Shown: piece by piece, positions 1 to 64,000 of the stretch | Layout: each line of letters begins with the position of its first letter | Numbering within the stretch: the stretch's first letter is position 1 | Origin: Acidiferrobacteraceae bacterium | Lineage (GTDB): Bacteria > Pseudomonadota > Gammaproteobacteria > Acidiferrobacterales > SZUA-150 | Length of the DNA: 64,000 nt | Assembly: GCA_003228915.1 (NCBI GenBank) | Contig: QIGL01000003.1 | Location: forward strand, 4,998 to 68,997 | Direction of reading: 5' to 3' | Program-made: the position numbers and the translations under genes | The notes under the pieces: model-generated | What the model saw: the letters and a program-made list of their open reading frames with translations, nothing else | Told to the model about the DNA's origin: nothing | Database searches by the model: none

Positions 1-370
1 GTGACCAATCCGACGCTTAAAAAAATGCAGGAACTGATGGCAAAATAGGCCATCTGCCTGACCCCGGGCAGGCATTCAATATTTCTCAATTATTTATCTA
101 TTTAGGGCACATTCAGGCTGCTGTTTAGGCCCTCATCATGCTAAAATATCGCCCGGATTTCAGGTCTTTTGGAGTTAATCGCGGATTACGTCACGACCGC
201 ATTACTTTTAAATACCGGGTAATAAAGTACTGGTATTTTACGACTACATTTTTACATAATCCTGACAGAACATACCTGACGGAAACTAAATAAGTGCGTA
301 GCAACGATGCTGCTGTCGCTAAAATGGCTATTAATGAAATTTAATTTGTACACATCCAGATTGACTGCTA

Positions 371-3001
371 ATGACTGACGAGTTCGCCAAAGAAACGATT
401 CCGGTCAACCTGGAAGATGAAATGAAGCGGTCCTACCTGGACTACGCCATGAGCGTGATTATTGGTCGCGCCTTGCCCGATGTCCGCGATGGCCTGAAAC
501 CGGTCCATCGCCGTGTCCTGTTTGCCATGCATGAGCTGGGCAATGACTATAACAAGGGCTATAAAAAATCCGCCCGTGTCGTCGGTGATGTCATTGGTAA
601 ATATCATCCCCATGGCGATACCGCTGTTTACGACACCATTGTGCGCATGGCGCAGCCGTTTTCTTTGCGTTACATGCTGGTCGATGGCCAGGGTAACTTT
701 GGTTCCGTCGATGGTGATGCCCCGGCGGCCATGCGTTATACCGAGATTCGGATGGCACGCATTGCCCACGAGTTGCTGTCCGATCTTGAAAAAGAAACCG
801 TCAATTTTTCTCCCAACTATGACGGCACCGAACATATCCCCGATGTGTTGCCAGCAAAAATTCCCAACCTGCTTGTTAACGGTTCTGCCGGCATTGCGGT
901 GGGTATGGCGACCACGATACCGCCTCATAACCTGGTAGAAGTCATTAAGGCCACGCTTGCCTATATCGATAACGAAGAAATTACACTGGATGGGCTGATG
1001 GAGCACATCCCGGGACCCGATTTTCCCACGGCGGCCATTATCAATGGTAGTAGCGGCATTCGCGATGCTTACCGAACCGGCCGCGGCAAGATTTATGTCC
1101 GGGCCCGGGTTGAAATTGAAACCGAAGAAAAACGTGGTCGTCAAAAAATTATTGTTACCGAGCTGCCTTACCAGGTTAACAAAGCCAGGCTGCTGGAAAA
1201 AATTGCCGAGCTGGTCAAGCTGGGTCGCCTGGAAGGTATATCCGGTTTGCGTGACGAGTCTGACAAGTCCGGCATGCGCATGGTCATTGAGCTCAAGCGT
1301 GGTGAAGTGGCCGACGTCGTACTTAATAATTTATACCAGCACACGGCCATGCAGAATGTGGTCGGCATTAATATGGTTGCCCTCGATAATGGCCAGCCAA
1401 AATTATTTAACCTGAAAGAAATCATCGTTTGTTTTGTCCGTCACCGTCGTGACGTGGTTACGCGTCGGACATTGTTTGATATGCGCAAGGCGCGGGAACG
1501 TGCCCATATCCTGGAAGGCCTGGCGGTTGCCCTGGAAAACATTGATGAAATAGTTGCCCTCATCAGGTCGGCAAATGACCCGGCAGAAGCCAAGTCCAAA
1601 CTGATGACCAAATCATGGGCCGCCAGCCTGGTCGCGAAAATGTTGTCCGAGTCTGATACGTCTTTGTCGCGACCTGAAGACCTGGATGCCATTTATGGTT
1701 TGACCAAGAGCGGATATCATTTGTCTGATGCCCAGGCACAAGCCATTCTTGATTTGCGCCTGCACCGGTTAACCGGTCTTGAAACAGAAAAAATTCACAA
1801 AGAATTTCTTGAGTTGCTTGTCCGCATTGAAGACTTGCTGGACATATTACGCAACCCTGATCGACTCAGGACGGTTATCCAGGAAGAGTTGATAGCCATT
1901 AGCGAAAAATATGGCGATGACAGGCGCACAGAAATTATTCAGAGCAAGCAGGATTTAAGGGTAGAAGACCTTATTACTGAAGAAGATGTGGTGGTGACAC
2001 TTTCCCATGCCGGTTATGTCAAGGCCCAGGTCCTGGACGAGTACCGGGCGCAACGACGTGGCGGTCGCGGTAAATCGGCCACCCGCATGAAAGAAGAAGA
2101 TTTTATTGACAAGTTGTTTGTCGCTAACACCCATGACACGATTTTGTGTTTTAGCAGCAAGGGCAAAGTTTACTGGCTCAAGGTTTATGAGATTCCCCAG
2201 GCCGGTCGTGGTGCCCGGGGCAAACCTATTATTAACCTGCTTCCTTTCCAGGACGGTGAACAATTAAATGCGATTTTACCAATTCGTGAATACGAAGAAG
2301 ATAAATTTGTTTTCATGGCCACATCCGATGGCACCGTTAAAAAGACGGCCCTGAAGGAATTCTCGCGGCCACGGTCAAATGGCATAATCGCTATTGAGCT
2401 GGTAGCAGGCAATCAGCTGGTTGACGTTGGCCTGACCAATGGCAATAGCCATATTTTATTATTTAGCAACATTGGCAAGGTGGTGCGGTTTGGTGAAACC
2501 GATGTCAGGCCAATGGGCAGGAGTGCCCGTGGTGTTCGCGGTATATTGCTCAAGGAAGGCCATAAAGTAATTTCACAGATAATTTCTGAAAGCGACATAA
2601 ATAATTGCTCGGTGTTGACAGCAACGTCACTCGGTTATGGCAAGCGCACCCTGATTACCGATTACCCGGTCCATAAACGTGGCGGCCAGGGCGTGATATC
2701 GATCCAGGTGAGTGAAAAACGAGGTGATGTGGTTGGCGCAATCCTGACCGCTGATGATGACGAGACCATGCTAATCACAAGTGGCGGTACATTAATCAGG
2801 ACAAGAGTGAAGGAAATCTCGGCCATGGGTCGTAACACCCAGGGTGTACGGTTAATTGTGTTGGGAGACGATGAGCGACTGGTAGGAATGGACAGCATTG
2901 TCGAGCCTGAATCGGTTCAGGCCGAGCAGACTTCCGAGACTGAAGCAGGCCCAGAAACTGATTCAGAGACGGACACTGAATCCGGGAAAGGATCTGAATA
3001 A
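371..3001 (+). CDS. gyrA: DNA gyrase subunit A
   Basis: 876-aa ORF. It has the N-terminal '[25 protein letters not shown]' motif and the 'GKYHPHGD' QRDR motif. The C-terminal region has repeated beta-pinwheel segments and an acidic tail. Length matches GyrA. Confidence 0.97.
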
Positions 3002-3107
3002 ACACCCGGGTAGTGACGATTAATTATTGTGGCTGTTAAAATTACGATGGTCGCGGCTTATTTTCAGTAAAAAAACTATTTCTTTAATTTTAAAATAGAG
3101 TAAATCA

Positions 3108-4199
3108 ATGGCAAGAGTATTTAATTTCAGCGCTGGTCCCGCAGCATTACCACAGCCTGTATTAGAACAGGCCCAGCAAGAACTCCTGGACTGGCAGGGC
3201 AGTGGCACATCGATTATGGAGATGAGCCATCGCGGTAAAGAATTCATAGGTATTGCCCAGCAAGCAGAGACAGACCTGCGTGAGTTAATGGCTATACCGC
3301 AGAATTACAAAGTGTTATTCCTGCAGGGCGGCGCATCGACTCAATTTGCCATGGTGCCCTTGAATTTATGCGCACCGGGTAACGCTGGTAACGCAGATTA
3401 TGCCTTTACCGGTCATTGGTCGAAGAAGGCTGTTGCCGAAGCCAAACGATACTGTGATGTGAATGTGGCTGTCGATACCCAGGAGAACAAGTTTACAAAC
3501 ATCCCGGTGCAGGCTGACTGGAATATGGGTGATGCCGCCGCTTATGTTCATTACACGCCAAACGAAACCATCGCCGGTGTTGAATTTGGCTGGATTCCCG
3601 AGACTGGCGATAAACCACTCGTGGCGGACATGTCTTCCAGCATCTTGTCCCGGCCAATAGACGTCAGCAAGTACGGAATTATTTATGCCGGTGCCCAAAA
3701 AAATATTGGTCCGGCCGGATTAACAATCGTTATTATCCGCGAGGACTTGATTGGCCATGCCGGACCCCAGGTGCCGGCCATGTTGAATTATAAAACTTTT
3801 GCCGATAGTGATTCCATGTACAACACACCGCCTACCTACTCCTGGTATATGGCAGGGCTGGTTTTTCAATGGTTAAAAAAATCTGGTGGCCTCGACGCCA
3901 TGGGCAAAGTTAATCATCGCAAGGCAGAAAAACTTTACAACGCTATCGATAATTCAGGCGGGTTTTATCGTAACCCGGTGGCGATTGATTGCCGTTCCAT
4001 CATGAATGTCCCGTTCATTTTAAAAGATGACGCGCTTGATAAAGTATTTTTGGAAGAAAGTAAAAAAGCAGGACTGGTGCAATTAAAGGGTCACCGTTCG
4101 GTAGGCGGCATGCGCGCCAGTATTTACAATGCCATGCCGGAAGCAGGTATCGATGCATTGGTTGATTTTATGAAACAATTTCAGACTCAAAAAGGCTAA
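3108..4199 (+). CDS. serC: Phosphoserine aminotransferase
   Basis: 363 aa. The N-terminus '[11 protein letters not shown]' and the overall class-V aminotransferase pattern fit SerC. Its position directly after gyrA is conserved. Confidence 0.95.
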
Positions 4200-4201
4200 A
4201 C

Positions 4202-5365
4202 GTGCACAAAATTCTTACTCTTAATAATATCTCAAGCGAGGGCCTGGACAGGCTTCCCAAAAGTGATTACGACATTGCTGATAAATTCAGTGACCCGGAT
4301 GCCATCCTGTTGCGCTCATTTAAAATGCATGACATGGAAATTCCTGCTTCCTTAAAAGCAATTGGCAGGGCCGGTGCCGGTGTTAATAATATTCCTGTCG
4401 ATAAAATGACGGGCCTGGGGATACCGGTTTTTAACGCCCCCGGCGCCAACGCCAACGCAGTAAAAGAACTGGTCGTGGCCGGCCTGTTGTTAGCCAGTCG
4501 CGATATTTGCCAGGCATGGGATTTTGCCAAACACCTTGAAGGGTCCGACGAAGAAATTGGCAAAGCAGTAGAAGCTGGTAAAAAGAATTTTGCCGGCGTT
4601 GAATTACCCGGCAGGACACTTGGTGTAGTCGGGCTGGGCGCCATTGGTCGTTATGTCGCCAATGTCGCCATTGACCTGGGCATGAATGTCATTGGTTTTG
4701 ATCCGGGTATTACCATCGAGGGTGCCTGGCAGCTATCGGCATCTGTCAAAAAAGCGGCCAACATAGAAGAACTGTTGCGTAATGTTGATTACGTTACGTT
4801 TCACGTGCCATTAATTGATGCCACCAATAAAATGATTAACGAGGCGCGCCTGAAAATCATGCGCCCAGGTGCCACCATCCTGAACTTTGCCCGCCAGGGA
4901 ATTGTCGATGATGAAGCCGTTTCCGGTGCCATCAAGGCCGGTAAACTGCGTGCCTATGTTTGTGACTTTCCAACCAATCTCTTGAAAAATCATGATCGAG
5001 TTATCACCTTGCCGCATCTTGGCGCGTCGACTAAAGAAGCCGAGGACAATTGTGCGATCATGGTCGCCTCGCAAATTCGGGACTACCTCGAGAACGGCAA
5101 TATTAGAAATTCTGTAAATTTCCCGGAAGTTGTTGCTGCCCGTGAGACCAAATATCGGATATTGATCGCAAATGCCAATGTTCCCAACATGGTTGGACAA
5201 ATTTCTACGGCAATGGCTGATGCGAATCTTAATATTCATGATATGGTTAACAAGTCCAAACAGGACATTGCCTATACATTAGTAGATGTTGATAGCACTG
5301 TGCCGGACTCGGTCATTAAAAGTATTGCCGCAATTGAAGGTGTCAAGAGTGTCCGGGTAATTTAA
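4202..5365 (+). CDS. serA: D-3-phosphoglycerate dehydrogenase-type 2-hydroxyacid dehydrogenase with a C-terminal ACT-like domain
   Basis: 387 aa with a GTG start. It has the NAD-binding motif 'GVVGLGAIGRYVA' and a C-terminal small-molecule-binding-like tail ('YRILIANANVPNMVGQIST...'). It sits 2 nt after serC. Confidence 0.75.
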   Translation: MHKILTLNNISSEGLDRLPKSDYDIADKFSDPDAILLRSFKMHDMEIPASLKAIGRAGAGVNNIPVDKMTGLGIPVFNAPGANANAVKELVVAGLLLASRDICQAWDFAKHLEGSDEEIGKAVEAGKKNFAGVELPGRTLGVVGLGAIGRYVANVAIDLGMNVIGFDPGITIEGAWQLSASVKKAANIEELLRNVDYVTFHVPLIDATNKMINEARLKIMRPGATILNFARQGIVDDEAVSGAIKAGKLRAYVCDFPTNLLKNHDRVITLPHLGASTKEAEDNCAIMVASQIRDYLENGNIRNSVNFPEVVAARETKYRILIANANVPNMVGQISTAMADANLNIHDMVNKSKQDIAYTLVDVDSTVPDSVIKSIAAIEGVKSVRVI

Positions 5366-5390
5366 AAGCCAATGGTAACTGGATACAAAT

Positions 5391-6506
5391 ATGAAAGGAG
5401 CTCAAAAACCAGCAGATAACGCAAAGTCATCTGTTGCTCAACTGAAACAACTGCGAGAACGTATTGATGCCATAGATATACAACTACAGGCATTAATCAG
5501 CGATCGTGCCCGTTGTGCCGAAGAGGTGGCGACGGTCAAGCGTGAGGCTGGCAGTGATAATTTCTACCGCCCGGAACGTGAAGCGGCGGTGCTTAGAAGT
5601 GTTCAGGAAAGAAATACCGGCCCCCTGTCAAACGAAGAAATTGCCCGCTTGTTCCGGGAGATCATGTCTGCCTGCCTGGCCCTGGAATCAACTATGAATA
5701 TTGCATTCCTGGGGCCAGAGGGTACATTTACCCAGGAAGCGGCAATCAAACAATTTGGTCATTCGGTGAATACCGTACCCCTGGGCGCCATTGACGAAGT
5801 TTTTCGCGAAGTGGAATCCGGCGATGCCCGCTATGGTATTGTGCCCATAGAAAATTCAACTGAAGGCATTGTTAACCACACGCTGGACTCATTTATTGAT
5901 TCGCCATTGATGATTTGTGGTGAAGTTGAACTACGGGTCCATCATCATTTACTTGGCAAAGGTAAAGATTTATCAGCAATTAAAGAGGTGACCTCGCACC
6001 AACAGTCTTTAGCGCAATGTCGTGAATGGCTGGATGCAAACCTGCCTGGCATTACCAGGACCGGCACCAGCAGCAATGCCGAGGCGGCAAAAATAGCAGC
6101 GGGTAATAAAAATATCGCAGCCATTGCCAGTGATGCGGCTGCCAGTTTGTATGGCCTCGATGAGATGGCATCCAATATTGAAGATAAGCCGGATAATACA
6201 ACCAGGTTCCTTGTTATCGGCAGTCTCGAGGCTGAGCCTTGTGGCAATGACAGAACCACCTTGCTTGTTTCCGGTACTAACAGACCGGGCGCCTTGCATG
6301 ATCTGCTTTCAGCCCTGGCAAAACATAGCATTAACTTAACAAGAATTGAATCCAGGCCGTCACGTCGGGCCATGTGGGAATATGTTTTTTTTCTTGATAT
6401 TGATGGCCACATTAAAGATAAAAATGTTTCTGCTGCGATTGCAGAATTAAAAAAAGATGCGGCATTTTTGAAACTACTCGGCTCGTACCCCAAGGCAGTT
6501 TTATAA
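5391..6506 (+). CDS. pheA: Bifunctional chorismate mutase / prephenate dehydratase (P-protein)
   Basis: 371 aa. The N-terminal chorismate-mutase helices ('LKQLRERIDAIDIQLQALISDR') are followed by a prephenate dehydratase core. The ACT region carries 'NLTRIESRPS'. Confidence 0.93.
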   Translation: MKGAQKPADNAKSSVAQLKQLRERIDAIDIQLQALISDRARCAEEVATVKREAGSDNFYRPEREAAVLRSVQERNTGPLSNEEIARLFREIMSACLALESTMNIAFLGPEGTFTQEAAIKQFGHSVNTVPLGAIDEVFREVESGDARYGIVPIENSTEGIVNHTLDSFIDSPLMICGEVELRVHHHLLGKGKDLSAIKEVTSHQQSLAQCREWLDANLPGITRTGTSSNAEAAKIAAGNKNIAAIASDAAASLYGLDEMASNIEDKPDNTTRFLVIGSLEAEPCGNDRTTLLVSGTNRPGALHDLLSALAKHSINLTRIESRPSRRAMWEYVFFLDIDGHIKDKNVSAAIAELKKDAAFLKLLGSYPKAVL

Positions 6507-6509
6507 ATC

Positions 6510-7631
6510 ATGGCCAATGATTTTTTACCCCTTGCCACAAAAGGTGTCCAGGGCCTGAGTCCCTATCAGCCCGGTAAACCTGTTGCTGAGCTGGAGCGCG
6601 AACTCGGCTTAAAAAATATTATTAAACTTGCTTCTAACGAAAACCCCCTTGGCCCCAGCCCCATGGCGACCAGGGTAATAGCAGCGAACCTGGCCGGGTT
6701 GGCGCGTTACCCAGACGGAAATGGTTTCGGTTTACGTAAAAAACTGGCCGTCAAACTTGGTGTTGCCGAAGAACAAATCACTTTGGGAAATGGATCAAAC
6801 GATATTCTCGAGTTGATCGGGCGTGCTTTTCTGATGCCGGGCCATGAGGCCATTTATTCGCGGCACAGTTTTGCCGTTTACCCGCTGGTTGTCCAGGCTT
6901 CCGGCGCCACAGCCGTAGTGACGACTGCCAAAAACTGGGGCAACGATCTGGACGCCATGTTGGCTGCCGTATCAGAGGCTACCCGGTTGCTATTCCTGGC
7001 AAATCCAAATAACCCAACCGGGACCTGGGTTGATGCTTCTTCAATGCAGGGATTCCTGGAGCAATTACCAGAAAATATTATCGTGGTGCTTGATGAGGCC
7101 TACTTTGAATATGTGACTGAACCAGATTATCCAGATGGTTTGACATTGTTAAAAGATTTTCCCAATGTCATTGTTACCCGAACATTTTCCAAGGCCTATG
7201 GAATGGCGGGTTTGCGAGTAGGTTATAGCATTTCAAATAACAGTATTGCCGATATTCTCAATCGTGTCCGACAACCTTTTAACGTCAATAGCCTGGCACT
7301 GGCAGCTGCCGAAGCTGCTTTGGATGATGTAGCGTTTATTGAAAAAAGTAAAAAAATTAACCAGACGGGCATGGCGCAATTAACAAATGCCTTTGATAAA
7401 ATGGGTTTGAGCTATATTCCATCAGTGGCAAACTTTGTTGCCGTTAAAGCAGGCCAGGATTCAATGGCGCTCAGCGCGACTAATGTCTACGAAAAACTGC
7501 TCCGGTCAGGGGTTATTGTCCGTCCAGTTGCTAATTATGATATGCCCGATTATCTTCGTATTACCGTTGGCACTGAGCAAGAGAATGAAAAATTCATTGC
7601 TGCGTTAAAGCAAGTATTATTATCAAAATGA
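6510..7631 (+). CDS. hisC: Histidinol-phosphate / aromatic aminotransferase
   Basis: 373 aa class-II aminotransferase with the PLP-lysine context 'TFSKAYGMAGLRVGY'. It lies between pheA and tyrA, as in the conserved aromatic amino-acid operon. Confidence 0.85.
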   Translation: MANDFLPLATKGVQGLSPYQPGKPVAELERELGLKNIIKLASNENPLGPSPMATRVIAANLAGLARYPDGNGFGLRKKLAVKLGVAEEQITLGNGSNDILELIGRAFLMPGHEAIYSRHSFAVYPLVVQASGATAVVTTAKNWGNDLDAMLAAVSEATRLLFLANPNNPTGTWVDASSMQGFLEQLPENIIVVLDEAYFEYVTEPDYPDGLTLLKDFPNVIVTRTFSKAYGMAGLRVGYSISNNSIADILNRVRQPFNVNSLALAAAEAALDDVAFIEKSKKINQTGMAQLTNAFDKMGLSYIPSVANFVAVKAGQDSMALSATNVYEKLLRSGVIVRPVANYDMPDYLRITVGTEQENEKFIAALKQVLLSK

Positions 7632-8503
7632 TCAACAAACTGGCAATTATTGGTACCGGACTTATTGGCGGCTCACTGGCCCAGGCCTTGAGAAAGGCCG
7701 ATTATGCCAGTGAAATAATCGGTTATGGCAGGCACCCGGAAAACCTGCAGCGAGCTGTGGATCTTGGCATTCTTGATATCGGGGCGGTCTCTGTCTCGCA
7801 GGCGGTCGCTGATGCAGACATGATTGTCTTGTCTGTACCTGTTGCCGCCATGAAAGAATTATTTATAGAAATTGCCAAATCCGTACCAACAAATGCCGTG
7901 CTGACCGATGTTGGCAGTATTAAACAATCAATTATTTCTGACGCGTCTGCCGCCTTAGGTTCCCAGTTTGAGAATTATGTGCCTGGTCATCCCATTGCCG
8001 GTGCAGAATTATCCGGTGCCGAGGCATCTTATGCCGAATTATTTGCCGATCACCGTGTGGTATTAACACCGGTCGAAGAAACCAGCAGGACGGCAGTGGA
8101 TAAGGTCAGCGCTATGTGGGTGGCGGCCGGTGCCCAGGTAGTAGAGATGGACGCCAATAGTCATGATGAGGTTTTTGCAGCTTGCAGTCATGCGCCTCAT
8201 ATACTTGCTTATGCGCTCGTCGATAGCCTGGTGCGTGGTGACGATCACGAAACAATTTTTAGTTTCGCCGCAGGTGGCTTTAGGGATTTTACAAGAATCG
8301 CTTCCAGTGATCCTGTCATGTGGCGAGATATATGCACTGGTAACCGGGATGCTATTACCCGCGTTTTAAAGCAGTATCGCAGTGACCTGGACCGCATCAT
8401 AAATCTTATAGCAGAAGGCGATGCAGCAGAGCTTGAAGAAATTTTCAAGCGCGCCAAACATGCCCGTGATACCTACATGTTAAATAAACTGCCGAGCAGG
8501 TAG
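7628..8503 (+). CDS. tyrA: Prephenate dehydrogenase
   Basis: 291 aa with the Rossmann N-terminus 'IIGTGLIGGSLA' and the 'GHPIAG' motif. It overlaps hisC by 4 nt. Confidence 0.85.
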   Translation: MINKLAIIGTGLIGGSLAQALRKADYASEIIGYGRHPENLQRAVDLGILDIGAVSVSQAVADADMIVLSVPVAAMKELFIEIAKSVPTNAVLTDVGSIKQSIISDASAALGSQFENYVPGHPIAGAELSGAEASYAELFADHRVVLTPVEETSRTAVDKVSAMWVAAGAQVVEMDANSHDEVFAACSHAPHILAYALVDSLVRGDDHETIFSFAAGGFRDFTRIASSDPVMWRDICTGNRDAITRVLKQYRSDLDRIINLIAEGDAAELEEIFKRAKHARDTYMLNKLPSR

Positions 8504-8586
8504 CACTGACCCACCCGTATGAGTCTGAATAGGCCAGGGCTAAAACTAAAAAACTATAGAGAAATAGTGTCCAGGAATATGTGCTC

Positions 8587-9903
8587 ATGAAATTAAGCAA
8601 GGCTAAATTTATCGTAAAAGCGGGCGGACAAATCCGTGGCAAGCTGCGTGTGCCTGGCGATAAATCTATTTCTCACCGGGCCGTGATGTTTGGCGCCCTT
8701 GCCAGTGGTGATACAAAAGTCACGGGTCTGCTGGAAGGTGAAGATGTTTTGGCGACGGTGTCTGCTTTTCGTGCCATGGGCGTGCAAATCAATGGACCAA
8801 AAAACGGGTACCTGGAAATTAAAGGCGTTGGTTTGAATGGCCTCAGTGCGCCCAATCAAGCCCTCGACATGGGCAATTCCGGTACCGCCATGAGATTGTT
8901 GTCTGGAATCATGGCAGGTCAGAATTTTAATAGCACGCTCACTGGTGACGAGTCACTTAATAAGCGACCTATGAGCCGGGTTGCCGAGCCCTTGGCCACC
9001 ATGGGTGCCATGATTAATACTGAAGACAAGGGCAGGCCGCCCATGGTTATTACTGGCAGCCAACAGCTAACCGGAATTAATTACACCTTGCCTGTGGCCA
9101 GCGCCCAGGTGAAATCAGCGCTATTGCTTGCGGGTTTATATGCCGAAGGCAAGACCAGTATTACCGAGCCAGCACCCACCCGGGATCACACCGAGCGTAT
9201 GTTAAGAGGCTTTGGTTACGGAGTGGACTCCGATTACCCAAAAATCTCACTAACAGGGGGCGGCAAACTAACGGCATGTGATATTGACGTACCGGCAGAT
9301 ATTTCTTCGGCGGCATTTTTTATCGTGGCCGCCACTATTGCCAAAGATTCAGAAATTGTCCTGGAACACGTGGGCATTAATCCGACCAGGATAGGCATAC
9401 TTAATATACTGATCCTGATGGGTGCTGATATCCAGATTCAAAATAAACGCGAGGTGGGTGGCGAACCTGTGGCTGATATCCATGTCCGGTCAGCAAAACT
9501 CAAGGGGATAGAAATACCCGAAGACCAGGTGCCCCTGGCGATCGATGAGTTCCCGGTTATTTTTATTGCCGCTGCCTGTGCCGAAGGGTTGACCACCTTG
9601 TCCGGGGCAGAAGAATTGCGAGTGAAAGAGAGCGATCGAATTGCCGCTATGGCTGTGGGCCTCAAAATCCTTGGTGTTGATGTCCAGGAAAAAACTGACG
9701 GTATTATTATTCGTGGTGGCCCGTATGGTGGCGGCAAGGTCGATAGTGTTAGTGATCACCGCATTGCCATGGCTTTCGCTATTGCCGGGTTACGGGCAAG
9801 CGGCCAGATTGAAATCGATAATTGTGCCAATGTGGCCACCTCATTTCCGAATTTTGTCACCCTGGCCAGAAACTGCGGGCTGACTATCGAAAGTGTTTCT
9901 TAA
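8587..9903 (+). CDS. aroA: 3-phosphoshikimate 1-carboxyvinyltransferase (EPSP synthase)
   Basis: EPSP synthase motifs 'VPGDKSISHR' and 'LDMGNSGTAMRLL' are present. The ORF opens at a GTG at 8581. The ATG at 8587 is preferred because an AGGAA sits 9 nt upstream. Confidence 0.92.
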   Translation: MKLSKAKFIVKAGGQIRGKLRVPGDKSISHRAVMFGALASGDTKVTGLLEGEDVLATVSAFRAMGVQINGPKNGYLEIKGVGLNGLSAPNQALDMGNSGTAMRLLSGIMAGQNFNSTLTGDESLNKRPMSRVAEPLATMGAMINTEDKGRPPMVITGSQQLTGINYTLPVASAQVKSALLLAGLYAEGKTSITEPAPTRDHTERMLRGFGYGVDSDYPKISLTGGGKLTACDIDVPADISSAAFFIVAATIAKDSEIVLEHVGINPTRIGILNILILMGADIQIQNKREVGGEPVADIHVRSAKLKGIEIPEDQVPLAIDEFPVIFIAAACAEGLTTLSGAEELRVKESDRIAAMAVGLKILGVDVQEKTDGIIIRGGPYGGGKVDSVSDHRIAMAFAIAGLRASGQIEIDNCANVATSFPNFVTLARNCGLTIESVS

Positions 9904-9909
9904 GGCTCA

Positions 9910-10590
9910 ATGACAACAGAAAAACAAGTCCCGGTATTAACCGTAGATGGGCCCAGTGGTTCGGGCAAAGGCACGGTCGGGCAAATGCTGGCACAGGAAC
10001 TGGGCTGGCATTTTCTCGATAGTGGCGCTTTATATAGAATCACTGCCCTGGCCAGCCAAGACCAGGATATCGATATTACAAACGAGGCCCAGGTCGCGTT
10101 AGTAGCCAAAGGTCTGGAGATTAAATTTATCCCTCAGAAAGATGCCCCGCCTTCGGTGTCACTGGCGGGGCAAGTGGTTGGTGATGTCCTGCGCACCGAG
10201 CAGATTGCTGAAATGGCGTCCCAGGTAGCGGCTATGCCCAAAGTAAGAGCGGCGCTCCTGCTCAAACAACGGGCATTTGCCCAGCTACCAGGCCTGGTGG
10301 CCGATGGCAGGGATATGGGCACGAACGTATTTACTGACGCCAGGCTCAAAATATTCCTTACTGCTAGTCCGGAAATAAGGGCCCAAAGACGCTATAAGCA
10401 GTTGAAGGAAAAGGGCTTCGATGTTAATCTTGCGCGCCTTCTGGAGGAGATTCAGGTGCGTGATGCCAGAGATCAGGCGCGAACGGTAGCCCCGCTCAAA
10501 CCTGCTGACGATGCACATATTCTGGATAGCTCAGGGCTGGATGCCCAGGAAGTGGTACAAAAAGTACTTGATCTACTGAAGGCTAATTGA
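9910..10590 (+). CDS. cmk: Cytidylate kinase
   Basis: 226 aa with the P-loop 'VDGPSGSGKGT'. The aroA-cmk-rpsA order is conserved. Confidence 0.93.
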   Translation: MTTEKQVPVLTVDGPSGSGKGTVGQMLAQELGWHFLDSGALYRITALASQDQDIDITNEAQVALVAKGLEIKFIPQKDAPPSVSLAGQVVGDVLRTEQIAEMASQVAAMPKVRAALLLKQRAFAQLPGLVADGRDMGTNVFTDARLKIFLTASPEIRAQRRYKQLKEKGFDVNLARLLEEIQVRDARDQARTVAPLKPADDAHILDSSGLDAQEVVQKVLDLLKAN

Positions 10591-10807
10591 CTCAAAACCG
10601 GGGGTGGTCTCAAAACCTGGGATGTCAACAAGCGAGATCAGCAAGATAGAAGTTAGATTTTTTTGAAATTAGCAACACCAATAGTAATACCGGGCGGAGT
10701 CATTGACTCCTAAAATTAACCATCCCTGATTCGATATAACTGGATTAGGTACAAACCATTCGGAGCGCAGGCCATTCGGCCCTGTTTATCCCAATAGAAA
10801 AATCATC

Positions 10808-12487
10808 ATGAGTGAAAGTTTTGCTGAATTGTTCGAGCAGAGTCTGAGCAATCTTAAAATGCAGCCTGGTCAATTAGTCATGGGCGAAGTGGTACAGGTA
10901 AGCGACGATTATATTGTCGTAAACGCAGGCCTTAAATCAGAAGGCATGATACCTGCAATAGAATTTAAAAATGACCTTGGCGAGATGACCGTAGATGTCG
11001 GTGATCAGGTCGAGGTTGTGATCGAGCAATTAGAAGACGGCATGGGCGCCACGCGACTCTCGCGGGAAAAAGCCATGCGTGCCAAGTCCTGGGAAGAGCT
11101 TGAAAAAGCCCACGAGGAAGATCGTATTGTTACTGGTGTGATGACGGGTAAGGTCAAGGGTGGTTTCACCGTTGCCATTGAGTCAGTACGGGCATTCTTG
11201 CCTGGATCGCTGGTTGATGTACGGCCAATCCGTGACCCCAGTTATCTTGAAGGCAAAGAGCTGGAATTCAAGGTCATCAAAATCGATAAAAAACGCAATA
11301 ATGTTGTCGTTTCCCGCCGAGCCGTGGTTGAGACAGAAATGACCGTCGAGCGTGAAGAGCTACTGGCAAACCTGGAAGAAGGCAAAGTTATTAAGGGCGT
11401 TATCAAGAACCTGACCGATTATGGTGCATTTGTTGATCTCGGTGGGCTCGATGGCTTGTTGCATATCACTGATATGGCCTGGAAACGGGTTAAACATCCT
11501 TCAGAATTGCTTAATATTGGCGATGAAATCGAGGCAAAAGTACTGCGTTATGATCGTGAACGTAATCGCGTTTCTCTTGGCCTGAAACAGTTGGGCGCAG
11601 ATCCCTGGGAAGATATTGCCCGGCGGTATCCTGAAAATTCCAGGTTATTTGGCAAAATTACCAACATCACGGACTATGGTTCATTTGTAGAAATTGAAGA
11701 AGGCATTGAAGGTTTAGTCCACGTATCTGAAATGGACTGGACCAACAAGAATATTCATCCCTCTAAAGTCGTTCAGTTGGGTGATGAGGTCGAAGTCATG
11801 ATTCTCGACATAGATACGGAGCGCCGTCGTATATCCCTGGGCATGAAACAATGCAAACCCAACCCGTGGGAAGAATTCGCCGCAACTCATAACAAGAATG
11901 ACACGGTCCACGGTGCCATTAAATCCATTACTGATTTCGGTATTTTCGTCGGTCTTGATGGCGGGATTGACGGCCTGATTCATTTAAGCGATCTCAGCTG
12001 GGCGAATGAAGGTGAAGAGGCTGTCCATAACTTCAAGAAAGGTGATGAGGTCGAGGCGACTGTTTTAGCGGTTGATGCCGAACGTGAACGCATCTCTTTA
12101 GGGATAAAACAGCTTGCGGGTGACCCATTCACGAGCTATGTTTCTGAACATGGGAAAGGTTCTGTTGTTAGCGGAACAATTACCAGTGTCGAGCCAAAGG
12201 GCGCTGTGATTAAGCTGGCAGATGATATTGATGGTTACCTGAGGGCGTCAGAGTTATCCAGGGATAGAGTCGAGGATGCCCGTACTGTCTTAAATGAAGG
12301 CGAGACAATAGAGGCCAAAATTACGACTATTGACCGCAAAAACAGGAAAATATCCCTGTCTGTCAAGGCCAAGGACATGGCAGATGAAAATAATGCGGTT
12401 CAGGAATATGCCAGAAAGGCTACACCAGGCGCATCACTGGGTGATAAGCTCAAGGAACAACTTGATAGTCAGGATGGCGAAGATTAA
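10808..12487 (+). CDS. rpsA: 30S ribosomal protein S1
   Basis: 559 aa made of six tandem S1 (OB-fold) repeats with recurring '...G.V...T.FGAFV.L..GIDGL.H.S...' units. Confidence 0.97.
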
Positions 12488-12529
12488 ATTTATAGAGTAC
12501 GTGTTTATAACTTGATACGATAATGAGAT

Positions 12530-12817
12530 ATGGCGATGACTAAGTCAGAACTAATCGAAAAACTTTCGGCGAGCCAGCCCCAGCTTGACGACAGGGATGT
12601 TGAGCTGGCAGTAAAAGAATTGCTGGAGCAGATGTCATCTGCACTGGCAGGCGGTGATCGTATCGAAGTTCGCGGCTTTGGCAGTTTTTCATTGCATTAC
12701 CGGCCTCCGAGAATGGGTAGAAATCCTAAAACCGGGGCAGCAGTCGAGGTACCAGACAAACATGTGCCACATTTCAAGCCCGGTAAAGAGCTTCGCGAGC
12801 GGGTCAATAATCTTTGA
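12530..12817 (+). CDS. ihfB: Integration host factor subunit beta
   Basis: 95 aa with '[10 protein letters not shown]...[22 protein letters not shown]', typical of the HU/IHF family. The true start may be the second ATG at 12536. Confidence 0.93.
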
Positions 12818-12845
12818 AGTTAACGAAAAAATCCAGATAAAAATC

Positions 12846-12870
12846 GGCATCCTGCGTGGTGCCTTTTTTT
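12846..12870 (+). terminator. Rho-independent terminator after ihfB
   Basis: A GC-rich hairpin GGCAtC/GgTGCC (12846-12863) is followed by T7 (12864-12870). Confidence 0.65.
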
Positions 12871-12983
12871 ATATTTTTTGTTTAGCGCTACTGAAAAAAT
12901 ACGTTTAAACAGTGTAAAGTGCAGAAGTGGAAATTGTTAAATAACTGGATTACCGGAACTATTAACCAACAAGGCTTAAGTCG

Positions 12984-13280
12984 ATGCGACCTATTTTTTA
13001 TATTATTCTTGCAATCCCCGTAATATTTTTCGCGATTACATTTGCCATAAAAAACAGCCATGTGGTGACCCTGTCTTACTATTTTGGTGTTAACTGGTTA
13101 TTACCGCTATCCGTTCTTTTGTTTGCAGTGCTGGTACTGGGAATTGTTGTTGGTTACCTGGTCAGCCTGAAAACAATCATGAGGTTGCAGGGTCTTGCCG
13201 CCACGGCAAAAAAAGAAGCAAGACAAGCAGAGCAGGAAGTATCAAATTTAAGATCGCTTCCGCTTAAAGACGCTGTTTAG
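12984..13280 (+). CDS. lapA: Lipopolysaccharide assembly protein A (YciS-like inner-membrane protein)
   Basis: 98 aa with two hydrophobic helices and a short coiled tail. It sits immediately upstream of the lapB homologue. Confidence 0.75.
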   Translation: MRPIFYIILAIPVIFFAITFAIKNSHVVTLSYYFGVNWLLPLSVLLFAVLVLGIVVGYLVSLKTIMRLQGLAATAKKEARQAEQEVSNLRSLPLKDAV

Positions 13281-13281
13281 C

Positions 13282-14451
13282 ATGGATAGTGCTGGCCCGG
13301 GATTCTATTGGCTTGTACTGGCTTCTGCGGTTGCCAGCGGCTGGCTGATAGCCTGGTTTGGTTATTCCAGGAAATTAAAAAATACAGATTTTGACCTGCC
13401 ATCTGCCTATTTCAAGGGCCTGAATTACCTGCTCAATGAAGAGCCTGACAAAGCTATTGAAGTGTTTGTCCAGGTACTGGAAGTGAATTCAGAAACTATT
13501 GAGACCCACCTGGCACTGGGAAATCTGTTCAGAAGAAGGGGCGAGGTAGAAAGAGCTATCAGGATCCACCAAAACCTGATGGCCAGGCCTGCATTAAGCA
13601 ATGAACAGCGCTCGCTGGCCCTGATGGAACTGGGAAGAGACTATCTGAAAGCAGGCTTGTATGACCGTGCTGAAAACCTGTTTCAGGAACTGACAGAAGA
13701 TCGCAAGCAAGGCCGCGAAGTTTTACTTTCGTTATTGCAAATATATGAATACGAAAAAGAGTGGAAGCAGGCAATAGAAATTGCAAATAAGTTATCGGTA
13801 GTAGACCACAAGCCAATGAACGATATTGTTGCCCAATATCATTGCGAGTTAGCCGACGCAGCCATCACTTCAGGTGATCTTAAAGCTGCAGGTAAACTTG
13901 CCAGGCAGGCATTGAGTGCAGATCACGCTTGTGTGCGGGCAAGTTTGATAATTGGTAATATCGAGGCCGAATTGTCGAATCACAGGGAAGCAATCAAGGC
14001 ATGGAATCAAATTGGTGAACAGGATGCCATGTTCCTGGGGGAAGTGGCAGAAAAAGTACGAGACAGTTTTGTAGCGCTAGATGACAAGGAAGGGCTGGTT
14101 GACTTTTTTCAAACAGCACTCGATAAACATAAAACCATTAGCATTATGCAAGCTATGAGTGGTTTTATTAGTAAAGAGCAGGGCCAAACCGCGGCAGAAA
14201 AATTTGTTATAGAATGGTTGCGAAAAAAGCCTACGGTTCATGGTCTTTACCGCTTGCTTGATCTCAGGCTGGAGAAACAGGGAGCAGAGATGGACAATGA
14301 TCTTGTATTGTTGCGCGGTATGATTGGAGAATTAAAAAAAGAACACGAAGGTTATGTTTGCCAAAATTGTGGATTTAAGGGAAAAGTAATGCACTGGTTG
14401 TGCCCTGGTTGTCACAAGTGGAACACGATTCGACCACTATCAGGGGAGTGA
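13282..14451 (+). CDS. lapB: Lipopolysaccharide assembly protein B (TPR protein with a rubredoxin-like C-terminus)
   Basis: 389 aa with an N-terminal TM helix and TPR repeats. The C-terminus carries 'CQNCGF...CPGCHKW'. Confidence 0.9.
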   Translation: MDSAGPGFYWLVLASAVASGWLIAWFGYSRKLKNTDFDLPSAYFKGLNYLLNEEPDKAIEVFVQVLEVNSETIETHLALGNLFRRRGEVERAIRIHQNLMARPALSNEQRSLALMELGRDYLKAGLYDRAENLFQELTEDRKQGREVLLSLLQIYEYEKEWKQAIEIANKLSVVDHKPMNDIVAQYHCELADAAITSGDLKAAGKLARQALSADHACVRASLIIGNIEAELSNHREAIKAWNQIGEQDAMFLGEVAEKVRDSFVALDDKEGLVDFFQTALDKHKTISIMQAMSGFISKEQGQTAAEKFVIEWLRKKPTVHGLYRLLDLRLEKQGAEMDNDLVLLRGMIGELKKEHEGYVCQNCGFKGKVMHWLCPGCHKWNTIRPLSGE

Positions 14452-14453
14452 CC

Positions 14454-15152
14454 ATGCCATCGCCAAAAATCATAATTGCCATTGATGTCAACAATCAGCC
14501 TGATGCAATACGGCTGGCAGAAAAGTTTGACCCAAAGTTATGCCGGTTAAAGATAGGGCTGGAATTGTATACCGCAGAAGGACCGGCGATCCTGGAAGTT
14601 TTGCAAAAGCTGGGCTTTGAAATATTTCTTGATCTCAAGTTCCATGACATCCCCAATACCGTTGCCAGGGTCTGCGCCGTTGCTGCCAGCATGGGTGTCT
14701 GGATGGTTAATGTCCACGCCCTGGGCGGACGGGCAATGATGTCTGCAGCCAGGGAGGCCATTTCGAAGTCGAATCACCAGCCATTGCTCACCGCGGTCAC
14801 GATTTTAACGAGCCATAGCCAGGAAGATTTAGCGGCAGTAGGGATTACGGGGAATTTAGAAGAATGTGTTCTTCAATATGCAGAAAATGCCAGGCAGGCT
14901 GGATGTGATGGTATTGTCTGTTCTGCCCTGGAAGCAGGCAAGTTACGGAAAAAGCTCGGTGATGATTTTATCCTGGTGACACCGGGTATTCGTCCCGAAG
15001 GCGGCAACACAAACGATCAAAAAAGGGTGGTCTCACCCGTTGTGGCCATTGAATCTGGCGCCAATTATCTTGTTATCGGCAGACCAGTCACTGGTGCAGA
15101 TGATCCTGCACGTGCTTTACTAAATATTCATGAATCGATTAAAAAGGCTTGA
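14454..15152 (+). CDS. pyrF: Orotidine 5'-phosphate decarboxylase
   Basis: It has 'IIAIDV' and 'LDLKFHDIPNT' motifs. The ORF track starts at a GTG at 14400 inside lapB. The ATG at 14454 gives the canonical N-terminus 'MPSPKIIIAIDV', 2 nt after the lapB stop. Confidence 0.93.
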   Translation: MPSPKIIIAIDVNNQPDAIRLAEKFDPKLCRLKIGLELYTAEGPAILEVLQKLGFEIFLDLKFHDIPNTVARVCAVAASMGVWMVNVHALGGRAMMSAAREAISKSNHQPLLTAVTILTSHSQEDLAAVGITGNLEECVLQYAENARQAGCDGIVCSALEAGKLRKKLGDDFILVTPGIRPEGGNTNDQKRVVSPVVAIESGANYLVIGRPVTGADDPARALLNIHESIKKA

Positions 15153-15257
15153 CAGAAAATATAAATCGAATATTATGACTGTGCTTTAGTCAGGGTAGAC
15201 ACAAGCAGAACTTAGCAAAACTTAAACTTAGCTAAACTTAACCATGGAGGGTTAATT

Positions 15258-15548
15258 ATGAAGTTTCTTCGAATTGTATTTTTCTCACTGATCGTTTCTC
15301 TATTCGCTGCTGGTGCCAGTATTAGCGCAATCGCAGCAGAAGCCGTTAATATCAATACTGCAGATGCCGCATCACTGGCAAAAAATCTCAATGGTGTTGG
15401 CCTTAAAAAAGCCGAGGCGATTGTGGCTTACCGCAAGAAAAATGGTAGTTTCAAAACAGCTAAAGATCTGAGCAAAGTCAAAGGGATTGGCAACAAAACA
15501 GTTGCCAAAAACAAAGACTATATTCTTGTTGGTAAATCACGCCAATAA
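15258..15548 (+). CDS. comEA: ComEA-family helix-hairpin-helix DNA-binding protein (secreted)
   Basis: 96 aa with a signal peptide and the 'INTADAASLAK...GVGLKKAEAIVAYRKKNGSF...L..VKGIG' HhH pattern. Confidence 0.8.
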   Translation: MKFLRIVFFSLIVSLFAAGASISAIAAEAVNINTADAASLAKNLNGVGLKKAEAIVAYRKKNGSFKTAKDLSKVKGIGNKTVAKNKDYILVGKSRQ

Positions 15549-15610
15549 GGCTTTGCAAGTAAACCTTTAAGATCGTAAATTTTTAAACCAGTTGTTTGCG
15601 GCTACCCGGT

Positions 15611-15646
15611 GGCTCCCCTGCTTTTTTACAGGGGGGCCATTTTTTT
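15611..15646 (+). terminator. Rho-independent terminator after comEA
   Basis: A 10-bp stem GGCTCCCCTG/CAGGGGGGCC (15611-15638) is followed by a T-run (15640-15646). Confidence 0.8.
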
Positions 15647-15846
15647 ATGTATATTTTTTATCGACATTAATCCTAAAAGCACTGATAATCAGCACTTTAG
15701 GATCATTCTGGGCCGTATCGTGCTATTTAGGCTGCTGTATTTAATGATTTTTCTCAAAAATTGAATTTAGACAATCACGCCAGGTATATGACTGGTATTA
15801 AGCAGTCAGGCCGAATATAAAGTTTGGCCTGAACAGAGGAAATGAT

Positions 15847-16800
15847 TTGTTAACTGAATTATTAAAAAAAGTGACCACCGCCCGTGTCCTGGTCGTGGGC
15901 GATGTTATGCTGGATCGTTATTGGTATGGCGGTGTTGATCGTATTTCTCCAGAAGCACCTGTGCCGGTGGTATCGGTTGCACGGGAAGAGGAACGTCTCG
16001 GTGGCGCAGCCAATGTCGCCAGGAATATCACTGCCCTTGGCGGAAAGTGCAGCCTGCTTGCAATAACAGGGGATGATCCGGGCGCTGATATGCTCGAAAC
16101 TCTCAGCACGAAGGCTGGTATTGATTTAAATCTCTGCCGGGACAAAATGGTAAATACAACCGTTAAGTTGCGGGTTATCTCCCAGAATCAACAATTACTA
16201 CGCGTAGATTTTGATTCACCGGTTAGTAAGGACGCCAGAATTCAATTACTCCAGACATTCAGAAAAATTATTTCACAACATGACTTAATTGTTGTTTCCG
16301 ATTATGCCAAAGGCGGTCTCGGGCACATCCGGGAAATTATTCACCTGGCCAGGAAAAATAAAATACCAGTATTAATTGACCCAAAAGGCGATGATTACCA
16401 TGGCTACAAAGGGGCAACACTTATTACGCCAAACCGAAAAGAGTTTGAGCAGGTAACAGGCCCATTTGTTGATGATACTGATCTGGAACAACGGGCACTG
16501 GAATTAATTAAAGAGCTGGAGCTTGAATCGCTTCTGATTACACGCAGCGAGGAAGGCATGACCCTGGTCGAAGCTAATGGGGATTGTACCCATATGCCGG
16601 CACAGGCACTGGAAGTTTTTGATGTCACTGGCGCCGGGGACACGGTAATTGCCAGCATTGGCCTGGCGTTTGCTGCTGGCGCAAGCACAATAGACGCGCT
16701 TTCCCTGGCCAATATAGCCGCTGGCATCGTTGTTGGTAAACTGGGCTCCGAAACTGCTACGCCGGAAGAGATTCTGGCTGCTGCACAAGTAAAGGATTAA
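15847..16800 (+). CDS. hldA: D-glycero-beta-D-manno-heptose-7-phosphate kinase (RfaE domain I only)
   Basis: 317 aa with a TTG start. It is a pfkB/ribokinase-family protein with 'DVTGAGDT'. It stops before any cytidylyltransferase-like domain II. Confidence 0.85.
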   Translation: MLTELLKKVTTARVLVVGDVMLDRYWYGGVDRISPEAPVPVVSVAREEERLGGAANVARNITALGGKCSLLAITGDDPGADMLETLSTKAGIDLNLCRDKMVNTTVKLRVISQNQQLLRVDFDSPVSKDARIQLLQTFRKIISQHDLIVVSDYAKGGLGHIREIIHLARKNKIPVLIDPKGDDYHGYKGATLITPNRKEFEQVTGPFVDDTDLEQRALELIKELELESLLITRSEEGMTLVEANGDCTHMPAQALEVFDVTGAGDTVIASIGLAFAAGASTIDALSLANIAAGIVVGKLGSETATPEEILAAAQVKD

Positions 16801-16803
16801 AAA

Positions 16804-17808
16804 ATGTTTGTGGTAACAGGTGGGGCCGGGTTTATTGGCTCAAATATTGTCAAGACCCTGAATGACAGGGGCCATAAAGATATTGTTGTTGTTGATAACC
16901 TGGAGAATCCGGATAAATTTTTAAATTTGGTTGACTGTGAAATTGCTGACTATGTCGACAAAAGAGAATTTATAAAAGATATTACAAATGATTCCCTGGG
17001 TTATGACGTGGCTGCAATCTTTCATGAAGGTGCGTGCTCCGACACCATGGAAAAAAATGGTCAGTATATGATGAGTAATAATTATGATTACTCAAAAACA
17101 TTACTCCATTACTGCCAAAATAATAATGCCTCATTTTTATATGCTTCATCAGCATCAGTTTATGGTGGTGGTTCTGTCTTCAAGGAAGAACGCGAACACG
17201 AGTCGCCGTTAAATGTGTATGGCTATTCAAAATTTTTGTTTGACCAGTACGTCAGGCAGGCAAAGCTCGATAAAACACCGCAAGTTGTTGGCTTTAGATA
17301 TTTTAATGTATATGGCGTCCGCGAACAGCATAAAGGACGTATGGCCTCGGTCGCGTTTCATTTTTACAACCAATATAAACAAAACGGAAAAATAAAATTA
17401 TTCGAGGGTACTGACGGTTATGACAATGGCTGCCAGTTGCGAGATTTTATTTCGGTTGAAGATGTTATGAAAGTTAACATGTATTTTCTGGACAACCCTG
17501 ATGTGAGTGGCATCTATAATGTGGGCACTGGCAGGAGCCAGCCATTTAATGATATGGCAGTTGCGACTGTTAACACGTTACGCAAACACAATAACGAAAC
17601 TCCGCTCGACCTGGGTGCCCTGGTATCAAAAGGGGTAATTGAATATATTGATTTTCCAGAAGCCCTGCAGGGTAAATATCAAAGTTTTACACAGGCCGAT
17701 ATCAATTTACTGGTCAAGGCCGGATATACAGACAGTTTCTATACAGTTGAGCAGGGTGTTGAGCGATACATCAATACATTATTGGCGCAAGATGCAACTA
17801 AACAGTAA
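16804..17808 (+). CDS. hldD: ADP-L-glycero-D-manno-heptose-6-epimerase
   Basis: 334 aa with '[11 protein letters not shown]' and an SDR 'YGYSK' catalytic motif. It is collinear with RfaD. Confidence 0.93.
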
Positions 17809-17882
17809 AGCAGTCAAATCAAATATGTCTAGCCAGGTAAAGTTTAGGATAACTGGCTAACATTCCCAGTGAGTTTATAAGT

Positions 17883-18896
17883 ATGAAGCATATTTTGATA
17901 ACTGGCGCTGCCGGTTTTATTGGTGCCACATTGGCAATAAGGTTGCTTGATCGCGGCGACAAGGTTTATGGCATTGATAATCTAAATGACTATTATGATG
18001 TTAATTTAAAAAAAGATCGCCTGGCGAGAATTGACAAGCATAAAAATTTTATTTTTCAAAAGCTGGATATAGCTGATCGTGCTGGTATAAAAAAACTGTT
18101 TCAGGATAACAAGTTTGATGCTGTAATGAATCTCGCAGCCCAGGCAGGGGTCAGGTACTCTATCGAAAATCCTGCAGCTTATATTGATGCAAACCTGCTG
18201 GGTTTTGCCAATGTCCTTGAAGGTTGCAGGCAGTCTGGCGTTGGCCATTATGTTTTCGCATCTTCCAGTTCTGTTTATGGTGCCAACACAAAACTACCGT
18301 TTTCTGAACATGATAATGTTGATCACCCGGTGTCTTTGTATGCGGCGAGTAAAAAAGCAAACGAGCTAATGGCGCATAGTTATGCCCATCTTTATAAATT
18401 GCCTTGCACTGGCTTAAGGTTTTTTACGGTATACGGGCCCTGGGGCAGACCGGACATGGCGTTATATAAATTTGCCAGAGGCATAGCTGATAATACGCCG
18501 ATCCCTGTTTTTAACGGTGGCAAAATGGTGCGAGATTTTACATATATTGATGATATTGTTGAAGGCGTTGTCCGTATTATTGATAAGGCCGCATTACCCA
18601 ATAAAGACTGGCATGGGGATGCGCCTGACAGCGCAACAAGTTATGCCCCGTATCGCATTTATAATATTGGCAATAGCAAGCCAGTCGAGTTAATGAAGTA
18701 CATACAAGTGCTGGAAGACTGTATGGGCAAAAAGGCCGAGCTCGAGATGCTGCCCATGCAAGATGGTGACGTACCGGCAACGTCTGCCGATACCACCGCA
18801 CTGCAACAGGCAGTCGGGTTCCAGCCAAATACGACAGTTGAAGAAGGGGTAGCAAAATTTGTTACGTGGTTTAAAGATTATTACAAGATTGACTAA
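17883..18896 (+). CDS. NAD-dependent sugar epimerase, UDP-glucuronate 4-epimerase-like
   Basis: 337 aa with 'ITGAAGFIG' and a 'YAASK' catalytic motif. The overall pattern fits the UDP-GlcA 4-epimerase subgroup of extended SDRs. Confidence 0.78.
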   Translation: MKHILITGAAGFIGATLAIRLLDRGDKVYGIDNLNDYYDVNLKKDRLARIDKHKNFIFQKLDIADRAGIKKLFQDNKFDAVMNLAAQAGVRYSIENPAAYIDANLLGFANVLEGCRQSGVGHYVFASSSSVYGANTKLPFSEHDNVDHPVSLYAASKKANELMAHSYAHLYKLPCTGLRFFTVYGPWGRPDMALYKFARGIADNTPIPVFNGGKMVRDFTYIDDIVEGVVRIIDKAALPNKDWHGDAPDSATSYAPYRIYNIGNSKPVELMKYIQVLEDCMGKKAELEMLPMQDGDVPATSADTTALQQAVGFQPNTTVEEGVAKFVTWFKDYYKID

Positions 18897-18902
18897 TTAT
18901 TT

Positions 18903-20315
18903 ATGTCGCTAAAAATAATTCCGGTTGTTTTATCAGGAGGCTCAGGTTCGAGGTTGTGGCCACTATCACGCGCCCATTATCCAAAACAATTACTTGCGCT
19001 AAATACTGATCAAACACTGCTCCAGGAAACAGTGGCACGGTTCAGTGGCATAGAATCAATTGGCACACCCATTATTGTTTGTAATGAATCTCATCGTTTT
19101 CTTGTGGCTGAACAAATGCGCGCCATTGATTGTAACCCCGGAAAAATAATACTCGAGCCAATTGGGCGAAACACCGCGCCTGCGCTTACCCTTGCCGCTA
19201 TCGCCGCCAAAAATAATACTGACCATAATGGTGATGTTATACTGGTTGTCATGCCGGCGGATCACGTCATCAAAAATCAACAAGCATTTCAATCAGCATT
19301 AACGGAAGCTGTCAGGCTGGCAAATGATGACAGGCTGGTTACATTTGGTGTGTTACCCACCAGTCCTGAAACAGGGTATGGTTATATTAAAAAAGGGAAA
19401 GATAATTCCGTAGAGTCGTTTGTTGAAAAACCAGACCTGGATACTGCAAAAGAATATTTACAACAAGGTGATTATCTCTGGAATAGTGGCATGTTTGTAG
19501 TCAAGGCAAGTACATGGTTAAAAGAGTTGGGTAAATACGAAAATGAGATTGTAAACCTTTGCCAGGAAGCCATTACGAAAAGTTATGACGATCTCGATTT
19601 TATGAGAATAGATTCCGATAGTTTTTCCAGGTGTAAAAATATTTCTATTGACTATGCGGTTATGGAAAAAACGCCATTCGCGGCAGTTGTACCCCTTGAG
19701 GCAGGTTGGTCAGACATAGGCTCCTGGTCGTCATTGGCAGCGGTTATGGAAAACGATCAAGCGGGTAACTATATAAAAGGCGATTGCTATACATCAAAAA
19801 CAGAAAACTCTTTTTTAGTAGCCAGGGACAGGATGTTGGCCGTAGTAGGATTAAAAAATGTGATCGTGGTCGAAACTGCCGATGCAGTGCTTGTAGCTAG
19901 TAAAGAAAATTCACAGGATGTAAAAGAGATTGTAAAAAAGCTGGGAGCAGAAAAACGACGCCAAATCCATTCCCATACAAAAGTTTTTCGCCCCTGGGGT
20001 TATTACGAAACAGTGGATGTTGGCCCACGATTCCAGGTTAAACGCATAGGCGTAAAACCAGGCGCCTCTTTGTCATTACAACGTCACCAGCAACGTGCCG
20101 AACACTGGGTTGTTGTTAAAGGAATAGCAGATATAATCCGTGGCGACGAAAATATTGTTCTAAATGAAAATGAGTCAACCTACATTCCGATTGGCATGAA
20201 ACACAGACTGGAAAATAAACACAAACAGGAACTTGAGATTATTGAAGTACAGTCTGGAGAGTATTTAGGTGAAGATGACATAGAACGATTCGAAGATAAA
20301 TATAATCGAGACTAG
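18903..20315 (+). CDS. manC: Mannose-1-phosphate guanylyltransferase / mannose-6-phosphate isomerase
   Basis: 470 aa with an N-terminal 'VLSGGSGSRLWPLSR' nucleotidyltransferase domain and a C-terminal cupin ('...VQSGEYLGEDDIERFEDKY'). Confidence 0.92.
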   Translation: MSLKIIPVVLSGGSGSRLWPLSRAHYPKQLLALNTDQTLLQETVARFSGIESIGTPIIVCNESHRFLVAEQMRAIDCNPGKIILEPIGRNTAPALTLAAIAAKNNTDHNGDVILVVMPADHVIKNQQAFQSALTEAVRLANDDRLVTFGVLPTSPETGYGYIKKGKDNSVESFVEKPDLDTAKEYLQQGDYLWNSGMFVVKASTWLKELGKYENEIVNLCQEAITKSYDDLDFMRIDSDSFSRCKNISIDYAVMEKTPFAAVVPLEAGWSDIGSWSSLAAVMENDQAGNYIKGDCYTSKTENSFLVARDRMLAVVGLKNVIVVETADAVLVASKENSQDVKEIVKKLGAEKRRQIHSHTKVFRPWGYYETVDVGPRFQVKRIGVKPGASLSLQRHQQRAEHWVVVKGIADIIRGDENIVLNENESTYIPIGMKHRLENKHKQELEIIEVQSGEYLGEDDIERFEDKYNRD

Positions 20316-20353
20316 CATTTATTTTACAAAAAATATCTTGTCAGGATTATAAA

Positions 20354-21391
20354 ATGTTTACCTTAAGCACCACAATGAATAAAAAGTTATCGCTGTTTAA
20401 AGAAGCCGTAGACAATAAAAATATTCTTATCACTGGTGGCACAGGGTTTATTGGAAATTACATGGCAGGTAGCATGGCTCACCTGGGCGCTAATGTAACG
20501 GTTCTAACTCGTCATAACACATCAAAAAATAGTCCTGCTAACCATAATTACTGCATTGGTGATGTTACAGAAAGAAAAAGTTTAAGCGGTTGTTGCAAAA
20601 ATATTGACATTATTGTTCATATGGCTGGTAACGCGCATGTGGAACCCAAAAATAAAGGTACTCATTTAATGGTCAGCCTGGCTGGAACAAAGAATATTTT
20701 GCAGGAGGCATTAAAAGAGGGCGTAACATCTGTTATTTATATCAGTAGCATTAAGGTTATGGGCGCCAACAACATAAAGTGCCTCGATGAAACTGATCAG
20801 GAAAATCCAGATGATGAATATGGCAGGGCTAGACTGGAGGCAGAAAAAACTATCTTGAAATGGGGGGCAGAACATTCAATCAAAACGAGCGTCTTAAGAT
20901 TGCCGCTTGTTTACGGACCTGGCGTAAAAGGAAACATAAAAAATTTACTAACACACGCTTTGTCAGGAAAATCATTTCCGCTGCCAATCGTCAAAAATAA
21001 TCGTTCAATGGTTTATGTTGGCGATGTTTTGCAAGCGATTAATAGCATTATTTACCACCCTAAATCAAAAAATCAAATATATATTGTTGCTGATGGCCAG
21101 TCTTATTCAACAACAGATTTAACAAAAGCATTAGGCGAGATAACGGGCAATATATCAAAATGGCACATACCATTATTTTTATTTAAAATTCTGGCGCTTG
21201 CAGGTGATGTAGTAGTTTTTATAACAGGAATAAAAATGCCATTTAACACAAATGTATATAATAAATTATTTGGTAATGCGTGTTATTCAGCAGAAAAAAT
21301 ACAAAAAGAATTGGGTTTCACGCCTACCGAGACATTCTATAGCGTACTACCAGATATGCTCGAGGCAGAACAAGGGCAGTATAAGGAATGA
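20354..21391 (+). CDS. NAD-dependent epimerase/dehydratase family protein (WbpK-like position)
   Basis: 345 aa with 'ITGGTGFIG' and an SDR 'YGRAR'-type catalytic region. It directly precedes the GT4 and WbpM-like genes. Confidence 0.7.
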   Translation: MFTLSTTMNKKLSLFKEAVDNKNILITGGTGFIGNYMAGSMAHLGANVTVLTRHNTSKNSPANHNYCIGDVTERKSLSGCCKNIDIIVHMAGNAHVEPKNKGTHLMVSLAGTKNILQEALKEGVTSVIYISSIKVMGANNIKCLDETDQENPDDEYGRARLEAEKTILKWGAEHSIKTSVLRLPLVYGPGVKGNIKNLLTHALSGKSFPLPIVKNNRSMVYVGDVLQAINSIIYHPKSKNQIYIVADGQSYSTTDLTKALGEITGNISKWHIPLFLFKILALAGDVVVFITGIKMPFNTNVYNKLFGNACYSAEKIQKELGFTPTETFYSVLPDMLEAEQGQYKE

Positions 21392-22401
21392 TTACCCTGA
21401 TAATTATCTCATTTCTATTGTCTGCAACACTAACCTGGTTGTTGTTATCCAACAAGCTGGGCATCAAATTGCTTGACCAACCCAATAATAGATCATTGCA
21501 TAGCACGCCGATACCAAGAAGCGGCGGACTGGCAATTGCGGCAACACTATTCGTTATGTTTATTATAAACATAACGGCATTGCCTGAGGTAGTTATCAAT
21601 ATTGCTATTGGTGCACTTGTTATATTTTCTATTTCAGTGATAGACGACATAAAGCACGTGCCTTCGATTTTACGTTTAGGTTTCCATCTCTCAGGGGCGG
21701 GCTGGTTAGTTTATGCCGGGTTTGGTCTCGATTCTGTTATCTTGCCAGGAGGTGAAGAAATAATATTATCTAAACCAGTTTCATGGTTAATAACAATCCT
21801 GCTCGTTACCTGGATGACGAATCTTTATAACTTCATGGATGGCATGGATGGTTTTGCTGGTGGCATGTCCGTTATCGGGTTTAGTGTGCTCGCATTTGTA
21901 TTTTTACCAAACTCTCTGACTATGGCTATGGTCTCCATTATTATAGTTACCGCAACACTGGGATTCCTGGTTTTTAATTTTCCGCCAGCAAAAATATTTA
22001 TGGGCGATTCAGGATCTTCATTGCTTGGATATCTTGCCGCTAGCCTGATGCTGACTGCCGACAAAACTGACGTTATGCCAATTTGGTTATCAGTAATTGT
22101 ATTTTCGCCATTTATTATAGATGCCACAATAACCTTGATAGCAAGAGTATCAAAAAAACAAAAAATATGGATTGCTCACAAACAGCATTATTATCAGCGA
22201 CTAGTTGAGTTGGGCTGGAGTCACCGAAAAACCGTGTTAACGGAATACTGTCTGATGCTTATTTGTGGAATAATAGCCATCGCTGGAACATACGCAGCAG
22301 CAGTGGGGCAGTTTATTATTGTAGGGTTTTTTATCATCCTGTATATTGCCATCGTGTTTATGACAAATATGACCCTGAAAAGTAGTACTAACAAGACCTG
22401 A
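21388..22401 (+). CDS. Polyprenol-phosphate N-acetylhexosamine-1-phosphate transferase (GT4, WecA/WbpL-like initiating transferase)
   Basis: 337 aa polytopic membrane protein with 'NLYNFMDGMDG' and 'IFMGDSGS' motifs. It overlaps the upstream gene by 4 nt. Confidence 0.85.
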   Translation: MITLIIISFLLSATLTWLLLSNKLGIKLLDQPNNRSLHSTPIPRSGGLAIAATLFVMFIINITALPEVVINIAIGALVIFSISVIDDIKHVPSILRLGFHLSGAGWLVYAGFGLDSVILPGGEEIILSKPVSWLITILLVTWMTNLYNFMDGMDGFAGGMSVIGFSVLAFVFLPNSLTMAMVSIIIVTATLGFLVFNFPPAKIFMGDSGSSLLGYLAASLMLTADKTDVMPIWLSVIVFSPFIIDATITLIARVSKKQKIWIAHKQHYYQRLVELGWSHRKTVLTEYCLMLICGIIAIAGTYAAAVGQFIIVGFFIILYIAIVFMTNMTLKSSTNKT

Positions 22402-22414
22402 TGTAGACTCAATT

Positions 22415-24280
22415 ATGCTTGGCAGATTACGAAGTAGATACACAGCATTCGCACATGATTTAATCATGGTGCCGGTCGCCTGGTTTTTTGCTTACTGGTT
22501 GCGCTTCAATTTGCAGGAAATACCACAGCCTTACCTCAACAGTGCCATTGTGCTGTTTCCGGTGGTTATTACAATACAGGCCCTGGTTTTTTGGCGTTTC
22601 GGGCTCTATCGTGGCGTATGGCGTTTTGCATCTATGCCGGATTTAGTCAGGATTACAAAAGCAGTTTTTATCGGGTTGTTAGCGACAACATTAATAATAT
22701 TTTTATTTACCAGGTTACAAAACGTCCCGCGATCAGTTTTTCCCATCTACGGTATCTTGTTGCTTGGTTTGCTGAGCGGGCCAAGATTTTTGTATCGATG
22801 GTTCACCGATCGCCAGATGTATTTTGCGGATGGCAAAAGGTTATTAATTATCGGCGCAGGTAGCGCCGGAGATCTTCTCGTCAGAGATTTAATGCGAGAT
22901 AATATGCGTGACTTTCTGCCAATTGGGTTTGTTGATGACGATAACAAAAAAATTGGCAGAGAAATTCATGGTATACGTGTGCTCGGAAGCTGTGATGACA
23001 TCCCGAATGTTGTCGTAAAACATGATATAGAACAAATTGTCATCGCTATGCCTTCAATAAATGCCAGGGCAATGCAACGCATTGTCCAGATATGCGAAAA
23101 AAGCAAAGTAGGCTTTAGAACTTTACCAAAAATACAGGACCTGGCTTCAGGGAAATTGTCTGTTCAGTCAATCAGGGAAGTTTCGATTAGTGACCTGCTC
23201 GGCCGAGAACAGGTATCGCTTGATTGGACAAGTATTAACGAGGGTTTTGGTGGTAAAACTGTACTGGTAACCGGCGGCGGCGGATCAATAGGTGCCGAGT
23301 TATGCAGGCAAATAGCGAAATTAGGGCCTCGGTTATTAATCGTGCTCGATCAAAGTGAGTATAATCTTTACACCATTGATCTGGAGCTAAGACAGGCGCT
23401 TCCTAATTTAAAAGTAGAGTCTGTGCTAGGGGATGTTTGCGACGCTGTTCTGCTTGATGAAGTTTTTTCACATCATAAGCCGGATATGGTATTCCACGCG
23501 GCAGCATATAAGCATGTGCCCCTCCTTGAGAATCAATACAGAGCGGCGGCACTTAATAATATTCTTGGCACAAAAACATTGGCAACCTATAGCGATAAAT
23601 ATGATTGTAAGGTTTTTGTCCTGGTCTCGTCTGATAAGGCTGTCAATCCGACAAATATTATGGGGGCAACTAAAAGAAGTGCTGAAATTATTTGTCAGAA
23701 AATAAATAAGCAATCTGCTACAAAATTTATTACCGTTAGATTTGGCAATGTTCTTGATTCAGCGGGCAGCGTTATCCCATTATTCAGGAAACAGATAAAA
23801 AACAATGGGCCGGTAACTGTCACTCACCCGGATATTACCAGGTACTTCATGTCTATACCCGAAGCAGCCCAATTGATACTTCAGTCGGGCGTCATCGGAG
23901 ATGGAGGTGAAATATTTGTCCTTGATATGGGTGACCCTATAAAAATATCATATTTGGCGGAACAAATGATTTTGTTATCCGGAAAAATACCAGGTGAAGA
24001 TATTGAAATTACCTATACAGGTTTACGGCCTGGTGAAAAGCTGTACGAAGAATTATTTCATGAAAAAGAAAAATTAAAGGATACGATTCACCCGAAAATT
24101 TTACTGGCAAAAGGAAGGAGTATTAACGAGAAAAAAATTGAAAATTATATTGAAAGACTGATTGTTGCCTGTAAAGAAAATAAAAAAGAAGAAATAAGAA
24201 AAGTAGTCTCTGAATTTGTCCCGGAGCTATCAAAGACAGAAATCAGTGCGAATGAAAATGTATTCCAAATTAAAAAATAG
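22415..24280 (+). CDS. Membrane-anchored nucleotide-sugar 4,6-dehydratase/epimerase (CapD/WbpM family)
   Basis: 621 aa with four N-terminal TM helices. It has two Rossmann regions ('LIIGAGSAG', 'VTGGGGSIGAEL') and the 'YKHVPL' context. Confidence 0.9.
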   Translation: MLGRLRSRYTAFAHDLIMVPVAWFFAYWLRFNLQEIPQPYLNSAIVLFPVVITIQALVFWRFGLYRGVWRFASMPDLVRITKAVFIGLLATTLIIFLFTRLQNVPRSVFPIYGILLLGLLSGPRFLYRWFTDRQMYFADGKRLLIIGAGSAGDLLVRDLMRDNMRDFLPIGFVDDDNKKIGREIHGIRVLGSCDDIPNVVVKHDIEQIVIAMPSINARAMQRIVQICEKSKVGFRTLPKIQDLASGKLSVQSIREVSISDLLGREQVSLDWTSINEGFGGKTVLVTGGGGSIGAELCRQIAKLGPRLLIVLDQSEYNLYTIDLELRQALPNLKVESVLGDVCDAVLLDEVFSHHKPDMVFHAAAYKHVPLLENQYRAAALNNILGTKTLATYSDKYDCKVFVLVSSDKAVNPTNIMGATKRSAEIICQKINKQSATKFITVRFGNVLDSAGSVIPLFRKQIKNNGPVTVTHPDITRYFMSIPEAAQLILQSGVIGDGGEIFVLDMGDPIKISYLAEQMILLSGKIPGEDIEITYTGLRPGEKLYEELFHEKEKLKDTIHPKILLAKGRSINEKKIENYIERLIVACKENKKEEIRKVVSEFVPELSKTEISANENVFQIKK

Positions 24281-24323
24281 AAAATATCTGAAAACTATAA
24301 CATTCTAGATAGATCAGCCACTA

Positions 24324-25670
24324 ATGAAACTAACGATAATTGGAACTGGTTATGTCGGCCTGGTGACGGGCGCATGTTTCTCGGAAATGGGAAATGATGT
24401 GATGTGCGTCGATACAGATGAAAATAAGATCAGCAAACTGGCTGCAGGCGAAATTCCTATTTATGAGCCAGGACTTGATGAAATAGTAATCAGGAATGTA
24501 CAAGATGGCCGTTTAACATTTACCACTGATATCAAGGAAGGGGCAGATTTTTCTAACGTTTATTTCATTGCAGTAGGCACACCACCTGGCGAGGATGGCT
24601 CGGCAGATTTGAAATATGTACTGGAAGTAGCTGCCCAAATAGGTAATCACATAGACAGCTATACCGTTATTGTCGATAAATCGACTGTGCCAGTCGGAAC
24701 AGCCGATAAAGTTCGTGAAGAAATTAAGTCCAGCCTGAAAAAAAGAGATAAAAACATAGATTTCGATGTTGTAAGTAACCCCGAGTTCTTGAAAGAGGGC
24801 GCGGCCGTCGATGACTTTTTAAAACCTGACCGGATAATATTGGGCGTGGAGAGTGTAAAAGCAGCAGAAATTATGTCTGAATTGTATGCACCGTTTACCC
24901 GTAATCATGAACGAATTATAAAAATGGGTATTCGTGATGCGGAGATGACTAAATATACTGCCAATGCCATGTTAGCGACCAAGATATCTTTTATGAATGA
25001 AATAGCCAGTCTTTGCGATTTAATGGGTGTCGATGTAGAGCAAGTGCGACTCGGGATTGGTTCTGATAGCAGGATTGGCTATTCGTTTATCTATCCTGGC
25101 GCAGGTTATGGTGGGTCCTGTTTTCCAAAGGACGTTAAAGCTTTGGCGCACATGGCTGGTAAATATAAATTTAACCCGGTTATTTTAAATGCTGTAGAAA
25201 ATAGAAATTTTTCACAAAAAACAGTGCTAGCGGAAAAAGTCAAAAAACGTTTCGGTAGTAATTTAAAAGGTAAAATATTTGCAGTTTGGGGTCTTGCATT
25301 TAAACCCGGCACTGACGATATGCGGGAAGCCCCCTCAATTGAAATTATAAAATCCCTTACAGACGCCGGCGCAAAAATACAGGCATTTGACCCTGTAGCC
25401 ACGGAAACAGCATTGATTGAAATTAAAAAAGAAGTTAAACAGTCTGAATCCGTGCAGTTACTGGACGAACAATACAGTGTTTTGATTAATGCAGATGCCT
25501 TGATATTAATTACGGAATGGAAGCAATTTCGCAGGCCCGATTTCTTAAAAATTAAAAAAAGTTTACGAGAAGCAGTCATTTTTGATGGTCGCAATCAATA
25601 TGACCCGGAGGCACTTCAGCTAAATGGCTTTGAATACTACGGAATTGGCAGAACATTCAGCGAAAAATAA
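24324..25670 (+). CDS. ugd: UDP-glucose 6-dehydrogenase
   Basis: 448 aa with 'IIGTGYVGLVTGACF' and the catalytic 'GGSCFPKD' motif. Confidence 0.94.
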   Translation: MKLTIIGTGYVGLVTGACFSEMGNDVMCVDTDENKISKLAAGEIPIYEPGLDEIVIRNVQDGRLTFTTDIKEGADFSNVYFIAVGTPPGEDGSADLKYVLEVAAQIGNHIDSYTVIVDKSTVPVGTADKVREEIKSSLKKRDKNIDFDVVSNPEFLKEGAAVDDFLKPDRIILGVESVKAAEIMSELYAPFTRNHERIIKMGIRDAEMTKYTANAMLATKISFMNEIASLCDLMGVDVEQVRLGIGSDSRIGYSFIYPGAGYGGSCFPKDVKALAHMAGKYKFNPVILNAVENRNFSQKTVLAEKVKKRFGSNLKGKIFAVWGLAFKPGTDDMREAPSIEIIKSLTDAGAKIQAFDPVATETALIEIKKEVKQSESVQLLDEQYSVLINADALILITEWKQFRRPDFLKIKKSLREAVIFDGRNQYDPEALQLNGFEYYGIGRTFSEK

Positions 25671-25687
25671 TTAGACAGGCATAAATA

Positions 25688-26305
25688 ATGCGCATGCGAA
25701 GTAATAATAAAGCCAGTACGAATACTGTTTGGCACAATGCAACTGTAACCCGGGATAAACGTGAGAAGTTAAACAGGCACAAAGGTGCAGTTGTCTGGTT
25801 CACCGGATTATCTGGTTCTGGTAAATCAACAATTGCACATTCTGTCGAGGAAAAATTGCATCAAAAGAATTGCCGTACGTATGTTTTTGATGGCGATAAT
25901 GTTCGTCACGGACTTTGTTCTGATCTTGGCTTCAGCATTGAAGACAGGACTGAGAATATCCGCAGAATCGCAGAAATGTGCAATTTATTTCTCGATGCAG
26001 GCGTTATAGCGTTGACTGCATTTATCTCTCCATTTAAAAAGGACAGGGCATTCGTAAAGAAATTGTTAGGTGATGGTTACATAGAAATACATTGTGATTG
26101 CTCGGTAGAGACTTGTGAGCAACGAGATGTTAAGGGTTTTTATAAAAAAGCGCGCGCAGGAAAAATAAGCGATTTTACGGGTATCTCATCGCCATATGAA
26201 ATACCTGAAGCACCTGATCTTGTTCTCAATACAGATAAAATGAGTCTTGATGATTGTGTTTCAGCAACAATCAGATTGCTTGAAAAAAAAGGAATATCCA
26301 GGTAA
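25688..26305 (+). CDS. cysC: Adenylylsulfate (APS) kinase
   Basis: 205 aa with '[15 protein letters not shown]', '[10 protein letters not shown]'-like '[10 protein letters not shown]', and 'FISPF'. Confidence 0.93.
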
Positions 26306-26363
26306 TTGCAAACGAACACGCAGACTCTATCAGAAATATCGGGCACTACAGGGCAAAAATAAT

Positions 26364-27254
26364 ATGAATAAAATTACAAAAGCAGTTTTTCCGGTAGCGG
26401 GTATGGGTGCACGGTTTTTGCCGGCAACAAAAGCCATGCCCAAGGAAATGCTGCCAATAGTCGACAAACCGCTAATACAGTATGCAGTAGAGGAGGCTGT
26501 GGAAGCGGGTGTCACGGAGTTAATTTTTGTAATAGGGCGCACCAAACGGGCAATACCGGATCATTTCGATAAAGCCTACGAGCTGGAAGTGGAATTAGAG
26601 AATCGTGGCAAGCAAGAATCGTTAAAACTCGTTAGAGATATTGTCCCCAAACATGTCACCTGTGTATACCTGCGACAAGCAGAAGCACTGGGGTTGGGTC
26701 ATGCAGTGTTGTGCACAAAGCAGGTTGTTGGTAACGAACCCTTTGCGGTGCTATTGGCAGATGATCTTATTAAAAGCAAAAAAGGCGTGGTTGCGCAAAT
26801 GGCCGAACAATTTAACCAATTAGGTAGTAGTATATTAGGCGTACAAAAAGTGGCTATGGACAAGACCGCCAGTTATGGAATAATCGACTACCAAGAAAAA
26901 AACGATAATGTTGTAAAAAAAATTAGCGGAATTATTGAAAAACCGGATCCAGCTGATGCGCCATCTGACCAGGCAGTGATTGGCAGATATATTTTAAACC
27001 CGGATATATTTAAGTACCTTGAGAAAGTAAAACCAGGTGCTGGTGGGGAAATACAGTTAACTGATGCAATTGCCATGTTAATAGAAAGTGAGCCAGTATA
27101 TGCCTTCAAATTTGACGGAGTACGCTATGACTGTGGCAGTAAAATTGGTTATCTAAAGGCGACTGTGGACTATGCGCTGGATCATCCTGCCCTGGGAAGT
27201 GAATTTTCAGACTACCTGAGGTATAAAACCGGTAAAATACAAGAAAAGAGTTGA
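26364..27254 (+). CDS. galU: UTP-glucose-1-phosphate uridylyltransferase
   Basis: It has '[35 protein letters not shown]'. The track ORF starts at 26247 and overlaps cysC. The ATG at 26364 gives the canonical GalU N-terminus. Confidence 0.93.
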
Positions 27255-27806
27255 ATGACAAACATAACAGACAAGCAAGCCAAGCAAATACTGGCAAAAG
27301 CCGACTGTCTCTATACAGAATCGGAAGTTGAGTCAGCGATAAATGTTATTGCCAAGGATCTAAATAATGATCTCAAGGATAAAAATCCAATTTTTGTCTG
27401 CATTATGACGGGCGGCACAATACCATTTGCAAAACTTCTAATGTTATTTCGTTCTCCATGTGAAATAGATTATGTCCATGCAACCAGGTACAAGAGCAAT
27501 AAGGCAAGTGACGAACTTGAATGGATTTCAGGCCCGAATATAAACCCAAAAGACAGGGTAGTAGTTTTGATTGATGACATTCTCGACGAAGGCGTTACTT
27601 TGTCACAAATAGAAAACAGATTTATTCATTTGCAAGCAAAAGAAATAAAAAAAGTAGTGCTTGTCAACAAAGAACGTCCTCGCAGCATTAATGTAAAAGC
27701 AGATTACATTGGCTTGAATGTGCCCGATAGATACGTGTTTGGTTATGGCATGGATTATAAAGGTTATTTGAGAAATGTTGCTGGCATTTATGCCGAGGTA
27801 ATCTAG
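27255..27806 (+). CDS. hpt: Hypoxanthine-guanine phosphoribosyltransferase
   Basis: 183 aa with the PRPP-binding motif 'VVVLIDDILDEGVT'. Confidence 0.85.
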   Translation: MTNITDKQAKQILAKADCLYTESEVESAINVIAKDLNNDLKDKNPIFVCIMTGGTIPFAKLLMLFRSPCEIDYVHATRYKSNKASDELEWISGPNINPKDRVVVLIDDILDEGVTLSQIENRFIHLQAKEIKKVVLVNKERPRSINVKADYIGLNVPDRYVFGYGMDYKGYLRNVAGIYAEVI

Positions 27807-27808
27807 AC

Positions 27809-28549
27809 ATGGCAGACATCGGAATTATAGGCGGTAGTGGCTTAACAGATCTTAAAAACCTGGAAATAACACGACGAGAAGTAATCAGAACACCATACGG
27901 TGAACCATCTGCACCCATTGTTTTTGGCAAGTTAGGGGGCAGGGAAATTCTCTTTTTACCCAGGCATGGCCCCGGACATACAATCCCGCCGCATCAAATC
28001 AACTACCGCGCGAATATCTGGGCACTGAAAGATGCCGGCGTTAAAAAAGTAATTGCAGTTGCGGCAGTTGGTGCGATTACGAACCTGGAGCCAAAACTCA
28101 TTCTAATTCCTGACCAGATTATAGATTATACCTATGGCAGGGCGCACACGTACTTTGATGGTGATAGTCGACAGGTAAAACACGTTGATTTTACAAATCC
28201 TTATTGTGAAGAATTAAGAGAAGAGTTAATAAGCTCAATTAAGTCTGCAAAAATTAATGCGGTGTTTTCTGGCACCTATGGGGCGACACAAGGCCCCCGG
28301 TTCGAAACTACAGCGGAAATAAACAGGCTGGAAAATGATGGTGCTGATATTGTTGGTATGACAGGTATGCCTGAAGCAGGGTTGGCCCGTGAGCTGGGAT
28401 TATGTTATGCCACCATAGCCGTGTCAGCAAACCCGGCCGCGGGTAAAAGTAAAGAAATAATTGATATCAAACAAGTTGAAAAAACACTTGAGCAGGGTAT
28501 GGAGCAAGTCCGAAAAATACTGGAACACGCGATACCTTCAATAAACTAG
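27809..28549 (+). CDS. MTAP-family purine nucleoside phosphorylase (methylthioadenosine/methylthioinosine phosphorylase)
   Basis: 246 aa with 'IGIIGGSGL', 'FLPRHG..H.IPPH.INYRANIWALK' and 'VGMTGMPEA'. Confidence 0.85.
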   Translation: MADIGIIGGSGLTDLKNLEITRREVIRTPYGEPSAPIVFGKLGGREILFLPRHGPGHTIPPHQINYRANIWALKDAGVKKVIAVAAVGAITNLEPKLILIPDQIIDYTYGRAHTYFDGDSRQVKHVDFTNPYCEELREELISSIKSAKINAVFSGTYGATQGPRFETTAEINRLENDGADIVGMTGMPEAGLARELGLCYATIAVSANPAAGKSKEIIDIKQVEKTLEQGMEQVRKILEHAIPSIN

Positions 28550-28558
28550 GACAAGCCG

Positions 28559-29167
28559 CTAATGTTTGCTTGCATTCACCTTGTTAACCTGAACAATGAC
28601 ACCAAACCTGGGATGGTCAAAATAGTTTAAAGCGGCAGAACGGACACGCCTGTTTTCTTTGATAATAAAATAATTTGCAGTATTTCCAAAGCTAGTATTT
28701 CCATCCATGCCTTTATTGTCACCACCATTCTCAGCCGCCATTAGTTCTTCTGTCAGCACCAGGTTCAGGTTAACGTGTAAAAAACGGCCCTTGTAGAAGA
28801 GCACAGTACCATCTAGTTTTTCTTCGCCATTGGCAATTCGGATCAGTTTGGCTTCAGTTTTTGGAATCGCATCCTGGATCCATCTTTTGTGACTAATGAT
28901 TGTGTAATCACCGCTTGCAAGTAATTTGTCTGATATTTTCCTGATTTCAGATTCAGCCGGGACACCACCACCTGCTGGCGAGGCATTGTCAACATCTGGT
29001 TGATTGTTGGGGTCAATATCCTGCAGCCAGAGCTCGCTACCTTGATCTTCAATTTGCATATTTTTAAAAACAAGAATTTCAACTTCATAAACGGGTATTT
29101 TCTCAGAAGCCGCAATTGCTGATGATGAAAATAACAGGCCTGCTAACAGGAGGGGTAAATACTTCAT
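28559..29167 (-). CDS. CsiV/DUF2803-like periplasmic protein
   Basis: The ORF is open to 29203. The start at 29167 gives a clean signal peptide 'MKYLPLLLAGLLFSSSAIAA'. The 'YEVEILVF', 'HKRWIQ' and 'ALNYFDHPRFGVIV' blocks resemble the CsiV family from memory. Confidence 0.55.
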   Translation of the reverse strand: MKYLPLLLAGLLFSSSAIAASEKIPVYEVEILVFKNMQIEDQGSELWLQDIDPNNQPDVDNASPAGGGVPAESEIRKISDKLLASGDYTIISHKRWIQDAIPKTEAKLIRIANGEEKLDGTVLFYKGRFLHVNLNLVLTEELMAAENGGDNKGMDGNTSFGNTANYFIIKENRRVRSAALNYFDHPRFGVIVQVNKVNASKH

Positions 29168-29232
29168 AATATTTTCCAGATAGTGTCTAATTCGAGAGTT
29201 CATGATTGTAGATCGTCAAAGGAATTATTTGT

Positions 29233-29769
29233 ATGGCCGTTCGTCAGATATTAAAAATGGGTGACCCGGAACTCTACCAGTCTTGTGAGCCAGTGCAAGA
29301 ATTTAATACGTCTGTACTGACAGGCATAATTGAAGATATGTTCGATACCATGGCCGAACACAATGGCGTTGGCCTGGCAGCACCACAAATCGGCATTCAA
29401 AAGCGAATAGTAATTTTTGGCCTGGAAAGTAATCCCCGGTACCCGGATGCGGAAACTGTACCTGAAACCATATTGATTAACCCGGTCATTACGCCTGTTG
29501 GTGATTTGCAGGAAGAGGGCTGGGAGGGTTGCCTGAGCATTCCGGGTATGCGCGGCCTGGTTTCCAGGTATAGCAAAATTAAATATAGCGGATTGTCACC
29601 CGCAGGAAAAAATATAGCGCGTGAAGTTGAAGGTTTTCATGCCCGGGTAGTACAACATGAGTGCGATCATCTGGACGGAATACTTTATCCACTCAGGATA
29701 AGGGATATGAGAAATTTTGGTTATGAAGAGGCCTTGTCTCAGTCTGATACAGACGAGCCTGAAATCTAG
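29233..29769 (+). CDS. def: Peptide deformylase
   Basis: 178 aa with '[10 protein letters not shown]', 'EGCLSIPG' and 'HECDHLDG' metal-site motifs. Confidence 0.93.
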
Positions 29770-29810
29770 CACAGTTTCCGGGCCAGGCTAAAGGTAGCCC
29801 GAATAAGCTT

Positions 29811-32800
29811 TTAATCAGACTTTAAATATTCAATTACTTCTGAAATTTTTATAATCCTGTCGTTAATGGACGGCATTTCGTCAATCAAACGCAGTTTGTC
29901 TGGTCCTTCAAGCCTGAATTTCTTTGGTTGCGACTGCAAAAGCTGAATAATTCTGGATGAGTCAACACTGGGGTGGCTCTCAAATTCAAAACGCGCACCT
30001 TTGGCGTTGATATCAATTTTTCGGATTCCGATTGCAGAGGCAAGTAATTTCAGTTGCGTCACCTTGAACAGGAGCAGCCCTTCTTCTGGTAACAAGCCGA
30101 AACGGTCGATAATTTCTTCTTTCAGTAATTTCAGCGCTTCCGGATTTTTTGCATTGGCAACACGTTTGTAAAGCACCAGGCGTATATGAACGTCAGGCAG
30201 GTAGGCGTCAGGAAATAATGTAGGCGCATGAATATTTATTTCGGTGCCACTATGGGTGTGGGTATCAATTTCCAGTTGCCCACCCGCCTTGAGTGTTTCT
30301 ATGGCACGATTTAATAATTCTGAGTAAAGTGTAAACCCTATTTCATTTATCTCACCGCTTTGTTGTTCGCCCAGAATTTCTCCGGCACCCCTGATTTCGA
30401 GATCGTTCGAGGCCAGGGCAAAACCTGCCCCCAGATCCTCCAGTGCACTGATGGCGTCCAGGCGTTTGCGGGCATCAGCGGTGATGCTTTTTCGGGATGG
30501 AATCATCAGGTAGGCATAGGCTCGATGATGCGATCTGCCAACACGTCCGCGAAGTTGATGCAATTGTGCCAATCCGAATTTATCGGCACGATGAATAATG
30601 ATTGTGTTCGCAGAGGGCACGTCGATCCCGGATTCAATGATCGTAGTACATAACAGGACATTAAAGCGCTGGTGATAAAAATCCAGCATGACATTTTCCA
30701 GTTGGCGCTCAGGCATTTGGCCGTGGGCAATACGGATATTTGCCTCGGGTACCAACTCAGCCAGATCACGTTCTGTTTTTTGCATAGTCCTGACTTCGTT
30801 ATGCAGGATGTATACTTGTCCACCGCGCCGTATTTCCCGGATGCAAGCTTCTCTTATCAGGGCGTTATTATTTTCATAAACAAATGTTTTTACGGACAGG
30901 CGTTCTTCCGGAGCTGTTGCGATAATAGAAATATCCCGCATACCTGACAAGGCCATATTCAGCGTGCGTGGTATCGGCGTGGCCGTGAGCGTCAATATGT
31001 CAACAGTGGCGCGCATTGATTTCAGTTTTTCCTTGTGCCTGACACCAAAACGATGCTCTTCATCAACCACAATCAGGCCAATCGCTTTAAATTTAATATC
31101 AGGCTGTAGTAACCTGTGGGTACCAATGACAATATCCGCTTTACCATTGGTTATGTTTTTTATTGTTTGTTCAATTTCTTTTTTTGTTTTAAAGCGCGAC
31201 AACAGTTCAATGTTTACGGCTTCGTCTGAAAACCTGTCAAGAAAATTTTGATAATGTTGCTGTGCCAGTAAAGTCGTCGGAACCAGTATTGCTACCTGTT
31301 TTCCGGAATTAACAGCCGCAAATGTTGCGCGAAGTGCCACCTCTGTTTTACCAAATCCAACATCGCCACAAACCAGCCTGTCCATTGGTTTGGGTTGGCA
31401 CATATCTGCCAGGACATCTTCTATTGCTTTTTCCTGGTCAGGTGTTTCCTCGAACGGGAAAAGCTGTTTAAAATGATCATAGGCTACCGAGTCGATTTTG
31501 CACTGGTGGCCAATGCCCGCACTTCGTTTCGCCTGGACATCAAGTAATTCCACCGCGGCATCATGGGCTTTTTTCTGGGCTCTTCTTTTAGCCTTTTCCC
31601 AGGCTTCACCGCCAAGTTTGTGCAGTGGTGTGCTATCAGGATTAATGCCGGTGTATCTGCTGACAAGGTGTAGTGATACCACCGGGATATAGAGCTTGTC
31701 GCCACCAGCATATGCAAGCGTTAAAAACTCTGTCAAACCGTCACCCACGTCCATGGATTGTAATCCGAGATAACGACCAATACCGTGGTCCTCGTGGACA
31801 ACGGGATCGCCGGATTTAAGCTCAGCCAGGTTTCGGATAATAACGTCAGGATCACGGGCTGTTTCTGAACGTCTTCTCTTTTGCGATGCGCGGGCACCAT
31901 ACAATTGGGCCTCACAAATAATCGTAATATTCGGATTATCAAGTTCCAGTCCTTTTTCCAGCTCCCCGGTTGTCAGCCCAACTTTGCAAGCATCACCTAT
32001 GAAACCATGCCAGTGATCAAAAACTTCGACATCAATTTTATTTGCCTTTAAGAGTGATCTTAGGGTTTCCCGGCGACCCGTGGTTTCAGCGACAATTAAA
32101 ATTCTTTTACCTGATTTTTTTATAAAATTAAATAACTGCTGATAGGGATTGTCTGAATGGGCATCCACCTGTAGTTGTGGTGGCGGTAAAGAATCAAAAC
32201 GGGATAGTCCGGCGCTTTCAAAACCGGGAATATTAATTGTCTCTGACTCATTGGCTTGAAAATCCAGTAAAGCAATGCGCGGCCAATGTGAAATTTCTGC
32301 GAAAAAACGATCTGCATCAAGAAACAGGCATTCTGGTTTCAGGACAGGCTTTTCCCGAAATAACTTTCGTTCAGCATAACGTTCAGCAACCTCCGATTGA
32401 AAATCCCTGGCGAGGTGATAAGTCGTTTCCGTAACAACAACCAATGATTTTTTTGGCAGGTAATCAAAAATGGACTCCAGTTGTTCGAAATAGAGTGGCA
32501 GATAGTATTCAATGCCTGGCGGCATCAGGCCGTTGCTGACGTCACGGTAAAGTGAATTTTTCTGGGGATCGCCTTCGAAACGACTCCTGAATCGTTGCCT
32601 GAAATTATTGATACCCACTTCCGAGGTCGGAAATTCACGGGCAGGCAATAAACGTATTGATTTTAGCTGGTTGCCTGAACGCTGTGTGGCCGGATCAAAT
32701 AACCGTATTGACTCAAGCTCGTCGCCAAACAAATCGAGCCTGAAAGGTTGTTTGCTGCCCATGGGGAACAGGTCGACCAGTCCGCCTCGAACTGCAAACT

Positions 32801-33305
32801 CACCGGGCGCCATCACCTGGCTGACAGATTGATAACCCGCCTGGTTTAATTGCTGTCTGAAGGTATCCAGGTCGAGTGTTTGCCCGGCGTTCAGAATAAA
32901 AGTATGGCCAGTCACAAATGCGCCCGGGGTTAACCGGTGCATTAATGTGCCGACCGGGGCAATTATTATTCCCTTATTTAGATCGGGTAACTGGTACAGC
33001 GTTTGTAATCGCCTGGAAATAATGTCCTGGTGTGGCGAAAAACTATCATAGGCAAGCGACTCCCAGTCCGGGAAGGCCAGAATTGGTATGGGTTCGTTAT
33101 TTGCAGCAAAAAAGTTTAGTTCGCTTTCTAGCAGTTGCGCCTGGCGTGCGTCGTCAGCGATGACCAGCAAGGGACCCTCATAATTGCGTGCTGTTTCCAG
33201 CAGGGCCAGGCCGCGACTACAGCCATACAAACGACTCCAGCGCACAGGTTTAGAGCCCGTGTAGCGACATTGCGTTAAAAACGAAGTATCTGGTATTGGT
33301 GGCAT
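29811..33305 (-). CDS. mfd: Transcription-repair coupling factor
   Basis: 1164 aa with a UvrB-homology N-terminus and a CarD-like RNAP-interacting domain ('GDPVVHEDHGIGRYLG'). It also has superfamily-2 helicase motifs ('GDVGFGKTEVA', 'DEEHRFG') and a TRG motif. Confidence 0.97.
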   Translation of the reverse strand: MPPIPDTSFLTQCRYTGSKPVRWSRLYGCSRGLALLETARNYEGPLLVIADDARQAQLLESELNFFAANNEPIPILAFPDWESLAYDSFSPHQDIISRRLQTLYQLPDLNKGIIIAPVGTLMHRLTPGAFVTGHTFILNAGQTLDLDTFRQQLNQAGYQSVSQVMAPGEFAVRGGLVDLFPMGSKQPFRLDLFGDELESIRLFDPATQRSGNQLKSIRLLPAREFPTSEVGINNFRQRFRSRFEGDPQKNSLYRDVSNGLMPPGIEYYLPLYFEQLESIFDYLPKKSLVVVTETTYHLARDFQSEVAERYAERKLFREKPVLKPECLFLDADRFFAEISHWPRIALLDFQANESETINIPGFESAGLSRFDSLPPPQLQVDAHSDNPYQQLFNFIKKSGKRILIVAETTGRRETLRSLLKANKIDVEVFDHWHGFIGDACKVGLTTGELEKGLELDNPNITIICEAQLYGARASQKRRRSETARDPDVIIRNLAELKSGDPVVHEDHGIGRYLGLQSMDVGDGLTEFLTLAYAGGDKLYIPVVSLHLVSRYTGINPDSTPLHKLGGEAWEKAKRRAQKKAHDAAVELLDVQAKRSAGIGHQCKIDSVAYDHFKQLFPFEETPDQEKAIEDVLADMCQPKPMDRLVCGDVGFGKTEVALRATFAAVNSGKQVAILVPTTLLAQQHYQNFLDRFSDEAVNIELLSRFKTKKEIEQTIKNITNGKADIVIGTHRLLQPDIKFKAIGLIVVDEEHRFGVRHKEKLKSMRATVDILTLTATPIPRTLNMALSGMRDISIIATAPEERLSVKTFVYENNNALIREACIREIRRGGQVYILHNEVRTMQKTERDLAELVPEANIRIAHGQMPERQLENVMLDFYHQRFNVLLCTTIIESGIDVPSANTIIIHRADKFGLAQLHQLRGRVGRSHHRAYAYLMIPSRKSITADARKRLDAISALEDLGAGFALASNDLEIRGAGEILGEQQSGEINEIGFTLYSELLNRAIETLKAGGQLEIDTHTHSGTEINIHAPTLFPDAYLPDVHIRLVLYKRVANAKNPEALKLLKEEIIDRFGLLPEEGLLLFKVTQLKLLASAIGIRKIDINAKGARFEFESHPSVDSSRIIQLLQSQPKKFRLEGPDKLRLIDEMPSINDRIIKISEVIEYLKSD

Positions 33306-33536
33306 AGGGTTATTCTTTAACTACACTAGTTTTGCAAGCTTAAATCCTTGAAAAGGCGCGATTCTAGACTGGAATGACAAAAAGAGTAATAAAATATGAA
33401 AAAATAAGCGTTATTTACAAAAAAATTAAAAAAAAATTTGCAATTCCGTAACTTACGACCATACTTTAAAGATTGTTGATAATAATCACGGCTAAGATAC
33501 TATTTCAAAGATGCAATCACTGAGCGGAGGTTGGGG

Positions 33537-34043
33537 ATGAGTAAAAAACCAAAATATACAGTAGGCGATGCTATTTTTTACCCTTCAGCGGGGGTAGGCG
33601 TGATAGAGGCAATCGAAGACTTGTATATAGCAGGATCATGCGATCGTTGTTACGTTATAAAAATTGAGGAAAATAACATTACCGTTAAAGTTCCCAGTTC
33701 AAATTTGGATAAAACAGGCATTCGCCCCTTGCTTGATAGTAAAAAAATCAAAGAATTATACAGAATCCTGAAAGGTAAGGCTGGCCAGCGCGTGACTGGC
33801 GGCAACTGGACCGAACGCTGCAAAGAGCTGGAACGTAAAATTAATAAAGGCAGCGCCATGGAATTGGGTGAAGTGGTGCGTGACTTAATGCGCTGGAAAA
33901 CACAAACAGGCCTGTCTTTTGAGGAGTCCATGTTACTGGAGACTGCCTCTAATTTCCTGGCCGCCGAACTGGCCTCAATTCAAGGCGTGTCATCAGCTTC
34001 CGCTGTTGATACTATTCAGACTCAGGTTGGCGTGGCTGCTTGA
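33537..34043 (+). CDS. CarD/CdnL-family RNA-polymerase-binding transcription factor
   Basis: 168 aa from the ATG at 33537, with a GGAGG 6 nt upstream. The N-terminal 'VGDAIFYPSAGVGVIEAI' Tudor-like RNAP-interacting domain is followed by a helical C-terminal domain. Confidence 0.85.
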   Translation: MSKKPKYTVGDAIFYPSAGVGVIEAIEDLYIAGSCDRCYVIKIEENNITVKVPSSNLDKTGIRPLLDSKKIKELYRILKGKAGQRVTGGNWTERCKELERKINKGSAMELGEVVRDLMRWKTQTGLSFEESMLLETASNFLAAELASIQGVSSASAVDTIQTQVGVAA

Positions 34044-34105
34044 GTAAATTATTTGCTTTCAGTCATCTGGCTATCAAAACAACTTTTACAGGCCCTATAT
34101 AGCAA

Positions 34106-34822
34106 GTGTCATCCGGAATTTGGGTTCTGGTGCCTGCCGCTGGAACCGGTTCCCGGATGGGCGCAGACCGTCCCAAACAATACCTTTCATTGGCAGGATC
34201 CACGGTTCTGTCACATACCCTCACACGTTTACTCAATTGCCCTAAAATAACTGGTGTTATGGTGGGACTATCAGCTGATGATGCCTATTGGCCTGTATGT
34301 GAAAACGAACTTACGATCTCAGCCCAATTCAAAGGCACCTATATAGGGGGCGAAACCAGGGCTGAGACCGTTTTAAGGGGTTGTCAGGCCTTATTAGAGG
34401 TTGGCAATGAGCGTGACTGGGTTTTGGTGCACGATGCTGCCAGACCCTGTATCAGGACCTCAGATGTGCAGAATTTAATTAAAACCATCCAGCAAAACAA
34501 TCATGACGGCGGCCTGCTTGGGTTACCAATTAATGATACTGTCAAAAGAACCGATCCTGACCAGCTTGTGGTTGCAACGATACCACGGGCAGGGTTATGG
34601 CGCGCCCAGACCCCGCAGATGTTTCGCTTGGGGCAATTACTACAAGCATTAACGCTGGTAGAAAATGAAGGACACGAGGTCACTGATGAGGCCCAGGCCA
34701 TGGCCCACATTGGCATCCAGGCGGTAATGGTTACCGGCAGTGAAGATAATATTAAAATTACCCATCCGCAGGATCTGGATCTGGCAACCAGGCACCTGGA
34801 GCAGCAAAAACAGGAGGTTTAA
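34106..34822 (+). CDS. ispD: 2-C-methyl-D-erythritol 4-phosphate cytidylyltransferase
   Basis: 238 aa with a GTG start, 'VPAAGTGSRMG...PKQY' and 'VHDAARP'. Confidence 0.93.
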   Translation: MSSGIWVLVPAAGTGSRMGADRPKQYLSLAGSTVLSHTLTRLLNCPKITGVMVGLSADDAYWPVCENELTISAQFKGTYIGGETRAETVLRGCQALLEVGNERDWVLVHDAARPCIRTSDVQNLIKTIQQNNHDGGLLGLPINDTVKRTDPDQLVVATIPRAGLWRAQTPQMFRLGQLLQALTLVENEGHEVTDEAQAMAHIGIQAVMVTGSEDNIKITHPQDLDLATRHLEQQKQEV

Positions 34823-35301
34823 TGCGTATTGGTCATGGATATGATGTGCATGCCCTGGTAACCGACCGGAAACTGGTGCTCGGTGGTGTCCACGTGCCTT
34901 TTGATAAAGGGCTGGATGGTCATTCAGATGCCGATGTCTTGATCCATGCGGTCTGTGATGCCTGCCTCGGTGCCGCTGGCCTGGGTGATATTGGTCAGCA
35001 TTTTCCTGACTCCGATGACAGCCTGAAAAATATCGATAGCCGATTGTTGCTCAGAAAAGTTGAGTTACTTCTGAGAAAGCAAGACCTGCAAGTTGGAAAT
35101 TTAGATTGTACGATACTGGCACAAGCACCCAAATTGTCGACTTATATCGATCAAATGAAGTTGAATTTGGCCGCAGACCTGCAGGTTCCTGCCGAAAACC
35201 TAAATATCAAAGCCACCACCACCGAGGGTCTTGGTTTCATTGGCGAACAAAACGGCATGGCTGCCCATGCTGTTGTGCTCTTAACAGAAACCAGCAAATA
35301 A
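34822..35301 (+). CDS. ispF: 2-C-methyl-D-erythritol 2,4-cyclodiphosphate synthase
   Basis: 159 aa with 'RIGHGYDVH', 'HSDADVL.HA' and 'TTTE.LGF'. Confidence 0.95.
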   Translation: MRIGHGYDVHALVTDRKLVLGGVHVPFDKGLDGHSDADVLIHAVCDACLGAAGLGDIGQHFPDSDDSLKNIDSRLLLRKVELLLRKQDLQVGNLDCTILAQAPKLSTYIDQMKLNLAADLQVPAENLNIKATTTEGLGFIGEQNGMAAHAVVLLTETSK

Positions 35302-35342
35302 AAAGTTTGAATCAATGCCTGTTACTGGATTAACCTCTAACC

Positions 35343-37070
35343 ATGGATAAACCAACACGGTTTTTTTTATATTTTATTATTCTCACGGCCATTTTCATGT
35401 CCAGTGTCTTGCAGGTACCGGTTTATGCTGCAACATTCATTGTTGATAACGCAACAGATACGGTGGATGTGACGCTGGGGGATGGTATATGCGCCGATAG
35501 CTCTGGCAACTGTTCGCTGCGGGCTGCAATCCAGGAATCCAATGCCCTGGCCGGGGCCGATATCATCACCTTACCAGCCGGCACATTTAATCTTGCGCTA
35601 ACAGGGACAGGTGAAGAGCTGGCAGCCACAGGCGATCTTGATATTAACGGCTCGCTTACAATATCTGGTGCGGGGACGAAACTCAGTTTCATTGATGGTC
35701 AGGACCTGGATCGTGTTTTTGATGTGGGTCCCTCGGCAGCTGCCATCACAGTCAGCATGTCCAACCTGGTGATTCGTAATGGCACGGTTACTGGGAATGG
35801 CGGACTCATCAGGAATGTAGCGATACTGTCATTAACTGAAGTTTCACTTGAAAGTGGACAGGCCGCTACCGGCGGTGGTTTGCATACCATTGGTAACCTG
35901 ACAGTCAACAGGAGTTTGCTCAGGGATAATAATGCCAGTGCCGATGGTGGCGGATTTTTCCAGGGCGGCGGCATTACCTCGGTTACCAATTCAACCTTTA
36001 GCGGTAATACTGCCACTGGCAATGGCGGTGGCCTGTACCTGGCCACAGCAGTGACCACGACCCTTGATTATGTGACGATCGCTTTCAATACCGCTGTCAC
36101 CAACGGCGGCGGCGGGTTATATAACGCCGCATCTCTCACGCTTAACAGCACAATAATATCAGACAATACAGTTGAAAATTGCGCCAGTGTCGGCGGGACT
36201 GTCACGACTGATGGCTCAGGTCTTGATAGCGGTAATACCTGTGGACTGACCATGGGCGTTGACCTGGTTAACACTAATCCTGCTCTTGGTGCTTTGGTGG
36301 ACAATGGTGGCGAGACCGCAACCCATAATTTGACGGCTGGCAGTCCTGCAATTGATACGGCGAATGTAACTTGTCCTGGTGTTGATCAACGTAATGTTGT
36401 ACGACCGGTCGATGGCGACAATAGTATGACGGCAGAATGTGATATCGGCGCCTATGAGTGGACGCCAGCAATTGACCTCCAGGTTAGCAATAACCACGAC
36501 AAAGATTGTGTCAAACGTGGCAGAGATGTTACCTACTATATTGGCGTCAGCAACATCGGTACAGGTGATGCCAGCAGCGTGGTGCTGACAGATACTTTAC
36601 CTGCGAGCGCAACATTTATTTCAGCAACCGGGGGCTGCACATTTTTAGCAGGCGTCGTTACCTGTGATGTTGGCATACTGGCAGCAGGTACGAGTCAGAA
36701 TTTTACAATTGTGGTGAATGCGCCAGTCGTCGATTATTTACAGAATACAGTCGCTGTCAATGCTGCAGAACAGGACAATAACCAGGCAAATAACAGCGCC
36801 GTGGAATCTACCAGGATAAATTGCAGTGCTTGTTTTATTGCAACCGCGGCCTATGGTTCGGCCTGGACCAAAGAAGTAATAAGTTTGCGATTATTCAGAG
36901 ATCAATTTCTTATTAACAATAAGACAGGCAGACAACTTGTTTTATTTTACTACCGGGTTAGCCCGGTACTGGCGGAGGAAATCAGGTCTTCAGAACTATA
37001 TCGGTTGCTGGCAAGGATTTCATTGGCCCCGGTTATCGCGCTGAGTAAACTGCTTACAGGCGACCAATAA
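35343..37070 (+). CDS. Secreted multi-domain protein: CSLREA-type N-terminus, parallel beta-helix (Pmp-like GGG repeats), DUF11-like Ig repeat and a 'CFIATAAYGS' C-terminal module
   Basis: 575 aa with a signal peptide and 'GNCSLRAAIQESNA'. It has repeated 'N.A...GGG(L/F)' units, 'LTDTLPASATFISATGGC', and a tail 'CSACFIATAAYGS...LRLFRDQFL'. The gene is visibly more GC-rich than its neighbours. Confidence 0.75.
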   Translation: MDKPTRFFLYFIILTAIFMSSVLQVPVYAATFIVDNATDTVDVTLGDGICADSSGNCSLRAAIQESNALAGADIITLPAGTFNLALTGTGEELAATGDLDINGSLTISGAGTKLSFIDGQDLDRVFDVGPSAAAITVSMSNLVIRNGTVTGNGGLIRNVAILSLTEVSLESGQAATGGGLHTIGNLTVNRSLLRDNNASADGGGFFQGGGITSVTNSTFSGNTATGNGGGLYLATAVTTTLDYVTIAFNTAVTNGGGGLYNAASLTLNSTIISDNTVENCASVGGTVTTDGSGLDSGNTCGLTMGVDLVNTNPALGALVDNGGETATHNLTAGSPAIDTANVTCPGVDQRNVVRPVDGDNSMTAECDIGAYEWTPAIDLQVSNNHDKDCVKRGRDVTYYIGVSNIGTGDASSVVLTDTLPASATFISATGGCTFLAGVVTCDVGILAAGTSQNFTIVVNAPVVDYLQNTVAVNAAEQDNNQANNSAVESTRINCSACFIATAAYGSAWTKEVISLRLFRDQFLINNKTGRQLVLFYYRVSPVLAEEIRSSELYRLLARISLAPVIALSKLLTGDQ

Positions 37071-37116
37071 TGCGCATACGTTTGTTGGTGTTCATTCTTT
37101 AAATACACCCAATACT

Positions 37117-37980
37117 TTAATATCCCCAATACTTTTCAAGCATTTTTGACTGACCTGAATATATTTTTGCGTTAGCCGGATCAAATTGTGAGAAGCCTAT
37201 TTCTTTTAACATTTTTTGACCATCCGGTGATTTATTTGCAGTAATAAGCGCGTTCCTTATTTTTGCCACTGTGCTGGCGCTCATATTCGGGGAAGCAGAG
37301 AGTGCAATATGTGGTGCTGGCTCTGTTACCATTACCACAGATATGTCATTGCCTTCCGCCATTGTCCTCGAGACAAGTGGTGTTGGAATGATAGCTGCAA
37401 AAACATCTTTGTTGAGCAATAGTTTGATACCTTTGTCGGCATTCGCTACTTCTACAATTATAGGTTGACGCATCGGGTTTGGAAATAACGCATCGAGTCT
37501 TGCCGCACCAATACTTGGAGAACCTAGTGTTGCAATTCTTTTGCCAACCAGTTCTGACGGATCAAAGATAAAATTCTCCGCTAAAACAATCAGGCTGTAA
37601 CTGACGCTGTCCGGGATTTTTGCCAGCACTTTAAAACCATATTTTTTACTACGATAGTCAGTGAAATGTGCTGCATCCAGTATCAGGTCATAACTTTTAG
37701 CGCGCCTGACAGTATCCCAGTAGGCCATGAAGTTTGGCATGGTTTTTACGACTACCGTTTTGCCTGTAATTTTAGATAAATATTCAGCCAGTGGCTTGAA
37801 CGCTTTTTTGGTTTTAGCTTCCGAAAGAACTGGCTGAATGGCAAGTTCCAGTATATCGCCATCTGCATAGGCTGAAGCGGTTTGGATTCCACTTGCAAGC
37901 AAGACAATCGATATAGCGGTGCTTAGGATAATCCTGGGCAGGTTGCCAACTTTGTTTGTTGCACATTTCGAATACGACAT
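37117..37980 (-). CDS. PhnD-family periplasmic substrate-binding protein (orphan; no permease or ATPase adjacent)
   Basis: 287 aa with a signal/anchor segment. The type-2 periplasmic-binding-protein pattern ('LELAIQPVLS...FKPLAEYL...') resembles phosphonate-type ABC binding proteins. Confidence 0.7.
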   Translation of the reverse strand: MSYSKCATNKVGNLPRIILSTAISIVLLASGIQTASAYADGDILELAIQPVLSEAKTKKAFKPLAEYLSKITGKTVVVKTMPNFMAYWDTVRRAKSYDLILDAAHFTDYRSKKYGFKVLAKIPDSVSYSLIVLAENFIFDPSELVGKRIATLGSPSIGAARLDALFPNPMRQPIIVEVANADKGIKLLLNKDVFAAIIPTPLVSRTMAEGNDISVVMVTEPAPHIALSASPNMSASTVAKIRNALITANKSPDGQKMLKEIGFSQFDPANAKIYSGQSKMLEKYWGY

Positions 37981-38031
37981 GATACTAACCTCTTAATGCT
38001 GTATTTACTTTAACAATCAGCATCCATGCCC

Positions 38032-38502
38032 TTATTCAAAAGCATCCTCTGCATATTCTGCTTGTTTACTCATGGCCTTACGCCATGCTTCACGTTTTTT
38101 TTCAATCATTTTTTTGGCGGCCAATTCTTCCTTTGAAAAACCTGGTTTGGCCTTGATTTTTGCGCGCACGATTTTTGTCTTTTTAGGTTTATTTACGGTT
38201 GCTACATAAGGATTGTCTTTAATGACTGGTTTTGGTTTATCCAATTGCTTTAATTTTTTGATCGCCAGCGTGTAATTCTGTCTGGCTGATTTTTCATACC
38301 ACATACGGGCAGATTTTAAGTCGACGTCGGTGCCGAGACCTTCTTCGTACATAACACCAAGGAAATACTGGTCATGGGGTTTGCCTTTCAACGCCAGTTT
38401 CATTTGTACTGTAAATAGCCCATTGGCAGCATCTGCTTTGCAGGCCGCAAATGGCGCTGCCATGAGCCCCAGGATAATTATGAATATTTTTAATTTTTTC
38501 AT
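38032..38502 (-). CDS. Secreted Sel1-repeat protein with a lysine-rich tail
   Basis: The ORF is open to 38523. The ATG at 38502 gives the signal peptide 'MKKLKIFIIILGLMAAPFAA'. It has a Sel1-like motif 'YFLGVMYEEGLGTDVDLKSARMWYEKSA' and a K-rich C-terminal half. Confidence 0.65.
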   Translation of the reverse strand: MKKLKIFIIILGLMAAPFAACKADAANGLFTVQMKLALKGKPHDQYFLGVMYEEGLGTDVDLKSARMWYEKSARQNYTLAIKKLKQLDKPKPVIKDNPYVATVNKPKKTKIVRAKIKAKPGFSKEELAAKKMIEKKREAWRKAMSKQAEYAEDAFE

Positions 38503-39136
38503 CTCCAGTCTATTCCTAGTCAATTTTTTAAATAACTAGTTTTTAATATGCATATAACGTGCCTAATTCCAATAATTTGTCTGGAATAACCGTTAACTAC
38601 ATGAATAAAAAGAATTTAATTGGCTAGAAAGGTTGTAATTCGAGAACACAGTTGAGTTAGTTGTTTTGAACTTTACTTATAAAATCATCTCTAAATTAAG
38701 GTCATACCCGTGCCGTTACTTGAGTGCAGCCTAAAAATGAAAAGTAGAGATTTTTAACAAGATTTTATTGATTGGGCGATATTAATTAATTTTATCACAC
38801 CAGTCACGCCAAGGCTCTCGTTGCTTGAGCCAGGAAAAGGACGGGGTATTAATTTTAAATCGACACAGGCAGATGTTGCAAAAAAATGAGGATGTATTTA
38901 ATACTTTTCCGGATTACGAAAAGAAAAAAATATGCCAATAAAAACAGTTAGAACTAATTAATTAAGTTTATTAATAATTATTAGGTATTTAGTGATGAGT
39001 GTTATTACTGATTGTTGTAATAATTAATTACCCTTAATGATCGTGTGTGTAATTAGTGATAGCCACATAAAAGAAAAAGGGGTAGTTTGTAATCTAACCG
39101 TGTTTGTATAGCAGTTGCTTGCCAAAGGAGACCATC

Positions 39137-39649
39137 ATGAAAAGGCGAATGTATATCCTGATTCCCACCTTGAAAGAAACCAAATCAACGTTCCGTGATA
39201 TGTTGCTTGCCCGTGTCCCTGATCATAATATTCATATACTGGCGAAACGAGGAACACAGCTCGGGGATTTACCTGAAGCAACCATGTTCCAGAAAACTGA
39301 TGTGTTCCATGGCGCAGAGCTGGGCCTGGCAGTTGGCGGTATACTAGGTGTACTAGTGGGCGTTTATTTCCTTAATTTTCCGCCTGACGGCTTACCAATA
39401 GGGACGGGAATTATCCTGGCACTTGGATTGTTTGGTGCTGTATTTGGAACCTGGGTAGCAGCGCTGATTGGCGTGGGTGCGCCTAATAGCCAATTGGTCA
39501 GGTTTGAAAAATCAATTGAGGACGGCCAGTTTCTGATGATGATCGATATTCCCAAAAATAAAGTTGAGGCAGTATCGGAAATTATTGAAAAAAGACATCC
39601 CGAGGCGCTTAACAAGGGTGTTGAGCCGACTATGCCGGCATTTCCTTAA
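39137..39649 (+). CDS. Membrane protein with a central glycine-zipper TM pair (DUF1269-like)
   Basis: The ATG at 39137 is preceded by AAGGAG at 39125-39130. Two soluble halves flank 'GAELGLAVGGILGVLVGV...GIILALGLFGAVFGTWVAALIGVG'. Confidence 0.6.
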   Translation: MKRRMYILIPTLKETKSTFRDMLLARVPDHNIHILAKRGTQLGDLPEATMFQKTDVFHGAELGLAVGGILGVLVGVYFLNFPPDGLPIGTGIILALGLFGAVFGTWVAALIGVGAPNSQLVRFEKSIEDGQFLMMIDIPKNKVEAVSEIIEKRHPEALNKGVEPTMPAFP

Positions 39650-39663
39650 CGCATAGTTCGTTT

Positions 39664-40221
39664 TTAACCTGGTAATTTTTTTAGTAAAATATAAACCGCG
39701 CCGGTGCCACCATCCTGGCGAGGTGCCGAACAAAATGCCAGCACGTCATCGCGCTGTTTGAGCCAGCTGTTTACCATGCCTTTTAGCACCGGTAGCTTAC
39801 CGGGTGAACCCAGACCTTTTCCGTGAATCACTCGCACACAGCGTAGCCCCTGTTTTCTGGAAGTCACGAGAAAGTCTACAAGCGACTCTCTTGCCTCCGG
39901 CACAATCATACGGTGTAAATCCAGCTGTGCTTCGATTGAATACTGACCCTTACGCAATTTGCGCATAACATTATTCTGAATGCCCGGCCGCTGAAATAAT
40001 AATTCTTCACCAGACTCAATTTCTTCCGAGACATGATCCGAAAGCAGGCTGTCCATCACATCCTGGTCGTCCTCAATACGTTTAGTTGGTACTGCTTTTT
40101 TTTTAGTGCGATAGGGCGACACTTTATCCTGGGGTATAGGGCGCACGTCATTGATCGCCTGCTTGAACAGATCGTCTCCAGGGCCGTTGTCTTTATTTTT
40201 ATCTTTATTATTACTGTTCAA
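39664..40221 (-). CDS. smrA: Smr-domain protein (SmrA/YdaL-like endonuclease)
   Basis: 185 aa with a C-terminal Smr domain: 'LDLHRM....A...L..F......G.RCVRVIHGKG' and 'GGTGAVYILL'. Confidence 0.85.
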   Translation of the reverse strand: MNSNNKDKNKDNGPGDDLFKQAINDVRPIPQDKVSPYRTKKKAVPTKRIEDDQDVMDSLLSDHVSEEIESGEELLFQRPGIQNNVMRKLRKGQYSIEAQLDLHRMIVPEARESLVDFLVTSRKQGLRCVRVIHGKGLGSPGKLPVLKGMVNSWLKQRDDVLAFCSAPRQDGGTGAVYILLKKLPG

Positions 40222-40301
40222 GGTTTGTATCTTAATGTGAAAGTCTCAGACAGATTCTATTTAGCTTGATTTTGTTTAATTAGATTTTATTTGTTAAGTT
40301 T

Positions 40302-41285
<984 letters not shown>

Positions 41286-41553
41286 TTATTATTTCTTAAA
41301 CTGAAAATACTATGACCATGTTCAACGGCATATGTTCCAATATTACGTGATGGCAAGGCCAGGGGAAAGCATGGCCAAGTTATGACAATCTGCAGATCCC
41401 TTGTATTCAGGGTGTTGTGAGAGAGGTTATTGCCGCTAGTCGGCCATAAAGCCAGTTTTAGTAAACTGGCCAACCGGTGATTTTTAAACAGGCCTTGGCT
41501 TAGCGGCCATAAAAGGCGAGAATCAGCTAAATCCGTTGTAAGAAAAGAGAATT

Positions 41554-43869
41554 GTGGCTCAGGCGACTAGAAAAAAAGGCATTCAAACTCCACTGGCTCC
41601 GCGCCTGATAATCCTGCTTCGTGAGGCAGCCCTGTATGTGTTTGGGGCCATTGCCTTGTATTTGCTGTTATCACTCTGGACCTATACGCCGACTGACCTG
41701 GCATGGCCGCACCTGGGTGCGGCACGGCCCGTGAGCAATATTGGCGGCCCTTTTGGTGCCTGGCTGGCTGATATATTACTCAATATCCTGGGATATTTGG
41801 CTTACTTGATACCTGTCATGGTTGCCTATGGCGGTATGAAAATTTTTTTACATCGCCATGATCCCACCCATCCTGATATTCGACATAAACTGATAACCGG
41901 CGCCGGCGGTGTAATGGTCATAATAGGGAGTTGCGGCCTGGCCACGCTGCATTTTTCCTTTGCCGATTCCAGCCTGCCGTTTACCAGTGGTGGCGTGATT
42001 GGCGATATCACAGGCTCGGGCCTGGTCGCAGTTTTCAGTTTTGTTGGCGCCACTATATTTTTATTGGCCATATTCCTGGCCGGTGTCACTTTATTTACCG
42101 GCTTGTCATGGCTGCGGTTAATGGATGGTATTGGCTGGTCGATACTGGAAGGGTCAACCCAGGCAAAAGTCCTTACCCATAAAATACGTGACTACATTAT
42201 TGGCATGCAGGCGAAAAAAGAGCGCCATGAAACTGTTGCTGTCGAAAAAGAAAAATTATTCAAGCGCCCGGCACCCCGCATAGAACCAAAGATTCAGCAA
42301 ATAAAACAAAGCGCCCGCAGCGAACGGGAAAAGCAGGTGCCATTATTCGAGGTGCCCAGTGGTGGTGAGTTGCCCTCGCTCAATTTATTAGACGATCCAG
42401 AGTCCTCTAATAAACCCGTATTTTCCCGACACGGACTGGAAACCATGTCCAGGATGGTAGAAAAAAAGTTGCTGGATTTTAATCTCGAGGTACAAGTAGT
42501 CGCGGTTCATCCGGGGCCGGTCATCACCCGGTTTGAAATAGAGACCGCAGCGGGTATTAAGGCATCCCAGATAACAAATCTTGCCAATGATCTTGCCCGG
42601 TCCTTGTCTGTGATTAGTTTGCGCGTGGTTGAAAATATTCCCGGTAAAACAACTATCGGCCTGGAAGTACCCAATGAAACCCGGGAAGTGGTCAAGCTGA
42701 AAGAAATATTATCTTCGCAGGAATACGATAGTGTCCGCTCACCATTGGCATTGGCGATGGGTAAAGATATCAGCGGTCAGCCAGTGGTTGATGATTTGGC
42801 CAAGATGCCACACATGTTGATTGCCGGTACCACGGGCTCCGGCAAATCTGTTTGCGTCAATGCTTTAATTTTAAGCATGATTTACAAATCCACCCCTGAC
42901 CAGGTTCGCCTCATTATGGTGGATCCTAAAATGCTGGAACTGGCCATGTACGAAGGCATACCGCATTTATTAACACCGGTAGTCACAGACATGAAACAGG
43001 CGGCCAATGCGTTGCGCTGGTGCATTTTCGAAATGGAGCGCCGTTATCGTTTAATGGCCGCCATGGGAGTCAGAAATATTGGCGGTTATAACCGTAAAGT
43101 TAAAGAAGCTAAGGAAAAAGGTGAGCCACTACGCGATCCATTATTTGTCGCCACTGAAGGAGAGGAAGGGGAAGAAGCACCAGAACTGGTCCACTTGCCT
43201 TACATCGTAATATTAATAGATGAGCTGGCCGACTTGATGATGGTGGTCGGCAAAAAAGTTGAACAACTCATTGCCAGGCTGGCACAAAAGGCGCGGGCAG
43301 CGGGACTACACTTAATACTTGCCACTCAAAGACCGTCAGTAGACGTGATAACCGGCCTCATAAAAGCAAATATTCCGGCACGTATTGCCTTCCAGGTATC
43401 CTCGCGGGTTGATTCACGAACCATTATTGATCAAATGGGCGCAGAACAATTACTGGGCCATGGCGACATGTTATTTTTACTGCCAGGTCAGGGTATTCCA
43501 ACCCGTATTCACGGCAGTTTTGTCGATGATCATGAAGTCCAGAAAGTTGTCCAGGCACTAAAGAGTAGTGGGCCACCTATATATAATGAGGATATCCTGG
43601 CCGGTAACCAGCAGGATGGCGCTACTGGCAGCGCTATTTCTGGCGGCATGAATGACGATGATGCCGAGTCAGACCCGCTTTACGATGAGGCGCTGGCAAT
43701 CGTGACTGAAACCAGGCGGGCATCAATTTCCGGTGTCCAGCGACGCCTGCGTATTGGTTATAACCGTGCCGCAAGACTGGTTGAGCAAATGGAAAAAGCA
43801 GGCGTGGTTGGCCCACTGCAGTCCAATGGTAGTCGTGAAGTTTTGGCGCCCCCACCCCCAGGCAGGTAA
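41554..43869 (+). CDS. ftsK: DNA translocase FtsK
   Basis: 771 aa with a GTG start and N-terminal TM helices. The motor domain has '[10 protein letters not shown]' and 'IDELADLMM'. The C-terminal gamma domain is a winged helix ('[23 protein letters not shown]'). Confidence 0.96.
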
Positions 43870-43878
43870 GTAGATTTC

Positions 43879-44526
43879 ATGTTAAGAAAATTCGGGCTCA
43901 TTGTATCGACTATTGCGTTATTTACTGTCTATGCATCTGTCGCCGGAGCAGGCCAAACTTCTGTTGGTTCGTCTACTCGTTTACTGGAACGATTTTTTAA
44001 CAATGTTCGCACCTACCAGGCCGATTTTAATCAGGTAGTGATGGATGCAGAAGGGAATACTATCCAGGAATCATCGGGTCGTTTCTGGATCAAAAGACCC
44101 GGGAAATTCAGGTGGGATTATAAAAAACCTTTTACACAACAAATTATTGGTGACGGCAAAAAAGTATGGATCTATGACCCGGAACTAAGGCAAGTGACGG
44201 TTAAGGACTACCGGGGCAACGTTAGGCAAACGCCGGCGTTGTTATTGGCTGGCAATCAAAAATTGACAAATAACTTTATTATTAAAAATCTTGGAACTAA
44301 AAAAAATATTACCTGGCTAAGTTTAAAGTCTAAAGGAGAACAGGAAAATTTTAGTGTTATTAAAATAGGCTTTAAAAATAAAAAGTTACTGGTATTGGAG
44401 TTAGTTGACAGTTTTGGTCAAACTACCCGAATAAATCTGAAAAAAGCAAAAGAGAATATATCGCTCAAAAAAAGTATTTTTAAATTCACACCACCCAAAG
44501 GCGTCGATGTAGTAGGCCAGCAATGA
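43879..44526 (+). CDS. lolA: Outer-membrane lipoprotein carrier protein
   Basis: 215 aa with a signal peptide and an 'F.Q.......G...ESSG.FWIKRPGKFRW.Y..P..Q.I..DGK..W.YDP.L.Q' pattern. Confidence 0.9.
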   Translation: MLRKFGLIVSTIALFTVYASVAGAGQTSVGSSTRLLERFFNNVRTYQADFNQVVMDAEGNTIQESSGRFWIKRPGKFRWDYKKPFTQQIIGDGKKVWIYDPELRQVTVKDYRGNVRQTPALLLAGNQKLTNNFIIKNLGTKKNITWLSLKSKGEQENFSVIKIGFKNKKLLVLELVDSFGQTTRINLKKAKENISLKKSIFKFTPPKGVDVVGQQ

Positions 44527-45860
44527 CAGGACTGGGCGAATTAGATACTGGTGATATGTTTTCTGAGCCAGGTAACATTAACGATCACCCGCTCGCCGAC
44601 CGTATGAGGCCTGAAAAAATTGATGATTTTTTTGGCCAGGATCATTTGCTGGCAAAAGAAAAACCGCTCTACAAGCTCATAACAGATAACCACCTGCACT
44701 CAATGATTTTTTGGGGGCCACCGGGCACCGGAAAAACAACACTGGCACGGTTAATCTCCAAAAACGTTCAGGCAAAATTTATTAAATTGTCTGCGGTGAT
44801 GGCGGGCGTCAAAGAAATCAGGGAAGCGGTCGCCCAGGCGAAACAGTTCCAGGCAGGTGGGAGCAAAACCATTGTCTTCGTCGATGAAGTCCATCGATTC
44901 AACAAGGCGCAGCAGGATGGTTTTTTACCATTCATTGAGGATGGCACTTTCTTTTTTATAGGGGCAACGACCGAGAACCCATCTTTTGAGCTCAATAATG
45001 CCTTGTTATCAAGGGCCAGGGTCTACGTTTTAAAAGTACTGGACGAACAGGCTATTACAAAAATTATCCAACACGCATTAACTGATAAGTCTCGCGGTCT
45101 TGGCGGGCTTGCAATTAAAATCACAGATGATGCCAGGGATCGGCTCGTCACTGCCGCAGATGGTGATGCCAGGCGGGCGCTCAACTTTCTCGAAATGGCA
45201 TCTGACTTAAGTGAAGAAATAATCACTATAGAGATAATAAACAATATTGTCAGTGATGGCGTCAGGCGCTTTGATAAAGGCGGCGAGGCCTTTTATGACC
45301 AAATATCGGCACTCCATAAGTCAGTGCGTGGGTCTGACCCCGATGCGGCCCTGTACTGGTTTGTACGCATGATTGATGGTGGCTGCGATCCCTTGTACAT
45401 CGCCAGGCGGGTAGTGCGCATGGCCAGTGAGGATATCGGCAATGCCGATATCCATGCCCTGAATATTGCCCTGCGAGCATGGGACGTACAGGAACGACTG
45501 GGTAGTCCCGAGGGTGAACTGGCGATTGCCCAGGCCGTAATTTACCTGGCATGCTCGCCCAAGAGTAACGCGGTCTATAAAGCGTACAAAGCAGCGTTGT
45601 CAGATGTGAAATCTACTGGCTCATTAGAAGTGCCATACCACCTGCGAAATGCGCCGACAAAACTCATGAAAGAATTGGATTATGGAAAAAATTACCGTTA
45701 TGCTCATGACGAGCAAAATGCTTATGCTGCCGGCGAAAGTTACCTGCCAGAAGGTAAATCGCCAATTAATTATTACCAGCCTGTAGGTCGGGGACTGGAA
45801 ACCAAAATTGCAGCACACCTGGAAAAATTACGCGAGCTTGATAAAAAAAGAAATACATAG
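44523..45860 (+). CDS. rarA: Replication-associated recombination protein A (AAA+ ATPase)
   Basis: 445 aa with 'GPPGTGKTTLA', 'VDEVHRFNK' and a MgsA C-terminal domain ('ISALHKS.RGSD.DAALYW'). Confidence 0.95.
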   Translation: MTGLGELDTGDMFSEPGNINDHPLADRMRPEKIDDFFGQDHLLAKEKPLYKLITDNHLHSMIFWGPPGTGKTTLARLISKNVQAKFIKLSAVMAGVKEIREAVAQAKQFQAGGSKTIVFVDEVHRFNKAQQDGFLPFIEDGTFFFIGATTENPSFELNNALLSRARVYVLKVLDEQAITKIIQHALTDKSRGLGGLAIKITDDARDRLVTAADGDARRALNFLEMASDLSEEIITIEIINNIVSDGVRRFDKGGEAFYDQISALHKSVRGSDPDAALYWFVRMIDGGCDPLYIARRVVRMASEDIGNADIHALNIALRAWDVQERLGSPEGELAIAQAVIYLACSPKSNAVYKAYKAALSDVKSTGSLEVPYHLRNAPTKLMKELDYGKNYRYAHDEQNAYAAGESYLPEGKSPINYYQPVGRGLETKIAAHLEKLRELDKKRNT

Positions 45861-45926
45861 CGATGGAATTACAGCTTAATTGTAAATACCCTGGCATGGA
45901 TCTTCTCATATGAATCTATCATTGGC

Positions 45927-46301
45927 ATGAATCAATTCCTGGCGATCGCAGCGGGCGGGGCAATCGGTTCTGTGCTTCGCTACTGGGTGTCGATTAATAC
46001 CCATGCAATATTTGGCCGTGACTTTCCTTACGGGACACTGACCGTTAACGTTATCGGGTCATTGCTAATGGGGTTTTTATTCGTGCTTTTTGTCGAGCGC
46101 TGGGAAATTGAAACAGTAATTCGGAGTGCAATATTAATTGGATTGCTGGGGGCGTTTACGACCTTTTCCACGTTTTCAATTGAGACACTCAACCTCGTTG
46201 AAGATGGATCCTACACCAAGGCCCTGGTTAATATATTGGTAAGTGTTTCTGCCAGCCTGGTTGCTGCCTGGCTCGGTATTATTATTGGGAGACAAATATG
46301 A
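45927..46301 (+). CDS. crcB: Fluoride channel CrcB/FluC
   Basis: 124 aa with four TM helices. It has 'GG.IGS.LRY' and 'G..G.FTTFSTF' motifs. Confidence 0.92.
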   Translation: MNQFLAIAAGGAIGSVLRYWVSINTHAIFGRDFPYGTLTVNVIGSLLMGFLFVLFVERWEIETVIRSAILIGLLGAFTTFSTFSIETLNLVEDGSYTKALVNILVSVSASLVAAWLGIIIGRQI

Positions 46302-46603
46302 ATACTGAACAAGTGATGATGGCCAGAATCTATTTAACTGAAGGCGAAAAACAATTAAACAACTTAATCAAAAAATTGCGTGACTGGGATAAAATAAGAG
46401 GTGTGACCGTGTTTCGGGGTATTGCCGGTTATGGTGATTCGGGTGTATTACACGGCGTCGGCGTAATTGATTTGTCTCTGGACTTGCCTATTGTAATTGA
46501 ATTTTTTGATGCACCTGAAAAGGTAGAGATTATTGTTGAGCAACTGGGCGAGACAATAAAACCGGGTCATATGGTGACATGGTTGGCCAATATTAATATA
46601 TAA
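46298..46603 (+). CDS. DUF190 (PII-like fold) protein, a frequent crcB partner
   Basis: 101 aa with 'ARIYL.E.......L...L.......G.TVFRG..GYG'. It overlaps crcB by 4 nt. Confidence 0.8.
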   Translation: MNTEQVMMARIYLTEGEKQLNNLIKKLRDWDKIRGVTVFRGIAGYGDSGVLHGVGVIDLSLDLPIVIEFFDAPEKVEIIVEQLGETIKPGHMVTWLANINI

Positions 46604-46652
46604 GTGATAAAGAACAAAAATAGATACTCTTAAGGAATTTAAAGGTTAACGT

Positions 46653-47936
46653 ATGCTGGAACAACGATATTTTAGAGATGATATAAAACTGGCGGCAGAT
46701 TTACTCAAGAAACGCGGCTATACACTCGATACGGCGCGCATCAATAAACTGGAGTCAACACGAAAATCTATTCAGGTTGAAACACAGGATCTCCAAAGTC
46801 AGCGCAATAAAAAATCAAAACTCATTGGCCAGGAAAAATCAAAAGGCAATAATGCAACTGAGTTATTGGCCGAAGTCAGCAGTCTTGGTCAGGCGCTTAA
46901 GGAAAAAGAAACGCAACTATCTGATATTTTAAATCAGCTACGAACGTTAAGCCTGAACGTGCCTAATATTCCCCATGACAGCGTGCCGGCAGGCAAAGAT
47001 GAAAATGACAATCAGGAAATAAAAAAATGGGGTCAACCAAAAAAGTATAGTTTTGATGTGCTCGACCATGTTGATATTGGCGCACAGTTGGGCATGCTCG
47101 ATTTTGAAGTTGCGGCAAAAATTGCCGGCTCACGTTTTTCTCACATGTCCGGCCAGCTCGCGCGCCTGCACCGCGTCTTGACCCAATTTATGCTGGATAC
47201 ACATACGAGTGAGCATGGCTACAAAGAAGTGTACGTGCCTTATATTGTTAACGAAAAAAGCCTGGAGGGGACGGGGCAGTTGCCCAAGTTTGAACAGGAT
47301 TTATTTAAACTGAATACAGAGCAAGAATATTATTTAATCCCGACTGCCGAAGTGCCCGTCACCAATCTTGTGCGAGACACGATACTGAATGGCCACGAGG
47401 TACCGCTTAAGTTTACGGCCCACACCCCCTGTTTCAGGAGTGAAGCCGGTTCCTACGGAAAAGATACCCGTGGCATGATCAGGCAACACCAGTTTGAAAA
47501 AGTTGAATTAGTGCAAATAGTCGAACCCGGTAAATCCTATGATGCACTGGAAGAACTAACCGGCCATGCCGAAACAATATTGCAAAAACTTGAGTTACCC
47601 TATCGCGTAGTGAGTTTATGTACCGGGGATTTGGGATTTTCTGCAGCCAAGACCTATGACCTGGAGGCCTGGTTACCGGCACAAAAAACATACCGGGAAA
47701 TATCGTCTTGCAGTAATTTCGAATCATTCCAGGCAAGAAGATTACAGGCAAGATGGCGACCCACTGAAAAAGGTAAGCCGGAACTGGTGCATACTGTGAA
47801 CGGTTCAGGACTGGCCGTTGGCAGGGCTTTGGTAGCGATCATGGAAAATTATCAACAGGAGAGCGGGGCAGTCGCGATACCAACTATTTTGCAACCCTAC
47901 ATGGGTGGCCAGAAATTAATAGAGCCCGAAGTGTAG
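46653..47936 (+). CDS. serS: Seryl-tRNA synthetase
   Basis: 427 aa with an N-terminal coiled-coil arm and class-II motifs ('YLIPTAEVP', 'FRSEAGS.GKDTRG..R.HQF.KVE', 'NGSGLAVGR'). Confidence 0.97.
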
Positions 47937-47966
47937 GGTGGGCATTGCCCACCATCCCGTCATTCC
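47937..47966. repeat. REP-like palindromic element (GGTGGGCA-T-TGCCCACC followed by CGTCATTCC)
   Basis: A 17-nt perfect palindrome at 47937-47953 abuts the serS stop. The same two-part motif recurs at 54276-54335. Confidence 0.7.
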
Positions 47967-48072
47967 TGAAACCTTAATCCAGTAAATCTTGTTAATCCTG
48001 TCTCTAAGTAATTTATTTTTTTAGAAGTAGTGACGGTGAGTTTTCTCTGTCCTGCATGAGCGCTTAGTTTTT

Positions 48073-48255
48073 TTAAACAAGTGAAATCAGGAATACTACA
48101 AAAAGTACCACAAGTAAAATCGGAAAAAGGACGCCGATCCAGTCCTGGGCACTGCCCTTGGGGCTATTGGCGAGCATGTGTTTTGCCCGCGGCAAGATGA
48201 CAACAAACATAGTTGCGAGTAATACGGCGCCGCCAATTTTAAACCATAAATCCAT
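48073..48255 (-). CDS. Small two-TM membrane protein (unknown function)
   Basis: 60 aa with two clear hydrophobic helices separated by a basic loop. It lies downstream of the yccA terminator. No family is recognised. Confidence 0.45.
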   Translation of the reverse strand: MDLWFKIGGAVLLATMFVVILPRAKHMLANSPKGSAQDWIGVLFPILLVVLFVVFLISLV

Positions 48256-48269
48256 ATATTATTTTTCCA

Positions 48270-48295
48270 AAAAGAAAACCCCGGATAAACCGGGG
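48270..48295 (-). terminator. Rho-independent terminator after the yccA-like gene (palindromic, potentially bidirectional)
   Basis: The stem is CCCCGG/CCGGGG (48279-48295). On the minus strand it is followed by TTTTCTTTT, and on the plus strand by CTTTTT. Confidence 0.7.
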
Positions 48296-48320
48296 CTTTT
48301 TGTATCTGGCTTAAACTTGT

Positions 48321-48992
48321 TTAATCATCTCCACCAAAAATTCCAAGAATCTGTAGCAGACTGACAAATATATTGTAAAGGCTGAGGTATAAACCAATGG
48401 TTGCCATTATATAGTTAGTTTCACCACCATGAATAATGCGACTGGTATCATAGAGAATGAAACCGCTCATAATCAAAATGATGGCCGAAGAAATGGTGAG
48501 CGAAAGTGCAGGAATCTGAAAAAAGATATTAGCGATAGCCGCAACCAGGATCACCAGGAATCCAGCCATCAGAAAACCGCCCATGAAGCTGAAATCTTTT
48601 TTAGTGGTTAGTACATAGGCAGACAAGCCGACGAAAATTACACCGGTGCCACCCAGGGCCAGGGTAATAACTTGTGAACCGTTAGCCAGGGCAGTGTAGT
48701 AATTTAACAGCGGGCCAAGCCCGAGCCCAAGCAAACCAGTAATAACAAAAACCACTGCGATACCGGCACCAGAATTCGCGACTCGTGGCAGCACCAGCCA
48801 GATAAGCGCGAATGCGCCAATAACGCTGCCAAAGTAGACGGCGAAGGGAAGCTGCATGGCCATTGAAAGACCCGCCGTGAGACCGCTAAACAGTAGCGTC
48901 ATGGAAAGCAGCATGTAGGTGTTTCTCAGGACCTTGTTGGTCGCAAGCGCAGATGACTGTCCGCGGTCGACAATGACTGGATTCTCGATCAT
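48321..48992 (-). CDS. yccA: Bax-inhibitor-1/YccA-family membrane protein
   Basis: 223 aa with seven hydrophobic segments. It has an N-terminal 'NKVLRNTYMLLSMTLL' and a C-terminal 'YLSLYNIFVSLLQILG' pattern. Confidence 0.9.
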   Translation of the reverse strand: MIENPVIVDRGQSSALATNKVLRNTYMLLSMTLLFSGLTAGLSMAMQLPFAVYFGSVIGAFALIWLVLPRVANSGAGIAVVFVITGLLGLGLGPLLNYYTALANGSQVITLALGGTGVIFVGLSAYVLTTKKDFSFMGGFLMAGFLVILVAAIANIFFQIPALSLTISSAIILIMSGFILYDTSRIIHGGETNYIMATIGLYLSLYNIFVSLLQILGIFGGDD

Positions 48993-49433
48993 TTTTTCAT
49001 CCTCAAGTTACTAAATATAGGTTATTTGAGCCGTAGCATACGGGAATGTTCCCCCTTAAATCAACCTGAAGACTGACAGAAATCAGGTAGAACTCAAACA
49101 GCATAAACCCGTAAATCAGGCTGGTAATCAGCAGATTCATTGGGTATTCTTCGGCTCGCTGCAAACGGGCCAATTATCGCGTTATGCGACTCATATGGAG
49201 GCTAAAAATGCCAATTTCAAGCAATTTTAGAGTCCAGGCACCGTCTTCGGGCGAAACTAAAGTAAAACCCGGAATCCAGTAAAGCGGCGTAATAATACTG
49301 AGGTAAGTAAGTGAATTAGAATTTTAAAGAATAAAATAAGTTTTATCTGGAGAGGTGGTCGCCAAGCAGCGGTGATTGTTACAAATTGGAGTAAATAAAA
49401 AATAGAAAATAATTAAGCAAAATATTGATTACA

Positions 49434-49523
49434 GGAGAGGTGGCAGAGTGGTCGAATGCGGCGGTCTTGAAAACCGTTGAGGGTTTATCCCCTCCCAGGG
49501 TTCGAATCCCTGCCTCTCCGCCA
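49434..49523 (+). tRNA. tRNA-Ser (anticodon UGA), type II with a long variable arm, CCA encoded
   Basis: The acceptor stem is GGAGAGG/CCTCTCC. The anticodon stem-loop is GCGGT-CTTGAAA-ACCGT, the variable arm is GAGGG...CCCTC, and the T-arm is CAGGG-TTCGAAT-CCCTG. The 3' end is G-CCA. Confidence 0.95.
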
Positions 49524-49530
49524 TTAATAT

Positions 49531-49555
49531 AAAAAGGGGCTTTGCGCCCCTTTTT
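49531..49555 (+). terminator. Palindromic terminator hairpin after tRNA-Ser
   Basis: The sequence is AAAAAGGGGC-tttgc-GCCCCTTTTT, with a 5-bp GC stem and A/T arms on both sides. Confidence 0.75.
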
Positions 49556-49556
49556 A

Positions 49557-49939
49557 TATTTATTGTCTGTGATGTGGCTTCGAACCACACACCGGGTGAG
49601 AATCTGCCACACAGGATGTGCAAATGCCGTGGAGCACATGGAAGTGCGGGAACGGCCCTATGGGCATGGCAAGGATTGTTCCAGACAATCCTTTTGCACT
49701 AGAACCGCCTTTGGCGTTTCATCAAGTACTTCCTGCGCTACGCTCCGGTCGCATTCCCACCCACTGTAGAATCCCTTCGGGCTTCATTCAGCATTTCCTC
49801 GCTTTGCTCAGGTCATCCCTGGTGGTCAGATGCCCAGGTGCCGCGAGCACAGGGACGACATACATGGACGTATAAGTGTCGCGGGAGACAGGAAGTCGGG
49901 AGCGACTGGCAGGAGCGGCCTGCCTCAATATTAGTAGGA
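49557..49939 (+). other. Unclassified GC-rich, hairpin-dense intergenic element (candidate structured ncRNA or insertion remnant)
   Basis: My hand count over 49561-49920 gives about 56% G+C, against AT-rich flanks. No credible ORF is present. There are several perfect stems (for example AAGGATTGT/ACAATCCTT at 49671-49693, and GGCAGG/CCTGCC). The element ends at a plus-strand terminator. Confidence 0.4.
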
Positions 49940-49961
49940 GGGGCCTTGCGCCCCTTTTTTT
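49940..49961 (+). terminator. Plus-strand rho-independent terminator (near-copy of the tRNA-Ser terminator)
   Basis: The hairpin GGGGC-cttgc-GCCCC (49940-49954) is followed by T7 (49955-49961). The T-run is present only in the plus orientation. Confidence 0.7.
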
Positions 49962-49963
49962 AA

Positions 49964-51739
49964 TCAAGGCCTGTAACTGGGTAACTCAACGACATAGGCA
50001 TCTACGGAATTACCGCCACCCCAGTCACTGCCGAATAACAAACGTGTCCCGCTTGGGCTGATCACGACCTGGGGCTCGGCCCAGTATCCACGGGGCCCGG
50101 CCTTACCAAAGGTGCGATTATGGCCGACACGGCAGACTTGCCCGCCGGCATTGGTATTGGCCAGTAACAACTCATTGGCCAGCACGGTTTGACCGCTGGT
50201 ATTGCCGACGATTGATACCGCCACCCAGCCGGGAGCCTGAAGCGCCAGTGCCGAAACATGGGTGCCTGAGGGAGGATAAGGATAACCGGTACTGGGACCG
50301 ACAATCACACGGGAACTGCCGTCATTCATGTCATTGGTCACCAGCGATCCGGTAAGAGCGCCGTCAAAGGCAACCGCATTGTGGGTATCGCGACCGTTCG
50401 CAAGGCGTCCAAGGGAGGCGTGATCAAATGGATTGGCGATACTCAGGCTGCGTACGAAGTTCATATTAAGGTCACGCACCTCGGCGGCGCCGCTGTTAAT
50501 AAAAAATAGCTGTGAACCACTAGCAGACGCAATGGGTGCCAGACCACCTGATGCGGCCGCGGTTGTCCCTACCGTATCAGTACTGATTCGATAAGAAAAC
50601 GAGGTGCCTGATGAACAAGACAGTCCGATGACATCGGTGTCCCACGACATATACATGGGGTCACCGCCGCCACTGATGCTACCGGCAGGGCAGGTGGACG
50701 AGAAATCGCGAACCGCCTGCTTGGTATCGCTGCTAATAAGATAGCGGGTCAATGTCTTGTTGCTGCTATTTACATAATAAAGAATGTCTGGGTCGGTTCC
50801 ATGCCAGTAGAATTGCTCAAGATCCGGTGGATTGATGCTCAGTTTTTTGATGTGTTGATAGGTTTTGCCATTGTATAAGTGATGGCCAGCCCCACCCGGC
50901 ACACCGGAGCCGGTGTGGTACAAAATCAGGTAAGACTCATCAGCATTCCAGGCCGGTATGGTCGAATAGGCTGGTTTGATTACACCGGTGCTGCCAGCGT
51001 TACTGATTCGGCGAATGGTTGTGCCGAATTGGGGATCTGTCACCGCGACCCCGACTGCCGGTTTTGCCAGCGCCGTCATGGGGTGAGCAGCTTTGTCTGT
51101 AATCAGTCCGGCACAAAGATCTGCCACATTACCCGATGAGTAAAAAGCAGTCACGACCTGATTCTGATTCATTGTAACGGTGCATGGTGCATTGCCACTA
51201 CAGGCACCGCTCCAGCCAACAAACGTGTAAGTTGGGTCAGGCGTTGGCGTCAGGGTAACCGACGTACCATCTGCGTAGGATTGCGTGCAATCACTGCCAC
51301 AATTTATTCCAGCCGGACTACTGGACACAGTACCACCAGTATTAGTGCTGACAACCAATTGATAGGTGCCGGGTGCCGCAGTTACAAAGTTCGCGACCAC
51401 TGATTGATTCTGGGTCATGGAAACAGAACAGCTGCTGGTTCCGGTACAGGCGCCGCTCCAGTTATTAAAAACAAAGCCACCACCAGGCGATACTGTTAAC
51501 GCCACCTGTGTGCCACTTATATAATCTTCTGTGCAATCACTGCCGCAGGAAATACCAACGGGTGTACTGGACAAGGTGCCAGTTCCCGTGGTGGAGGCGT
51601 CCAGTGTGTACAAGATGCTGTTATTGATTGGCGGCGTTGCTTCTACTGATCCTTCTGAAGAACAAGCGGAAATTGCTAATACCGAAAAAAAGACAAATAG
51701 AAGTCGTACCATGATAATGGGTCGGTGCTTTGTGAGCAT
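49964..51739 (-). CDS. Predicted lipoprotein with two InlB-B-repeat-like Cys-containing modules and a C-terminal beta-propeller-like domain
   Basis: 591 aa with the lipobox 'LAISAC'. It has two ~75-aa repeats of the form '...SSTPVGISCGSDCTEDY..GT.V.LT..P...F.F..WSGAC.G...C.V.M.QNQ.V.A.F'. The C-terminus ends 'SPSGTRLLFGSDWGG'. The gene is GC-rich relative to its neighbours. Confidence 0.7.
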   Translation of the reverse strand: MLTKHRPIIMVRLLFVFFSVLAISACSSEGSVEATPPINNSILYTLDASTTGTGTLSSTPVGISCGSDCTEDYISGTQVALTVSPGGGFVFNNWSGACTGTSSCSVSMTQNQSVVANFVTAAPGTYQLVVSTNTGGTVSSSPAGINCGSDCTQSYADGTSVTLTPTPDPTYTFVGWSGACSGNAPCTVTMNQNQVVTAFYSSGNVADLCAGLITDKAAHPMTALAKPAVGVAVTDPQFGTTIRRISNAGSTGVIKPAYSTIPAWNADESYLILYHTGSGVPGGAGHHLYNGKTYQHIKKLSINPPDLEQFYWHGTDPDILYYVNSSNKTLTRYLISSDTKQAVRDFSSTCPAGSISGGGDPMYMSWDTDVIGLSCSSGTSFSYRISTDTVGTTAAASGGLAPIASASGSQLFFINSGAAEVRDLNMNFVRSLSIANPFDHASLGRLANGRDTHNAVAFDGALTGSLVTNDMNDGSSRVIVGPSTGYPYPPSGTHVSALALQAPGWVAVSIVGNTSGQTVLANELLLANTNAGGQVCRVGHNRTFGKAGPRGYWAEPQVVISPSGTRLLFGSDWGGGNSVDAYVVELPSYRP

Positions 51740-52301
51740 AATTGTTTTCCTAAAAAATTACTTCGCCTTCCGGTGACGAAATCTCCCTGTTTTGGGGTTA
51801 GTGTTTTTATGTCACCCAAACTCTAGACAAGCAGTAGTAACAAAAAAAGATACATATCTGCACATGTGCCAAATGGTTTATTTTTCAGGATAATCGGAGT
51901 AGATATTTTTTTAAAAAAACCAAGTGGTTAATTTATAGGGATAAGCGGTGCAGGCTTACTGTACTTATTATTAATTGAGACAGAAAGTAATTGAAAAAAA
52001 CGGGAGGGGTTACAGCTAAATCAAGGGCACTATCTTTTCGAGCAGTCATACGTACTTGAGTCGTCGAATACAAGACGGACACCACCAGGTAAGAATTATT
52101 ATTTATGTAAGATCAGGTAGTATTAGATGAGAAGCGAAGCGGTTCAGAAGTTGGCAGCTATTTTTTTTGGTGATTTCCTGATAGCCGCTAACTTTATTGA
52201 AAAAGTATATTTGGATTATAAAAAAGAAAACTAAAAACATGAAACATAGGATAGTTCATCAAAAATAAAAGCAATTATTTTATGCGCCATTCTGAATAAA
52301 A

Positions 52302-52685
52302 TTATTCACTATTCTGTATTTTTCTTAGTTTTGCCCAATCCCATCCTATAACTTCACCGTCGAGAAAAATGACAGGTACAGTTTGAGTCAGCTTTATAGA
52401 TGTGAACGGTGGATACTTTCTGTTCAGGTAATAGTAGACTTCATATTGTTTTTTTCCTGATTCTATAATTTCTTTTTTATAGGGATTTGGAGCTATGCCA
52501 TTACCGGTTTCAGCGTGGTCGTTACCCATAAATTCCCTGACCTGTTCTTTGGGCATATTTAGTTCAATTTTATTCAAGTTGACCCGGTTGTTTGATATCA
52601 ATTCCTTGAATGATATTTCTTCTGCAAAACTAACATAAGATATCAGAAACAGGATCGGGAAAAATATTACGGGCATATTCCTCAT
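52302..52685 (-). CDS. Small secreted protein (DUF3192-like)
   Basis: 127 aa with an N-terminal signal sequence and a 'MPKEQVREFMG.....' BamE/SmpA-like pattern. The family assignment is from memory only. Confidence 0.5.
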   Translation of the reverse strand: MRNMPVIFFPILFLISYVSFAEEISFKELISNNRVNLNKIELNMPKEQVREFMGNDHAETGNGIAPNPYKKEIIESGKKQYEVYYYLNRKYPPFTSIKLTQTVPVIFLDGEVIGWDWAKLRKIQNSE

Positions 52686-52857
52686 TAAATTATCAGCCTT
52701 ATTATGAGTTGTAGTCTATCGTGTGAATATGATATTTTCATTTATAACTTAAAGCCATTATTAATTACAATTAAACCAATCGTTAACTGTCGAGATTGCA
52801 TGGTGTAAGCATAGAGAGCAGGACAGTAAGCGTTCTTTAGTGTAAAATCAGCGACTT

Positions 52858-54261
52858 ATGAAATATTTCCCTATATTCTTACGACTGGAAAATAAACCCT
52901 GTCTGGTGGTTGGTGGCGGTGAAATTGCCCATCGCAAGGTCGAGCTACTTAAACGTGCCGGCGCCGCTGTTACAGTTGTGGCACCGGATTTATGTAAACA
53001 AATGTCAGCTTTGACCGCGTCGGATGAGATTAGCCATATTATTGGTGAGTTTACCGAGGATCAGGTTGCTGGCAACGTATTAGTCATTGCCGCGACGAAT
53101 AACCGGGCGGTGAATGCATTGGTTGCCAGCGCTGCCGACAAACTGAGCATACCTGTCAACGTGGTTGATACGCCTGACTTGTGCCAGTTTGTTATGCCCT
53201 CAATTGTTGATCGTTCACCTATTGTTATAGCCATATCCAGTGGCGGTACTTCGCCGGTTTTGGCCAGGTTAATTCGTGCCAAGCTGGAGTCAACCATACC
53301 TGCTGCTTATGGCAGGCTTGCTGGTTTGGCCAAGGAATATCGGGACAAGGTAAAGCAAACATTTACCAGCATCAACGAACGCAGGATTTTCTGGGAAAAA
53401 ACTCTGCAAGGTCGGGTGGCTGAACTTGTTTTTTCAGGACAGGAACAACAAGCTAAAAATGAGCTGGAAAAAGATTTAAAAAGAAAAAAAGGTGATACCG
53501 AAGTTGGTGAAGTTTATTTAGTCGGTGGCGGCCCTGGCGATCCGGATTTATTAACTTTTCGTGCCTTGCGACTAATGCAGCAAGCAGACGTCATTGTCCA
53601 TGATCGACTGGTGTCACCGGAAGTGCTTGATTTGGTCAGGCGTGATGCCGTAAAAATTTATGCTGGCAAGGAAAAAGACAAACATGCCATACCCCAGGAC
53701 AAAATTAACACGCTGTTGGTGAAACTGGCAAAAGAAGGCAAGCGAGTTTGCCGATTAAAAGGTGGCGATCCATTTATTTTTGGTCGTGGCGGTGAAGAAA
53801 TTGAATTGCTGGCGAAGGAGGGTATTCCATTTCAGGTGGTGCCCGGTATTACCGCCGCAGCCGGTTGTGCTTCTTACTCCGGGATTCCCTTGACTCACAG
53901 GGATTATTCACAATCCGTTGCTTTCGTCACAGGCCATCTAAAAGACGGTAACTTTAACTTAAACTGGGATGGTATTGCCAAGCCTAACCAAACGCTGGTT
54001 ATCTATATGGGCCTGGTGGGAATTGACGCGTTATGCCAGGAATTAATATCACACGGCCTGGTTAAGAACACACCGGTAGCGTTGGTGCAGCAAGGCACAA
54101 CACGTCACCAAAGAGTCATCGTCGGTGATTTGGAAACCATGCCGGACATGGTCAAAAAGAAAAGAGTAAAAGCGCCAACGCTTATTATTGTAGGGGAAGT
54201 GGTGAAGTTGCGTGAAAGTCTGAACTGGTTTCATGCAGAGCAAGAGCAGGAAAATTACTAG
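52858..54261 (+). CDS. cysG: Siroheme synthase (uroporphyrinogen-III methyltransferase / precorrin-2 dehydrogenase / ferrochelatase)
   Basis: 467 aa. The N-terminal domain has 'FPIFL.L....CLVVGGGEIA.RK'. The C-terminal SUMT domain has 'VYLVGGGPGDPDLLT' and 'RLKGGDPFIFGRGGEE'. Confidence 0.95.
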   Translation: MKYFPIFLRLENKPCLVVGGGEIAHRKVELLKRAGAAVTVVAPDLCKQMSALTASDEISHIIGEFTEDQVAGNVLVIAATNNRAVNALVASAADKLSIPVNVVDTPDLCQFVMPSIVDRSPIVIAISSGGTSPVLARLIRAKLESTIPAAYGRLAGLAKEYRDKVKQTFTSINERRIFWEKTLQGRVAELVFSGQEQQAKNELEKDLKRKKGDTEVGEVYLVGGGPGDPDLLTFRALRLMQQADVIVHDRLVSPEVLDLVRRDAVKIYAGKEKDKHAIPQDKINTLLVKLAKEGKRVCRLKGGDPFIFGRGGEEIELLAKEGIPFQVVPGITAAAGCASYSGIPLTHRDYSQSVAFVTGHLKDGNFNLNWDGIAKPNQTLVIYMGLVGIDALCQELISHGLVKNTPVALVQQGTTRHQRVIVGDLETMPDMVKKKRVKAPTLIIVGEVVKLRESLNWFHAEQEQENY

Positions 54262-54275
54262 TTTATTGACTCATT

Positions 54276-54446
54276 GGTGGGCGATGCCCACCCTCCACCC
54301 TACAAAAGTTGTTATCCCACCACCTCGTCATTCCCGGGGCAACGGGAATCCAAGTGTTTTAATGAGCAGTTTGTTAGTTATGTACTGGATACCCGCTTCC
54401 GCGGGATGACGGAAGCTTGTCATTCCGGCCCAATAGTCAGGAATGA
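54276..54446. repeat. Cluster of REP-like palindromes in the cysG/response-regulator intergenic region
   Basis: Four palindromes are present. They are GGTGGGC-gat-GCCCACC (54276-54292), ATTCCCG-gggcaa-CGGGAAT (54330-54349), CCCGC-ttcc-GCGGG (54392-54405) and TCATTCC...GGAATGA (54420-54446). The first unit plus 'CGTCATTCC' matches 47937-47966. Confidence 0.7.
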
Positions 54447-54457
54447 TACTTTTTTGC

Positions 54458-55123
54458 TTAGCTCTTTTTTTCTTTTCGATTAATACCGTTCTCAACGGCA
54501 ATGACTGCTGCCTCGACACGGGAGTGCACGCCCAGTTTTCGTAGAATCGATTTAACATGAAGTTTAACGGTGCCATCGGTAATATCCAGTTCACGGGCAA
54601 TGACTTTGTTACTTTGACCATCGGCAATATGACTTATAATTTCACTTTCACGGGGCGTCAGGTTGTCTAATCCCTTGTGCCTGTCAGCAGGCTTATCCAG
54701 CTCATCTGTTTTACCTTGAACAATCCTGGTAAGCGATCCAATGAGTTCTTTGGCTACAACGTTATCACCAGATAATGCCGAATTTAATGCCGGTACCAGG
54801 TCTTCCGGATCCATGTCTTTCAGCAAATAACCCTGGGCACCACTACGCAAGGCTTCTGCCAGGTCTTGTTCTTCGCGACTCATGGTTAACATCAAAACAG
54901 GTGTTTCAATTTTTTCAGACCTGAGTGCTTGCAGTGTTTCCGGGCCAGTCATGCCCGGCATTTTCATATCCAGTAAAATAATATCGGGCTTTAATTCTCT
55001 GGCCTTTTCTATGCCTTCCTGACCACTGCCCACTGAGGCGGCAATATCGATACCTCGACTCTGTAGTAAAGTTTCTATGCCTTTGCGCACCAGGGCGTGA
55101 TCGTCAATAAGAAGTACGCGCAT
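54458..55123 (-). CDS. NarL/FixJ-family response regulator (REC + LuxR-type HTH)
   Basis: 221 aa with 'RVLLIDDH', the phospho-acceptor context 'PDIILLDMKMPGM', and a C-terminal 'LTPRESEIISHIADGQSNKVIARELDITDGTVKLHVKSILRKLG'. Confidence 0.92.
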   Translation of the reverse strand: MRVLLIDDHALVRKGIETLLQSRGIDIAASVGSGQEGIEKARELKPDIILLDMKMPGMTGPETLQALRSEKIETPVLMLTMSREEQDLAEALRSGAQGYLLKDMDPEDLVPALNSALSGDNVVAKELIGSLTRIVQGKTDELDKPADRHKGLDNLTPRESEIISHIADGQSNKVIARELDITDGTVKLHVKSILRKLGVHSRVEAAVIAVENGINRKEKKS

Positions 55124-56705
55124 TGGAAATTTCTCGAATTAGATTAGTTGAATTATTTTGCTTATGGATAGCAGGAAAACCTAAAGAAATTTGCGTGCCT
55201 TCTCCAGGCTCGCTTTCTATTGATAGCGTGCCATCTAATCTTTGCGCTCGTTCCTTCATAATTGAAATTCCAATGTTTTCACCGGGCCGTGAAGCATGTC
55301 CTGCTGTGTCAGTTTCTATACCATGTCCGTCATCTTCAATCAGGATTATAAACTCTTCATCAAGACCGTATTTTAATATTATTCTGACATTAGATGCATT
55401 ACTGTGTTTTCTAACATTCGTCAGTGCTTCCTGAATAATTCTGTAAACTTGCACCTCCTGAACTGGAGAAAAGCTGTATTGATTCCACTCGTTTTGTAAA
55501 AAAACCGATATTTTTGTTTCTTCTCTGAATTTCAAGACCAGGTCTTTGATGGCAGGAACAAGTCCACGATCATCGATACGTGATTTATAGTTTCCCAGCA
55601 CATCGCGCAAATCTTCGTGGGCTTCATCGATTGCTGATTTTAGTCTTCTTACTTCGTTTTGAGCACCGCGGATATCTTTTTTGTATAATATCTCACCCAG
55701 CATTTTAATTTGCAGGCGCATGCTGACCAGTGATTGCGCCAGGGAGTCGTGTAACTCGTTGCCTATCATATTTCGTTCTTCCATAATGGCCAGTCGACGT
55801 TCATTATCATCAAGCCGGGATTTTTCAATCGCCAGCCCAAGATGTTTACCGATACTATTTAATAAATCCCTGACATCTCTTCCCAGTTCATCACTTGATC
55901 GTTTCAGGAAAAGATTATAGATCCCGAGAATTTTTTCCCGGTACTGGAGCGGGACAACGACTAATTCGGCACAGCCATCAACAAGCAACTCTTGTCCAAT
56001 AATTTTGTTACACGTTTCGATGCCTGTTTGAATACCAATGCCACCGTTTTTTGTAATATTGCCGCAGAGGCATAGATCAATATCCATGCAGTTTTCCTGT
56101 TTTATTATTTCACTGGAAAAACCCCGGCTCGCGATTAATAAGGTAGAATTATTTTCAGTCAATAACCTGACGCTTGCAGCCTTGGCATCTACCAGCACCA
56201 TTAGTGTATCAAGGAATTGTTCAAGCAATTCATCGAGATTTCTGGCAGTACTCAAATCAGTGGCAATATCATATAAAATTTCCAGGGACCTGCTCTTGGC
56301 AGCGATATGATCGGTTTTTTCCTGGACCCTAATATCCATTTCTTCAATTAATCCGGACACCTCGTGGGTCAAATTATTAACATCGGAAATAACGCCCTTA
56401 AAAGCAGTTTTTTCAGATAAGGGGATGTCTGTATGGAGATCGCCTTTACGTAAACGATTGGACCATTTTTGGAGTTCTGTAAACGGTAGCAATAATTTTT
56501 TAATCACGAAATAATAAAGACTGGCTACCAGGATGAGCATTAGCAAACCAATGCTTATATAAACAGCTGGTGTACCAGTTATCATAGCCTGACCGCCACT
56601 AAACAAGAGCAAAATTGCAAGGGCAGCAATCCCCAAAACCAGGGTTGTAATAATTACCAGGGGATGGAAGATATTTAGTTTGATAGCGGCCAGTTTCATT
56701 ACCAA
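55104..56705 (-). CDS. Sensor histidine kinase (2 TM, HAMP, Cys-rich GAF, HisKA_3, HATPase)
   Basis: 533 aa. Two TM helices are separated by only about 12 residues. A HAMP-like segment follows, then a GAF-like region containing 'CMDIDLCLCGN...C...C'. It has the 'IGNELHDSLAQSL' H-box and 'DDGHGI', 'GIS.M.ERA' ATPase motifs. It overlaps the regulator gene by 20 nt. Confidence 0.9.
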   Translation of the reverse strand: MVMKLAAIKLNIFHPLVIITTLVLGIAALAILLLFSGGQAMITGTPAVYISIGLLMLILVASLYYFVIKKLLLPFTELQKWSNRLRKGDLHTDIPLSEKTAFKGVISDVNNLTHEVSGLIEEMDIRVQEKTDHIAAKSRSLEILYDIATDLSTARNLDELLEQFLDTLMVLVDAKAASVRLLTENNSTLLIASRGFSSEIIKQENCMDIDLCLCGNITKNGGIGIQTGIETCNKIIGQELLVDGCAELVVVPLQYREKILGIYNLFLKRSSDELGRDVRDLLNSIGKHLGLAIEKSRLDDNERRLAIMEERNMIGNELHDSLAQSLVSMRLQIKMLGEILYKKDIRGAQNEVRRLKSAIDEAHEDLRDVLGNYKSRIDDRGLVPAIKDLVLKFREETKISVFLQNEWNQYSFSPVQEVQVYRIIQEALTNVRKHSNASNVRIILKYGLDEEFIILIEDDGHGIETDTAGHASRPGENIGISIMKERAQRLDGTLSIESEPGEGTQISLGFPAIHKQNNSTNLIREISNARTSY

Positions 56706-56859
56706 AAGTGAATCAGGATCGGGGCGCCACTATAGTTGTTTAGCTAACAGGGGTATAGAGGTGAAAAAGTACTGACTTATAAGTTATTGTTTAATAATAA
56801 CATTATACCATAGTACGAGAATGAACTAGCTTCCACGGCGCCAATCTACAGCTTTGAAA

Positions 56860-57171
56860 CTATTTTTCGGGGGCTATGTAATTCGGATCATTTGGGTTCA
56901 TAAAAATAAACTGGGGTTTGTTTTCTTCAACCTCCACGTAATCTATAGTCATATCTTTCAAAAGATCCAGGATAGAAGGTGAAAAAATGATGGTAACACC
57001 ATTTTCCTGCACCTGGACATCATCGTCCGTGGTCTCGTCAAAGCCCATACCGTATTCAAAAGCATTATTGCCATCTTTTTTTACTGCCAACCTCAGGGAC
57101 ATGCCGTCCATGCCACCTTCTTTTGCCGAGGCTAGAATCTGGTCGGCGGCTTTTTTAGATATTTTAATCAT
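56860..57171 (-). CDS. dsrR: IscA/HesB-like protein lacking the cluster-binding cysteines (DsrR)
   Basis: 103 aa with the A-type-carrier fold pattern ('I.IS..AA..I........G..LRL.V...G...F.Y.M.FD') but no Cys residues. It sits directly after dsrN, matching the dsrN-dsrR order of Allochromatium vinosum. Confidence 0.8.
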   Translation of the reverse strand: MIKISKKAADQILASAKEGGMDGMSLRLAVKKDGNNAFEYGMGFDETTDDDVQVQENGVTIIFSPSILDLLKDMTIDYVEVEENKPQFIFMNPNDPNYIAPEK

Positions 57172-58554
57172 AATAACCAGTCCTGTTTTTTAACCCGTGA
57201 AACAAATTCAAGAAATTCGTTAATCCAGGGATTCGATAAAGTATTTCTCTGGTGTGCGTAAGTTGCAATTATATTATTTATCAGAAAACCGTCCTGTTTT
57301 TTGGTAATACCTTTTCCGCGAATAACGTCAAAGCCAAATTTATTATTTGAAGAATTAAACTTTAACTCAGAATAATGAAATTCATGGGGCGGGTTGCTGA
57401 TCAGCCCCCTTAATATTACCATTGATCCATGGATGTTTTTCGTTTTTCTTAAGATAAACATAGCCCCGGCCAACTGGCCTGTCATGCATAACGGAGTAGG
57501 CATCGATGACGCCGAGCATTTCCGAGTAAGCATCATGCCAGTGAATACCATTACTCAAATACATCAGACCACCACATTCGGCATAAACTGGCAGTCCTTT
57601 GTTAATTTTATCCCTTAGCAGGGCTCTCATTGTAGTATTATTTTCGAGCTGTTTCATTCTGCTTTCTGGAAAACCACCACCGATAAACAACCCATCTATT
57701 GGGGCAATCTTTTTATCATTGATAGCGTCAATAAAAATCAGTTTGGCACCAGCCTGTTCAAATGCTTCCAGGTCGTCCTGGTAATAAAAGCCAAATGCTT
57801 CGTCACGCAATATGCCTATCGTAATTCCTGCTGTTTTTTTTGAATCTATATTTGAAAAATTGCTGGTCTCTTCTGTTGTAGATGCAATATTATTTATGCG
57901 CTCGAGATCAATTTGTTTTGTAATATTTTCGGTTATTTTTTTAATCAAGACATTAGCGCTGGCGGTTTCATTGCTGGGGATCAGGCCAAGATGTCTTTCT
58001 ACAATTTCCAGTGCCGGGTCGCGCTGGATGGCACCCAATACGGAAATTTCAGTATATTCCTGCAAGACCCTTCGCAGTTTTTCTTCATGGCGGCTGCCAC
58101 CAACCTTGTTGAGTATCACGCCGGCGATATTTACATCAGGCTCAAATTTCTGAAAACCAAGCAAAAGCGGGGCAACACTACGAGTGATACCCTGGGTATC
58201 AATAACCATAATTACCGGGGTTTTGAGTAATCTTGCGAGGGCTGCGCTACTGTTACTGCCATCAAGGTCAAGTCCATCGGACAAACCCTTATTGCCTTCA
58301 ATGATACTTACGTCAGCGTCAGTACTTTTGGAGTCGAATAAACTTTTTATCTCATCATGGGTCTGGGTAAAAAAATCAAGATTATAACAGTGCCTGCCTG
58401 ATGCCAGTGCCAGCCACATTGGGTCGATATAGTCTGGACCTTTTTTAAAGGGTTGAACTTTGAGGTTATTTTTTCTCAGCGCCGCACACAAACCAAGTGT
58501 GACCGTTGTTTTCCCGGAGGATTTATGGGCTGCGGAAATTAATAAACGTGCCAT
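57168..58554 (-). pseudogene. dsrN: Siroheme amidase-like cobyrinic acid a,c-diamide synthase homologue (DsrN), interrupted by a +1 frameshift at a G5 run
   Basis: ORF 57382..58554 carries the CbiA/CobB N-terminus ('SAAHKSSGKTTVTLGL', 'KKGPDYIDP'). It stops just before the GATase motif. ORF 57168..57551, in another frame, supplies 'HEFHYS...YAHQR...NPW'. The frames meet at CCCCC 57405-57409. Removing one base gives one 461-aa protein. Confidence 0.8.
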
Positions 58555-58557
58555 ACA

Positions 58558-59571
58558 TTAAGCTGCGGCTGAAAGGCGATCCCGGTTCCTGTTTGCCCAT
58601 AATTGATTGGCCAGTGTCTCAGCAGTTGTAAAACTGTCGGCCTTACCAATCATTTTCAGGACAATGGCAGCGGTTCCAATAACGGCAGCTTCGCCATATT
58701 CATTACTACTTTCGTCACGCCAGACTGTGGTCAACTCAGCAGGGTTAAGTGTGCCTGGTTTTACGTGTCTGCGGGCGAACATTGCCGGCCAGGTTTCATC
58801 TGCCAGGTTTTCACCGTGAAGTGTTTTTACCAGGCAGTCCATATCCGGGTTTCTTTCTATTTCTCCACCTTCACCTTTGACTACAGCAGCATGCTTGTGA
58901 TTTAGCAAAAGTGAGGCTTTTTGATGCATAGGGTGGTAAGCCGGGTGGTGAATGCCAGTAATTACATGTTCAGCATCAAATGGATTGAGCAGTCTTGCTA
59001 CCGTGTGGACAGGAGAGCGAAGTCCAATGACAGGTCTGAGATCTATGATTTCCTGAAGTCTGGGCGACATATTTTCCATATCAAGATAGGAAAAACCGGA
59101 AGTTTTTATTTGTTCGGCAGCCTCTTTAAGTGAAGTAGAGACGTCAACTCCAAGCTGCTTCAAAACATCCCTGGTATAAATACGGCCTTCGGTATGGCCA
59201 CTGGCTCCATGCATAAAAATATTAATATTGTTTTCTGCCAGCAATAGCGCGGCCAAAATATACCAGGGCAAGTGTCTTCTTTTGCCAGCGTAAGAAGACC
59301 AGTCAATCTGGATCTCCGGGTGATTCGCCGGAAAATTTTTGTCATCATGCAGTGTTTTTCGGATTGCATTGACAAAACCTGCAACTTCTTCCGGGGTTTC
59401 TTCTTTTACACGCATGAGCGTCAAGATTGCACCGAGCTGTTCGGGCGTTACTTCTCTGGCCATAATCATAGACATGACTGTTTCTGCTTCTGCCATGGAG
59501 AAGTTGCGCGAGCCTTTTCTTCCTTTACCAAGGATTCGGACATATTGTGCAAATGGGTGTTCAGAATTCAC
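58558..59571 (-). CDS. YbiB/TrpD2-like protein (glycosyltransferase family 3 fold without the PRPP-binding GTGGD loop)
   Basis: 337 aa. The N-terminal helical bundle has 'KGRKGSRNFSMAEAETVMSMIMAREVTPEQLGAILTLMRVKEETPEEVAGF'. The 'SSYAGKRRHLPW' segment replaces the TrpD GTGGDG loop, as in E. coli YbiB ('IPSYNGARKQANL'). The comparison is from memory. Confidence 0.7.
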   Translation of the reverse strand: MNSEHPFAQYVRILGKGRKGSRNFSMAEAETVMSMIMAREVTPEQLGAILTLMRVKEETPEEVAGFVNAIRKTLHDDKNFPANHPEIQIDWSSYAGKRRHLPWYILAALLLAENNINIFMHGASGHTEGRIYTRDVLKQLGVDVSTSLKEAAEQIKTSGFSYLDMENMSPRLQEIIDLRPVIGLRSPVHTVARLLNPFDAEHVITGIHHPAYHPMHQKASLLLNHKHAAVVKGEGGEIERNPDMDCLVKTLHGENLADETWPAMFARRHVKPGTLNPAELTTVWRDESSNEYGEAAVIGTAAIVLKMIGKADSFTTAETLANQLWANRNRDRLSAAA

Positions 59572-59808
59572 TGTTTAGGATTCCTTTGGATTTTATTCAA
59601 TGTTTCCTCGCTATGATTTAGAATTTTCTACGAGCTCGTTAAGCACTCTCAAAATTATCCCCGCAGATTCTGGCCGTGCTGTTTTTTATGATTTTATACA
59701 GAGCTATGTCAATTACCTGTTACCTGGCGCAGTCCGAGCGCAGGGCTTTTAGAAGTGATCTGTATTTACGAGAATAGCAGGTTTTGCAAGAGATAAACCT
59801 TAAGGTTT

Positions 59809-61040
59809 TCAGGCCGATGGTGTTGAATGTGGATCAACCACCTCATTGGCAAGACTTTGAGGCAAGAAGGGCAGAATTTTAATTGCAAAAGTTGCCGCTG
59901 CCAGGGCAATGCCGACGCCACCAATTCCGAGAAGAATTTCAGCCGGCGTCGCTGTGTAATTACCAGTTTGGCCGTCACCAAAACTACTGCTCACTTCCAT
60001 GCCAGGGAAGATTTGCAACGGGTATGCCTGACCGCCAATGATAATAACGTACAATTGTGCGAGCCCGCCAAATACAACAAGCAAGCAGCCAAACGATAAC
60101 ATTAGTCGTGATTTATAAAAAGCAGGCACATAAAAAATTAGCAGGGGAAGGAATAAGGCTGCCAATTAGAATTTGGTCAATCCAGAAAACTTTTGTATAG
60201 ATTCCGCCATCGATTAGAATGAACTTCTCAATTCCGCTATGTTCGGCGATATAGAGATTTGTCAAATGATAGACCAACACAAAATAAAGTACTGCAATAA
60301 CGAATATACCGAGTAATTTTCTAAGTCTGTTTACAACTACATCGCCGAGAGGTCTGCCAGTTAAATGGTACGTGGTAATTAAGTACACTAAAAATATTGC
60401 CAGGCCGAATGAAAATGACATAATAATAAACAGGGGCGCCATAATTGCAGCGTCATATGCAGAGCGAGCAACAAGAAAACCAAAAATAGAGCCAGTACCA
60501 GTGGTTAAGGTAAGCCGCCAAATGAAAGCGCCTACACCAGCTGCGCGATTATATTTTTTTAAATTATTTTGCATCATAGTCCAGATGTAGATGCCGACCA
60601 CAGCAATAAAACCTGAGTACAAAATCATATTCCAGGCAAATATGGATTTAAAATTATAAATTGTCATCGAGATGATCAGTCTGTCTGGCCTGCCAAGATC
60701 CAGTACGAGTATTGCCAGGCCACCAACTAGCAAAGTAATTGCCAGCAGCGCTGACAGTCGTGCCAGCGGTTTATACATTACTTTTCCAAACACAGATCCG
60801 ATTGAGGCAACATTTAATGGCAACATTTAATGCGCCAGAGGCGGCCACGATCAAAAATACGGCGAATACATGAGGTATGCCCCAGACGATTTGGTTGTTC
60901 ATGCCGGTTACATAGTGGCCGTTATGCTCCATATAGTATGTTGAGCCAAGCGCAGCAGCAATAAAAACACCAAATATTCCCAGCAGGGTCCAGTAACCGA
61001 AACTGGTGCCTTTGATCATGTCATAAGTTAGTGACTTCAT
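59809..61040 (-). pseudogene. dsrP: NrfD/PsrC-like integral membrane subunit DsrP, split into three ORFs by a 13-bp tandem duplication and a second +1 shift
   Basis: Three consecutive minus-strand ORFs (61040->60771, 60826->60113, 60165->59809) are all polytopic and NrfD-like. Deleting one copy of the 13-mer at 60806-60831 joins '...AASGALNVA' to 'SIGSVFGK...'. A second shift lies within 60116-60165. The repaired length is about 405 aa. Confidence 0.8.
60806..60831. repeat. Perfect 13-bp tandem duplication GGCAACATTTAAT x2 inside dsrP
   Basis: This is read directly: 60806-60818 and 60819-60831 are identical. Confidence 0.95.
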
Positions 61041-61086
61041 AATTATTGCATTTCCCGATTCTTGGTATTCACTATATAATTTGGCA

Positions 61087-61818
61087 CTACAAGCCCTGGT
61101 AACGTACACCAGTATTTAAATTTAAATCGCTGCGCAGTTGTCTGCTAGGTTCTGTCCTGCGCCGCCTGGAGATTTCAGTTTTTAAATCGTTAAGATCACC
61201 AAACAAGATAGCGTCATTCCCGAGTTCTGTGCAAGCTTCAGCGCATGCAGTATTGTTATCCCCGCGATCGATTTTATGAACACATAGCGTGCAGGACTCA
61301 ACCGTACCTTTACCTCTCGGGACATGGGATTTCTGATCAGTTATATCTTCATGAATAAATGATCGTGCCTTGTAAGGGCAGGCCATCATGCAATAACGAC
61401 AGCCAATACAAATATGTTTATCTACCAGGACAATACCGTCTGCTCTCTTGAATGAAGCGCCAGTTGGGCAAACATCAACACAAGGGGGTTCTTCACAGTG
61501 CTGGCACATCACAGGTAAAAAGTGTGTATACCCGGTTTCGGGGTCTTTGGCCGTGACCTTTCGAATCCACTGGGCATCAGTTTCAGGCCGATTATTACTG
61601 GTTATGCCGTGTTCTGTATGGCATGCATCAACACAGTATGAGCAGCCCTCAGCACATTTAGCGCTGTCAATCAGCAAGCCCCATCTCTTGGCTGTAGATG
61701 CAGCTTCTTCAGGACTGCGAGCTTGCGCTAGTTCAACCAGACGAATACCCGGTGCGATTGCAGCACCCGTTACAGCTGCTGCACCAGCCTGCATGAATTT
61801 GCGACGACTGATACTCAT
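61087..61818 (-). CDS. dsrO: Periplasmic 4Fe-4S ferredoxin-like subunit DsrO (Tat-exported)
   Basis: 243 aa with the twin-arginine signal 'SISRRKFMQAGAAA'. It has multiple CxxCxxCxxxCP-type cluster motifs ('CIGCRYCMMACP', 'CQHCEEPPCVDVCP'). Confidence 0.88.
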   Translation of the reverse strand: MSISRRKFMQAGAAAVTGAAIAPGIRLVELAQARSPEEAASTAKRWGLLIDSAKCAEGCSYCVDACHTEHGITSNNRPETDAQWIRKVTAKDPETGYTHFLPVMCQHCEEPPCVDVCPTGASFKRADGIVLVDKHICIGCRYCMMACPYKARSFIHEDITDQKSHVPRGKGTVESCTLCVHKIDRGDNNTACAEACTELGNDAILFGDLNDLKTEISRRRRTEPSRQLRSDLNLNTGVRYQGL

Positions 61819-62252
61819 TGGTGTGGGTTCCCTTTGTTATCGTCTTTATTACTGACCGAAGTTTTTACATCGCGTTTGTCAGTGTGACAACTGAAGCAAT
61901 CAATCTTAACTGCAGCGTAGGTGTGACAGCTTTCACAAAAACCTTCTTTTCCGAGCACGCTGTTTGTATTCTCATCGGCATGGCAGTTGACACAATTTTT
62001 TAAACTGTATTGTTTGGTCCTGATTCCATCGTACACGGTCAAATCACGCTGGTGCAGGATTTTGTTCATGTGATTGCGGCGCATTTCGTCTGTATCATCA
62101 ACGCACTGACCGGGCTTAGTAATTTTAATAATTGGCAGCGGTGTCCGAATAGTATCCGACTTGTCAGTATTTCCAGCATTGGCAGCAACAGAAATACCCG
62201 TTGACGTAAAGCCAAACAATAGTACGAAAAGTATTAGAAATCTTGTCATCAT
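61815..62252 (-). CDS. dsrJ: Triheme cytochrome c DsrJ
   Basis: 145 aa with a signal peptide and three CxxCH motifs (CVNCH, CESCH, CFSCH), plus an upstream conserved Cys ('GQCVDD'). It overlaps dsrO by 4 nt. Confidence 0.88.
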   Translation of the reverse strand: MMTRFLILFVLLFGFTSTGISVAANAGNTDKSDTIRTPLPIIKITKPGQCVDDTDEMRRNHMNKILHQRDLTVYDGIRTKQYSLKNCVNCHADENTNSVLGKEGFCESCHTYAAVKIDCFSCHTDKRDVKTSVSNKDDNKGNPHQ

Positions 62253-62280
62253 CAGATTTTATTTCCTTTAATGATCGCTC

Positions 62281-64000
62281 TTAATGATCGCCGAGCCCCA
62301 TTTTGATATAACCAGTAGGGCAGACGTCAGCACAAATATGACAGCCAATACAACGATCATAATCCGTATAAACATAACGACCCATGGTCGAATGTTCTTT
62401 TGGTGTACGCTTTACAGCTTCCTGCGGACAATAAATAACGCAGTTATCACACTCAAAACACATACCACAGCTCATACATCGTTTAGCTTCGGCAATTGTT
62501 GCTTCTTCACTCAGGCCGGCAACGCGTTCTTCGAAGTGACCCAGAACCTGGCTTGAATCAGGGACAGTCTCAACACGTTTATTGCGATCTTCATGTTCAA
62601 AATGACCAAGGAATAATTCAGTCGATGCAACAATTTCGGCATTACCACGATCTTCGTAGTTATGGACGGCATAATCATCATCTATAGTGCCACGCAAACC
62701 ACGATCGATAGCACGCTCGTCATCTGGACCAGCTGGTTTGTATTCATCTGGCGTGTGATTTGTCTCACGTAATTTATCGAGTAAATCAAAATGGTGAACA
62801 TCGACCTTGGGTCGTTTGACCATTTCTTCATGTTTCAGATAATGATCAATGCTGATTGCTGCAATTGATGCCTGACCAATTACGGTCGTTAACAAATGTG
62901 GGCGGATAATATCACCACAGGCAAAAAATCCTGGTTTGTCAGGCATTTGATAATGTTTGTCGGCATCCATCAGGCCGCGTTCGTTACCAAATCCTTCCAG
63001 GCCTTCCATATTACCTGTTTGGCCAATAGCTGACACGATAAGGTCGCACTCGATATCGAATTCAGATCCTTCTACTACCACTGCTTTGCCTGATGAGTAA
63101 TCCATTTTAGCAACACGGAGTGCAGTTGCACGGCCATCATCGTCAATGATGACTTCAACCGGGCTAAGTGAGCCCTGAATTTCGACACCTTCTCGTGTGG
63201 CATCGTCAATTTCGTGTTTAGCTGCAGTCATGCCTTCAATTGGCTGGCGAGAAATCAGCATGACATCAGCGCCTTCACGTGAAGCAATTTCAGCTACATC
63301 ATGGGCGGTGTGTCCAAGGACGATGTTTTCGGGACGGTCTTTATCATGGATGTTAGTGATGCGGCCAAGTCGTCGAGCAACAGATACGACGTCGATAGAG
63401 GTATCACCACCACCGACGACTACAACTTTGCCGGCAACAGTTTTAAGTCGGCCTTCATTAAATGCAGACAGGAATGCAACACCTGAGACACAGTTTGTGA
63501 CTTTGTCTGCATTAGGAATAGGTAACGCGCGTCCGGATTGGGCGCCGATTGCAAATAACACGGCATCAAAATCTTTTTCCAGCTGTTTAATTGAAATATC
63601 TTTACCGATACGTGTATTCATGCGTTTCTCAACACCCATATCAATAATGCGATCCATTTCACCATCGAGCACGTCTCGAGGAGTACGATAACCAGGAATG
63701 CCATAACGCATCATGCCACCCAGGTCTTTATGGTCATCAAACAAAGTAACACCATGGCCCATACGACGAAGCTGGTAAGCAGCAGCAAGTCCGGCAGGAC
63801 CGCCACCAATAACGGCAACTTTTTTACCTGATTCTTTACCGGCAGTGAATGCCAGTTTATTAGTCAGAGCCCAATCGCCAATAAATTGTTCAACCGAATT
63901 AATGCCAACAAAGTCTTCTACTTCGTTGCGATTACAACCGTCTTCACAGGGAGCAGGGCAAACACGACCCATTACTGATGGAAATGGGTTGGCGTCAGTT
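62281..64000 (-). CDS. dsrL: DsrL (GltD-like NAD(P)H:acceptor oxidoreductase with a C-terminal 2x[4Fe-4S] ferredoxin domain); 5' end lies outside the window
   Basis: The frame stays open upstream of the M at 63972 to the window edge ('..TDANPFPSVMGRVCPAPCEDGCN'). It has FAD/NAD folds ('VAVIGGGPAGLAAA', 'VVVVGGGDTSID'). The C-terminus has 'CMSCGMCFECDNCVIYCP' and 'CIGCHICADVCP'. Confidence 0.88.
   Translation of the reverse strand, partial: TDANPFPSVMGRVCPAPCEDGCNRNEVEDFVGINSVEQFIGDWALTNKLAFTAGKESGKKVAVIGGGPAGLAAAYQLRRMGHGVTLFDDHKDLGGMMRYGIPGYRTPRDVLDGEMDRIIDMGVEKRMNTRIGKDISIKQLEKDFDAVLFAIGAQSGRALPIPNADKVTNCVSGVAFLSAFNEGRLKTVAGKVVVVGGGDTSIDVVSVARRLGRITNIHDKDRPENIVLGHTAHDVAEIASREGADVMLISRQPIEGMTAAKHEIDDATREGVEIQGSLSPVEVIIDDDGRATALRVAKMDYSSGKAVVVEGSEFDIECDLIVSAIGQTGNMEGLEGFGNERGLMDADKHYQMPDKPGFFACGDIIRPHLLTTVIGQASIAAISIDHYLKHEEMVKRPKVDVHHFDLLDKLRETNHTPDEYKPAGPDDERAIDRGLRGTIDDDYAVHNYEDRGNAEIVASTELFLGHFEHEDRNKRVETVPDSSQVLGHFEERVAGLSEEATIAEAKRCMSCGMCFECDNCVIYCPQEAVKRTPKEHSTMGRYVYTDYDRCIGCHICADVCPTGYIKMGLGDH

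Follow-up and report, generated by a model that had tools for sequence, protein, structure and literature searches.

Background

Among the described systems, the one closest to the locus studied here is RtT (rttR; Rfam RF00391), the family of 178-bp repeats of the Escherichia coli tyrT operon. The RtT RNA is released from the tyrT transcript, and a possible role in the stringent response has been attributed to it (Bosl and Kersten 1991, as cited in PMC4986893 and PMC3318445). When the RtT model was run on E. coli K-12, a total of 16 matches was obtained, four of which are located at tyrTV (133–137 bits). Perfect 19-nt copies of the tRNA-Tyr end were found there at +160, +338, and +516 after tyrV, with a period of 178 bp, and behind every one of these copies the trailer of the tRNA is repeated. 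The 3′ end annotated for the rttR RNA coincides exactly with the CCA of the first tRNA-Tyr copy. The remaining E. coli matches are presumably located at further tRNA operons of the K-12 map.

Another type of system with relevance for this locus is represented by intergenic mosaics of short repeat modules, such as the BIMEs of enterobacteria. NIMEs are likewise intergenic mosaics of short repeat modules and are defined by dRS3-type 20-bp inverted repeats, as described in PMC1797815.

The locus belongs to a 64,000-nt stretch of contig QIGL01000003.1 (GenBank assembly GCA_003228915.1, order Acidiferrobacterales), and the term window is used for this whole stretch; coordinates given without a contig name refer to it. 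A preliminary description of the window had singled out a GC-rich, ORF-free, and hairpin-dense element downstream of a tRNA-Ser gene, bracketed by two terminator hairpins, and had offered three readings for it: an unannotated structured sRNA (possibly a Csr/Rsm-type sponge), read-through cargo of the tRNA transcript, or a small insertion that had duplicated the tRNA terminator. We compared this element with the rest of its own genome (G000), with the sister species (G001, one other genome of the genus), with further genomes of the order, and with E. coli. Based on these sequence comparisons, the segment 49562–49963 is probably a degenerate unit of the RtT family (RF00391), the core of which would have been swapped for hairpin modules.

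The tRNA-Ser locus and its two terminators

The tRNA-Ser(UGA) gene that is trailed by the repeat unit was located at 49434–49523 of the plus strand (ARAGORN; 60.1 bits with the Rfam tRNA model). It is followed, on the same strand, by a terminator palindrome at 49526–49560 with a 15-bp perfect stem, an A run on its 5′ side, and a T run on its 3′ side, which was detected both by a terminator scan and by folding (−20.4 kcal/mol, z = −5.6). Judged by its matching flanks, this proximal palindrome is the orthologue of the single terminator present in the sister species. The distal terminator, a duplicate of the tRNA trailer, occupies 49939–49961 of the plus strand and was recognized by folding. As stated in the preliminary description, the two hairpins are near-identical: 49535–49555 and 49939–49959 agree at 20 of 21 positions and differ by a single base in the loop. 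A pattern search of the whole genome (116 contigs, 2.66 Mb) found the hairpin sequence at these two places only, which marks the pair as a true local duplication as opposed to a widespread terminator type.

On the plus strand, the distal hairpin folds with −15.0 kcal/mol and is followed by a run of seven T, while the minus strand (−12.3 kcal/mol) shows no U run, in agreement with the strand preference that had been noticed earlier. Its stem is GC-rich and 6 bp long; the hairpin was missed by the terminator scan and predicted by folding. It ends 2 nt from the stop codon of a converging gene (49964–51739, minus strand), which encodes a protein of 591 aa with InlB B-repeat domains (Pfam PF18998), was taken from the ORF list, and is considered here only as context. 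The distal hairpin would end any plus-strand read-through and would act as a weak terminator for the converging gene.

The G+C content of about 56% that had been given for the interior is correct (55.7% for the 377 bp of 49562–49938, as compared to 45.8% for the genome); the contrast with the surroundings holds for the upstream flank only, the converging gene reaching approximately 58%. The claim that none of the ORFs looks protein-like was confirmed, the overlapping ORFs of 75–86 aa being without a Pfam match, and all the stems that had been named were recovered by sequence check and folding. Taken over its full length, the segment has only a slight folding advantage over its shuffled versions (z = −1.9 for the plus and −2.8 for the minus strand).

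Hairpin repeat modules of the interior

When the segment was used as the query against the own genome, 46 matches were retrieved, and the individual modules, all given here on the plus strand, were resolved by per-base counts together with inspection of the copies. The interior opens with the L module (49562–49604), which, judged by an HMM and by the way it aligns with the 5′ portions of the relatives' RtT units, appears to be what is left of the 5′ region of such a unit. The A module (49613–49657) is a small hairpin repeat with approximately five other copies in the own genome. Three A modules stand in tandem on contig C18 (30272–30424), where the orthologous locus of the sister species (L108:430–640) carries a chain of B, A, and other modules instead. 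The B module (49664–49698), a 9-bp perfect hairpin, was found by pattern in 37 copies in the own genome, in 9 copies in the sister species, and in 18–22 copies in a genus of another family, while the reversed-pattern control gave 0. Variants of B in which both arms of the stem have changed in a compensatory manner also occur, which points to selection for the hairpin, acting on either DNA or RNA. The C′ module (49699–49750) is a diverged relative of C, and the combination of B with C′ is found twice elsewhere, in the sister species, with 85–86% identity. The C module and the GC-rich hairpin that follows it (49751–49832) are present in 7–12 copies with 93–96% identity, and many of the C copies are situated at contig ends. 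The last module of the chain, D (49853–49918), is an A-type hairpin module; no other copy of it was found in the own genome, and it is multi-copy, with 85–91% identity, in many genomes of the order. It abuts a stretch of 8 nt (49919–49926) which is identical to 49509–49516 of the tRNA and is interpreted as a putative relic of a copy of the tRNA-Ser 3′ end.

Modules B and C were also encountered as passengers within a miniature element bounded by terminal inverted repeats (TIR), of which at least 60 copies exist in the own genome. This miniature element (e.g., C11:84518–84620 and C5:81875–82045) has inverted repeats of approximately 35 bp and a basic form of approximately 140 bp, and its longer forms, which coincide with many contig ends, contain nested B and C modules. 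A full-length parent with a transposase was not seen in the own genome. The presence of hairpin modules at many contig ends probably explains many of the assembly breaks. A REP/RAYT system was considered as well and rejected: four matches to Y1_Tnp were obtained, their flanks matched (blast) only other, low-copy repeats, and the one Y1 transposase flank that was inspected (on contig C11) belonged to a different repeat family. Some modules resemble the third hairpin of RtT and may derive from it. Nothing relevant was found in the literature on the sequence of the B hairpin or on long terminator duplications.

In common with NIMEs and BIMEs, the interior of the element is a chain of short, mostly hairpin-forming modules that recur between genes at many places, their order and number differing from site to site, and modules of this type differ between the orthologous loci of the two sister species. 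On these comparisons, the module arrays turn over quickly. Unlike in NIMEs, the modules are not separated by dRS3-type 20-bp inverted repeats, and, in contrast to NIMEs and BIMEs alike, no REP-associated transposase is linked to them and the chain is set inside an RtT-type frame.

RtT-like units across the order

Downstream of tRNA-Ser, genomes from other families of the order carry a palindromic terminator, an element of 100–135 nt, and a copy of the tRNA 3′ end. A sequence model was built from four of the elements that trail tRNA-Ser in these relatives, and with its help related elements of 110–135 nt were detected in 62 of the 103 genomes of the order (1–23 copies each, roughly 300 units altogether). 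Each of the best 30 copies is located beside a tRNA gene; 25 of them begin 34–79 nt past this gene and share its orientation. Of the 24 units inspected, nearly all are closed by a perfect 19-nt copy of the neighboring tRNA's 3′ end, which begins inside the T loop; the tRNAs involved are those for Ser (four anticodons), Gln (two), and Arg (two). Together with tRNA-Tyr of E. coli, this means that the same RtT body is present after at least nine tRNA species, with a partial match at Glu. Tandem stacking was seen for several units, and a repeated trailer likewise for several. A complete unit is composed, in this order, of the tRNA trailer, an RtT body of approximately 110–130 nt, a duplicate of the final 19 nt of the tRNA, and often the trailer again.

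When the elements of the relatives were compared with Rfam, they were identified as RtT (RF00391), with scores of 48.2 bits (cut-off 45), 40.3, 40.1, 31.8, and 28.4 bits, and in the RNAalifold prediction the 5′ end of the element pairs with the tRNA-like 3′ end. The possibility of a whole pseudo-tRNA, i.e., a decayed tandem copy of tRNA-Ser, was also checked and discarded, as only the 3′-end copy is significantly tRNA-like (z < 1.2 for the 5′ half).

Comparison of the window copy with RtT units

The window copy resembles RtT by being placed directly downstream of a tRNA in the same orientation, its start 39 nt after tRNA-Ser falling within the range of 34–79 nt observed for the relatives (25/30). 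It is bracketed by copies of the trailer, which is repeated after the unit (20/21 positions) as it is in E. coli and in several relatives. The L module can be aligned locally with the 5′ parts of the relatives' RtT units (z = 5.9, 4.4, and 3.5), and, as for RtT, the presence of the unit varies between close relatives. At the distal side, a tRNA 3′-end copy may be represented by the putative relic, which with its 8 nt could be due to chance and lacks the CCA; perfect 19-nt copies are found in most of the 24 units inspected in the relatives and in E. coli. In three genomes (G091, G055, and G040), RtT units that are intact in other respects have an A-type module within their tRNA copy, and the window relic is likewise preceded by such a module. 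In G009 and G025, the tRNA copy at tRNA-Ser(UGA) is cut at the same point as the window relic, and G009 carries a full RtT-like unit at this tRNA (E = 2e−21). A sequence similar to the right end of the segment is also found at one site of the sister species (L107), with no tRNA in the approximately 200 bp that were read upstream of it.

In contrast to RtT, the core is missing from the window copy, and hairpin modules that look unrelated to it are found instead. The trailer also differs, being a strong palindromic terminator, which makes read-through transcription of the tyrT type doubtful at this locus. No match to RtT (RF00391) was obtained in 49250–50050 at E ≤ 10, nor in the own genome or that of the sister species at E ≤ 1. 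Our own RtT-unit model, run with filters off, found nothing inside 49562–49938, a profile HMM of the unit found one weak core-like copy in the own genome (contig C101) and none in the window, and BLAST searches with the L module across the order returned no useful matches. Since both the Rfam model and our own are negative, the window copy is not assigned to RtT by model, and its homology rests on position, on the 30–45-nt alignment, on the 8-nt relic, and on the duplicated trailer.

Under the reading of a degenerate RtT unit, the 5′ portion of the RtT body and 8 nt of the copied tRNA end would have survived in the window copy, which would also have retained its place and orientation directly behind tRNA-Ser and the second trailer, in this lineage a palindromic terminator. 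The core of the body would have been replaced by the chain A, B, C′, C, and D, the modules of which are scattered over this genome and those of relatives and may have arrived by nested insertion. The unit itself could have been gained or lost through the duplicative dynamics of RtT arrays, with the repeated tRNA end and trailer serving as sites of recombination or slippage, and the element would now have no dedicated function. Of the earlier proposals, read-through cargo of the tRNA transcript comes closest in spirit to such a descent from RtT, but this copy has neither an RtT core nor a 3′ end of the tRNA type.

The sister species and other tRNA sites

An empty site, for which a check had been suggested in the preliminary description, exists in the sister species, where tRNA-Ser(UGA) is followed by one terminator and then directly by the stop codon of the converging gene. 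The extra DNA of the window relative to this site corresponds to 49562–49963, that is, the element and one copy of the terminator. The single terminator of the sister species combines the loop of the distal window copy with the flanks of the proximal one, so neither a simple insertion nor a simple recombinational loss fits without extra substitutions. As a description, a small insertion with duplication of the tRNA terminator is supported by the sister species, which has one terminator and no element; the trailer duplication belongs to the regular features of RtT units and is not the usual target-site duplication of a transposon.

The element at tRNA-Ser(UGA) is absent from the sister species as well as from G004 and G005, which belong to the same family, and RtT units are present at this tRNA in genomes of three other families. 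Given its absence in these three genomes, a later gain is more parsimonious than descent from an ancestral RtT unit at this place; within the family, the more parsimonious course of events would be a gain at tRNA-Ser in the lineage of this genome. A loss of the unit in the sister species by recombination between the repeats is possible as well.

The HMM of the L module matched three places in the genome, all of them directly 3′ of tRNA terminators. At tRNA-Ser(GCU) beside csrA, the own genome has a terminator, L, B, and a second, similar terminator, and the sister species has one terminator. In this region (C24:7894–8262), csrA is followed by tRNA-Ser(GCU) and tRNA-Arg(ACG), an order that presumably corresponds to csrA-serV-argV of E. 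coli. Near the putative coordinate of that E. coli region, two weak matches to RtT were obtained. At tRNA-Glu (C3:52431–52751), a perfect direct repeat of 61 bp, consisting of the last 15 nt of the tRNA and the terminator, brackets an insert of 138 bp. Within this insert, a fragment from the 5′ part of RtT is present together with module C in the reverse orientation, and the insert partially matches our own RtT-unit model R1 (positions 14–51). A related insert with a different interior is present at the tRNA-Glu site of the sister species, where the second repeat has decayed.

Alternative explanations

A functional plus-strand sRNA encoded between the two terminators, for instance a sponge that binds CsrA/RsmA, is a very improbable explanation. 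The genome does contain two csrA genes, and the segment has in common with CsrB, RsmY, and RsmZ that it is non-coding, hairpin-rich, provided with some GGA loops, and closed by a terminator; several of its hairpins show GGA in or near the loop (e.g., at 49614 and 49891), the A-type module keeps its hairpin shape while the stem sequence changes between copies, and the T run of the distal hairpin is found on the plus strand only. The count of about 12 GGA triplets given earlier also stands (11 in the segment, 12 with the distal hairpin flank). Compared with 7.1 ± 2.0 in shuffled sequences (p ~ 0.04), the 11 triplets amount to a marginal enrichment, which makes a Csr/Rsm sponge unlikely; the density is barely above background, unlike in CsrB, RsmY, and RsmZ, and of the 12 triplets the minimum-energy fold leaves just one completely unpaired. 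The range 49000–50300 contains no promoter-like site, and a strong terminator is placed immediately upstream of the segment. Searches with Rfam, the Csr/Rsm models included, recovered only the tRNA, both in the whole window at curated cut-offs and in 49250–50050 at E ≤ 10. In addition, the locus is missing from the sister species, and instead of a unique gene the sequence represents a mosaic of dispersed modules that occur at dozens of sites, some of them within miniature transposons.

We regard it as unlikely that an independent miniature mobile element, unrelated to RtT, was inserted beside the terminator and that the hairpin is its long target-site duplication. The empty site in the sister species, the duplicated hairpin that is unique to the locus, the clearly multi-copy modules of the interior, and the existence of three tRNA sites (Ser-UGA, Ser-GCU, and Glu) with inserts bracketed by copies of the local trailer would all be accounted for, and the TIR-bounded miniature element with B and C as passengers provides a likeness to MITEs. 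The ends of 49562–49938, however, are not inverted repeats, the flanking repeat is a local terminator of at least 21 bp instead of a short target-site duplication, the right ends differ between copies, and what flanks the four Y1 transposase genes are other repeats and not these modules. Bracketing by tRNA end and trailer is moreover the regular architecture of RtT in E. coli, and the L module aligns to RtT 5′ parts. A CIME-like relic of an integrase-driven element at the tRNA, in which the repeats would be attL and attR and the interior would have been deleted, appears very unlikely. In its favor, the direct repeats of the relatives begin within the tRNA T loop, which is a classical site for integrases, the distal copy in G028 carries the T-stem of a different tRNA-Ser, as though the element had brought it along, and units with different terminators are stacked in tandem. 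An element-borne att site would not predict the same body at at least eight tRNA species with perfect local tRNA ends, no integrase-bearing relative of the element was seen, and none of the three tyrosine recombinase genes of the genome is situated near these sites (one is near tRNA-Met); two of the three, to go by their size alone, are probably XerC and XerD. The repeated local trailers agree with a model of duplication or template switching.

Implications

With the locus read as a degenerate RtT unit, a false sRNA candidate is removed and the locus gains a concrete annotation. RtT-type units can decay below the reach of the Rfam model and yet stay recognizable by their frame, i.e., the position after a tRNA, the duplicated trailer, and the relic of the tRNA end. 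Of more interest, as a by-product, is the general occurrence in the order of RtT units tailored to their tRNAs; as such units are common, strictly linked to tRNAs, and tailored to the neighboring one, the way in which they are made is open to comparative and experimental tests. A more far-reaching idea, offered tentatively and with considerable doubt, is that RtT units are products of active tRNA-directed copying and not passive tandem repeats, and that in this genus the family shed its core and spawned the hairpin modules, which have since spread through the genome. If this were true, the window would show a recent gain at tRNA-Ser and one of the stages by which a dispersed repeat family is born from a tRNA-operon element.

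Other observations around tRNA genes

Approximately 45–85 nt upstream of tRNA-Ser, a stretch at 49347–49392 starts like the tRNA's own 5′ end (10 nt) and is conserved in the sister species; it was considered as an RtT unit and rejected, since the similarity is not significant (z ~ 1.5). A real RtT-like unit upstream of tRNA-Ser(UGA) is present in G025.

Partial copies of tRNA-Met were observed as direct repeats at C73:3549–3812 and C49:14082–14790, one set being near the only non-Xer tyrosine recombinase gene (C49:15913–16458). These repeats look like an ordinary island site of the integrase type.

Between tRNA-Ser and cysG, the window contains two genes (49964–52700), the one with InlB B-repeats and a DUF3192 gene, past which no further terminator or tRNA-end copy was found. 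In G004, G009, and G025, cysG comes directly after the tRNA region, so the two genes look like an islet that was inserted at the flank of tRNA-Ser in this genus.

Follow-up and report, generated by a model that had tools for sequence, protein, structure and literature searches.

Gene content of the dsr locus

The window analysed here was the whole stretch of 64,000 nucleotides. It included the distal half of a dsr operon of the oxidative (reverse) type, from an uncultured gammaproteobacterium that oxidises sulfur at hydrothermal vents. Acidiferrobacterales was the annotation of the nearest named relative. Gene identities and gene order were checked with NCBIfam and Pfam profiles, which confirmed the minus-strand order given by the initial annotation (dsrL, dsrJ, dsrO, dsrP, a YbiB-like gene, dsrN, dsrR). 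The features were as follows.

62281..64000, minus strand: dsrL, intact within the window (NF009410, 609.8 bits against a cut-off of 516, from profile position 89)
61815..62252, minus strand: dsrJ, 145-aa putative triheme cytochrome c with CVNCH, CESCH and CFSCH motifs, intact
61087..61818, minus strand: dsrO, 243-aa ferredoxin-like subunit, intact (NF045797, 305 bits against a cut-off of 200)
59809..61040, minus strand: dsrP, NrfD-family membrane subunit in three frames (Pfam NrfD, 106.6 bits on the middle piece)
58558..59571, minus strand: TrpD2-family ("YbiB-like") gene, 337 aa, intact (PRK09071, 379 bits against a cut-off of 257)
57168..58554, minus strand: dsrN, CobB/CbiA-type siroheme amidase in two frames (NF002204, 397 bits on the first piece)
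56860..57171, minus strand: dsrR, 103-aa IscA-like protein, intact (Pfam Fe-S_biosyn PF01521, 35.8 bits against a cut-off of 26.3)
54458..56705, minus strand: GAF/HisKA_3 sensor kinase and NarL-type response regulator (Pfam on the L082, L085 and L087 genes)

The C-terminal ~573 codons of dsrL lay inside the window, and the N-terminus lay past the window end. The product was 662 aa in the loci L081 and L085, and the gene was 80% identical to its L001 orthologue. dsrL encodes an NAD(P)H:acceptor oxidoreductase typical of sulfur oxidisers, and its presence marked the cluster as oxidative. In the relatives L085 and L086, dsrEFH and rDsrAB were found upstream; in the contig studied, this position would be beyond the window end. 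In the case of dsrJ, the NF038038 score was 58.6 bits, below the cut-off of 100. The gene carried three CxxCH motifs, and its synteny was kept in L081, L085 and L001. Low sequence conservation is a known trait of DsrJ (PMC10504309).

A DsrP repaired to 404 aa scored 56 bits against the DsrP equivalog cut-off of 350, in a model built on the sulfate-reduction complex. The assignment was based on the Pfam NrfD match, the place directly after dsrO, and 45-70% identity to the uninterrupted gene found there in 70+ dsr loci. Repaired DsrN scored 422.9 bits on NF002204 (cut-off 254) and showed the CobB/CbiA ATP-binding and GATase_3 domains. NCBIfam has no DsrN-specific model, and the label rested on synteny: 64 other loci likewise have the gene between dsrP and dsrR. 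For dsrR, TIGR00049 gave 56.2 bits, below the cut-off of 58.8. Its start overlapped the dsrN stop by 4 bp, its protein was identical in L082, L083 and L084, and an IscA/HesB fold directly after dsrN was a position kept in most loci. The kinase and regulator pair directly downstream of dsrR formed a conserved neighbourhood, and its dsr membership was only putative.

The gene between dsrP and dsrN had been described as an inserted YbiB-like gene. This description did not hold. All close relatives (L082 and L085-L089) had the gene at this place, as did 4/64 distant dsr loci (L049, L070, L074 and L077), and it was a conserved operon member in this clade, not an insertion. YbiB identity was also rejected, as the gene scored 148 bits on PRK08136, whose cut-off is 185. 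PRK09071 was the best model, and the gene was a TrpD2-family paralogue of YbiB rather than YbiB.

The likeness to the Allochromatium vinosum layout was borne out by the dsrL-J-O-P-N-R order, the same as in dsrABEFHCMKLJOPNRS; the full dsrABEFHCMKLJOP...NR set was seen in L085 and L086. Shared with A. vinosum were a CobB/CbiA-homologous DsrN, an IscA-like DsrR, a ferredoxin-like DsrO, an NrfD-like DsrP and, going by its motifs, a probable triheme cytochrome DsrJ (for gene roles in A. vinosum, see PMC3368242 and PMC10504309). Unlike A. vinosum, the window carried the TrpD2-family gene between dsrP and dsrN, frameshifts in dsrP and dsrN, and no dsrS after dsrR, where a sensor kinase, a response regulator and a convergent cysG were found instead. 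The closest likeness was to uncultured Acidiferrobacterales-like vent and sediment dsr loci (L082 and L085-L089; e.g. GCA_048061125.1 and ERZ1742238 NODE_232). Their nucleotide identity to the window was 85-99%, and their gene order was identical, including the TrpD2-like gene, the kinase/regulator pair and cysG. Unlike the window, they encoded an intact 404-aa DsrP and a 458-461-aa DsrN.

Three tandem duplications in dsrP and dsrN

Searches by tblastn with contiguous orthologues matched successive parts of dsrP in frames 3, 1 and 2, and those of dsrN in frames 2 and 3. The two breaks claimed in dsrP and the single break claimed in dsrN were thus all found, at the following positions.

60806..60831: frame break 1 (dsrP), perfect 13-bp tandem duplication, GGCAACATTTAAT twice on the plus strand, net +13
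60146..60153: frame break 2 (dsrP), 4-bp tandem duplication, TTCC TTCC on the minus strand, net +4
57386..57389: frame break 3 (dsrN), run of 4 C on the minus strand, 3 in all relatives, net +1

Each break had been read as a net +1 insertion. This was correct for the frame steps, and the actual sizes were +13, +4 and +1 bp. All three lesions were perfect tandem duplications that could be located to the base. They were of the slippage type, and two of the three were not homopolymer errors.

Break 1 was also recovered by TRF with a period of 13 and a 100% match. Removal of one 13-bp copy gave ...AASGALNVASIGSVFG..., which was the orthologue consensus. This break fell after residue 72/404. In the case of break 2, removal of the TTCC copy restored GSLIPLLIFY with exact orthologue spacing. 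A 1-bp repair at the same site was rejected, as it left one extra residue that was present in 0/13 aligned orthologues. Fully repaired DsrP was 404 aa, the length found in the nearest relatives, and was identical to L087 at 397/404 positions. As written, from the ATG at 61040, dsrP ran into a stop after 89 aa in place of a single frame of ~400 aa. It was a pseudogene as written.

The dsrN product as it stands was 390 aa. The frame was lost at His390 of the conserved HEFHYS, and the glutaminase domain was not intact. Removal of the extra C gave ...QQPAHEFHYSEL, in agreement with the orthologue motif AHEFHYS. Repaired DsrN was 461 aa, 457/461 identical to the intact L082 protein, with HEFHYS at residue 390.

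Relatives and accuracy of the contig

The relatives compared were 5 independently assembled contigs (93-99% identical), 2 outgroups at 85%, and contigs from 12 public metagenome runs (X1-X12). In all of these, the three insertions occurred 0 times. The 13-bp duplication was not found in L081, L087, L088, L089, L085, L086 and L001, or in contigs of runs X1, X2, X5, X6, X9 and X10. The TTCC duplication was not found in L082, L087, L088, L089, L085 and L086, or in contigs of runs X1-X8, X10 and X12. The extra C was not found in L082, L083, L084, L087, L085 and L086, or in contigs of runs X1-X8. The exact 13-bp and 4-bp junction patterns had no match in JGI metagenome contigs, and junction words of the insertions were in none of the indexed runs. 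When runs were searched by window words, the best share was 0.89, which fitted a strain ~99.7% identical rather than the source. The run matches listed included no RNA runs, and no literature was found for the run and assembly accessions.

Both dsrP and dsrN were intact in all relatives between 99% and 85% identity, and DsrP and DsrN were contiguous in a single frame in every relative from 99% to 47% identity. Split reading frames shared by related genomes, which would have spoken for functional separate polypeptides, were carried by no relative. The ancestral state of both genes was intact, and the lesions were derived and private to this contig. Recurrent dsr decay in the clade was considered and rejected, because the apparent dsrK and dsrJ splits in MAG L086 were 100-N scaffold gaps.

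A fourth private tandem duplication was seen outside the coding regions.

54288..54301: 7-bp tandem duplication, CCACCCT twice, non-coding, one copy missing in L082

This 7-bp duplication lay on the edge of a REP-like hairpin that has an inverted counterpart at 47931-47954. The idea that tandem duplications were in excess overall was rejected. Perfect 7-mers numbered 11 against ~3 in shuffles, those in intact genes were due to chance, and only the 13-mer was exceptional.

The rest of the window had been called intact, and this was upheld. Compared with near-identical metagenome contigs, 10/10 other indel differences fell in the 10% non-coding fraction (P ~1e-10 for random placement). Suspected further frameshifts at lapB/pyrF and cysC/galU were rejected, since these pairs overlapped only via upstream ORF extension and were separate full-length genes. 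Private substitutions against runs X1, X2 and X3 were 25 synonymous, 7 non-synonymous and 5 intergenic. In the 53.8-64 kb part, 2/8 private substitutions were non-synonymous: one in dsrN at 57498 (Y in the window, N in relatives), and one in the TrpD2-like gene at 59348 (R75H). At both sites, all relatives and both 85% outgroups carried the other residue. The assembly was otherwise of good quality. The substitution pattern and the restriction of other indels to non-coding DNA meant that the contig elsewhere behaved as an accurately assembled real strain.

Origin and expected consequences of the lesions

The three small tandem duplications reflected a recent gene loss specific to the strain or else a fault of assembly, and not a new kind of system. 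The initial annotation had proposed relaxed selection or ongoing loss of function, or else an error-prone or heterogeneous assembly region. This interpretation was supported in part, and both of its alternatives stayed in play. The best explanation, which we hold at about even odds, is that three slipped-strand tandem duplications made dsrP and dsrN pseudogenes in the lineage of this contig. Real mutations were favoured because the lesions were private and derived, of the slippage type, and set in an otherwise good assembly. At each of the three sites, the flanks matched one relative exactly over 110-800 bp to the left and right, and a chimeric join was rejected because no haplotype switch was present. 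Clean perfect duplications in otherwise identical flanks are the signature of replication slippage. Similar natural indels were found in non-coding DNA of the species, namely 11 bp at 46640 (in three independent runs) and the 7 bp at 54288. At the indel rate of non-coding DNA, the 2.6 kb of dsrP and dsrN should carry 2.3-4.6 indels, and 3 were seen. Also counted in favour were the two non-synonymous private substitutions, in dsrN and in the neighbouring TrpD2-like gene. From the assembled sequence, we infer that the three lesions were present in the sampled DNA. Ordinary slipped-strand pseudogenes likewise carry short perfect direct duplications that cause frameshifts, several of them in one functional unit no longer under selection. 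Unlike these, the present lesions were known from an assembled contig alone and sat on a very short private branch. The latter spoke against real mutations, as three lesions in 3.4 kb were many for a branch with ~8 private substitutions in ~7 kb. The neighbours dsrL, dsrJ, dsrO, the TrpD2-like gene and dsrR, which carried no lesion, also spoke against them.

A local assembly or consensus artefact is a serious possibility, short of an even chance. In this case dsrP and dsrN would be intact in the organism, and the three duplications, perhaps with the 7-bp one at 54288, would result from merging, gap-closing or polishing of contigs or haplotypes over a strain-heterogeneous, poorly covered stretch. 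This reading was kept alive because allelic divergence of dsrP-dsrN between co-occurring strains was unusually high. L082 differed from the window at 31 positions in 60335-60578 (~13%), against ~0.3% elsewhere. In runs X1 and X2, two haplotypes were present at dsrP-dsrN, and the independent assemblies fragmented there, with contigs of 200-600 bp against 1-5 kb elsewhere. The insertions were unique to this contig among all datasets examined, all four private duplications lay within 6.5 kb (54288-60831), and every event was toward duplication, as with unmerged overlaps at joins. However, the single-relative flanks, the selection-filtered substitutions and lack of coding indels in the remainder of the contig, and the occurrence in this species of similar natural indels of 7 bp and 11 bp were not in line with an artefact. 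The general behaviour of assemblers and Illumina data also spoke against a 13-bp error. A duplication of this length enters a de Bruijn graph assembly only if reads span it, and errors of this kind are rare in Illumina reads.

It is unlikely that the insertions were real but unlinked, that is, loss-of-function alleles of different subpopulations stitched into one consensus, so that no single cell need carry all three. Several co-occurring haplotypes of the segment were documented in single samples, and the difficulty of three lesions on one short branch would be removed. However, no insertion allele was directly seen in any run, and assemblers normally follow the majority path, which makes three minority alleles in one contig improbable. 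Functional split frames, through programmed +1 frameshifting or separate polypeptides, had a negligible probability: they were favoured only by the arithmetic of three +1 shifts, whereas the proteins were contiguous in all relatives, the shift sites were new duplications and not conserved motifs, the dsrP break came early, and the dsrN break removed a conserved motif.

If slipped-strand events of +13 and +4 bp in dsrP and +1 bp in dsrN produced two pseudogenes, DsrP, the quinone-facing membrane subunit of DsrMKJOP, would be cut short at residue 89. DsrN would lose its last ~70 residues, from the conserved His of the glutaminase domain onward, and for this reason siroheme amidation would be expected to be lost. 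The Dsr pathway might then be impaired, or cut to a DsrMK-only core with non-amidated siroheme. dsrP and dsrN are the more dispensable genes, which spoke for real lesions: DsrMK alone is present in some sulfate reducers, and literature cited in PMC3368242 reports that A. vinosum DsrN is important, though not strictly essential.

Real lesions would make this a natural dsrP and dsrN knockout in an uncultured vent sulfur oxidiser. They would be a hint that some vent conditions allow, or even favour, the loss of the DsrJOP module and siroamide, and a metabolic call of a complete rDsr pathway for this MAG would be wrong. It is very unlikely that the lesions were both real and selected rather than neutral. 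Such a vent lineage would have shed the periplasm-facing DsrJOP branch and siroheme amidation, running a minimal DsrMK-type reverse Dsr or stopping at elemental sulfur. Alternatively, the tandem duplications would be reversible off-switches that collapse by slippage, giving population-level on/off heterogeneity in stored-sulfur oxidation. Under either outcome, real or artefact, current knowledge of how the Dsr system works would be unchanged. In the case of an artefact, the locus would serve as a caution that a strain-heterogeneous operon can gather frameshifts in an otherwise clean metagenomic contig.

Gene order in the dsr cluster

Genes were assigned within 56860-64000 using NCBIfam and Pfam. 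Seven were found, all on the minus strand:

62281 to window end, minus: dsrL (NF009410, 610 bits; N-terminus outside the window)
61815-62252, minus: dsrJ (three CxxCH motifs)
61087-61818, minus: dsrO (NF045797, 305 bits against a cut-off of 200)
59809-61040, minus: dsrP (NrfD family)
58558-59571, minus: TrpD2-family gene (PRK09071, 379 bits)
57168-58554, minus: dsrN (CobB/CbiA family)
56860-57171, minus: dsrR (IscA-like)

This order was the one given in the initial annotation, and dsrS was missing as it had stated. A GAF/HisKA_3 sensor kinase, a NarL-type regulator and a convergent cysG (siroheme synthase) came after dsrR. In relatives, the upstream part completed the operon as dsrABEFHCMKLJOP-trpD2like-NR. 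The cluster was of the standard oxidative dsr type with two clade-level peculiarities, the TrpD2-family gene between dsrP and dsrN and a dsrR without dsrS after it. In L086, the Acidiferrobacterales MAG GCA_048061125.1, dsrK and dsrJ seemed to be split, but the interruptions were 100-N scaffold gaps (4841-4940 and 7639-7738) and not frameshifts.

The YbiB-like gene of the initial annotation was present, but its reading as an insertion did not hold. Every close relative had the gene at the dsrP/dsrN junction, as did 4 of 64 distant loci (carriers L082, L085-L089, L049, L070, L074 and L077). The four distant carriers were unrelated alpha- and gammaproteobacterial dsr loci. Its best model was PRK09071 and not the YbiB equivalog. 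It may belong to oxidative dsr operons as an accessory gene not yet described. In the window it carried the private change R75H, and the residue concerned was conserved throughout the cluster members.

Frame breaks and their absence from relatives

Frames were mapped by tblastn using contiguous orthologues from 80 related loci. dsrP was matched in three successive frames (3, 1, 2) and dsrN in two (2, 3), which confirmed two breaks in the former and one in the latter. The first break (60806-60831) was a perfect 13-bp tandem duplication (TRF), and removal of one copy gave AASGALNVASIGSVFG, the orthologue consensus. The second (60146-60153) was a 4-bp duplication, TTCC TTCC. Deleting 4 bp restored GSLIPLLIFY with spacing exactly as in orthologues; a 1-bp repair was rejected, leaving a residue seen in 0 of 13 aligned orthologues. 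The third (57386-57389) was a C-run with a fourth C, and deleting one C gave QQPAHEFHYSEL, in agreement with the AHEFHYS motif. Once repaired, DsrP was 404 aa long and 397/404 identical to its counterpart in the related contig L087; for DsrN, 461 aa, the figure was 457/461 against the intact protein of L082. Unrepaired DsrP stopped after 89 aa. Unrepaired DsrN stopped at residue 390, the exact place of the expected conserved histidine.

The insertions were looked for in near-identical contigs, all assembled independently of the window, and in more distant sequences. The 13-bp copy was absent from VAPH01052851 (L081, 99.3% identical), and the 4-bp and 1-bp insertions were absent from VAPH01014602 (L082, 99.0%), which encoded a 461-aa DsrN. 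They were also absent at every covered site in JGI Ga0063294_10040196 (L089, 96.7%), in the Logan contigs L083, L084, L087 and L088, and across Logan contigs representing 12 metagenome runs (at least six studies), as well as from the 85% outgroups L085 and L086. The duplication junction words were found in no indexed run, and the exact 13-bp and 4-bp junctions had no match among JGI metagenome contigs. The three lesions were private to the window's contig. Among 80 dsr loci at greater distance, about 70 had a single contiguous DsrP. Together with the absence of the insertions from relatives, this showed that the ancestral dsrP and dsrN were intact. On the same grounds, split ORFs as a conserved or functional arrangement were rejected; relatives sharing them, a case named beforehand, were found neither among the close contigs and outgroups nor in the 12 runs.

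Real mutations or assembly artefact

The control region 1-57100 was compared with contigs of the same metagenome runs. The window differed from the strain in runs X1 and X2 by ~0.3%. All remaining indel differences were non-coding (8547, 8566, 15639, 26312, 38879, 39661, 46640, 49321 and 52161, and 54288 in the comparison with L082); since non-coding DNA was only 10% of the sequence, random placement would give this with P ~1e-10. Sites differing jointly from X1, X2 and X3 comprised 25 synonymous, 7 non-synonymous and 5 intergenic changes. Two suspicious overlapping ORF pairs were rejected as frameshifts, each pair being separate full-length genes. Thus, the contig was not generally error-prone, and the initial view that the breaks were local to dsrP and dsrN was upheld. 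It had the appearance of a genuine, separate strain in which selection had filtered the differences everywhere but in these two genes.

We gave an even chance to the lesions being real strain-specific pseudogenes. They were clean slippage-type duplications, two of the three were not homopolymer events, and the sequence on either side matched a single relative exactly, without a switch of haplotype. Indel polymorphism of this kind, of 7 bp and 11 bp, also occurred in the species' non-coding DNA, and the 11-bp indel at 46640 was verified in three independent runs. Three indels were seen in the 2.6 kb of dsrP and dsrN, against 2.3-4.6 expected for this strain's non-coding DNA. Of two non-synonymous changes private to the window in 53.8-64 kb, one lay in dsrN, which also counted for real mutations. 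However, none of the insertions was in any other dataset compared, the private branch was short (~8 substitutions in ~7 kb), and dsrL, dsrJ, dsrO, the TrpD2-like gene and dsrR carried no lesion.

An assembly artefact was a somewhat less likely alternative. The dsrP-dsrN segment was a hot spot of allelic divergence, where X1 and X2 held two haplotypes and their contigs fragmented; in such a heterogeneous stretch, merging or polishing could go wrong. The clean duplications, single-relative flanks and non-homopolymer lesions spoke against it. Within dsrP, the tract 60335-60578 had 31 differences between L082 and the window over 244 positions, against ~0.3% elsewhere; L081, from the same metagenome assembly, carried the window-like allele. 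This suggested recombination import or balancing diversity in the segment. A consensus stitched from unlinked real alleles was unlikely, and functional or programmed frameshifting was implausible in the extreme. The frameshifts were ordinary pseudogenisation or an assembly fault, and neither was a new kind of system.

DsrP is the membrane subunit of DsrMKJOP on the quinone side, and DsrN amidates the DsrAB siroheme (PMC3368242; PMC10504309). If the lesions are real, losing both would weaken stored-sulfur oxidation via rDsr or end it altogether, or would leave a DsrMK-only core using plain siroheme. After fixation of a first lesion, further ones in that functional unit would be neutral.

Observations elsewhere in the window

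At 46640, the X1, X2 and X3 contigs carried an extra AAAGGAATTTA that the window lacked. This 11-bp intergenic indel lay upstream of the 46653-47936 gene and resembled a change in the number of copies of a short direct repeat. Across 28672-32006, most of mfd, X1/X2 contig depth was zero against 0.88-0.89 of words indexed, a method inconsistency and not biology. A long-arm tRNA (49434-49520; Rfam, 60 bits) accounted for the ~10-fold rise in depth that all runs showed at 49136-49706. After it came two related copies of a GC-rich hairpin or terminator-like element, 404 bp apart (49522-49570 and 49926-49974). The 591-aa ORF at 49964-51739 matched only a Listeria-Bacteroides repeat model, faintly. 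A 7-bp tandem duplication, CCACCCT (54288-54301), was private to the window as seen against L082. It lay where a REP-like hairpin, GGTGGGC-n3-GCCCACC (54275-54298), has its edge, and that element had an inverted copy 6.3 kb away at 47931-47954. The two copies bracketed yccA, a tRNA, the 591-aa repeat protein and cysG, and X3 contigs jumped from one copy to the other.

What the first reader, a model, noticed from the sequence alone, without database searches (positions are those of the whole stretch)
60806..60831. Perfect 13-bp tandem duplication frameshifts dsrP
GGCAACATTTAAT occurs twice back to back, at 60806-60818 and 60819-60831. On the coding (minus) strand this reads ATTAAATGTTGCC x2.

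With both copies the frame runs '...GALNVAIKCCLNRICVWKSNV*'. With one copy removed it reads '...GALNVASIGSVFGKVMYKPLAR...', which is exactly the start of the next ORF.

A 13-nt duplication is not a typical homopolymer base-calling error. It looks like a real replication-slippage or microhomology event. Such tandem duplications can also revert by precise excision, so it could act as a reversible on/off lesion in a sulfur-oxidation gene.
Basis: seen in the sequence. Interest (0 to 1): 0.7.

Follow-up and report, generated by a model that had tools for sequence, protein, structure and literature searches.

The report
Private 13-nt duplication breaking dsrP
A perfect back-to-back 13-base duplication does break the sulfur-oxidation gene dsrP, but it is one of three frameshifts in dsrP and dsrN seen only in this assembly, so it is a dead gene copy or an assembly flaw, not an on/off switch.

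Summary
It is the only perfect tandem repeat with a unit of 10 nt or more in the window (0 of 200 simulations gave one of 13 nt or more).

The nearby dsrN has a third, an extra G at 57386. Excising the 13-mer alone therefore cannot restore DsrP.

All three insertions, plus an intergenic 7-nt tandem duplication at 54288-54301, are private to this window. They are absent from every one of eight public runs wherever its contigs cover the site, from two contigs of an independent assembly of the near-identical genotype, from a JGI metagenome scan, and from 80 orthologous loci.

The rest of the window looks accurate: no other split gene, and all other indels are intergenic.

Two readings remain. At about 0.5, these are genuine, very recent loss-of-function insertions in this genotype. 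At about 0.4, they are a local assembly or consensus artefact in a strain-heterogeneous stretch. Source reads were not available to decide between them.

The reversible-switch idea is not supported. The finding is ordinary and of low interest.

The parts
60819..60831 (-). 13-nt unit, copy read first on the coding strand (ATTAAATGTTGCC). It contains the ATG at 60826-60824, which is out of frame in the normal gene and becomes the apparent start of the 237-aa middle ORF.
60806..60818 (-). 13-nt unit, second copy on the coding strand. The insertion falls after codon 74, inside the conserved motif SGALNVA|SI at the end of predicted helix 2.
60771..61040 (-). dsrP fragment 1: 74 native residues plus 15 out-of-frame residues, then a stop.
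60113..60826 (-). dsrP fragment 2 (native residues about 72-293), ended by the second frameshift.
60146..60153 (-). Second lesion in dsrP: a 4-nt tandem duplication (GGAAGGAA on +, TTCCTTCC on the coding strand). All relatives have one GGAA. It lies in about predicted helix 8.
59809..60145 (-). dsrP fragment 3 (native C-terminal ~111 residues, in the third reading frame, plus the stop codon).
57168..58554 (-). dsrN (CobB-type a,c-diamide synthase homologue), split into 390-aa and 127-aa ORFs.
57386..57389 (-). G-run of 4 where every other dataset has 3. This +1 frameshift in dsrN lies just before the conserved HEFHYSE motif.
54288..54301 (.). Intergenic 7-nt perfect tandem duplication (CCACCCT x2) on the 3' arm of the hairpin GGTGGGC-GAT-GCCCACC downstream of cysG. 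L083 and X5 have one copy.
61087..61818 (-). dsrO, intact (context).
   Evidence: NCBIfam DsrO 305 bits, cut-off 200
61815..62252 (-). dsrJ, intact (context).
62281..64000 (-). dsrL, which runs off the window end (context).
58558..59571 (-). Glycosyl-transferase-family-3-like gene between dsrP and dsrN, intact.
56860..57171 (-). dsrR-like IscA-family gene, intact.

Best explanation
The doubled 13-mer is a genuine, very recent insertion mutation, a de novo short tandem duplication made during DNA synthesis or repair, in the genotype this contig represents. It shifts the dsrP frame after codon 74 of 404, leaving only two of about ten membrane helices, so no functional DsrP quinone-module subunit can be made. 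It does not stand alone. A 4-nt tandem duplication breaks dsrP again at about codon 293, and a +1 G breaks dsrN. Together they mark dsrP and dsrN as freshly inactivated genes in this lineage.

Shown: the sequence, the frames, the privacy of all lesions, and the intact state in all relatives. [quoted passage not shown] The lesion is not a working switch, because single reversion cannot restore the gene.
For: (1) Base-level accuracy of the window is otherwise high. It is 91% coding, no other gene is split, and long core genes are intact: gyrA 876 aa, mfd 1164 aa, ftsK 771 aa, rpsA, serS, cysG.

(2) Against the closest genotype (X1/X2, about 0.2-0.5% SNPs), the five indels outside 54-61 kb are all intergenic. 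Taking the eight indels seen against X1/X2, P(at least 5 of 8 intergenic if random) = 2.6e-4.

(3) Homopolymer-length differences hit 3 of 34 intergenic runs of 6 nt or more and 0 of 156 coding runs (p = 0.005). That is the signature of polymorphism filtered by selection, not technical error.

(4) All three coding indels fall in two functionally linked genes, 2.6 kb of 58 kb coding (P = 9e-5 if random). Pathway-specific relaxation of selection would give that pattern.

(5) Established knowledge: a 13-nt perfect duplication is not a base-calling error type, and de Bruijn graph assemblers cannot create junction k-mers that no read contains.

(6) Short tandem-repeat indels do segregate naturally in this population. 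X1 carries an 11-nt imperfect tandem insertion at 46640 that the window lacks.
Against: (1) None of the four window-specific insertions is seen anywhere else. Eight runs, contigs L081 and L083 with 100% identical flanks, a JGI metagenome scan and junction-specific 31-mers all give only the short alleles.

(2) After mending, the ORF is fully open and all 6 dsrP SNPs against X1/X2 are synonymous. Three frameshifts with at most one accompanying non-synonymous change fit gradual neutral decay poorly. By my estimate the joint probability is at most about 2e-3, assuming a typical indel:substitution ratio of about 1:10.

(3) All four insertions are tandem duplications clustered in 6.5 kb, while all five indels elsewhere have the window shorter (Fisher p = 0.008).

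(4) The duplicated units have 0-1 nt of flanking microhomology and no hairpin (z about 0). Simple slipped-strand models do not favour that.

(5) The 4-nt and 7-nt sites coincide exactly with branch points of independent assembly graphs.
Confidence: 0.5

Rival explanations
1. Local assembly or consensus artefact. The contig was built across a strain-heterogeneous, multi-species-conserved stretch (dsr genes) by joining, gap-closing, re-assembly or polishing. Short unmerged overlaps or mis-polished sites were written out as tandem duplications of 1, 4, 7 and 13 nt. The organism's dsrP and dsrN are intact.
For: One mechanism would explain all four insertions, including the intergenic one. All are tandem duplications with 0-1 nt microhomology. 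They are confined to 54.3-60.8 kb, while indels elsewhere have the opposite polarity (p = 0.008). The first copy of the 4-nt unit ends exactly where X1 and X2 contigs end (60149). The first copy of the 7-nt unit ends exactly where X1 and X2 contigs stop matching (54294). The stretch contains several high-depth k-mer islands shared with other genomes, for example 60873-60935, 57374-57510 and 54305-54358. The same haplotype with 100% identical flanks exists with the short alleles in an independent assembly. No dataset shows the long alleles. The mended genes show purifying selection, with 14 of 16 SNPs synonymous.
Against: The rest of the 64 kb shows no sign of error-prone assembly. The 13-nt site and the G-run lie inside unbroken Logan contigs of X1/X2, not at graph breaks. 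k-mer graph assemblers cannot emit junctions absent from reads, and common scaffolders insert Ns rather than concatenate (my knowledge, not tested). The assembler and read type of the source are unknown.
Confidence: 0.38
2. Reversible phase-variation switch. The 13-nt duplication turns dsrP off and precise excision turns it back on, as in pneumococcal cap3A.
For: A perfect in-ORF tandem duplication is the off-state architecture of the cap3A system (Waite et al. 2001, via PMC11163986). Tandem duplications in phcA were among the mechanisms in Ralstonia variants that revert in planta (Poussier et al. 2003, via bioRxiv 10.1101/2023.04.27.538605). Excision of one copy restores the local frame. A second, different duplication in the same gene recalls the variety of duplications described for cap3A (my recollection of Waite et al. 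2001; that detail was not verified here).
Against: On this molecule dsrP carries a second frameshift and dsrN a third, so excision of the 13-mer does not restore function. No population shows both alleles. The site is not a repeat-prone tract in any of 80 orthologues. Two copies of a 13-mer with no flanking homology revert only at ordinary slippage rates (inference).
Confidence: 0.05
3. Footprints of staggered-break repair. A transposable element inserted and later excised, or another staggered double-strand break was filled in and re-ligated, leaving the target-site duplication behind.
For: Fill-in of staggered cuts gives perfect tandem duplications without microhomology, as seen at all three multi-base sites. 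The 7-nt site is a structural-variation hot spot where X1/X2 carry different sequence.
Against: Three different duplication lengths (4, 7, 13 nt) would need three different elements. X1/X2's variant at the 7-nt site shows no flanking copy of CCACCCT. No transposase turned up among the window genes I annotated, and no IS-like repeat was noticed. Clean footprints are unusual in bacteria (my knowledge).
Confidence: 0.03

Closest known systems
DsrP, the NrfD/PsrC-type membrane subunit of the DsrMKJOP complex of Dsr-dependent sulfur oxidisers (studied in Allochromatium vinosum)
   Same: The read-through protein is a 404-aa NrfD-family protein with about ten hydrophobic helices. It is encoded directly after dsrJ and dsrO and before dsrN and dsrR. 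It is 61-95% identical to full-length proteins of Acidiferrobacterales and other gammaproteobacterial sulfur oxidisers that sources name NrfD/PsrC, HmeB or DsrP.
   Different: Here the gene is broken into three frames. It scores only 56 bits on NCBI's DsrP equivalog model (cut-off 350), whose description is of the sulfate-reduction complex. A GT3-family gene sits between dsrP and dsrN, unlike the canonical dsrABEFHCMKLJOPNRS order (PMC4205035 abstract).
Phase variation by spontaneous in-ORF tandem duplication: Streptococcus pneumoniae cap3A (Waite et al. 2001). Tandem duplications in Ralstonia solanacearum phcA (Poussier et al. 2003) are a related case.
   Same: A perfect tandem duplication inside an ORF causes a frameshift, and precise loss of one copy restores the local frame.
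   Different: The defining behaviour, co-existing on and off alleles and restoration of function on reversion, is not seen. Only one allele appears per dataset, and two further frameshifts on the same molecule block restoration.
Ordinary young pseudogene made by short insertion mutations
   Same: There are multiple disabling frameshifts. All relatives are intact and the flanking genes are intact.
   Different: There are almost no accompanying substitutions. All lesions are insertions of one type, clustered with an intergenic one. That is unusual for gradual decay.
Small duplications at contig joins or locally mis-assembled sites in metagenome-assembled genomes
   Same: The tandem duplications have variable short lengths, no microhomology, and cluster in a strain-variable stretch. 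Two are at graph branch points and none is supported by other datasets.
   Different: There are no Ns or other join marks. Two of the four sites lie inside unbroken independent contigs. The source pipeline is unknown, so this is a resemblance, not a demonstration.

Membership tests
DsrP (DsrMKJOP subunit, NrfD/PsrC family) | NrfD/PsrC-family polytopic membrane protein | tested here: met
   Pfam PF03916 NrfD 162.8 bits against a cut-off of 25.8 for the read-through protein. About ten hydrophobic 19-mers.
DsrP (DsrMKJOP subunit, NrfD/PsrC family) | Encoded next to dsrJ and dsrO within a dsr cluster | tested here: met
   The order is dsrL-dsrJ-dsrO-dsrP-(GT3-like)-dsrN-dsrR. DsrO scores 305 bits against a cut-off of 200. 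dsrK lies upstream of dsrL in L081.
DsrP (DsrMKJOP subunit, NrfD/PsrC family) | Passes the curated NCBIfam DsrP equivalog cut-off | tested here: not met
   NF045798 scores 56 bits against a cut-off of 350. The model's description is of the sulfate-reduction complex. The score still makes DsrP the top-scoring family, so I read this as model scope rather than exclusion.
DsrP (DsrMKJOP subunit, NrfD/PsrC family) | Uninterrupted ORF of about 400 aa, as in functional members | tested here: not met
   Three frames in the window. 78 of 80 orthologous loci are uninterrupted over residues 60-330. The closest 120 database relatives are about 390-420 aa.
Tandem-duplication phase-variation switch (cap3A type) | Perfect tandem duplication inside the ORF that shifts the frame | tested here: met
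Tandem-duplication phase-variation switch (cap3A type) | Loss of one copy restores a functional ORF | tested here: not met
   With one copy removed, the ORF still ends about 20 codons past the 4-nt duplication, near codon 310 of 404. dsrN is also frameshifted.
Tandem-duplication phase-variation switch (cap3A type) | 1-copy and 2-copy alleles co-exist and interconvert in one population | tested here: inconclusive
   Only 1-copy alleles appear in 8 runs and 2 contigs. No run holds junction words. However, only contigs were available, and contigs drop rare variants. The source reads were not available.
Recent pseudogene | Disabling lesions absent from close relatives | tested here: met
Recent pseudogene | Lesions present in the organism's DNA (read support) | not testable with these tools
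   No run holds the window's exact genotype (best share of 31-mers 0.85-0.91). All runs are served as contigs only.
Assembly artefact | Junction unsupported by the reads used for the assembly | not testable with these tools
   As above. Indirect indications for it are, and against it.

The most novel reading that the evidence does not exclude
The lesions are real and non-accidental. A hydrothermal-vent Acidiferrobacterales lineage has knocked out the DsrP quinone-module subunit and the sirohaem amidase DsrN by several independent hits, while keeping dsrL, dsrJ, dsrO and dsrR intact. That would mean either selection for shedding part of the oxidative Dsr pathway, or a sulfur oxidiser running on a DsrMK-only core. 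The latter is known for some sulfate reducers but contrary to the A. vinosum result that the complex is essential. A variant of this reading is that the four clustered, microhomology-free tandem duplications record a single localised mutagenic repair tract.
Probability: 0.1. Interest if true: 0.5.

Novelty: new member of a known kind. Interest (0 to 1): 0.2.

Why it matters
If real, this is a snapshot of the first steps of gene loss in the oxidative Dsr pathway of an uncultured vent sulfur oxidiser. It is also a caution for metabolic inference: this genome would be scored 'dsr-positive' yet could not make DsrP or full-length DsrN.

If it is an artefact, it matters practically. It shows how a clean-looking MAG contig can carry a local cluster of small tandem duplications that mimic pseudogenes, and that such calls need read-level confirmation before biological interpretation.

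Either way, no new mechanism is revealed.

Tried and rejected
- **Ancestral in-frame insertion:** rejected. 0 of 80 orthologous loci have a gap at the site.
- **Compensating frameshifts:** rejected. 13 + 4 = 17 nt, so three different frames are used.
- **Programmed ribosomal frameshifting or re-initiation at the ATG inside the duplication:** no slippery or stimulatory motif is evident in the sequence, and the downstream ORF is broken again by the 4-nt lesion. Rejected by inspection only.
- **General error-prone (long-read-like) assembly:** rejected. 0 of 156 coding homopolymers of 6 nt or more differ against 3 of 34 intergenic ones, and all other genes are intact.
- **Chimeric k-mer path between the two alleles at the 4-nt site:** worked out by hand. 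It would need k of 6 or less. Rejected.
- **Hairpin- or microhomology-driven slippage hot spot:** no structure (z about 0) and only 0-1 nt of microhomology.
- **Transposon footprint at the 7-nt site:** X1/X2's variant has no flanking repeat.
- **Extra relaxed-selection signal in dsrN:** the two non-synonymous differences polarise one to each lineage. Uninformative.
- **Searches that led nowhere:** exact-product look-ups of the broken ORFs and of the GT3-like protein, junction-word run searches, a search for the source run, and a PDB sequence search with DsrP.

Full report
**The observation.** The + strand reads GGCAACATTTAAT at 60806-60818 and again at 60819-60831. Tandem Repeats Finder gives period 13, 2.1 copies, 100% identity. 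With two copies the frame runs ...GALNVAIKCCLNRICVWKSNV*. With one copy deleted it runs ...GALNVASIGSVFGKVMYKPLARL... into the next ORF. This is the only perfect tandem duplication with a unit of 10 nt or more in the 64 kb, and none of 200 Markov simulations produced one of 13 nt or more. The 13-mer is otherwise unique in the window.

**The gene.** The surrounding minus-strand genes are dsrL (runs off the window), dsrJ, dsrO (NCBIfam equivalog 305 bits, cut-off 200), the broken gene, a glycosyl-transferase-family-3-like gene, a CobB-type amidase (dsrN) and an IscA-like dsrR. A NarQ/NarL-like two-component pair and cysG follow. Read through, the broken gene encodes a 404-aa NrfD-family protein (Pfam 163 bits) with about ten hydrophobic helices. 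It is 61-95% identical to full-length proteins of Acidiferrobacterales and other gammaproteobacterial sulfur oxidisers. It scores below the cut-off of NCBI's DsrP model, whose description is of the sulfate-reduction complex (56 bits against 350). By family, context and orthology, 'dsrP' is the right name. DsrMKJOP is reported as essential for sulfur-globule oxidation in Allochromatium vinosum. The DsrJOP module is absent from many Gram-positive and archaeal sulfate reducers (PMC10861901).

- dsrP is broken twice. Alignment with the orthologues L001 and L002 shows the 13-nt insertion and also a 4-nt insertion. It is a second perfect tandem duplication, GGAAGGAA at 60146-60153. Since 13 + 4 = 17, the gene is spread over three frames, and removing one 13-mer alone still leaves a truncated product.
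- dsrN, about 1.25 kb downstream of dsrP's stop codon, is split by an extra G in a G-run at 57386-57389. Deleting one G gives a 461-aa protein that aligns end to end with orthologues.

**Independent data.** Two runs (X1, X2) hold about 85-91% of the window's 31-mers. By matching contig lengths, they are SRR14803396 and SRR6439367. They are a very close genotype, about 0.2-0.5% SNPs.
- Their contigs lack the 13 nt, the 4 nt and the extra G. So do six further runs from other samples and studies, wherever their contigs cover a site.
- Two contigs of an NCBI metagenome assembly (GCA_006240795.1) carry the same haplotype. L081 has flanks 100% identical for hundreds of bases around the site, with a single 13-mer. 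L083 has a single GGAA and an intact 461-aa dsrN. Together they reconstruct an intact 404-aa DsrP.
- A gapped-pattern scan of JGI metagenome contigs found only the single-copy form.
- 31-mers specific to either doubled junction are in no indexed run.
- None of 80 orthologous loci has a gap at the 13-nt site, which lies in the conserved motif SGALNVASI.

All lesions are therefore private to this assembly. The source reads could not be found, and all runs are available only as contigs, which drop rare variants.

**Is the window's sequence trustworthy in general?** Yes.
- It is 91% coding with no other split gene, and long core genes are intact.
- Five indels against X1/X2 lie outside the dsr stretch, and all are intergenic. 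P(at least 5 of 8 intergenic if random) = 2.6e-4.
- Homopolymer-length differences affect 3 of 34 intergenic runs of 6 nt or more but 0 of 156 coding runs (p = 0.005). That is what selection-filtered polymorphism looks like, not technical error.
- All three coding indels fall in dsrP and dsrN (P about 9e-5 if random).

**What argues against simple 'real pseudogene'.**
- L083 revealed a fourth window-specific insertion, a perfect 7-nt tandem duplication (CCACCCT x2, 54288-54301). It lies on the 3' arm of the hairpin after cysG, at a spot where strains differ structurally.
- All four window-specific insertions (1, 4, 7 and 13 nt) are therefore tandem duplications, and all lie within 6.5 kb. All five indels elsewhere have the window shorter (Fisher p = 0.008).
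- The multi-base units have 0-1 nt of flanking microhomology and no hairpin.
- The first copies of the 4-nt and 7-nt units end exactly at branch points of the X1/X2 assembly graphs. The stretch also contains k-mer islands shared with other genomes.
- The mended genes show purifying selection. 14 of 16 nearby SNPs are synonymous, including all six in dsrP. The two non-synonymous differences in dsrN polarise one to each lineage.
- Three frameshifts with almost no substitutions is a poor fit to gradual neutral decay. My estimate is at most 2e-3, assuming a 1:10 indel:substitution ratio.

**Verdict on mechanism.** As written in this sequence, the duplication is a loss-of-function lesion. The product stops after 74 native residues, two of about ten helices.
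- I give about 0.5 to the reading that it and its companions are genuine, very recent insertion mutations of this genotype, so that dsrP and dsrN are freshly inactivated.
- I give about 0.4 to a local assembly or consensus artefact in a difficult stretch.
- I give about 0.05 to a cap3A-like reversible switch (precedents verified). The other lesions on the same molecule contradict it.
- I give about 0.03 to footprints of staggered-break repair.

The decisive test, mapping the source reads or sizing amplicons from the source DNA, could not be run here.

**Novelty and interest.** A frameshifting short tandem duplication in a gene of a metagenome-derived contig is an ordinary kind of event, or an ordinary kind of error. 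The reversible-switch interpretation that motivated the 0.7 score is not supported. I score interest at 0.2. The residual interest lies in the unexplained clustering of four microhomology-free tandem duplications, and in the small chance that a vent sulfur oxidiser is really dismantling part of its Dsr machinery.

Noticed in passing
window 60146-60153: Second frameshift in dsrP: a perfect 4-nt tandem duplication (GGAAGGAA) that is absent from all eight runs, L083 and the orthologues. X1 and X2 contigs end at 60149, exactly at the end of the first copy.
   Followed up: yes
window 57386-57389 (dsrN, 57168-58554): dsrN is split into 390-aa and 127-aa ORFs by a G-run of 4 where the other datasets have 3. 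L083 encodes an intact 461-aa protein.
   Followed up: yes
window 54288-54301: Intergenic perfect 7-nt tandem duplication (CCACCCT x2) on the 3' arm of the hairpin GGTGGGC-GAT-GCCCACC after cysG. The spacer beyond it differs between strains (L083, X5, X1/X2 all differ).
   Followed up: partly
window 54288-60831 versus the rest: All four window-specific insertions are tandem duplications clustered in 6.5 kb, whereas all five indels elsewhere (8547, 15639, 38879, 46640, 49321) have the window shorter (Fisher p = 0.008). The cause is unresolved: local artefact, relaxed selection plus chance, or a local mutagenic event.
   Followed up: partly
window 46630-46650: In the spacer upstream of serS, X1 carries 11 extra nt that make an imperfect tandem repeat (AAGGAATTTA x2), plus two adjacent SNPs. 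This is a natural short-repeat length polymorphism in the population.
   Followed up: partly
window 58558-59571: A glycosyl-transferase-family-3 / YbiB-like gene (NCBIfam PRK09071, 379 bits) sits between dsrP and dsrN. The same arrangement is present in L001 and L083, and it departs from the canonical dsrABEFHCMKLJOPNRS order.
   Followed up: partly
window 60150-60434: The middle of dsrP is a haplotype mosaic. X2 holds a second allele, about 92% identical over 60120-60334, and X1/X2 carry a different allele at 60368-60434. All differences examined are synonymous.
   Followed up: partly
window 28672-32400: No X1 contig at 97% identity or more, and X2 only from about 30.7 kb, although the genes here are core (CsiV-like, def, mfd). 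This is probably a divergent or recombined segment rather than an island.
   Followed up: no
window 49434-49945: The only tRNA (tRNA-Ser, tga) is followed by a stretch with about 3x depth where X1/X2 contigs 'go back' 123 or 404 nt. That points to repeated or rearranged sequence next to the tRNA.
   Followed up: no
window 15209-15241, 37097-37135, 40285-40317: Three near-perfect intergenic tandem repeats with units of 15-17 nt and about 2.1-2.2 copies (TRF scores 55-59).
   Followed up: no
window 52858-56705: cysG (sirohaem synthase) and a NarQ/NarL-like sensor kinase and response-regulator pair lie directly next to the dsr cluster.
   Followed up: no
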